Positions 1 through 20,000 of a stretch of DNA of 20,000 nucleotides are shown piece by piece. The translations under genes were made by a program, and so were the position numbers. How positions within the stretch are numbered: position 1 is the first letter of the stretch; every line of letters begins with the position of its first letter. The stretch comes from an uncultured virus (IMG/VR IMGVR_UViG_3300010938_000025) (taxonomy: Duplodnaviria > Heunggongvirae > Uroviricota > Caudoviricetes), in IMG/VR virus record IMGVR_UViG_3300010938_000025; one strand, 5' to 3'. Under the pieces are notes generated by a model. That model ran no database searches. It was given only the letters and a program-made list of their open reading frames with translations, and was not told where the DNA came from.

Positions 1-588
1 TGGCACCGGCACCGGTGCCAGCGCCGGATTCAGGCGATCAATCCACTCCTGGTAGCGTTGACCAGGGCACTCGGTTCGACCGGGATTCAAGGCCCGGTGG
101 GGTGTACGGGGCAGAGGGATCAGGTCCGTCCCTTGCACAGAGGCCACGAATCGGTCCAGCGTCTGGCACACGAACTGGGCGGCACTCAACTGTGCTTCAG
201 TCGGCAATGCGTTGGTAAAATCTCCCAGCAGGCAGATGCCGACCACCTGATCGTTTTTGCCCGCGACGTTGATCCCCCACTGGCCTACATTGCGGGTATA
301 ATGGATGGTACCGTCCTGGCCGATACAGAAGTGATAGCCTATGCCGGCCCAAAGCGTGCCATCCGGTTCTCGACGAGATTTGTGATACTGATAAATCTCG
401 TAGGGACCGATCTGGGGTGGCGCGGCTGAGTGATGGATGGCCCAGTGCTTGACTTCGGCCATGCTGTCACGCAGGGGGACGCCGTTGGGTGAGCCGGCCG
501 GTGCGTTATCCACCAGGATAGACCGCCAATCGCGGAAATTCGGCAAAGTGCGTAAGGTCTCTACCAGCCAGGTGTCATCAACAGCCAA
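1..588 (-). CDS. N-acetylmuramoyl-L-alanine amidase (Amidase_2/T7-lysozyme-like), putative endolysin; 3' end runs off the window
   Basis: Manual translation from TTG at 588 (GGAGG upstream) is open to position 1 and gives WAIHHSA, GIGYHFCIGQDG, GICLLGDF, PTEAQL, PHR and TECPG. These are the Zn-ligand and catalytic motifs of Amidase_2. Confidence 0.88.
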   Translation of the reverse strand, partial: MAVDDTWLVETLRTLPNFRDWRSILVDNAPAGSPNGVPLRDSMAEVKHWAIHHSAAPPQIGPYEIYQYHKSRREPDGTLWAGIGYHFCIGQDGTIHYTRNVGQWGINVAGKNDQVVGICLLGDFTNALPTEAQLSAAQFVCQTLDRFVASVQGTDLIPLPRTPHRALNPGRTECPGQRYQEWIDRLNPALAPVPVP

Positions 589-1624
589 AGATACCCTCCA
601 GTAAGTCAATGCTCCGTTCCCAGTCCATTCTGGCGGCATACTCCAGACCGTTTCGGCTGAGCTGCGCGCGTAGCTCGGCCGAATCTATCAGGCAGCGGGC
701 ATTCGCCACAAACGCCTCCAGATCGCCATAGGGAGATACCAGACAGTTGTACCCGTGCAGTAAGTCATCGTCCCCACATTGAATGGCCCGGCAGACAGGC
801 AGGCCACAGGCCATCGCTTCCAGATCGACACAGCTGCGCCCCTCGAAGCGGCTGGCTTTAAGGAGCATATGGGCCGACGAATAAATCGTGCGTAACTCCG
901 TCTGGGTGGGGGACCGCCAGAACATATCGAAATCCATGTAAGGTGGGTACTGACTGACACCCCACACGACGAGTCGGTCGCCGTAGTAAGACCTGAGAAT
1001 GCGAGCCGCCCGCATGGCCATACGCTCTACGTCCTTGGCCTCATTGGCCAGGTGACCTTCGATCAGAACGACAAACTTTGACGGGTCGAAGGCATACGTC
1101 TCGCGCAGGCGCGGGTCTGGGAAAAACATGGTCCGGTTGACGCCGTTCGGCACAATCGGCACGTCCACGTGGCCGCGTCGTTCCAGCTCCAGTTTGAGCC
1201 AGCTGGAAATCGCAATCGGCCTGAGCTGACACTCTTGCGGATGCAGGTAGCGTTCCACCGATTGTGCCCAAATCGGATTACTCTTCAAAAAGAACAAATG
1301 TTCAAGCATCTGACAGGCGGCGAACTTACGCCCGCCCGGCATGAGCGAGACGATTTTCCAGGTGTTAATCTCGGTGGCCAGTAAGACGTCCCGTGCGGTC
1401 GCCGAGCGCATACGTTCCAGCATGTACTCGAACGGCACGATCTCGAACTCAATCGGCATCCAGGTCACAATGCGTTCACCGGAGACGGCGGCCAGCGAGC
1501 ACGGCCAGCCGCGCCGGCTAAGCCGGTTCAGCCACTCGAAGATCACTCTGACGCCGCCCATTGGCCCCAGTGAGTAAATCAGGGCCATAACCCTGGGCGG
1601 CGAGTCCATACTCGTAAAAGACAC
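578..1624 (-). CDS. Glycosyltransferase, GT-B fold (GT4-like)
   Basis: N-terminal GGVRVIFEW, then AISSW, IVPNGV and the C-terminal EX7E motif (FEGRSCVDLEAMACGLPV). AGGAG lies before the GTG start. Confidence 0.88.
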   Translation of the reverse strand: MSFTSMDSPPRVMALIYSLGPMGGVRVIFEWLNRLSRRGWPCSLAAVSGERIVTWMPIEFEIVPFEYMLERMRSATARDVLLATEINTWKIVSLMPGGRKFAACQMLEHLFFLKSNPIWAQSVERYLHPQECQLRPIAISSWLKLELERRGHVDVPIVPNGVNRTMFFPDPRLRETYAFDPSKFVVLIEGHLANEAKDVERMAMRAARILRSYYGDRLVVWGVSQYPPYMDFDMFWRSPTQTELRTIYSSAHMLLKASRFEGRSCVDLEAMACGLPVCRAIQCGDDDLLHGYNCLVSPYGDLEAFVANARCLIDSAELRAQLSRNGLEYAARMDWERSIDLLEGIFGC

Positions 1625-2687
1625 GACTATACTCCTGCAGGTGTCGGTCGATGTCGAGTGTTTCGGCCCAGGCCTGTCCGGCCTGGGCCAGGCGCTCGCG
1701 GGTCCTGGGCTCGGTGAGTATGGTCAACGTGGCCTCGCGCCAGGCGCGAGGCGTCTGGACCAGGTAGCCACCGGCCGCCTGACGATAGACCGGCACATCC
1801 GAAGCCACCCACGGTACGCCGCACGCGGCGTACTCGATGAGTTTGATGTTCGACTTATGCATGTCATAGGCCCCATACATGGGGGCCAGACCCAGATCGA
1901 AGTTGCGGATGGCTTTAGGCCACTCGGTGAAAGGCAGTGTCCCATAGTACATGACCTGTTGGGCCGGGAGTCTCCGGGTGATGGCAGTGTACACGTTTTT
2001 AGCGCCGTATATGGCCAGTTGAGCGTGCGGGAAGCGCTTCAAGACGGTGGCCATACCAGACAGCACGCCGCTCTTGCGCCATGACACTTCGTGCATCAGG
2101 CTACCTCCCCAGCCGATCACCGGTGCGACATCGGGTCGGGGTGTTTTGGGCTGCGACCAGCTTTCGAGTGACAGGTCCGGATAGTTCGGCACCACCACCA
2201 TACGGCCGTACTGGCCATACCGGTCGGCCAGAGCCTGAGTCGGTACCAACGCCGCCGAGAGCAGACCCAGCGCCTCCGTCCATTCCTTAAAGACCTGGCG
2301 TCCCAGGGACACAACGTGGCCACAAGCCTGGCGTTGTTTATTCCGGCGCCAGATCAGATACGCCTGGGTGGGCTCGGCCGTGCGCGGGATGAGGTCATAC
2401 GCATCGTCAAACGTGCCGAAGACCGGTAATCTCCCTTCCTGACACAACTGGATGATCCACCTGGCCTCACCGAACACACGTTCTATGACGACCAGATCGG
2501 CCTGCACCAGGAACCGTTCCAGCCAGTCCGGGCCGCGCTCGATGGCCGTACTCGTGTGGATCACCTGACTGTCTATCCCGGCTCGCTTAAAGGCAGCGAC
2601 CGGGATCAGGACGCGCCACATGGACGAGTTCATGGCGAGCACGTCGTCGCTCATCAGCCAGAGCAATTGTGGCGTTACTTTTGCCAT
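1518..2687 (-). CDS. Glycosyltransferase, GT-B fold (GT4-like, phage type)
   Basis: Motifs FDDAYD, VVVPNY, IGWGGS and DLGLAP...KSNIKLIEYAACGVPWVASDVPVY, typical of phage GT4-like enzymes. Confidence 0.85.
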   Translation of the reverse strand: MAKVTPQLLWLMSDDVLAMNSSMWRVLIPVAAFKRAGIDSQVIHTSTAIERGPDWLERFLVQADLVVIERVFGEARWIIQLCQEGRLPVFGTFDDAYDLIPRTAEPTQAYLIWRRNKQRQACGHVVSLGRQVFKEWTEALGLLSAALVPTQALADRYGQYGRMVVVPNYPDLSLESWSQPKTPRPDVAPVIGWGGSLMHEVSWRKSGVLSGMATVLKRFPHAQLAIYGAKNVYTAITRRLPAQQVMYYGTLPFTEWPKAIRNFDLGLAPMYGAYDMHKSNIKLIEYAACGVPWVASDVPVYRQAAGGYLVQTPRAWREATLTILTEPRTRERLAQAGQAWAETLDIDRHLQEYSRVFYEYGLAAQGYGPDLLTGANGRRQSDLRVAEPA

Positions 2688-2983
2688 GTGAACCAGACCA
2701 GGGTACTCCCGTTCTCAAGTTTCAGGCAATAGCCCTGTGTGTCACCGGTCAACACGTATACGGCCGGGCAGGTTGTGTCGGTGGACACGCTCAGTGGCCT
2801 CAAATTGACCGGCGCGCCCAGGGCCTGGACGGTGAGCGTGGCCACCTCACCGGGCGCCAGGTTAATCTTGGAGACACCGAACTCAAGTGTAGCCGGGGCC
2901 GTCAGGCTACTCGCCACCAGAATCAGGCCGAAGACGATCAGTGCGACCAGGACTAAACTGGTGAGTCTCAGTAATCTCAGCAT
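2675..2983 (-). CDS. Small secreted or membrane-anchored protein (102 aa)
   Basis: ATG at 2983 follows GGGGG. A basic N-terminus and hydrophobic helix (LVLVALIVFGLILVA) precede a beta-rich segment. The gene overlaps both neighbours. Confidence 0.6.
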   Translation of the reverse strand: MLRLLRLTSLVLVALIVFGLILVASSLTAPATLEFGVSKINLAPGEVATLTVQALGAPVNLRPLSVSTDTTCPAVYVLTGDTQGYCLKLENGSTLVWFTWQK

Positions 2984-4892
2984 GGTCAACCCCCAATTCA
3001 AAGATACAGGCCAACTTTGAGCCGTGGTACACATTCACCCGTTCGGGGTGAGTCTCGGCGTGCAGTGGATACCAGTTGAGTGTGAAGGGATGGATGGTCC
3101 GATCCGCGTCACAGGCTTCGCAGTTGCTCAGGCTGCGCTGCCAGCCGGTCATACCCAATTCCGTCAAAGCCTGCCACAGGCCGATGGTCCAGGCCAGTTG
3201 CACGGCCGTTCTGAGGGCCTGTGGACCGGCCTGGGTCAGCCATTCACGGGCAACCTGCACTGCCCGTTCAACGTGGTCTATAGCGCACGTTTGCGCCCCG
3301 CTGACGGTCTGATAGCCCAACTGACAGGCTTCGGTGCACAGGATACGTCCCAAGGCGGACAGGGCCTGAGCATCCTGTACCGCTTCGGCCTCACGCAGGG
3401 CGCGTAACAGGTGTCCCTGCATGGCCCGGCGGGTGGCCTGTGGGACCTGGTCATCTGGGGTGCGACCGGGGAAGCTTTGCGAATTCGTCTGAACCCGGCC
3501 ACCTGGCAGGACGGTTTGTTGGGCAAAGCTGGCCTTAGGTGTGCGCAGGTAGGCGGTTTCGAGCTCTTCTTTCAAGTTCTCAAGTTCGACGTCCGGGTCA
3601 TAGCCGACTTCTTCGAGGGCTGTACGCCACGAGAGGCCACCGAAGCCCAGTAAAGGCGCGATCTGCTCTTTGATCAGGTCGGCGGCGCGGAGGGAGATAG
3701 GTGCCAGGCGGATACGCGGTTGGGCCTTCCTGAGGGCCGGTGAGCCGGCGCGTTGGGTATAGAGGGTCACCCACCAGTTCAGCCAGTTGGTAATCTGCCC
3801 GCGCAAATAGTCCAGGCGCTCGATCAGGATGCGAGCATCCATTTCGGCGTCTCCGCGACCGGTACTGCCGCGGCCTGGGGTTTCGCCTGAGATAATCCGC
3901 ACGGAGATACCGAGCTGTCTGAAGATATGGAAGGTTAACTCTAACCATTTCTCGGTCGCCATCAGGCTATCGATAGTCGCGGGCACGAACTGTTGCACCT
4001 TGATATTATCCCGCCAGACCAGATAGCCTGTCCGGTCGCCGGTCGCGCCGCGCAATTTCTGGGTCAGGAGGGTTATCTCGCCGGCCTGTGGGTTCGAGAG
4101 GGTAAAAAGCCAGAACTGACCCTTGATGCCCTCGATCAGGCCGCGGGACATTTCTTCCAGGACCCAACGGGTTGAAATCGCGCGGATGGCGCGAGCAATG
4201 GGTGGGAACGCATAGCGTTCCCACGGGAACTTGCGTTGGGACAGGTGGCGTACCAGTTCGGTCTTGAGTGGAATGATCTGGGCCTTCTGAACGATCCGGG
4301 TGGCGTAGTCGTCGGCTAAAGCCTGATAGAAGGCCCTCGGATACGCATGTTCCTGCTGGAGTTCCATCAGCAGTTCTTCTGAGGTCAGCAGGCCCATGTT
4401 GCGTTGGCCGACCGTCTTGACCTCGCCCACCGAGACATTGGGTGGATACAGGTGCAGGATACCGGCCGGGGTTTTACCGTCGAACAGGGCCACCGGGAAA
4501 GCGTTCCCGTAGACGCCCAGGGTCAGAAGCAGGGTATCCACGGTCTCTTCAATCTTCAGCAGATCGAACAATTCCCTGATCGCTTTTCTGACACCCACAT
4601 CGCGTGTTGAGATGATAAGCGGTTTACGGCCGACGTCGATGGGTGCGGTGACCGTCTGCCAGACGTCGCCATCGCTGCGGCAGATGACCTCACACAACTG
4701 CATGGCTGCGGCAATATCAGACGGCACCGGCCGAGGCGTCCCCGTTTCTACGGCACCGGCAGTCATCGAGCGAATCCGGTCCAATTGGGCACCGCTGATC
4801 GCGTGCTCGATAGACTGGATGGCATCGCTGAGCGGCAGGCTGGCTTCGATCTTGAACGTGTTTTCGAGTTCCTGCAGGATTGCGTCAGTCAT
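2907..4892 (-). CDS. Phage portal protein with a C-terminal extension
   Basis: 661 aa ORF two genes downstream of TerL. It contains LGVYGNAF and RYAFPPIARAIRAI segments typical of portals, and AGAGGA lies upstream as an RBS. Confidence 0.72.
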   Translation of the reverse strand: MTDAILQELENTFKIEASLPLSDAIQSIEHAISGAQLDRIRSMTAGAVETGTPRPVPSDIAAAMQLCEVICRSDGDVWQTVTAPIDVGRKPLIISTRDVGVRKAIRELFDLLKIEETVDTLLLTLGVYGNAFPVALFDGKTPAGILHLYPPNVSVGEVKTVGQRNMGLLTSEELLMELQQEHAYPRAFYQALADDYATRIVQKAQIIPLKTELVRHLSQRKFPWERYAFPPIARAIRAISTRWVLEEMSRGLIEGIKGQFWLFTLSNPQAGEITLLTQKLRGATGDRTGYLVWRDNIKVQQFVPATIDSLMATEKWLELTFHIFRQLGISVRIISGETPGRGSTGRGDAEMDARILIERLDYLRGQITNWLNWWVTLYTQRAGSPALRKAQPRIRLAPISLRAADLIKEQIAPLLGFGGLSWRTALEEVGYDPDVELENLKEELETAYLRTPKASFAQQTVLPGGRVQTNSQSFPGRTPDDQVPQATRRAMQGHLLRALREAEAVQDAQALSALGRILCTEACQLGYQTVSGAQTCAIDHVERAVQVAREWLTQAGPQALRTAVQLAWTIGLWQALTELGMTGWQRSLSNCEACDADRTIHPFTLNWYPLHAETHPERVNVYHGSKLACIFELGVDHAEITETHQFSPGRTDRLRPDSGGE

Positions 4893-5136
4893 GCTTATCC
4901 TCTGACCGATACTGCGCCATCAGCTTGGCCGGGCTCAGGCCGTATTCCAGGTCCAATCTGTGCCAGGCCGTCGCTGCATCCAGGCCGTTCAGTTCGGCCG
5001 GCCAGTCGGTCCAGACCGGAAGAGAATTACGGATTTTCACCTGTCTGAGTTCGCCGTCTCCCAGGTGATGACAGAGGAGCAGCAGGCGGAACATCGCCGG
5101 GTGAAGACGCGATGGCTCAAGACTGATTTTAGACAA
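4885..5136 (-). CDS. Hypothetical protein (83 aa)
   Basis: Strong GGAGGTG RBS before TTG at 5136, with 8-nt overlaps to TerL and to the portal gene. Confidence 0.6.
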   Translation of the reverse strand: MSKISLEPSRLHPAMFRLLLLCHHLGDGELRQVKIRNSLPVWTDWPAELNGLDAATAWHRLDLEYGLSPAKLMAQYRSEDKHD

Positions 5137-6940
5137 GGTCACCTCCGAACAGTTCCCAGGGCGGCACATACCGACCGGGGGCAGCCGGTCCGAGCTGTAG
5201 CCAGCCTAGCTCCTGTAGTTGTACCGTCTGCTGGGCGGTCGCTCTAATCCTGGAAATGCGCAACAGGCCGGACTGAACCGCGCGCAGCGCATCTGAAGCA
5301 TGATCCTGCCCGACGTCGGGTGGGACATAGCGGACCGTACCGGTCGGGGAGCGCGTTTCGGTTGTACCGGCCAGTTCTCTCAGCAAGCCTTCATCGGCCC
5401 GTGCCAGAATGATCGGGTTAGAGAGGGCCGTTCTGGTTCCATCCAGTACGGCCTGGCCTGCGGCGAGAGACTCTTTCAGCATCTCCGTATAGTACTGTTT
5501 GGCCTGAACGGTCGCTTCGCGCAGGTTTTCTTCGGCGACCGGCACGTGGCAGGTATCACAGATGTACACATCCTGCACTCGTCGCACCGCGGTGCGACAG
5601 ACGCGGTGCAACTTAATCCGGGCATCGTTGACCGTACCGGCGAAGCCGGCGTCAACCGCGAAAGTCTCATACGCGAACTCACGGTACTCAGGGGCAGACT
5701 TGAGATCGTCCAGGATACCTGCGCCTGAGCCATGTGCTTCAAGCACGATAATGACCGCCGGTTCCGGCAGGACAAACGCATTCAGAGTGTGGACCAATCT
5801 GGCCTGATACGGCAGGCGAACCCGGTACAGGTCCAGTCTGGCCAGTTCTTCCCAGCCGCGGTCCGTCTCATAGAAGACGAGCAGCACGGTCGGGTCCGGC
5901 GAATAGCCGATGTCGCCGCCGATCAGCCAACGGCGGGCGCGTTTGCGGACTTCGTCAACCGGCAGATTCAGGTATAACTGCAGGTTGTTCAGGTGCATCT
6001 GCACCTGTTCACCGGTCAGGCTGATGTGAATAAAGGGGATGTCTGCCACCCCGATCACCGGAAACGAACTGACCGCTTCATCACCCCATTGCCCTAAGAC
6101 CTGAGTGATGTAGGACTGAGAGTGGAGCCCGCCGTGCTTCTGAATTTCTTCCGCTCGGGCCGATTGGGAAAAGTACACGGGGTTGATGAACGTCGGATAG
6201 TTATGTCGTGACCAGTCGCCACCGTACTGTCGGGTCTGATCGACGGCCCAGAAGGGTGTATTCCGGTTACCGTTGGGCACGCCGGCCCACAGCCAGCGGC
6301 TGCCGGGCAGGGCCGTATTCAGGCGTTCTTTGAACGCGGCCCAATTACCGTAGGCCCCTTCATCGCCCAGCATGAAACTGCAACGTGGGCCGACCATAGA
6401 TCGGCCGGTATGCGACTGACCTTCGATCCGCAAATACCACACGAACGTATTGCCATTGCCCTGATTGAAGGTCAGGATATTCTCCGAGCGGTTGAAATCC
6501 ATAAGCATGGCTCGAAACAGCGGGACGGTCTGCAACTTGGATTCAATGCGGTCAATGATGGGGCTTAAGTGGTGTTCGTTGGGCGTAAAGAAAAGGGCTT
6601 CGGTGCGACCTTTGGGGCGGGCGGTCAGCGGCCAGAAGACGAGTCTGGCCTCGACGTTGATGGTTTTGGCCAGCTTGCGTCCGGTGCAGTACTGGACTTT
6701 GGGATTGCGGTCCAAAGCCATCAGACGTTGTCGCTCGCTGATCACCTGTCGGCCGCGCCAGGTCACCGGCAAATCCGTGCGGTCTTCAGGCACCGTTAAT
6801 TCGTGTGCCCAGAAGTGCTGCATGAACAGCAATTCATTGGTTAACAATATGCCTAACTTCAGTTCCTGCAGGCTCAGGCGGCGGCGTTGTTTCAACATGC
6901 CAACAGATTCCGTCCGGTTCTGCGACCAGTCCTCCCCCAC
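5129..6940 (-). CDS. terL: Terminase large subunit
   Basis: Walker A-like TGRKLAKT, Walker B FMLGDEG, coupling motif GVPNG, and RNase H-like nuclease motifs IGGDIG and QDHASDALR. The start could be ATG at 6898. Confidence 0.85.
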   Translation of the reverse strand: MGEDWSQNRTESVGMLKQRRRLSLQELKLGILLTNELLFMQHFWAHELTVPEDRTDLPVTWRGRQVISERQRLMALDRNPKVQYCTGRKLAKTINVEARLVFWPLTARPKGRTEALFFTPNEHHLSPIIDRIESKLQTVPLFRAMLMDFNRSENILTFNQGNGNTFVWYLRIEGQSHTGRSMVGPRCSFMLGDEGAYGNWAAFKERLNTALPGSRWLWAGVPNGNRNTPFWAVDQTRQYGGDWSRHNYPTFINPVYFSQSARAEEIQKHGGLHSQSYITQVLGQWGDEAVSSFPVIGVADIPFIHISLTGEQVQMHLNNLQLYLNLPVDEVRKRARRWLIGGDIGYSPDPTVLLVFYETDRGWEELARLDLYRVRLPYQARLVHTLNAFVLPEPAVIIVLEAHGSGAGILDDLKSAPEYREFAYETFAVDAGFAGTVNDARIKLHRVCRTAVRRVQDVYICDTCHVPVAEENLREATVQAKQYYTEMLKESLAAGQAVLDGTRTALSNPIILARADEGLLRELAGTTETRSPTGTVRYVPPDVGQDHASDALRAVQSGLLRISRIRATAQQTVQLQELGWLQLGPAAPGRYVPPWELFGGDLV

Positions 6941-7826
6941 TCCCCAGGTCGGTCACCTTAGACATCAACGTCAGAGTGAGGTACTGTTCACAGCGTGGGC
7001 ATTGCAGATAAACCTTAAACGGTCGGGTGGGAAACCCGAACCAGATCACACCCAACAGAATACCGCAGTGCGTTACCTCAAGCAGTTCTCGTTCCAGTAA
7101 GGACTGCGTTTCTTCGATCAGAGAGCGTACCAGGCTGAGTCCGGTCGCATCGCCCTGTTCTCGCTCGGAGCGCATGATGCCCATCGTCTTCTGCAACTGA
7201 CGATGTTCCGCCGAGAGTGACTTCAGGGCCTCTGAGATACTGGTCGTCAGGCTGATGACAGTCGGTTCGGTGCGACCTGACAGCGCGACCAGCTGGTCTC
7301 CCAGGAGCTCCATGCGGACTTCCATCACCGCCAGTGTCCGAATGGACGCAATATCATTGGGGCCCTGGGCGTCATACGCATCCATGTACTCTTTGATGCG
7401 TTGCTCAACCCGCGCCCGAATGTCTTCGGCCGGCACCGGGGTGATAAGCGAACCCAGCATGGCGTCCTGGCTCGGCACTACGGTCAGTTCAACACCGGCC
7501 GGGCTGGCTGAAACCGGTTTTAGCTGCCCGGTCTGAGCCAATCCGGACTGAAAGCCTGCCTCCAGCTCTTCTAACTTGCGCTGGAGGGCGTACATGCGTT
7601 CTTCCTCTTCGGTCACCGGACTGCCAGCGCGTTCTCTAATCCAGCGCGCAATCTGCTCATCGGTCACGTTCATCTTCTCGTAAGCTTCGCGCGCGGCATC
7701 CACGTCGGCCAGACCGGTGAAAGCCCGCCAGGTACCGGCCAGATGATGATAAGGAGCGATGCGGCTTGTCGATATACCGTAGATTTTGCGAATCTTCTTC
7801 GGTTTCGACTTACCCGATCTGGCCAT
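6834..7826 (-). CDS. Hypothetical helical/coiled-coil protein with a C-terminal Cys cluster; positional candidate for terminase small subunit
   Basis: Lies directly upstream of TerL, with GGAG before ATG 7826. It has a basic N-terminus, heptad-like helices and HCG...CPRC. The TerS function is inferred from position only. Confidence 0.5.
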   Translation of the reverse strand: MARSGKSKPKKIRKIYGISTSRIAPYHHLAGTWRAFTGLADVDAAREAYEKMNVTDEQIARWIRERAGSPVTEEEERMYALQRKLEELEAGFQSGLAQTGQLKPVSASPAGVELTVVPSQDAMLGSLITPVPAEDIRARVEQRIKEYMDAYDAQGPNDIASIRTLAVMEVRMELLGDQLVALSGRTEPTVISLTTSISEALKSLSAEHRQLQKTMGIMRSEREQGDATGLSLVRSLIEETQSLLERELLEVTHCGILLGVIWFGFPTRPFKVYLQCPRCEQYLTLTLMSKVTDLGSGGGLVAEPDGICWHVETTPPPEPAGTEVRHIVNQ

Positions 7827-8100
7827 CTGACTCCAGCGCACCGACTACCTGCAGCGCTTCCTCCGGCGAGTGCACAACGGCCACCTGACCCCGCCAGTCC
7901 GCGTGCCAGTCAATCTGGTCGGGCGTGAGTATACCCTGCGGGTGCTTGACCTCCAGCAGAAACGTCTGCCCCCGATACCCAACCAACAGATCGGGACAGC
8001 CGCCTCCCACCCTGTGCAACGAGTAGACACTACACCCCACAGCCCGTAATGCCCTGACTATTTCGGACTGGTTTGCATCCGTCCTGCCATTGCGCCGCAT
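7810..8100 (-). CDS. VRR-NUC / PD-(D/E)XK nuclease (resolvase-like)
   Basis: RTDANQSEIV...GCPDLLVGYRGQTFLLEVK...LTPDQ carries the PD...EVK catalytic motif of phage VRR-NUC proteins. Confidence 0.85.
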   Translation of the reverse strand: MRRNGRTDANQSEIVRALRAVGCSVYSLHRVGGGCPDLLVGYRGQTFLLEVKHPQGILTPDQIDWHADWRGQVAVVHSPEEALQVVGALESDGQIG

Positions 8101-8106
8101 ACCCCC

Positions 8107-8135
8107 ATTGTACTGTGCATGGTGACATTTGTCAA
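8107..8135 (-). promoter_or_regulatory. sigma70-type promoter of the packaging operon, probably giving a leaderless mRNA
   Basis: Minus-strand TTGACA (8135-8130), 17 nt, TACAAT (8112-8107). Only 6 nt separate the -10 box from ATG 8100. Confidence 0.75.
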
Positions 8136-8188
8136 CTTTGTGGCACACTCAGCCTCAAAAGATTAAGCCAACCCTTCAGCCAACCACT

Positions 8189-8216
8189 TTGACCCGGCAA
8201 TGATTTGATGTATAAT
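8189..8216 (+). promoter_or_regulatory. Divergent sigma70-type promoter
   Basis: TTGACC (8189-8194), 16 nt, TATAAT (8211-8216), upstream of an AGGAGG RBS and ATG 8249. Confidence 0.65.
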
Positions 8217-8248
8217 TGTTGCAAATTACCTGTCTTTCAGGAGGCCGA

Positions 8249-8485
8249 ATGTCCACCGTCGTACACCTATCCGCCACCGAAGTGCGCCGCAACGGCATGA
8301 AGCTCACCCAACTCGTCGCCCGCGGCAATCCAATCATCCTGACCCATTACCGCAGTCCTTTCGCCCTGGTCATCCCGTTCCCCTTCAGCCTGGAACAGGC
8401 CCGACAGACCATCGTCCAACTCGTCACCGGCGCCTATAAACTGCAACCAGAACCAGAACCAGAACCAGAACAAATGGACCTGTAG
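8249..8485 (+). CDS. Phd/YefM-family antitoxin-like DNA-binding protein (78 aa)
   Basis: LSATEVRRNGMKLTQLVARGNPIILTHYRSPFALVIP fits the Phd/YefM N-terminal pattern. Strong RBS; acidic PEPEPE tail encoded by CCAGAA x4. Confidence 0.65.
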   Translation: MSTVVHLSATEVRRNGMKLTQLVARGNPIILTHYRSPFALVIPFPFSLEQARQTIVQLVTGAYKLQPEPEPEPEQMDL

Positions 8486-8488
8486 TCA

Positions 8489-9082
8489 ATGCCCGACTTC
8501 ATCTTAGAACCACTGGATACCAGACAGCGCGCCATCGGTAGCTTCCTCGTGCACGTGGCCGGCTTTGACTCCATCCTCTGCCTGCGCACCTCACGTCGCC
8601 TGCCCGAGTCCGTCCTCCAACACATCCGCCAATCCGCCGAATCCTCCTCCCCACCCACGACCATCCTCGTCGTCCCCGACTACGTCACCGCCTGCCGCCT
8701 CATCCCCATCGACCCTACCCTCGATCCAGCCTCCACGTCCGCCTCCCTCACCCCACCTGACCGGCTCCCCCCTTACCAATCCCCACCGGCCCCACGCCCA
8801 ACCACCGTAGACTTCTTAACCTTCACCAAAGACCAACTCCTCGCCCTCGCCGCCGACGAAACTTACCCACCTGTCCCTCCCCTCTTCATCCGCGCCGCCC
8901 TCGCCTTCGCTCAAGACTTCTCCCGCTCCGACTTCATCCTCCCTTCCCAACTCCTCCTCTCCGGCCACTGGCCTCACCTCGACGCCATCCTCCGCCCTCT
9001 CAACTTCCATATGTCTGCCACCGAAGCCATCATCAACTTCCTCATACCTATCATCACCAGCTACGAACAACTATCGCCCTAA
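8489..9082 (+). CDS. Hypothetical Pro/Leu/Ser/Thr-rich protein (197 aa)
   Basis: Starts 3 nt after the previous stop, with strong C bias at third codon positions and no recognisable domain. Confidence 0.55.
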   Translation: MPDFILEPLDTRQRAIGSFLVHVAGFDSILCLRTSRRLPESVLQHIRQSAESSSPPTTILVVPDYVTACRLIPIDPTLDPASTSASLTPPDRLPPYQSPPAPRPTTVDFLTFTKDQLLALAADETYPPVPPLFIRAALAFAQDFSRSDFILPSQLLLSGHWPHLDAILRPLNFHMSATEAIINFLIPIITSYEQLSP

Positions 9083-9348
9083 ACCACTCCACCAATTCAA
9101 ACTTGAATACCACCCACCTCCCCCAACTATAACCTCCGCTCAACCCCACCCCAGGTACGCCTCAGCCCACAATCCCCAATCCAGACTCACGGTACGCCAC
9201 CTGTGCTGCCTCGCCTGCACCGCAGCCCCCGGTGAGACGCTCTCAGCCTGCACAACGGGTGTGCTGTGGCTCAGCTTGTGCCTGGCGGGTGTTTTGGGGT
9301 GAAAATGCGGGGAACAGGTTACCCCCCCCCGGCGGCTGCGTTCGGGTC

Positions 9349-9377
9349 TTGCCGTTGATGAGGGGGGATGCTACACT
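9349..9377 (+). promoter_or_regulatory. sigma70-type promoter with extended -10
   Basis: TTGCCG (9349-9354), 17 nt ending TGc, TACACT (9372-9377). It is followed by a leader hairpin (9389-9418) and a GGGAGGA RBS. Confidence 0.55.
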
Positions 9378-9445
9378 TGCAGCAAAACGCGCGAGATTGA
9401 CGCGCGATAGTCTCGCGCAAAACCTTGACAATCGGGAGGAAGACC

Positions 9446-10342
9446 ATGAAAAAGGCACAAACTCAACCACAAACTCAACCACAGGCTGAACAGGCTCAAC
9501 CGGTCCAGGCGCAGGCGAAGCCGCCTGTTGCCTTATACCGGCAGGCAGGTATCACATCCACACTACCAGCGACCCTCGAGGCGGTGTACTCACTGTATAC
9601 TGCTCTCCTCGAATTGGCGCCAGTTGAAGACGCCGACCGTGCTTTCCTAAAAGCACGTGTGCGGGCTGGGCAGAGTGAGCGGGATGCAGAACGGTTGCTT
9701 ATAACCGTCAAGAATCGGCTAAGCCTCGACGTGGCCAAGCAAAAATTCCAGCAAGCCGATCACGGCGGCTTGCTGGAGAGGTGCGTGGAACTATATACGC
9801 ACATTGGCGACGTCCAGAACCGCGTTGCCGAATTGATGAACTCCGAGCGTGCGCGCATCATCCGCGAGGAAGAGACCGCGCGCGCCCTCGAGCGTGTCAA
9901 AATGCGGCTGGATGAAGAGCTAGGGCTCGGCGCCCTCCAAGAGCGGTTGCGCGAGCACTCAACCCGGCTCGAGGGGCTACTTGGTAAAGCAGGCTGTGGC
10001 CTGCGTTGGCTGGACGGTGCGCCCCTCTTAGTGCCCGTAGGCGAGCTAGCCGCGTTTGATGCCCTTGCCACAAGTACCGCCGCGCCACCCCGTCCATCGC
10101 ACACCACCTCGGCACAATCGGCGGCATCGGGGTACCGTGAGTATACGGTCACTGACGGTGCCCGTCAGGCCCAATTCACGACGGGTGTCAGGCTGTTCGA
10201 GGCTGTTACCGGTCGCGCGTTAAAGCGAGATAGCCAAGGGCGTAACCAAGAGAAGGCGGTATGGTGGAAGTATGCCCAGATCGATGATGAGCAAAAGACG
10301 ATCACCATAAGCCCTGATGCCTTCGACCGGTACGTCAGCTAA
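9446..10342 (+). CDS. Hypothetical coiled-coil protein (298 aa)
   Basis: GGGAGGA RBS before ATG 9446, with its own promoter and terminator. It has a Q/P-rich N-terminus, a long helical middle, a linker and a small C-terminal globular domain. Confidence 0.75.
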   Translation: MKKAQTQPQTQPQAEQAQPVQAQAKPPVALYRQAGITSTLPATLEAVYSLYTALLELAPVEDADRAFLKARVRAGQSERDAERLLITVKNRLSLDVAKQKFQQADHGGLLERCVELYTHIGDVQNRVAELMNSERARIIREEETARALERVKMRLDEELGLGALQERLREHSTRLEGLLGKAGCGLRWLDGAPLLVPVGELAAFDALATSTAAPPRPSHTTSAQSAASGYREYTVTDGARQAQFTTGVRLFEAVTGRALKRDSQGRNQEKAVWWKYAQIDDEQKTITISPDAFDRYVS

Positions 10343-10373
10343 CAACTAAATAAACCGAATATCGTTTCAGATC

Positions 10374-10410
10374 AGACCCGAATTGATCGCGCGCAATTCG
10401 GGTCTTTTTT
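10374..10410 (+). terminator. Intrinsic terminator
   Basis: 12-bp stem AGACCCGAATTG/CAATTCGGGTCT with an 8-nt loop, followed by a T-tract. Confidence 0.88.
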
Positions 10411-10415
10411 GTTGT

Positions 10416-10642
10416 GCATAGCACGTAGCGTAGTGTAGCGCGTGGCGTGGCGCGTGGCGTAGCGCGTGGCGCGTGGCCGTGTAACGCGTAGCGTGGCGCG
10501 TGGCGTAGTGTAGCGCATAGCACGTAGCGTAGCGTAACGCGTAGCGTGGCGCGTGGCGTAGCGTAGCGCGTAGCATAGCGTAGCCGTGTAGCGCATAGCG
10601 TAGCGCAGCCGTGTAGCGCGTGGCGCATAGCGCGTGCTATGC
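10416..10642. repeat. Low-complexity array of 5- and 7-nt units (GCGTA/GCGTG/GCGCGTG) bracketed by 10-bp inverted repeats
   Basis: Directly visible. GCATAGCACG at 10416-10425 has its reverse complement CGTGCTATGC at 10633-10642. Confidence 0.9.
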
Positions 10643-10680
10643 CACGTCTGTAACGTCTACCCCTGACCGGTGTCCCGGTA

Positions 10681-10762
10681 TAAGTCCGCGCCCGGGCCGT
10701 GGTCAGTGGTAGACACAGGTGACCACGGCCTGGCCGTAAGTCCGCGCCCGGGCCGTGGTCAG
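10681..10762 (+). repeat. 26-bp perfect direct repeat x2 with an intervening inverted partial copy
   Basis: TAAGTCCGCGCCCGGGCCGTGGTCAG at 10681-10706 and 10737-10762, with TGACCACGGCCTGG between them. Confidence 0.9.
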
Positions 10763-10775
10763 GAGGGAGAACACG

Positions 10776-11051
10776 TTGAGACCAGGTATTGCCGTCATCA
10801 TCATCCTGGCCATTGCGGTCCAGGTGGTCCAGGTCGGCGCGGGGCAGGCATCCCCGGCTGACCTGGACCGCGCGGTCTACATGCCGCTCATGGCTAAGAG
10901 CGGCTTTGTATGGCCGCGACCGCCGACGCCGGTACTGACGCCGACGGCGACGCCATCGGCCACGCCGTGCCCATCAGCACAGTTGGCCGACGGCTGGCCG
11001 CGACCGCCGACGCCGGTACCATGCCCGACCATTACCATTACAGGGAGGTAA
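10776..11051 (+). CDS. Small secreted Pro/Thr-rich protein with a VYMPLMAK motif (91 aa)
   Basis: AGGAGG RBS and TTG start, signal-peptide-like N-terminus, and WPRPPTPV twice (25-bp DNA repeat at 10911-10935 and 10995-11019). Confidence 0.7.
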   Translation: MRPGIAVIIILAIAVQVVQVGAGQASPADLDRAVYMPLMAKSGFVWPRPPTPVLTPTATPSATPCPSAQLADGWPRPPTPVPCPTITITGR

Positions 11052-11053
11052 AG

Positions 11054-11263
11054 ATGAAGGTGAAAGATAACGTTAACGTCGTGGAGGTTGCCGTCAGGCA
11101 CGCGGTGGAAGACGCCAGGTATGACCTGGCGTTACAGTACCGCTGGTGGTCATCTACATGCCCGACACCGCGGGCCTGCGACGGGGATGCATACGCCACG
11201 GACGCCGTGTACCGCGCGGCGTATGACGCCGCATACGCCGCCTACATACGGCGTTACAGCTAA
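11054..11263 (+). CDS. Hypothetical protein (69 aa)
   Basis: GGGAGGT RBS before ATG 11054, which lies just after the previous stop. A terminator follows. Confidence 0.65.
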   Translation: MKVKDNVNVVEVAVRHAVEDARYDLALQYRWWSSTCPTPRACDGDAYATDAVYRAAYDAAYAAYIRRYS

Positions 11264-11294
11264 ACAATAAACACACAACCGAATACCACCTCAG

Positions 11295-11324
11295 AAAGCC
11301 GTAGCGATCTGCTACGGCTTTTTT
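11295..11324 (+). terminator. Intrinsic terminator
   Basis: Stem AAAGCCGTAGC/GCTACGGCTTT with loop GATCT and a T6 tract. Confidence 0.88.
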
Positions 11325-11404
11325 GTTGCCTTGCGGTCGCAAGAGGCCGGCGCCGCAGGCGTGGACCGCACGGGCTCACGCGCCCTCAGCGTGCAATCAG
11401 GACA

Positions 11405-11558
11405 CAGGTAACCGCGCTGGTCGGGTATTGCCAGGTGACCGCGCTGATCGGGTATTGCCAGGTGACCGCGCTGATCGGGGAGTACAGGTGACCGCGCTGC
11501 CAGGTGTTGCCAGGTGACCGCGCTCCGTACTGGTCGGGGAGTGCACAGGTGACCGTGC
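11405..11558. repeat. Direct-repeat array, core CAGGTGACCGCGCT, 6 copies
   Basis: Copies start at 11405, 11432, 11459, 11485, 11511 and 11546 (spacing 27, 27, 26, 26, 35). Confidence 0.9.
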
Positions 11559-11620
11559 CTGGCCTGTTTAAGCCTACGGTTTACGCTGCCGTCGGGCGGG
11601 CGGCACGGGCGTAACATACT

Positions 11621-11895
11621 ATCACCTGACACCACTGTCTGACACAACCCGCATGACATCACTGTCTGACACAACCCGCATCACTGCCTGACACAATCCG
11701 CATGACATCACTGTCTGACACAATACATCACTGCCTGACACAACCCGCACCGTCTGACCTGACATCACTGTCTCACAACCCGCATCTGACACAATCCGCA
11801 CCGTCTGACGTGACATCACTGTCTGACACAACCCGCATCACCGCCTGACGATTACAACCCGCACTACAACCCGTAACCCGCACTACAACCCGACC
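11621..11895. repeat. Modular direct-repeat array (CATCACTGTCTGACACAAYCCGCA, about 8-10 imperfect copies, decaying into TACAACCCGCA units)
   Basis: Shuffled modules TGACATCACTG, YCTGACAC and AAYCCGCA are directly visible. Confidence 0.9.
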
Positions 11896-11970
11896 CTGGC
11901 GAGTTCTCACAGTGTAGAACAGGTCCCGGTGCAGGTTGACACGGGCACAACCTGCGGCAAGGTAGGTTGC

Positions 11971-11979
11971 TTATCCACA
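11971..11979 (+). promoter_or_regulatory. DnaA box (perfect consensus)
   Basis: TTATCCACA in non-coding DNA, about 70 bp before the 22-bp repeats. It is a single copy, so chance occurrence is not excluded. Confidence 0.55.
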
Positions 11980-12051
11980 ACGGTATCAACGACGGAGATT
12001 GCCGCGGGAGGTACTCCGCACTGGTGACCGTAATCCGGGTCGTGCGGTGCA

Positions 12052-12126
12052 AGTCTGGTGGGAATCTGGCGGGAGTCTGGTGGGAATCTGGCGGGAGTCT
12101 GGTGGGAATCTGGCGGGAGTCTGGTG
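12052..12126. repeat. 22-bp perfect tandem repeat x3.4 (11-bp subunits), iteron-like
   Basis: AGTCTGGTGGGAATCTGGCGGG at 12052, 12074 and 12096, with a partial copy at 12118. Confidence 0.9.
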
Positions 12127-12199
12127 CGGACTTATGGTGACGGTCTACTGTGGTCGGGCTTATTGCGGTTTGAACGTCATTTGCCTTTCTACGGCTTTA

Positions 12200-12312
12200 C
12201 TACTTCTTCTTCTACTTGAGAGAGTCGGAAAACTACGTAGAAACGGTCTGTGTGAGACACTCGCGGCGTAGAAGAAATGTAGAAGAATCGGTCAGACGTA
12301 GAAGAATCGGTC
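12200..12312. repeat. GTAGAAGAA repeats (3 direct copies plus an inverted TTCTTCTAC)
   Basis: GTAGAAGAA at about 12268, 12279 and 12298, the last two extending to GTAGAAGAATCGGTC. The inverted copy is at about 12206. Confidence 0.75.
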
Positions 12313-12351
12313 GGGCAGCAGGATTCGGCGATAGTTATGTCGAATTAGCCG

Positions 12352-12502
12352 ACAGGTGAGAGAGCCGCCAGGTGCGAGGTAGCAACAGGTGACCGCACCT
12401 GACCGGCACCTGACCGAAGTAGTCGGGGTGACAGGTGACCGGACCTGACCGGAGCAGTCAGGTGCACCTGACCGAAGTAGTCAGGTGACAGTGACCGGAC
12501 CG
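12352..12502. repeat. CAGGTGACC/CACCTGACC mixed direct and inverted array
   Basis: Includes the perfect 16-bp palindrome GTCAGGTGCACCTGAC (12457-12472) and an imperfect duplication of about 38 bp (starting 12406 and 12464). Confidence 0.85.
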
Positions 12503-12530
12503 GTTGGCTGTAGTCGGATAGATTCGATAC

Positions 12531-12579
12531 TGCCGTTATCGCTGCTATCCTCGCCGTTATCGCCGTTATCGCCGTTAAC
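12531..12579. repeat. 9-bp tandem repeat (CGCCGTTAT), about 5 imperfect copies
   Basis: Sequence tgccgttatcgctgctatcctcgccgttatcgccgttatcgccgttaac. Confidence 0.8.
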
Positions 12580-12658
12580 AATCCGCTACCGACACCCGTT
12601 TTTTTACGTCAATTTCGCAATTTCGTGTAACTTTTTACAATTAGTCTACATAAAAGTA

Positions 12659-12687
12659 TTGACAAAAAGCGATATATATGATATAAT
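12659..12687 (+). promoter_or_regulatory. Perfect-consensus sigma70 promoter of the rightward operon
   Basis: TTGACA (12659-12664), 17 nt ending TGa, TATAAT (12682-12687), with an AT-rich upstream region. Confidence 0.9.
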
Positions 12688-12736
12688 ATATCACTGTGAT
12701 ATATATCGCCACGGTACACTCACGGCGATATATATC
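12669..12736. promoter_or_regulatory. Operator-like GATATATATC palindromes overlapping the promoter and start site
   Basis: Perfect copies at 12698-12707 and 12727-12736 form a 13-bp inverted repeat. Near-copies lie at 12671-12680 and 12680-12692. Confidence 0.65.
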
Positions 12737-12762
12737 CGGCCTCCAGGCCAGACCGGGGTAGG

Positions 12763-12835
12763 CTGTCGATGGCTGCCCGGCCCGTCGAAGATACCGTAGC
12801 AGTTTGCGGCCAGACGACCGGGCGGCCGTTGACAG
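12763..12835 (+). ncRNA. Candidate structured leader RNA (long hairpin)
   Basis: 18-bp stem, 12763-12780 with 12818-12835, with three G-U pairs. It encloses CGTC/GACG and CCGTAG/TTGCGG helices. Confidence 0.5.
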
Positions 12836-12857
12836 GCCAGCACGCCGAAATAATGCC

Positions 12858-13661
12858 ATGAGTACCCAGATCGACGATTTCGATTTTGCCTTCAAGAAAA
12901 GCAGGCAGGCGGCATTCGCCGCCGAACGTAACTCTCACTCACCGCTATCTCCAGCCGACCTGGACGATCTCGTCCAGGTCGCGCTCATCGGTTACTGGCG
13001 CGGCTGGACCCGCCAGCCGCACAATGTCGGCTACGCCTACGCGTCCGCCCGGAACGCGGCGGTAAAGTTTCTCTACCGCTGCCTCATCGGGCGGAACCCC
13101 TTCGCTCTCTCGCTCGAAGATGTCGGCCACGGTGCAGAGCCTGGCGACAGCCTGATGGTCACCCCCGATCCCGAAGACGAAGACACAGACAAAATCCTCA
13201 ATTTTGACTCTCAAGATTTTCAGGCCGCGGTTGCTGAAATCCTGTTGCATAGCCGCAGCAAAAAAGGCCGCCGTGGGGCACAGGCCGCACGGCGCGACGC
13301 GGCCATCGTGTGCGGCCTGGCCAGCGGTCTATCGCCGGCGGTGGTCGCCGGGCGTCTGGGACTACCGGTCGAGCACGTCAAGACATACCGCAAGCGTGCT
13401 CGCAAGGTGCTGGAGGCGTACCTGCAGGCACACCCCAGGCGGTGTGTCCTGTGTGGGTCTGCCGAGAGCCTGACCAGGCACCACATCGTCCCCCGACGAT
13501 GTGGGGGAGACTACGCGCCGGATAACCTGGCGTGGCTGTGCAAGACCTGCCACGCGCAGGTTGAGAATATTTACCTCCGCCAGGAACGTCCCGGCATGTC
13601 GCCGGATGACTGGCGGCGCATCTTTCAATCAATCAATCAAAGGGAAGGAGAAGCAAAATGA
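12858..13661 (+). CDS. ECF-like sigma factor fused to a C-terminal HNH endonuclease domain (267 aa)
   Basis: Region 2-like DLDDLVQVALIGYW...YAYASARNAAVKFL and region 4 HTH GLSPAVVAGRLGLPVEHVKTYRKRARKVL, then CVLCG...HHIVPRRCGG...DNLAWLCKTCH. The start codon is uncertain because the RBS is weak. Confidence 0.8.
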   Translation: MSTQIDDFDFAFKKSRQAAFAAERNSHSPLSPADLDDLVQVALIGYWRGWTRQPHNVGYAYASARNAAVKFLYRCLIGRNPFALSLEDVGHGAEPGDSLMVTPDPEDEDTDKILNFDSQDFQAAVAEILLHSRSKKGRRGAQAARRDAAIVCGLASGLSPAVVAGRLGLPVEHVKTYRKRARKVLEAYLQAHPRRCVLCGSAESLTRHHIVPRRCGGDYAPDNLAWLCKTCHAQVENIYLRQERPGMSPDDWRRIFQSINQREGEAK

Positions 13662-14761
13662 ATGTCTGTGCAATCTGCTCTAAGCCCGATTGCGATATCC
13701 ATGCGGACGCGGTCGTGGTCCACCTGGACCCAGACCTGATTCGACGGCTTGAGCGGCGCCCAAGCCGCGATCTGGCCTGGGCCCGGTACCACATCGACCA
13801 GGCAGGCGTGGGGATCATACCCGTGACTTTTGCCGTTAACCCCCCAAACGCGCCCCTGACCGGCACGTTCTGGGTACGGGCAATACGGCATCAAAAAGTT
13901 CGCCTGGACCAGGCGTTTATAAGCCTGGTCCAGGTAAACGAAACGCACGCGGCCAAAACATTGTACCTGCATGAATCCGCCACAACGTTCCGCCGGCGCG
14001 GAACATTGCTCCTCGGGCGCGCCGAGGGTGGATTCTTCGCTTTCTCAACGTCGGCAAACGCGCCGGAAACCACCCGGCGTGAGACCGTCGGCGAGTGGTT
14101 TGCCGACGTGAGCGCCCTGGAGGCGCTCACGTGGGAGCCGGGACACTTTCCCGGCGTGATTCGGCAGGCAAGTGTGGTAGACCGCACATACGCCAACCAC
14201 AGCCCGGCTGCGACGGTGTACGACCACCGGGAACGCCCAGAGGTGGGGGCGCGCGTGGTGGCTACACGGAAGATTACACACGCTCAACAGGTCTTTGAAC
14301 ATTGCGACCTGTACCCGGCCGACGGTCAGCCGTTGTTGGCGACCGTCATTCTGGGCAGTTGGAACGTGCAACTCCCGGACGACATGGTGGCCGAGTATAT
14401 TTTTCAGTCTACGTCGCACCAACGTCGTGTGCAAAGCACGACGTTGTTGATCATCGCAACCAGGCTGGCCACCCCCGGCCTGGATGAGGTGGAATTGGAA
14501 TTGGCCGTTCTAAATGCACTTGAGGACGGCAATCCGGTGGCCATATGCAACGCCTATGAGGCGCTCATCCTGGCCAGGGTTGCCAACGGACACCTGGTTG
14601 TCACCCCGGAGCATGAGGCGCTCTGGGGCAGGTACCAGGCGTGTAGGGCCCGAGCCGAACGGTCCAATTTCGAGAACGAGGCCGATGTCGCCTGGGAGAA
14701 GGCAGTGGCTCTCTTAAGGCGACTGTCAAATTTCCCGAACGAGGAGGGATGCCATGACTAA
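13658..14761 (+). CDS. Hypothetical protein (367 aa)
   Basis: AAGGAG RBS and ATGA overlap with the previous gene. N-terminal CxxC...C..H; no family recognised. Confidence 0.75.
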   Translation: MNVCAICSKPDCDIHADAVVVHLDPDLIRRLERRPSRDLAWARYHIDQAGVGIIPVTFAVNPPNAPLTGTFWVRAIRHQKVRLDQAFISLVQVNETHAAKTLYLHESATTFRRRGTLLLGRAEGGFFAFSTSANAPETTRRETVGEWFADVSALEALTWEPGHFPGVIRQASVVDRTYANHSPAATVYDHRERPEVGARVVATRKITHAQQVFEHCDLYPADGQPLLATVILGSWNVQLPDDMVAEYIFQSTSHQRRVQSTTLLIIATRLATPGLDEVELELAVLNALEDGNPVAICNAYEALILARVANGHLVVTPEHEALWGRYQACRARAERSNFENEADVAWEKAVALLRRLSNFPNEEGCHD

Positions 14762-15107
14762 AACTATCAAGATGGACATTGTACATGGAACCGTTTCACC
14801 CGTAGTGGAGCTGGCCTCAAGGCCCAGTATGCGACAAAGCCGGCAGGCGCTTGAGGCAGTGGTGGGCGCCCTGCCGGCCACGCAGTACACGGTCGCCTAC
14901 GAATTGGATCCCGCCGGGGACTATTGTGTGTACACGGTCCCCGGCTGGTACTATCCAGTGCTGTGCCGGTGCGTGGGTGAGGTCCCAACAGTTTACGACG
15001 TGGTCCTGTGCAGGGTGCCCAGTGTGGACGTCTGTTTCATGCCACGGGAGTGGCATGGGCACCGGGTAAGCCGCAGGATAATTAAAGCGAAAGGAGATGC
15101 ACAATGA
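14754..15107 (+). CDS. Hypothetical protein, paralogue of 15697..16005
   Basis: GGAGGG RBS, coupled to both neighbours, with shared YELD and CFxPxxW..RVSR motifs. Confidence 0.75.
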   Translation: MTKTIKMDIVHGTVSPVVELASRPSMRQSRQALEAVVGALPATQYTVAYELDPAGDYCVYTVPGWYYPVLCRCVGEVPTVYDVVLCRVPSVDVCFMPREWHGHRVSRRIIKAKGDAQ

Positions 15108-15700
15108 GCGAGAACAAGATTACACCCGTAAGCCCGGTTGCGGCGACGCGCGGCCTGACGCTCTCGCAGGCCGCCAGGCAGGTCCTGGCCGCTCAGGCCG
15201 CGGCCAGTAGTCCGACGGTGCTCATCTGCGACGTGTCGGGGTCGATGGATGAGCACGACGCGCCGGGACACCGAAGGAGGATCGACGCGCTGCGCGACGT
15301 CGTGGCGCAATTGCGAAAAGAGTATCCGAATATCCGTTTGCTGGCGTTCGCGAGTTCGCCCGCCTGGGCCTCGGCCCTGCCTGAGCCGGGCGGTGGAACA
15401 GCGCTACACCTGGCGCTGGACTTCGCCCGCCCGGCAGTAAAACCTGAGTCCGTCGTGTGCCTGATAAGCGACGGACTCCCAGACAGTACAGACGCGGCGC
15501 TGGAAGCCGCCAGGCGGTTTCCTGCCCGGCTGAATGTATTCTACGTTGGCCCGGAGGGCGGCCCGGGCCAGCGGTTCTTGCAGGAACTGGCTGCCGCGAG
15601 CGGCGGCCAGTTCAGGACCTGCCGCCTGGATCAGGACCTGCTGGCCCAGACCCGCCGGGTGCTGAGCCTGCCGGCAGGCCGGAGAGGAGGATTACAATGA
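15104..15700 (+). CDS. von Willebrand factor A (VWA) domain protein
   Basis: Complete MIDAS: LICDVSGSM (DxSxS), GGGTAL and LISDGLPD. Confidence 0.9.
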   Translation: MSENKITPVSPVAATRGLTLSQAARQVLAAQAAASSPTVLICDVSGSMDEHDAPGHRRRIDALRDVVAQLRKEYPNIRLLAFASSPAWASALPEPGGGTALHLALDFARPAVKPESVVCLISDGLPDSTDAALEAARRFPARLNVFYVGPEGGPGQRFLQELAAASGGQFRTCRLDQDLLAQTRRVLSLPAGRRGGLQ

Positions 15701-16005
15701 GGTGGATAACGTTGCGAGTCGTCGCCGAGGACGGCGTCGCCAGGGTGGAGGCTGTCCTCACCGACGAGGGCATCGGTCGCGCCGACGGCGCGACCATAGC
15801 CCGCGACGAATTGGACCGATTCCGGGGAGCCGACCGCTATCCCTACGAAGTCAGCTACGAACTGGACGACGACGGTCCATACGTCGTCAGTAAGTACTGG
15901 GGCATAAAATGCCTCGATGACGCGCAAAGCGGCCGGTTCGTAGGCTACGCCTGCTTTCTGCCCGAAGACTGGCTGAACCGGCGCGTCAGCCGGTTCGTGT
16001 GGTAG
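15697..16005 (+). CDS. Hypothetical protein (102 aa), paralogue of 14754..15107
   Basis: AGGAGG RBS and ATGA overlap at 15697-15700, with the shared motifs. Confidence 0.75.
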   Translation: MRWITLRVVAEDGVARVEAVLTDEGIGRADGATIARDELDRFRGADRYPYEVSYELDDDGPYVVSKYWGIKCLDDAQSGRFVGYACFLPEDWLNRRVSRFVW

Positions 16006-16139
16006 CCGGCGTAGCTACGAAGTTGGAAGTATAGCCCCGGCCGGTGACTCGAATCCCGGCCACGGCCGTCTACCGTGCGCCTGATACACCCGACCGGCAC
16101 CGGTAGACGGCCGCAATCGATACGGAAAGTGAGGTACAT

Positions 16140-16388
16140 ATGCGGTATACACGCGAATACATGGCCACCATCGGTCGCAAGGGCGGCCTGACAACTGTGG
16201 CCCGCTACGGCCGCGAATACATGCGCCAGATCGGGCGCAAGGGGTTCAATCACATGGTCGAGAAGTACTGGGCCGGCGACCGGCGCCGGGCGACCCGGCG
16301 CCTGGCCGAGTTGGGCAGGATGAGTACCGATCCCGCCCCCTGGAATAACGCCTGGCAGTACCCTCGCCGTGAAGACGAGCCGTGGTAG
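16140..16388 (+). CDS. KGG-repeat (stress-induced GsiB/Con-10-like) small protein
   Basis: Two repeats, REYMATIGRKGG and REYMRQIGRKGF; GAGGT RBS. Confidence 0.75.
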   Translation: MRYTREYMATIGRKGGLTTVARYGREYMRQIGRKGFNHMVEKYWAGDRRRATRRLAELGRMSTDPAPWNNAWQYPRREDEPW

Positions 16389-16397
16389 GAGGTACGT

Positions 16398-16700
16398 ATG
16401 ACGCTAGATCAGATTGTCTCAACACCAGTCGGCGGCCCGGGCGGCCGCCGCATGATCGAGGACAGGCTCACCTGTCAGGACGGGTTCTCGCTGTCCGTCC
16501 AGGCCAGCCAGTGGCACTACTGCCGGCCGCGCAATGACGATGGTCCGTGGACACACGTCGAGGACGGCTATCCGTCGGCACACGAGCCGTTACTCGACGC
16601 CTACGCCGAAAATCCAGATGACCCGACCGGTACGGTGTACGGCTACGTGCCGGTTGAGGTGGTCCGCCAGGTCATCGCCAGACACGGCGGACTCGCCTGA
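16398..16700 (+). CDS. Phage hypothetical protein (100 aa)
   Basis: AGGAGGT RBS. The pattern CQDGFSLSVQAS..HYC.PR...TVYGYVP...HGG resembles a widespread uncharacterised phage family (from recollection, not searched). Confidence 0.7.
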   Translation: MTLDQIVSTPVGGPGGRRMIEDRLTCQDGFSLSVQASQWHYCRPRNDDGPWTHVEDGYPSAHEPLLDAYAENPDDPTGTVYGYVPVEVVRQVIARHGGLA

Positions 16701-16740
16701 GGCGATAATCCCCCGACACTCTTCTCTTACGGAGGTCACC

Positions 16741-18759
16741 ATGCAACCCGAATCTGAAAAGTTCAAAACGCGCATCGGCCGGCTCGAGCTGAGACCGCAT
16801 CAGATTGACGCGCTGGATTACGTCCACGCGCGGCTTGAGTCTGGCTTAAGCCGATACGCCCAGACCTGGCGCGAAATCCAGGCCCTCACCTCGCAACTTG
16901 AACACGGCCGGCCGGTCAAAGGCCGGCTCACACAGGCCAGAACTCAGCTCAGGTACGACCAGGCTGAGTTGGGTATCCTCCTGGCCCATGCCATGCGGAC
17001 GGGGAAAACGGCCGTCGCCATCCGCGTGCTGCACGAATTCCCCAGGTGGATCAGGGCCTGGACGGCACGCGGGCTCATCCCGGAGGAACTGGCAGGCGAC
17101 ATCCTGTCGCGGCCCAACCTGGCGCTGGCGCCAACCCACCGGGTGGCGCACGTCACCTGGCCGGAGGAGTTTGAGCGCTGGACCGACCGGTCCGATCCGG
17201 CCGAGGCGAAGGCACGTTGCCTGGTCCTCGGCCCGGAAGACAACTGGGGTGACGTCTTCTCAACCGTCCGGACACTCTCGGAGATCGGCGCCCCGATTAA
17301 ACTGATCGTGACCATGTACCAGTCGATCCGCTCAACGGTCCACGTGGCACGGGCTATCATGCCGTCGGCCGTGTTGAGCCCGGTCCAGGTGGCCAACGCC
17401 CACCTGTTGAACCACGCCGACAGGCTGGCCGCAGGCCAGATGCCGTCAGAGTTAGAACCAGACCGGCGCAGCCGCACCAGCCTGGTTCAGGCGGTCCGGT
17501 GGGGCATCGTCATTGCCGACGAGTCCCACGTGCTGAGCGACCCCAGTTCGGCCACGGCGCAGGCCGTCTACGGCCTGGACTGCCTGGTCAGACTGGCGCT
17601 ATCCGGCACGCCGTTCACCTCGGTGGTGCATCAGCTCTGGGGAACCCTGAGCTGGTTGCAGGGTAGTAGCGTGTGGGACACCGAAGGTTACTGGCTGCGG
17701 CGTTCACACATCTGGGAGACACACAGCCAGTTCATGCACCTCTACACCGATGCCACCAGTCGCGGCGGCCGACGGGGTATCAACCTGACCCACGATACGG
17801 CCTACTTCTACGATTGCCATTTCAAAGTACATCCTCCGGATTCACCCCAATGCCGTAGCCTGCACTCCAGGCTGGCCCGGCACACCATGCACAGGGTCAG
17901 CTTTCAGGAGGCGACCGGCATTGATCCGTTAACCCCAATGATAGTCGAAAGTGAGATGACGCCGCCCCAGGCCGAGGTGTACCGCACCTTCCTGGACGGC
18001 GTGATCGAGATCATGCAGGCCCAGGAACAGATAGACACCGAAGACCGGTTCATCAGTGTGAACGACCGTCGGGCCTGGATCAACCTGGCACTTGAGATCG
18101 CGTGCGGCCTGCACCAGATCGCACACTACGTCGAAACCAAAACCGATAGCAAAGCCTTCGCAGACATCTTCAACGGCCGCGGCCGCACGTCGCTGGCCCG
18201 ATACACCCACCTGAACTGGCAGGACCGTTCGGGTAAATGGGCTGGACTAAAGGACCTTTTGGACAACCAGATCGAAGGCAAAGTCCTGGTCCTGACACAC
18301 TGGCAGGCAACCGCAGAAGAGATCGCCCGCAACCTGGAGAACTACGGCGCCACCTGCGCCCACGCCGGCCTCGGACACCACAGGATCGAGTCCAATCTGG
18401 ACACCTTCAGGCGCGACCCAGACTGCCGCGTCCTGGCCGCGACCGACATCCTGCAGGTCGGGGTCCGACTTGAGGCCGAGGCCGTCGTGGTCTTCGGCCA
18501 CTACAGCTGGAATCCGGGCAACCTGCTCCAGGGCGCAAGCCGCCTGTGCAGGCTGGACCTGGAACGCCCGGTGCCGGTGTACGTCCTGGTCACACCGGAT
18601 ACCGTCGAGGCTTACGCGGCCAGAGTCCTGTTCACCAAACAGACCAGTTTCGGGGCCGCCATCGACGGTAACCCCGGCCAGGACGTGAACGTATTCGCAT
18701 TGATGGCAGGCATGACCGCGCAGGACTTTATCGACGCCCTGCGCGGCAAAGTACACTAA
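16741..18759 (+). CDS. SNF2-like superfamily 2 helicase/translocase (672 aa)
   Basis: Q-motif LRPHQ, Walker A MRTGKT, IVIADESH, motif III LSGTP and WNPGNLLQGASR. GGAGGT RBS before ATG 16741. Confidence 0.88.
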   Translation: MQPESEKFKTRIGRLELRPHQIDALDYVHARLESGLSRYAQTWREIQALTSQLEHGRPVKGRLTQARTQLRYDQAELGILLAHAMRTGKTAVAIRVLHEFPRWIRAWTARGLIPEELAGDILSRPNLALAPTHRVAHVTWPEEFERWTDRSDPAEAKARCLVLGPEDNWGDVFSTVRTLSEIGAPIKLIVTMYQSIRSTVHVARAIMPSAVLSPVQVANAHLLNHADRLAAGQMPSELEPDRRSRTSLVQAVRWGIVIADESHVLSDPSSATAQAVYGLDCLVRLALSGTPFTSVVHQLWGTLSWLQGSSVWDTEGYWLRRSHIWETHSQFMHLYTDATSRGGRRGINLTHDTAYFYDCHFKVHPPDSPQCRSLHSRLARHTMHRVSFQEATGIDPLTPMIVESEMTPPQAEVYRTFLDGVIEIMQAQEQIDTEDRFISVNDRRAWINLALEIACGLHQIAHYVETKTDSKAFADIFNGRGRTSLARYTHLNWQDRSGKWAGLKDLLDNQIEGKVLVLTHWQATAEEIARNLENYGATCAHAGLGHHRIESNLDTFRRDPDCRVLAATDILQVGVRLEAEAVVVFGHYSWNPGNLLQGASRLCRLDLERPVPVYVLVTPDTVEAYAARVLFTKQTSFGAAIDGNPGQDVNVFALMAGMTAQDFIDALRGKVH

Positions 18760-18774
18760 TCTGAGAGAGGTAAC

Positions 18775-19170
18775 ATGGCAGAAATTACACTCAAAAACAC
18801 TCAAATCAATAAACAAATCGCCGACCTGGTCGCTCAGAGCGACCAGGCCGTCACCGTGCACACCACCGAGACGGACGTCACCATCAGCCGTCCCAATAAG
18901 TTGACCATCCGGCGCGACCTGCTGGACCGCCTCGGTCTCGCGCCACCTGACCGCTCTAAAGCGTGGGTCGAACTGGTGCTCTCCGCGCCAGAACACGTTT
19001 TAATTACCCGTAACGAACTGGTCATCCACGACCGACAGGTGCGCCCAAGCCTGCTCTTTCGTTTCAGGTCTGAAGAGCAGCGACGGCGTACAGAGCTGGC
19101 TGCCCTGGCCCGACACCGGTCGGTGACCGAGTTCATTCGGGAGGCCATCGACCGGGCACTGGAGGAATAA
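18775..19170 (+). CDS. Putative regulator with a C-terminal ribbon-helix-helix-like domain
   Basis: LLFRFRSEEQRRRTELAALARHRSVTEFIREAIDRAL has the strand-helix-helix pattern of CopG/Arc-like proteins; GAGGT RBS. Confidence 0.55.
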   Translation: MAEITLKNTQINKQIADLVAQSDQAVTVHTTETDVTISRPNKLTIRRDLLDRLGLAPPDRSKAWVELVLSAPEHVLITRNELVIHDRQVRPSLLFRFRSEEQRRRTELAALARHRSVTEFIREAIDRALEE

Positions 19171-19171
19171 A

Positions 19172-19960
19172 ATGCGCCAGGCTATCCGACGGACCACGCA
19201 CGATCTCTTCCCACCCCTGGCCAGGGTGACAGGTCTGGCCGTATTCCAGATCATCGGCCTGAGCCACGTCTGGAATGAGACCTGGCTGTTCTTCAACCGA
19301 CTGTATGCCGATACGTGGCGTACCCTGACGGCAACGGCTACGGTTGAAGTCGGCCTGATAGTCATGCTGGCCTTGACTTTTCTGGCCGCAAGTGGCAGCC
19401 GACGCGAACTCGTTCTTGCCGCCACGCTGGACGTCGGCCTGGTCATCATTTCGGGGATCGCCAATTACACCAGCGCCGCCGCAAGCCTGGCCGATACACC
19501 GGCCACCTTACTGCCGTTCGGTAGTAAAGAGCTGGTCGCCTGGCTGGCGGGCCCGACGTTCGTCGCGCTACTGTTCGTGGCCGGCGCCCTGCAGGGTGAC
19601 GGTCTCGGCTACCTGCTCGTGGCGCTGGAGGCTCACGCCAGAGAGCGCAGCCTGCACCGGGCCGAACTCGATGCCCGCCGGGCCCAGGCCGAACACGAAC
19701 GCGCCCTGGCACTCAGAAAGCTTGAACTCGACTACGCCCTGCGCACCCGGCGCGCCGAGCTCAAGGCCGAACTGAAGGCGCAGACACAGGCGCCTCAGGC
19801 AACCCCTGTGTCGGCGGATGAACTGGCCAGACAGGCCGGCGTCAGTAAACGCACCGCCTACCGCAGACTGGCCAGCCTCCGCCGCTCAGCGGCTCAAGAC
19901 CCTGTCACAGGCGGTGACACAGGCGTGACACGCCTGTCACAGGTAGTGACACAGGCGTGA
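19172..19960 (+). CDS. Membrane protein (about 4 TM) with a coiled coil and C-terminal HTH (DUF2637/SpdB-like architecture)
   Basis: Hydrophobic helices, an E/R/A-rich coil and VSADELARQAGVSKRTAYRRL; GGAGG RBS. Confidence 0.65.
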   Translation: MRQAIRRTTHDLFPPLARVTGLAVFQIIGLSHVWNETWLFFNRLYADTWRTLTATATVEVGLIVMLALTFLAASGSRRELVLAATLDVGLVIISGIANYTSAAASLADTPATLLPFGSKELVAWLAGPTFVALLFVAGALQGDGLGYLLVALEAHARERSLHRAELDARRAQAEHERALALRKLELDYALRTRRAELKAELKAQTQAPQATPVSADELARQAGVSKRTAYRRLASLRRSAAQDPVTGGDTGVTRLSQVVTQA

Positions 19961-20000
19961 CACGCCTGTCACAGGTAGTGACACAGGCGTGACACGCCTG
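19901..20000. repeat. 32-bp tandem repeat with an internal 19-bp palindrome; continues past the window end
   Basis: GTGACACAGGCGTGACACGCCTGTCACAGGTA starts at 19914 and 19946, with a truncated copy at 19978. Confidence 0.92.

Follow-up and report, generated by a model that had tools for sequence, protein, structure and literature searches.

Replication origins of the iteron type, such as lambda ori, P1 oriR with incC and incA, and the oriV of RK2, F and pSC101, combine repeats of 17-22 bp lying on the same strand with an AT-rich stretch and a DnaA box. In P1 and others, a second, distant set of the same sites controls firing by pairing. Tandem repeats also make up plasmid centromeres, as in R1 parC (11-bp repeats) and F sopC (43-bp repeats), and centromeres of type II and type Ib are direct-repeat arrays with helical phasing. 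At the concatemer junction of T7, arrays of short repeats flank the terminal repeat, just ahead of the early promoters.

Phage T5 has untranslated repeat DNA in three places among its pre-early ORFs (629, 188 and 1200 bp); these regions are described as rich in direct and inverted repeats, with nine DRD copies and with DnaA boxes paired 3 bp apart (10.1101/866236). Eight DnaA boxes, forming four pairs, are placed within 131-bp inverted repeats inside the 10-kb terminal repeat, an arrangement reported to be conserved across 25 phages (10.1101/866236). Borgs, which are archaeal elements, contain perfect, A-rich repeats distributed genome-wide, with partial flanking units and no established role (PMC9879509).

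The region analysed here occupies positions 10416-12740 of a stretch of 20,000 nucleotides of phage DNA, referred to below as the window. It is tentatively read, from features of its sequence, as a multi-protein cis-acting platform, in which a replication origin may be combined with the control of an early promoter, P3.

Setting and composition of the region

By its sequence the phage is a novel tailed phage, an orphan with a contig of about 75 kb, whose module of terminase, portal and glycosyltransferase genes is common to a metagenomic phage family. Two gene blocks diverge from the repeat region, this leftward packaging module on one side and a rightward early block on the other. A putative small-terminase gene and the terminase gene start 2.6-3.5 kb to the left of the region and are transcribed away from it, and GC skew changes sign across the centre, being -0.20 to its left and +0.24 to its right.

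Eight separate arrays were detected by TRF in the window at 10410-12577, all inside a single frame of 2325 bp. When merged TRF arrays with a period of at least 5 and a score of at least 50 are counted per 2325-bp frame, the maximum reached elsewhere, in 53 related-phage sequences (772,226 bases), is three. An earlier note on this DNA had described six or more different arrays in about 2.3 kb, far more than compact phage genomes usually carry; the observation is confirmed, every array named there being recovered by TRF and repeat finding. Within 10416-12740, 47.2% of the bases belong to 9-mers recurring within 150 nt, compared to 4.2% in the rest of the window, while 200 first-order randomised versions of the region gave a mean of 1.2% and a maximum of 5.9%.

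The repeated units are of at least five unrelated types. All arrays are oriented on the + strand, with the exception of A6, where sites occur on both strands, and of a minority of - copies of the GTRGC motif of A1. Matches between units, as evaluated by TRF, reach 100% in A5 and A8 and range from 64 to 92% in the others, and higher-order periods (53 and 49-52 nt) are superimposed on the short units. Outside the region, a 32-nt array with 97% matches begins at 19901 and is cut by the end of the window, and short in-frame repeats are found within genes too (8445-8471, 9456-9483 and 10911/10995). The non-coding gaps at 8149-8248 and 9083-9445 were scanned for repeats and contain no arrays.

Judged by codon usage and family searches, the arrays are non-coding. 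The 19 ORFs located on or beside them score between -0.31 and +0.03 per codon, with a GC3 of 0.44-0.71, as compared to 0.11-0.24 and 0.63-0.80 for the ten training genes; 15 ORFs overlapping arrays gave nothing against Pfam at E <= 0.01. One weak PHROG match (7.9e-5) was obtained for the ORF over the 9-nt array, whose translation is a repeated SPL. Codon scores, GC3 and Pfam thus speak against the possibility, raised in the earlier note, that the arrays are translated as low-complexity proteins. Its description of the region as mostly non-coding is correct for the arrays; the span as a whole is not one non-coding block, being made up of two non-coding parts (10343-10775 and 11264-12857) separated by two small genes (10776-11051 and 11054-11263). 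Similarly, a position just after a terminator, attributed there to the arrays in general, applies to A1 and A3, not to the other arrays.

Left part: terminators, A1, A2 and two small genes

A 298-aa orphan gene (9446-10342) is ended by a predicted intrinsic terminator, T1 (10374-10411, + strand), consisting of a hairpin at 10374-10405 (-21.8 kcal/mol, z -5.9) followed by a T-run. Array A1 (10410-10650, +) begins directly after it. Over about 240 nt it repeats the pentamer GTRGC, between copies of which a GC spacer may be inserted, producing a 5/7-nt beat, and shows higher-order periods of 12, 17 and 53 nt (TRF rows 10428-10635 and direct-repeat families). GTRGC is present inside the region 27 times on the + and 6 times on the - strand. 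As RNA, A1 folds no better than its shuffles (z +0.9).

Next to A1, A2 (10657-10775, +) contains a perfect 26-nt direct repeat, the two copies of which (10681-10706 and 10737-10762) enclose an inverted arm (10720-10736), and a single CAGGTGACC site at 10716. Its predicted RNA fold (-81.8 kcal/mol, z -3.98) is that of a leader hairpin ahead of a small membrane-protein gene, in which the ribosome-binding stretch GGAGGGAG pairs with the upstream CUACCCCU. The two small genes that follow (10776-11263, +) encode proteins of 91 and 69 aa, neither with a match in family searches; their codon scores are -0.01 and 0.14 and their GC3 values 0.75 and 0.74. A hydrophobic helix is located at the N-terminus of the 91-aa protein, in which a Pro-rich segment is present twice, corresponding to an in-frame 25-nt duplication 84 nt apart. 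This two-gene unit is ended by a second predicted terminator, T2 (11293-11329, +), with a 13-bp hairpin at 11293-11323 (-19.8 kcal/mol, z about -4.26) and a T-run, which precedes array A3.

Arrays with conserved cores

A3 (11405-11566, +) is composed of units of 26/27 nt, in which a 14-nt core, CAGGTGACCGCGCT, is found in six copies spaced by 27, 27, 26, 26 and 35 nt; TRF reports a period of 27 with 4.5 copies. Mismatches affect 3 of 84 cells in the core and 32 of 78 in the remainder of the unit (p 3.9e-9). In A4 (11623-11892, +) a 22-nt core, CATCACTGYCTGACACAAYCCG, here called the Q site, is present in eight copies at 11623-11850, all on the + strand and irregularly spaced (27, 22, 27, 20, 37, 51 and 22 nt), with mismatches in 9 of 128 core cells and 28 of 88 of the rest (p 4.7e-6); two copies of a perfect 19-nt repeat follow at 11856-11892. 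Near-invariant cores separated by variable spacers, as in A3 and A4, suggest a pattern of the kind seen in binding-site arrays.

The core of A3, the P site, recurs in A7 (12347-12503, +), where seven anchored CAGGTGAC/CACCTGAC modules are densely packed in about 150 bp, the full CASSTGACC being present in five; the first unit of A7 is similar to the A3 unit. In the window CASSTGACC occurs 15 times (1.13 expected), always on the + strand, and 11 of the occurrences are inside the region. P-site cores thus form two sets about 900 bp apart, A3 on the left and A7 on the right, which bracket the centre of the region, in addition to the single copy at 10716.

The centre itself (11893-12051) is a unique segment of 159 bp, apart from a 12-nt repeat at 11972-11995 detected by TRF. 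It contains the only perfect DnaA box of the window, TTATCCACA (11971-11979), with a degenerate box, GTATCAACG (two mismatches), 3 nt later. Boxes with at most one mismatch number 5 in the window where 2.4 are expected, and 20 of 200 shuffles give that many or more, which is no enrichment; a single perfect box is, at the level of sequence, a thin and post hoc signal of an origin. No IHF consensus site was found by searching.

To the right of the centre, A5 (12052-12126, +; R sites) consists of 3.4 copies of a 22-nt unit with 100% matches, as assembled. The unit is formed by alternating 11-mers, TCTGGTGGGAA and TCTGGCGGGAG (6 copies), phased by 11 bp, i.e. one helical turn, with GANTC at every 11-mer junction. 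Motif scan and repeat finding define A6 (12192-12312) by its S sites, GTAGAA(GAA), two of which are - strand sites with their ends at 12192 and 12215, the other four being + strand sites (12237, 12268, 12279 and 12298); GTAGAAGAA is found at 12268, 12279 and 12298, with one inverted copy at 12207, and a perfect 15-nt repeat is present twice. The last array, A8 (12525-12577, +), has three perfect copies of the 9-nt TCGCCGTTA, as assembled, and degenerate copies upstream.

Arrays of this kind could represent neutral, satellite-like DNA, filling a dispensable gap by slippage and unequal recombination, in which case the cores would be parts not yet decayed. The copies in A5, in A8, in the pairs of 26 and 15 nt and in the 32-nt array at 19901 differ little or not at all, and hence are young; the higher-order periods of 53 and 49-52 nt fit repeated rounds of duplication; the in-frame repeats at 8445-8471, 9456-9483 and 10911/10995 show that genes are affected as well, and relatives do not conserve the arrays. 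Borg elements similarly carry perfect tandem repeats, both intergenic and genic, with no documented role (PMC9879509). Neutral growth does not, however, easily account for mismatches so unevenly distributed along the unit (p 3.9e-9 in A3 and 4.7e-6 in A4), nor for fixed cores with spacers of variable length, which are unlike simple slippage, nor for the sharing of one 9-10-nt core by two differently built arrays and a singleton. In addition, motif counts reveal a strict single-strand orientation, and the other non-coding gaps (8149-8248 and 9083-9445) are free of arrays. We consider this explanation unlikely, although one to be reckoned with.

Promoter P3 and the first early gene

Past the arrays, GC content drops to 25% (12598-12740, +) within a window of 60% GC. 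This stretch has phased A/T tracts and contains the predicted promoter P3 (12659-12687), a perfect match to the sigma-70-type TTGACA-17-TATAAT (promoter scan, 12/12), the -35 box of which lies about 80 nt downstream of A8. Three GATATATATC palindromes, at 12671, 12698 and 12727, are located over P3 and just downstream of it (0.12 expected). Of all 60-bp duplexes in the window, that at 12631-12690, which adjoins the arrays, has the lowest stability (z 5.4).

The first gene driven by P3 would be that at 12858-13661 (+), encoding a 267-aa protein in which an ECF-sigma-like N-terminal part is apparently fused to an HNH nuclease (Pfam HNH, 4.9e-9). For the sigma-like part, Sigma70_r2 (8.5e-5) and TIGR02937 (7.8e-5, over positions 23-164 of the 165 of the profile) were both below cut-off; the top rows of a Foldseek search were all ECF sigma factors, but at E >= 3.5e-3 and with a pLDDT-58 model.

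Could the arrays serve transcription only, as operator, enhancer or roadblock sites which time P3 and insulate it from upstream units, with no role in replication? The perfect P3 with its three palindromes, predicted to be operators, the closeness of A8 to the -35 box and the position of arrays after terminators would all fit. A survey of 792 kb of the phage family identified 80 near-consensus promoters, and the four with the most repeat-rich 500-nt upstream stretches are P3, one promoter of the relative L023 and a divergent pair of the relative G005, which carries an 11-nt array of 4.7 copies. The other 76 strong promoters are, however, without comparable upstream arrays, and by motif scan the array motifs are not repeated at the other promoters of the window. 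To our knowledge, moreover, 1.3 kb with five site families is far beyond any described control of a phage promoter. A role restricted to transcription thus appears improbable.

Relatives and database searches

Five whole relatives, with terminases 28-35% identical, were compared. The earlier note had called for a comparison of array positions; arrays are absent from most of these distant relatives, and a cluster of three is present in one of the five, G005, where it lies about 35 kb from the terminase gene. Because four of five relatives lack a cluster, and that of G005 is far from the terminase, the array architecture is not a conserved trait of the family. Since the phage has no close relatives, the function of the region rests on inference.

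The region might mark the end of the genome which enters first, or the concatemer junction. It would then either pause DNA entry in the manner of T5, once the small rightward units at 8249-11263 are inside, or, like the arrays of T7, flank a short terminal repeat ahead of the early promoters. Ahead of the main early promoter, untranslated repeat blocks alternate with small, rightward genes bounded by terminators; the perfect DnaA box and the degenerate one 3 nt on recall the T5 pairs 3 bp apart, and the 159-bp unique centre, with arrays to either side, is similar to the T7 junction. Both the terminase gene and the putative small-terminase gene begin 2.6-3.5 kb leftward, and arrays are found at contig ends in two relatives, L023 and G005, spanning the end overlap in the latter. 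Assemblers, however, commonly end contigs at repeats, and the terminal overlaps of the relatives (62-144 nt) may be assembly overlaps. Against T5 in particular, there is one box pair instead of eight boxes, with boxes not enriched; inverted repeats as large as IRD'/IRC' are missing, the longest arm in the window being 23 nt; and no window protein has a PHROG match to the T5 pre-early proteins dmp, A1 and A2. The T5 hallmarks, i.e. eight paired DnaA boxes in large inverted repeats and the dmp/A1/A2 genes, are therefore absent from the window, and the genes at 8249-11263 fit no PHROG family at E <= 0.001 and nothing relevant at E <= 1. We hold an entry or terminus function to be doubtful.

In a related scheme, which we regard as very improbable, the region would be a programmed checkpoint on incoming DNA in a phage family unrelated to T5. 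Entry would at first be limited to 2-4 kb, from which the small terminator-bounded units at 8249-11263 would be expressed; host or virion proteins, including DnaA, would then bind the arrays and keep back the remaining genome until it is released by the early products. Were this true, it would mean an independent origin of two-step genome delivery, or of a multi-protein DNA 'sponge' for host factors.

Least probable is the centromere of a phage-plasmid proposed in the earlier note, in which arrays such as the 11-bp-phased A5 and the P-site sets would be partition sites for ParB-, ParR- or ParG-type adaptors: a 131-aa protein with a ribbon-helix-helix-like C-terminus (Pfam RHH_1, E 0.0017, below cut-off) and a membrane-anchored HTH protein are encoded 6-7 kb downstream, but no par, rep, ParA, ParM, ParB, integrase or repressor families were recognised in the 20-kb window (Pfam, PHROGs and NCBIfam), a search of 72,556 plasmid records gave no DNA match to the region, and no terminase relative was found among 185,579 species genomes, so that nothing points to a resident prophage or plasmid. 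The phage-plasmid idea is thus unsupported.

A proposed platform for replication and early control

The multi-protein cis-acting platform, with a probable replication origin and control of P3, is the explanation which we tentatively prefer, while giving it less than an even chance of being correct. A role at the DNA level is favoured because a promoter scan of both strands of A3-A8 finds nothing promoter-like, terminators precede A1 and A3, and the region has no match in Rfam. The landing platform for several proteins, suggested in the earlier note, is borne out as far as non-coding arrays, retained cores, at least five unit types and an operator-guarded promoter in easily melted DNA are concerned. 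We infer the binding proteins, the use of DnaA, origin activity and looping from such features.

The origin part of this reading is plausible. Same-strand repeats of the iteron type are present in A5 (22 nt, 3.4 copies), A4 (22-nt core, eight copies) and A3 (14-nt core, six copies), and an unwindable AT-rich stretch, which also houses P3, lies beside them (12631-12690). In the relative G005, genes for a DnaB-like helicase and for a DnaG-type zinc ribbon are present, and a replisome of this type requires an origin, which is counted in favour of this part. The absence of DnaA boxes from the arrays of G005 and L023 counts against it, as do the missing IHF consensus site and the lack of such a cluster in four of the five whole relatives. 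Searches of the roughly 20 proteins of the window against Pfam, PHROGs and NCBIfam recognised no initiator (Rep-, O- or DnaA-like), beside the repeats or elsewhere, no helicase loader and no primase; this is weak counter-evidence, because most of these proteins are orphans and a novel initiator is possible. Also counted against an origin are the perfect, young A5 and A8 and the higher-order periods, which indicate ongoing expansion without need of a function, and the number of repeat families: known iteron origins have one or two, and we know of none with five or more. A strong promoter with phased A/T tracts could, by itself, explain the AT-rich stretch.

In the proposed mechanism, initiator and accessory proteins of the phage would load, together with host DnaA at the central box pair, on the iteron-like A4, A5 and A6. 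The CASSTGACCG sets A3 (six copies) and A7 (seven anchored copies) bracket this core of about 800 bp, and the binding of a single dimeric protein to the two sets could cause their looping or pairing, comparable to handcuffing-type control. Strand opening would take place in the adjacent 25%-GC stretch, assisted by transcription from P3, which a repressor acting on the three GATATATATC palindromes would shut off.

Comparison with known systems

With the Borg repeats the arrays share genome specificity, recent tandem duplication, partial units at the flanks and occurrence both between genes and in frame within them; they differ in being mostly degenerate with conserved cores, GC-rich and concentrated in one region of the window. 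The threshold used for Borgs (perfect units in 3 or more copies, spanning 50 nt or more; PMC9879509) is reached in the window by A5 only (75 nt, 100%).

The likeness to T5 includes non-coding repeat blocks totalling about 2 kb among small early ORFs, a variety of direct repeats and palindromes, a consensus DnaA box with a variant box 3 bp away and an HNH gene nearby (10.1101/866236). In contrast to T5, there is here one box pair, there are no long inverted repeats (longest arms 23 nt), and the arrangement is not conserved in relatives; the phage families are unrelated, with no PHROG or DNA match.

As in plasmid centromeres, the A5 repeats are phased by the helical turn and A7 is a dense cluster of one short site, but the window is without a partition operon and many unrelated arrays would be left unaccounted for. 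As at the T7 junction, short-repeat arrays stand on both sides of some 160 bp of unique sequence, and strong host-polymerase promoters come next, with the first early genes; here the arrays exceed those of T7 in length and diversity, the terminase genes are oriented away from the region and a terminal repeat is not in evidence. Compared to iteron origins, the region has at least five unrelated families instead of one or two, extends over about 2 kb instead of 0.2-0.5 kb and lacks a recognisable initiator gene, but it shares with them same-strand repeats with conserved cores, an AT-rich stretch, a strong promoter and a distant second set of sites, and its one perfect DnaA box may be a further likeness.

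Organization of the array region

TRF and a repeat search recovered all the arrays named in the earlier note. Eight arrays, A1 to A8, follow one another from left to right (10410-12577), and are all described on the + strand reading, except for two inverted sites of A6. An intrinsic terminator (10374-10405, +; z -5.9) ends an orphan gene for a 298-aa protein and is followed by A1 (10410-10650, +), in which GTRGC pentamers with or without a GC spacer extend over about 240 nt, and by A2 (+), a perfect 26-nt repeat present twice, with an inverted arm between the copies. Two small genes (10776-11051 and 11054-11263, +) separate A2 from a second terminator (11293-11323, +; z -4.3). The 1.6 kb at 11264-12857, where no credible gene is found, contain A3-A8 and an AT-rich stretch. 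A3 (+) is made of six copies of a CAGGTGACCGCGCT core and A4 (+) of eight copies of CATCACTGYCTGACACAAYCCG, then followed by a 19-nt repeat present twice. Beyond a unique centre of 159 bp lie A5 (+), a perfect 22-nt unit repeated 3.4 times and composed of alternating 11-mers; A6, with four direct and two inverted GTAGAA(GAA) sites; A7 (+), a dense CAGGTGAC/CACCTGAC cluster; and A8 (+), three copies of TCGCCGTTA with degenerate copies besides. At the right end, the AT-rich stretch carries a perfect TTGACA-17-TATAAT promoter, P3 (12659-12687, +).

The frequency of these repeats is well beyond chance. 9-mers recurring within 150 nt cover 47.2% of the bases in 10416-12740; the share is 4.2% in the remainder of the window, and none of 200 random versions exceeds 5.9%. 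The unusual array density pointed out in the earlier note was borne out, since a single 2325-bp frame holds eight merged TRF arrays, compared with a maximum of three per frame in related phages (53 sequences, 772,226 bases).

The arrays are also non-coding, and their reading as translated low-complexity proteins fails on codon scores, GC3 and Pfam matches. Ten confident genes from the window served to train a codon model and score 0.11-0.24 with a GC3 of 0.63-0.80; all 19 ORFs overlapping or flanking the arrays score between -0.31 and +0.03 per codon, with a GC3 of 0.44-0.71. Pfam matched none of 15 array-region ORFs (E <= 0.01), and the PHROG search of 15 such ORFs gave one weak match only, for the ORF over the 9-nt array (A8), which translates as repeated SPL. 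No Rfam family (E <= 1), tRNA or IHF consensus was found.

Nature of the repeats

The repeats look, from their sequence, like binding-site arrays still expanding. Within the 14-nt core of A3, mismatches occupy 3 of 84 cells, versus 32 of 78 in the remaining unit (p 3.9e-9); the corresponding figures for A4, whose spacings range from 20 to 51 nt, are 9 of 128 in the core and 28 of 88 outside it (p 4.7e-6). The motif CASSTGACC, the core of the P site, occurs 15 times in the window versus 1.13 expected, always on the + strand. Eleven of these sites fall within the region, grouped into a left set (A3) and a right set (A7), plus a single site in the A2 hairpin; the two sets bracket about 800 bp containing A4, the centre, A5 and A6. 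Together with its flanks the motif is a near-palindrome (GTCA-SS-TGAC), which makes a dimeric protein a natural candidate for its predicted binder. The sites of A5 are spaced by 11 bp, one helical turn. A5, A8 and several repeat pairs are perfect, and higher-order periods of 49-53 nt overlie the short units; both features point to a duplication that is recent and ongoing.

In-frame repeats are also present within genes: AACCAG x4.5 (8445-8471) gives a 78-aa protein its C-terminal Glu-Pro run, QTQP repeats derive from a 12-nt repeat x2.3 (9456-9483), and WPRPPTPV occurs twice owing to a perfect duplication of 25 nt with copies 84 nt apart (10911-10935/10995-11019). The tendency to form repeats thus extends beyond non-coding DNA.

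Other types of element were considered and discarded. A CRISPR-like array was ruled out because units abut or have spacers of only 0-29 nt, and tandem promoters for a phage sigma-like protein because motif spacing, evaluated by eye, differs from unit to unit. Restriction-site decoys were rejected as GGTNACC matches the CAGGTGACC form of the site only, and not CACCTGACC.

Centre, promoter and neighbouring genes

The unique centre hosts the sole perfect DnaA box of the window, TTATCCACA at 11971, with GTATCAACG 3 nt after it. The box is a weak signal, as boxes at one mismatch are not enriched (5 versus 2.4 expected). GC skew across the centre goes from -0.20 to +0.24. Further right, the 60 bp at 12631-12690, which include P3, form the least stable duplex in all 20 kb (z 5.4), with 25% GC in a window of 60% GC. 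Three GATATATATC palindromes (0.12 expected) lie on P3 and a short way downstream of it, a placement expected of operators, and are putative operators.

The first gene after P3 (12858-13661, +) encodes a 267-aa protein in which an ECF-sigma-like part (regions 2 and 4) is joined to a C-terminal HNH nuclease. Its sigma matches are below curated cut-offs, its structural model is weak (pLDDT 58) with Foldseek matches that are suggestive only, and one relative was found, 47% identical and of the same architecture, on a 3.6-kb contig. At the other end of the region, in the leader of the gene for a 91-aa membrane protein (10636-10800, +), the 26-nt repeat pair of A2 and its inverted arm fold into a long hairpin (z -3.98). 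Its minimum-energy form has the ribosome-binding stretch GGAGGGAG paired, which suggests that the gene may be under translational control. A search of 1.84 billion representatives retrieved, for the 298-aa protein, its own fragment only, and Atlas gave no usable match. No relative of the window helicase exceeds 42% identity, over 7-20% of its length, and as a lone protein query it detected no locus in the viral contig collection. The model of a 367-aa protein was unusable (pLDDT 38).

Additional features were noted elsewhere in the window. A 262-aa protein (19172-20000, +) has several N-terminal hydrophobic segments and a coiled stretch, both recognized by eye, and a C-terminal HTH (Pfam HTH_11, 1.1e-5); the last 60 nt of its ORF enter an array of GTGACAC-containing 32-nt units (x3+, 97% matches), which runs beyond the window end, and the protein may be a membrane-anchored DNA binder beside its own site array. 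Within 8001-9500, about 1.2 kb are strongly G-poor on the + strand (skew -0.29, -0.55 and -0.24 in successive 500-nt bins), spanning an orphan gene for a 197-aa Pro/Ser/Leu-rich protein and a C-rich non-coding stretch (9083-9330). A divergent promoter pair, 8135(-)/8189(+), within 8107-8216, separates the packaging block from the rightward units.

The phage family, and arrays and promoters in relatives

The element is a tailed phage, with a contig of 74,870 nt. Its 603-aa protein is the large terminase, according to Atlas feature scores of 0.98-0.99 to clusters carrying Terminase_6N (TM 0.5-0.6) and to a tblastn match to an annotated terminase (E 6e-10), and an amidase endolysin is also encoded in the window. 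A metagenomic family, with genomes of 72-84 kb, is delineated by terminase relatives of 28-46% identity. Its members share a module formed by VRR-NUC, a 335-aa putative small terminase, terminase, portal and glycosyltransferase; no terminase relative was found in 185,579 species genomes. Early-side proteins of the window are unmatched in these relatives, except for a distant SNF2 helicase and short HNH-domain matches of the sigma-HNH protein. DNA searches found no match for 9000-14000 among phages or for 10300-12900 among plasmids. Exact array units do not occur in viral, metagenome or genome contig collections, and the A4 core and the paired P-site pattern are unmatched in the viral collection.

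Two glycosyltransferase genes (578-2687, -) directly follow the portal gene, and at least one is kept in this position family-wide (e.g. L006 and G001-G005); such a constant component is unusual for a packaging/head module. The terminase match of four relatives falls into two pieces, 0.4-1.2 kb apart (G004 6458-9331, G005 36642-38756, G003 41671-44355, L036 10001-11983), a split that suggests insertion of an intein, an intron or a homing endonuclease; an intein-bearing terminase cluster is among the Atlas structural neighbours of the window terminase.

The array cluster is absent from four of the five whole relatives. The fifth, G005, has three arrays in one frame, of a different kind: tandem hairpin units of 25 nt (x5), 40 nt (x4.8) and 24 nt (about x9), on its loci L079 (11556-12345) and L076 (1-190, 2770-2821), placed on either side of the gene for a small membrane protein where the late operon ends. 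A 62-nt "terminal repeat" of this contig is part of the 24-nt array. About 70 nt before a perfect early promoter, G005 also carries an array of 11-nt units (x4.7). The relative locus L023 has a modular array at the contig end, with a near-consensus promoter about 350 nt downstream of it. In L023, a C-rich non-coding stretch similar to that of the window lies between array and promoter, and an FtsK/SpoIIIE-family ATPase (2057-3538, +; Pfam 1.2e-21) is encoded about 1.9 kb downstream of the array.

Near-consensus sigma-70 promoters (at least 11 of 12 matches) number 80 in the 792 kb of the window phage and its relatives, versus 8-9 in random versions; some precede packaging and portal genes. Upstream repeats are most abundant at four of them: P3, the L023 promoter and the divergent pair of G005. 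The comparison thus indicates that array clusters reappear sporadically, close to one special promoter region in each genome. Conservation of array positions across related phages, a check proposed in the earlier note, was not observed: neither positions nor units are kept in the five whole relatives and L023. DnaA boxes do not co-occur with arrays in relatives. No closer relatives were found in contig collections, protein representatives or species genomes.

Discussion

The best supported reading of the sequence is that the region would be a cis-acting nucleoprotein platform. As to its function, it may act as a replication origin combined with early-promoter control, a reading which is favoured, if tentatively, because the arrays resemble iterons, a DnaA box pair lies in the centre, highly unstable promoter DNA adjoins them and the whole sits between divergent modules. 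Against an origin, the 20-kb window has no recognisable initiator gene, the site families are too many for a classical origin, conservation is lacking and the promoter alone could account for the AT-rich DNA. Neutral, satellite-like repeat growth appears unlikely, as core conservation and motif reuse speak against it. A terminus or entry-control region of the T5 or T7 type is rather improbable; the sequence hallmarks of T5, as given in the Davison T5 preprint (10.1101/866236), are absent from the window. Control of transcription only is given a similarly low probability. The centromere of a phage-plasmid, proposed in the earlier note, is very unlikely, because partition, replication-initiator and integrase families are all absent among the window proteins and no plasmid or genome relatives exist in the searches performed.

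The region thus brings together, in about 2 kb, at least five distinct site families, one of them in two bracketing sets, in a phage lineage that is otherwise orphan. It is small but unusually rich material for discovering new DNA-binding proteins and for studying how several of them are coordinated on one platform. Should it be an origin, it would establish how replication is controlled in an entire uncultured family of ~75-kb phages; if neutral, it would be a clear bacterial-virus case of satellite-like repeat growth. To our knowledge, only a handful of repeat-rich phage control regions have been dissected. Such regions, among them origins, centromeres and the stop signal of T5, are contact points of phage DNA and host machinery, and the systems with which the region may be compared are the T7 junction, lambda, P1, RK2 and R1 parC.

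Follow-up and report, generated by a model that had tools for sequence, protein, structure and literature searches.

A gene in a phage genome of about 75 kb was found to encode, in one continuous reading frame, a protein (P0001) in which a divergent sigma fold is joined to an intact zinc-finger HNH domain. We analyzed a window of 20 kb out of that genome, and a phage origin is borne out by the presence in the window of genes for an endolysin-type amidase and for a protein resembling the large subunit of terminase (Table 1). A preliminary description of this DNA had reported an uninterrupted frame in which sigma factor segments are fused to an HNH nuclease, and had remarked that the fusion was unfamiliar. 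Both statements held. The frame runs free of stop codons from an ATG at 12858 to a TGA at 13659-13661, and an ECF-like sigma fold of two domains and an intact HNH domain lie within it in phase. Full-text searching of the literature brought no sigma-HNH fusion to light, nor did a look-up of terms in passages of a comparative paper on jumbo phages (PMC7824862). The architecture is rare, conserved and apparently undescribed. An in-frame TTG at 12804, upstream of the ATG, is a possible alternative start; the alignment with the homologue P0002 begins at about residue 8-13 of the form that starts at the ATG. The fusion is not an artefact of assembly, because independent homologues keep the same uninterrupted architecture, and a frameshift at the domain junction is ruled out on the same grounds.

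Table 1. Features of the sigma-HNH locus and its surroundings in the 20-kb window
Feature	Position	Strand	Residues or length	Basis or remark
Terminase-large-subunit-like gene	5129..6940	-		E 6e-10 to annotated TerL
Host-type (sigma-70/sigma-A consensus) promoter, TTGACA-17-nt spacer-TG-TATAAT	12659..12687	+		12/12 match
5' leader with two strong hairpins	12688..12857	+	about 170 nt	RNA folding
Sigma-HNH fusion gene P0001	12858..13661	+	267 aa	
Sigma domain 2, three helices	12858..13088	+	1-77	structural match, Pfam, predicted beta' interface
Predicted beta' clamp-helix-binding helix within sigma domain 2			32-52	D37/Q40
Acidic linker between sigma domains, largely disordered	13089..13208	+	78-117	pLDDT, sequence
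Sigma domain 4, HTH of -35-binding type	13209..13430	+	118-191	structural match, family profile
HNH (beta-beta-alpha-metal) nuclease core, Cys4 zinc site	13443..13583	+	196-242	Pfam, IscB alignment, model
Family-specific C-terminal tail, two helices, ENxYxRQERPG[ML]xxxDWRxIF	13584..13658	+		kept in all sigma-linked members
Downstream gene, translationally coupled	13658..14761	+	367 aa	ATGA overlap with sigma-HNH stop codon
VWA-domain protein, third conserved module member	15104..15700	+		Pfam VWA_2, 27.2 bits

The N-terminal 190 residues were confirmed, as judged by profile comparison and structure prediction, as a divergent two-domain (ECF-like) sigma fold, and the earlier assignment of region 2 and region 4 segments is thus backed by the family profile, the fold and a predicted interface with beta'. 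With P0001 alone, Pfam placed the HNH domain above its cut-off and both sigma domains below theirs: Sigma70_r2 (residues 31-72, 22.7 bits) and Sigma70_r4_2 (residues 157-183, 15.0 bits) fell below their cut-offs of 24 and 25.7, as did the NCBIfam model TIGR02937 for sigma70-ECF (residues 27-188, 22.4 bits, cut-off 42.9). The cut-off for Sigma70_r2 was passed by three of 30 scanned relatives (P0005, P0006 and P0017). A profile of 20 N-terminal family sequences matched the Mycobacterium tuberculosis ECF factor SigL (6dv9_F) over positions 26-175, a stretch that takes in both domains (E 1.8e-5). An AlphaFold model of P0001 (mean pLDDT 87.5) was compared with solved structures using VIA-align. Residues 1-76 superposed on sigma-28 (Z 8.8, rmsd 2.4 A, 72 aligned) and on the N-terminal domain of SigE (Z 8.6, rmsd 2.3 A, 69 aligned), and residues 114-194 superposed on sigma4 of M. 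tuberculosis SigD (Z 7.9, rmsd 2.8 A, 60 aligned) and on region 4 of SigR (Z 7.7), with sigma4 of CnrH also among the matches in the range Z 7.7-7.9. A Foldseek search with the whole model returned ECF and other sigma factors in almost all of its top rows, none at E <= 0.001; the multi-domain protein aligns poorly as a rigid body.

In its layout P0001 resembles the ECF (group 4) sigma factors, such as SigL, SigE and SigH of M. tuberculosis and sigma-E of Escherichia coli (PDB 6dv9, 9m9d, 1or7), which are its best structural matches and which likewise consist of sigma2, a flexible linker and sigma4, with regions 1.1 and 3 absent. The model of P0001 has no region 1.1 or domain 3, and sigma2 and sigma4 are separated solely by a low-confidence linker of about 40 residues that contains the stretch TPDPEDEDTDK and has pLDDT < 50 at residues 83-102. 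Unlike the ECF factors, P0001 is so divergent that it scores below the curated cut-offs, has its gene in a phage or integrative element, bears a C-terminal domain predicted to be a catalytic nuclease, and is followed by a gene without a recognised anti-sigma domain. Stand-alone relatives of about 170-190 aa (P0003-P0006, P0008, P0011 and others) are 34-40% identical to P0001 over residues 1-190; in contrast to it, they end after sigma4. These proteins and phage sigma factors of phrog_1740 have in common with P0001 a D-x2-Q helix, the motifs YAxxAARNAA and SRxKKGxRG, and the sigma4 HTH. Three of four scanned stand-alone relatives matched phrog_1740 ('RNA polymerase sigma factor'). The sigma part of P0001 matched no PHROG at E <= 0.01, and a protein atlas gave leads below 0.9 only, all to viral clusters of sigma-like proteins, not one of which combined the two domains.

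Domain 2 of P0001 is predicted to bind the clamp helices of beta' in core RNA polymerase. Residues 1-82 were modeled together with a beta' clamp-helix fragment from the genome of the Chloroflexota bacterium that bears a related element, L031 (see below), as a stand-in for the host. A canonical sigma2/beta' interface was predicted, in which the region-2.1/2.2 helix lies on the beta' coiled coil, with contacts at residues 33, 36, 37, 40, 41, 43, 44 and 47. The complex scored 0.70, as compared with 0.00 for the best of three controls, with at least 77% agreement of contacts between runs and a partner pLDDT of at least 81; 116 of 157 solved complexes and two of 215 mismatched pairs attained this mark, counts that hold only roughly here, the beta' coming from a stand-in host and our own alignment having been used. 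Since the pair is a textbook one with many solved structures, the score may reflect mere likeness. Among the contact residues, D37 is nearly invariant in the sigma family (at least 90% of the rows of alignment A1), and Q40, retained in all five full-length fusions, is also nearly invariant in the stand-alone relatives. No target promoter motif that the sigma part could read was found within the 20-kb window of the genome.

The C-terminal part of P0001 is an intact zinc-finger HNH domain that, to judge from its residues, probably acts as a nuclease. It matched Pfam HNH (PF01844) over residues 196-235 with 36.6 bits (cut-off 21.4) and HNH_5 with 33.7 bits (cut-off 27.5). All the residues that the preliminary description had placed between 13443 and 13553 are present, namely C196-x2-C199, H208-H209, N224 and C228-x2-C231-H232. 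The model has strands at 205-209 and 224-228 and a helix at 229-242, and the last helix of the tail spans residues 249-266. Ten aligned sigma-linked HNH domains all keep the first CxxC, the HH pair and the last His, while the second CxxC is kept in nine and the Asn in eight. The motif aligns to the HNH domain of IscB, an active nuclease, and also matches that of Cas5-HNH. The closest solved sequences are the HNH domains of IscB, Cas9 and Cas5-HNH, which are nearly equal to P0001 in the pattern HHIVPR...N...C-x2-CH and which resemble it in principle, in that HNH is brought to DNA by a separate targeting apparatus. P0001 differs in that an RNA guide and RuvC are absent; its targeting would be via the sigma fold, possibly on RNA polymerase.

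A second likeness is to the small HNH nicking endonucleases of phages and prophages (N.phiGamma type, Gme HNH 4h9d, HK97 gp74-like), which have a comparably compact Cys4-zinc HNH of about 75 aa. HNH proteins of the HK97 gp74/N.phiGamma type are small and stand-alone, and their genes lie beside cos and terminase, whereas the P0001 HNH is fused to a sigma fold and followed by a family-specific tail, and its gene lies 5.9 kb from, and on the opposite strand to, the sole terminase-like gene in the window. A role in packaging, suggested earlier, is therefore weakly linked to the protein, as the gene is not adjacent to terminase. The packaging operon is preceded by an 11/12 host-type promoter-like site of its own (8135-8107, minus strand), and hence a phage sigma factor is not obviously needed there, which counts against the sigma-factor role proposed below.

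The sigma-HNH gene is, as had been claimed, the first behind the strongest promoter: of the 11 promoter-like sites that the 20-kb window contains, it alone is a 12/12 match, it has an extended -10 TG, and the interval from it to the ATG holds no credible gene. The motif GCGATATATAT was matched four times where 0.04 matches were expected; one copy lies inside the promoter spacer, and inverted copies of the motif form the 13-bp perfect stem of the first hairpin in the leader; the second hairpin is long and imperfect. RNA from 12694 to 12870 folds with -82.7 kcal/mol (z -5.3), and none of 200 shuffled sequences was equally stable. The gene also adjoins 1.6 kb of non-coding DNA that contains several tandem-repeat arrays.

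The fused gene belongs to a conserved three-gene early module that is common to the phage and to L031, an integrative element of uncultured Chloroflexota. In L031 the order is likewise fused gene, protein of unknown function and VWA protein, and the fused gene is preceded by TTGACA-17-TATGAT, a strong host-type promoter. The 367-aa protein encoded just downstream of P0001 is 31% identical (E 3e-55) to its syntenic partner, the product of the gene after the L031 homologue, and the VWA protein is 49% identical to the product of the L031 gene at the same relative position. The 367-aa protein has an invariant N-terminal C-x2-C-x4-C-x2-H motif and a helical C-terminal part with a weak match to DUF2786; this Cys/His motif, together with the ATGA overlap, led us to consider an anti-sigma role for it. 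Only three relatives of it were found, and a model built from three sequences was poor (pLDDT 47.7). Its gene had no match in viral_contigs and was present in one of 401 sampled genomes of the phylum of L031 and in one of 28 from the order; the genome of L031 itself accounted for both. PADLOC found no system-level match of the module to known defence systems, and a Pfam scan of 22 ORFs found no terminase match in L031. In the L031 copy of the fused gene, domains 2 and 4 are separated by a frameshift, which represents either decay or an error in the assembly of the metagenome-derived genome.

The window locus and L031 have no nucleotide similarity, and L031 does not share the arrays of repeats that precede the gene in the window. 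Because the repeat-rich region is not shared, the link to nicking at an origin that the preliminary description had drawn is weak, and origin nicking at the upstream repeats was set aside as a candidate.

Independent proteins with the same order of domains fall into at least eight clusters at 50% identity (P0001, P0002, P0007, P0012/P0151, P0021, P0009, P0030 and the L031 copy). The 151 proteins examined include 33 with sigma alone as against eight same-order fusions, and stand-alone sigma relatives are thus several-fold commoner than fusions. No fusion was found among 50,697 records of a phage collection, in which two records, both of a single Anoxybacillus phage, matched in the HNH part only, or among 72,556 records of a plasmid collection, in which five did so. 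A fusion alignment matched 13 loci in viral_contigs and 17 in metagenome_contigs, all in the HNH part only, and three loci in genome_contigs, of which L031 is the sole true relative.

What might such a protein do? To our knowledge, all sigma factors described so far are specificity subunits with no catalytic role. We tentatively favor, at somewhat less than even chances, a bifunctional early protein that acts as a sigma factor to redirect host polymerase and carries a tethered HNH nickase to the DNA that is bound. Once the DNA has entered the cell, the 12/12 promoter would be read by host RNA polymerase under the host's primary sigma factor, and the sigma-HNH protein would be made first. Domain 2 would dock onto the beta' clamp helices of the host core enzyme and domain 4 would read a -35-type element, and together they would redirect polymerase to the element's own promoters. 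Because only about 4-8 residues join the last helix of domain 4 to the HNH domain, the latter would be held at the upstream edge of the DNA bound by the sigma part. Small phage HNH domains make strand-specific nicks or cuts, and by analogy this one would most likely make a strand-specific nick, or cut, at that edge. Possible purposes are the priming or switching of replication, a change in template topology, and damage to rival DNA that has the same promoters; binding to polymerase is a prediction, and nuclease activity, the place of cutting and its purpose are inferred.

A more specific proposal, which we regard as unlikely, is that the nuclease rides on the polymerase and nicks just upstream of the -35 element, so that promoter recognition and programmed nicking are a single event and the nick starts or switches replication or cripples rivals with the same promoters. 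Were this the case, P0001 would be a naturally occurring nickase programmed by promoters, and it would connect the start of transcription with DNA cleavage in a new way. More generally, the existence of a conserved family in which sigma is covalently joined to an intact nuclease suggests a coupling, in some mobile elements, of promoter recognition with the cutting of DNA. If so, the machinery of transcription initiation would be a new means of aiming a nuclease, distinct from guide RNAs, restriction-type readers and homing-type DNA-binding domains; the timing of replication in such elements, or their exclusion of rivals, could be accounted for in this way, and pairs of sigma factor and promoter would serve to program a compact nickase. 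Even under plainer readings, the domain architecture is apparently undescribed and the early module of three genes is conserved.

The foremost alternative, serious although somewhat unlikely in our estimation, is that P0001 is a site-specific nuclease that works independently of polymerase. The sigma2-sigma4 pair would then serve only to recognise DNA, as a bipartite module, and to direct the HNH nickase to one or a few sites in the element, for replication start, the processing of genome ends or the cutting of sites in related elements. HNH nicking domains do adopt the specificity of DNA-binding modules fused to them, and an engineered Zif268::N.phiGamma nickase has a layout like that of P0001, with an HNH nicking domain and a fused DNA-binding module (PMC3592412). 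The HNH domain is also the best-conserved part of the protein: among relatives that include no close ones (>50% identity) of P0001, identity between members is 33-57% in HNH as compared with 13-52% in the sigma parts, and of 15 pairwise comparisons, 13 showed HNH to be the better conserved, among them every one of the ten between full-length proteins. This pattern also fits cutting as the core function, with the sigma fold as a mere targeting module. The same type of HNH and tail is joined to other DNA-binding or zinc-ribbon N-termini in P0102, P0118 and P0119, and the gene has repeat-packed non-coding DNA next to it. Against a purely DNA-binding role for the sigma fold stand the conserved polymerase-binding helix (D37) and the confident predicted interface with beta', which would be needless for mere DNA binding, the resemblance of the nuclease-less stand-alone relatives to ordinary phage sigma factors, and the absence of the repeat-rich region from L031.

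A selfish origin, raised in the preliminary description as the capture of the 3' end of a sigma gene by a homing HNH, seems to us decidedly improbable. According to this explanation, a homing-type HNH became fused to an ordinary sigma gene at its 3' end, the sigma factor functions normally and independently of HNH, and HNH spreads the gene or module into elements that are without it. The scattered distribution of fusions fits: in a tree of the sigma parts, five full-length fusions occupy three places among 32 stand-alone relatives, with P0001 and P0002 closer to stand-alone sigma factors than to the remaining fusions, and the module is present in two different kinds of mobile element. P0026, which has an apparent decayed HNH remnant after its sigma part, fits as well. 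However, an AU test does not reject that the fusion arose once (p 0.10), and a recent capture is disfavored by composition, conservation and retention of the fusion. The HNH segment shows no compositional break (GC 0.60 and GC3 0.68; whole gene, 0.616 and 0.709). Homing genes typically pass through cycles of gain and decay, whereas here the catalytic residues are kept even though identity of the sigma parts is down to 13-52%. Nor does the HNH have a DNA-binding module of its own; Pfam detected no NUMOD-type or other such module beside the sigma fold in P0001. Finally, a functional link is favored by P0092, one of two proteins (with P0121) of layout HTH-sigma2-HNH, whose sigma2 is of a different lineage, without a significant match to the profile of the P0001 family, and is yet joined to the same type of HNH.

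Some ECF sigma factors have C-terminal extensions that control their activity, and HNH might similarly be a zinc-binding regulatory extension that does not cut; P0001 does carry a C-terminal extension on an ECF-like sigma fold, the conserved tail has no known catalytic role, and the Asn is missing in two and a zinc ligand changed in one of the ten members, but we consider this explanation very improbable, given that the HH pair and the final metal-binding His are invariant, that the motif matches those of active nucleases such as IscB and Cas5-HNH, and that a literature search yielded no regulatory HNH extension of an ECF sigma factor, its single hit being a review on an unrelated subject.

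We also note that in one protein, P0095, the two matches occur in the reverse order, with HNH first and a weak match to HTH at the C-terminus.

The sigma-HNH fusion protein of the window, P0001, is encoded by a single unbroken frame (12858–13661, + strand; 267 aa), as the preliminary description had stated, and the account of its nuclease also held. The HNH begins at nucleotide 13443, exceeds the Pfam cut-off (residues 196–235, 36.6 bits against 21.4), and retains every residue that had been named (C196-x2-C199, H208-H209, N224, and C228-x2-C231-H232). This C-terminal domain is of the canonical Cys4-zinc HNH type; the closest solved sequences are the nuclease domains of IscB and Cas5-HNH, and the Gme nicking HNH is near by fold. 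The HNH segment resembles the whole gene in composition (GC 0.60 versus 0.616; GC3 0.68 versus 0.709), and about 4–8 residues join it to sigma domain 4 (sigma4).

The proposed sigma regions stood in part: P0001 matched the region 2, region 4, and ECF models, but all matches lay below the cut-offs (Pfam Sigma70_r2, residues 31–72, 22.7 bits versus 24; Pfam Sigma70_r4_2, residues 157–183, 15.0 bits versus 25.7; NCBIfam TIGR02937 [sigma70-ECF], residues 27–188, 22.4 bits versus 42.9). The TIGR02937 match spans nearly all 165 model positions, and on sequence we regard these sub-threshold matches as real. P0001 was searched exhaustively with HMMER against 1.84 billion representative proteins, giving 1674 matches at E ≤ 1e-3, of which 24 reached ≤ 1e-10 and 2 reached ≤ 1e-30; the best 150 of the 1674 fell into two classes, proteins of 170–190 aa covering residues 15–190 only and HNH proteins. 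When a profile of the N-terminal family (alignment A3, 20 sequences) was searched against all PDB sequences, the best match was to M. tuberculosis SigL, an ECF sigma factor, and extended over both domains (profile 26–175 to chain 36–171, E 1.8e-5); sigma-E, sigma-H/AlgU, FliA, and many LuxR/FixJ-type HTH domains were also matched. In a Pfam scan of 30 relatives, three (P0005, P0006, and P0017) passed the Sigma70_r2 cut-off and four passed that of GerE, a LuxR-type HTH akin to sigma region 4. Three of the four stand-alone relatives scanned matched phrog_1740 ("RNA polymerase sigma factor"), and the sigma part of P0001 had no PHROG match at E ≤ 0.01. ECF sigma factors and the phage sigma factors of phrog_1740 are closest to the N-terminal part.

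The AlphaFold model of P0001 (57-sequence alignment, mean pLDDT 87.5) contains the elements listed in the table. Because the whole model aligns poorly as a rigid body, Foldseek returned nothing at E ≤ 0.001; its leading rows, all above that value, were nearly all sigma factors, with HNH nucleases lower (the Gme nicking HNH 4h9d, Cas5-HNH, and McrA). In VIA-align comparisons residues 1–76 matched sigma domain 2 (sigma2) structures with Z 8.8 (rmsd 2.4 Å, 72 aligned) and Z 8.6 (rmsd 2.3 Å, 69 aligned), and residues 114–194 matched the –35-binding domains of SigD and SigR with Z 7.9 (rmsd 2.8 Å, 60 aligned) and Z 7.7 (rmsd 2.9 Å, 63 aligned), values that are moderate for helical domains. Sequence profile, predicted fold, and domain order point the same way, toward a sigma fold, and by architecture and predicted fold the N-terminal part appears to be a very divergent two-domain member of the sigma-70 family.

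We also modeled residues 1–82 (alignment A3) in complex with a 191-aa β′ fragment containing the clamp helices, a stand-in partner from a Chloroflexota genome that carries a related element. The prediction passed with a score of 0.70, against 0.00 for the best of three controls; of 157 solved complexes, 116 attain this level, as do 2 of 215 mismatched pairs. The alignment used here was our own. Contact agreement among runs was at least 77%, and partner pLDDT was at least 81. The predicted contacts (P0001 residues 33, 36, 37, 40, 41, 43, 44, and 47) place the region-2.1/2.2 helix on the β′ coiled coil; D37 is nearly invariant in the family, and Q40 is nearly invariant among stand-alone relatives. 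Sigma/β′ complexes have been solved many times, and the pass may therefore stem from likeness to them; the model shows a sigma2 interface that is still sigma-like, binding itself being only predicted.

A search for homologues of the same architecture revealed that the fusion recurs; it is real and conserved. P0002 (266 aa) has the same layout, with 47% identity over 91% of the length, as do P0007 (258 aa), P0012 and its near-copy P0151 (295 aa), and P0021 (344 aa). The sigma profile aligns with P0009 (286 aa) across 148 columns (hhalign probability 77%, E 2e-5), and P0009 in turn shares 38% identity with P0030 (288 aa) across 279 residues. Family profiles applied to 151 proteins identified a sigma-like part in 42 and an HNH in 118, with both present in nine and sigma only in 33. 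One of the nine, P0095, has another domain order and only a weak HTH match. P0026, counted as sigma-only, carries after sigma4 a truncated, degenerate HNH-like Cys/His stretch that resembles what is left of a decayed HNH.

Fusion members share 14–46% identity in sigma2, 13–52% in sigma4, and 33–57% in the HNH plus the conserved C-terminal stretch that follows it (the tail), making the nuclease the most constrained part. All ten aligned sigma-linked HNH domains retain the first CxxC, the HH pair, the last His, and the tail ENxYxRQERPG[ML]xxxDWRxIF; nine retain the second CxxC (CxxH in P0021) and eight the Asn (absent from P0012 and P0121). The fusion is old and under constraint. P0092 and P0121 have an N-terminal HTH followed by sigma2 and then the HNH and tail, without sigma4. 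The sigma2 of P0092 exceeds the Pfam Sigma70_r2 cut-off (27.9 bits) and has no kinship to the P0001 sigma family detectable by hhalign (probability 1.3%); thus, a sigma2 domain seems to have become linked to this type of HNH on more than one occasion. A tree of the sigma parts of five full-length fusions and 32 stand-alone proteins (leaving out P0151, P0010, P0095, P0009, and the partial P0128) placed the fusions, with poor resolution, in three places; a single fusion clade was not rejected (AU p 0.10), and the tree does not tell gain, loss, and transfer apart.

The window is phage-like, and its genes include those for an endolysin-type amidase, two glycosyltransferases, a VRR-NUC nuclease, and an SNF2 helicase. 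The terminase-like gene has no Pfam or PHROG match, and the 661-aa gene downstream of it is close in length to the annotated portal protein of GX15bay (about 660 aa). A rightward operon begins with the sigma-HNH gene and continues with genes for a 367-aa protein, a 117-aa protein, and a VWA-domain protein. The sigma-HNH gene is indeed the first behind the best promoter, the only site in the window with a 12/12 match, and no credible gene intervenes between that site and its ATG. Anti-sigma genes are usually placed like the 367-aa gene, overlapping the stop of the sigma gene. The 367-aa protein has an invariant N-terminal C-x2-C-x4-C-x2-H, a mostly beta middle, and a C-terminal helical part that weakly matches DUF2786; it has only three relatives among 5.8 billion clusters, and its predicted model is poor (pLDDT 47.7).

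Features of the window, of the related contig L031, and of the P0001 model
Feature	Position	Strand	Remarks
Promoter, TTGACA-17-TATAAT with extended –10 TG	12659–12687	+	sole 12/12 match of 11 promoter-like sites in the 20-kb window
GCGTAGC-type repeat array	10428–10635		window
Tandem repeat, 27-nt unit ×4.5	11405–11524		upstream of P0001 gene
Tandem repeat, units ~27/49 nt	11627–11839		upstream of P0001 gene
Tandem repeat, 22-nt unit ×3.4	12052–12126		100% match; upstream of P0001 gene
Tandem-repeat units	12347–12499		upstream of P0001 gene
Tandem repeat, 9-nt unit ×3	12551–12577		upstream of P0001 gene
Terminase-large-subunit-like gene, 603 aa	5129–6940	–	22.8% identity over 80% of length, E 6e-10, to annotated large terminase of uncultured Caudovirales GX15bay
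661-aa gene	2907–4892	–	downstream of terminase-like gene; without any match
367-aa gene	13658–14761	+	ATGA: start overlaps sigma-HNH stop codon
Twister-sister self-cleaving ribozyme, Rfam RF02681	L031:10452–10520	+	42.8 bits versus gathering score 34, E 2.3e-6
Three helices	residues 8–77		P0001 AlphaFold model
Acidic linker, low confidence	residues 83–102 below pLDDT 50		P0001 AlphaFold model
Four helices	residues 119–191		P0001 AlphaFold model
Beta-beta-alpha unit	residues 205–242		P0001 AlphaFold model
Last helix	residues 249–266		P0001 AlphaFold model

The module formed by the sigma-HNH, 367-aa, and VWA genes recurs in the same order in L031, a 35.1-kb contig of a Chloroflexota MAG. There the downstream gene (10589–11857) encodes a 448-aa homologue of the 367-aa protein (31% identity, E 3e-55) and is followed by a VWA homologue with 49% identity to that of the window. 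The L031 fusion gene (9586–10477), which is preceded by a TTGACA-17-TATGAT site and a ~360-nt leader, is split, with sigma2 in one frame (9586 to ~9950; 38% identical to the N-terminus of P0012, E 3e-20) and sigma4-HNH in another from 9965 (P0010, 168 aa). This copy is frameshifted, by decay or by MAG assembly error. A twister-sister ribozyme lies exactly between the end of the sigma4-HNH frame and the next module gene; the window has no twister-sister match, and its sigma-HNH and 367-aa genes overlap there by ATGA. The module is contained in a ~16-kb element (1219–17266) with genes for a tyrosine integrase, a DnaA_N-domain protein, an FtsK/SpoIIIE ATPase, a PAPS-reductase/DUF3440 and ParB-like pair, and a HAD/PNK-phosphatase. 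The gene for the DnaA_N-domain protein has internal 22-nt repeats (2800–2937). No capsid or terminase match was found in L031, which has the appearance of an integrative element and not of a phage.

The three-gene module is rare: among sampled genomes, 1 of 401 from the L031 phylum and 1 of 28 from its order encoded the 367-aa protein, in both cases L031's own genome, and full-length relatives of P0001 were absent from 50,697 phage records, 72,556 plasmid records, and viral and metagenome contig collections. PADLOC recognized no known defense system in the module.

The preliminary description had not recognized the fusion as known, and we found no description of a sigma factor fused to an HNH in the portions of the full-text literature covered, including PMC7824862 (subscription journals being outside the scope). 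We regard P0001 as a variation on known kinds, on the one hand sigma factors that carry a C-terminal extension and on the other HNH nucleases directed by a fused DNA-binding module; it differs from the terminase-associated HNH class in being neither terminase-adjacent nor stand-alone. The observation is well founded; the mechanism set out below is a proposal.

The elements at hand are an early-placed gene, a sigma2-linker-sigma4 fold, a conserved helix predicted to bind polymerase, and an HNH with all catalytic and zinc ligands. We propose that P0001 would replace the host primary sigma factor on core polymerase and recognize promoters of the element itself, which is presumably what the stand-alone relatives do. 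Region 4 of a sigma-70-family holoenzyme occupies the –35 element, at the upstream edge of the complex; the HNH, attached straight to the last sigma4 helix, would be held against the DNA just upstream. The small HNH domains of phages nick DNA strand-specifically, and one such nicking domain, of 76 aa, adopts the targeting of a fused DNA-binding protein (PMC3592412); a promoter-proximal nick would therefore be the most economical prediction. Such a nick might prime or switch replication, alter template topology, or damage rival DNA bearing the same promoters. Four findings count against a polymerase-riding nuclease: no promoter motif readable by the sigma part was found in the 20-kb window, a near-consensus site of host type already precedes the packaging operon, the nuclease rather than the sigma part is best conserved, and the sole other copy with known context is frameshifted. 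Foremost among three rivals, by our estimate, the sigma fold may merely target a site-specific nickase that acts without polymerase. Next, the HNH may be a selfish homing-type domain on an ordinary sigma gene. Last, the HNH fold may be a noncatalytic zinc module.

Finally, we note features of the DNA preceding the sigma-HNH gene. Four copies of the motif GCGATATATAT, against 0.04 expected, lie within the consensus promoter or directly behind it (12669–12735), two of them an inverted pair that yields a perfect 13-bp stem, and the 177-nt leader (12694–12870) folds far more stably than shuffled sequences (z –5.3). The motif or the leader hairpin may be an operator or hairpin controlling the gene. 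The ~1.6 kb of noncoding DNA upstream (11264–12857) holds at least five distinct tandem-repeat arrays; the related gene in L031 is not flanked by comparable ones. The window arrays may be origin or binding-site arrays.
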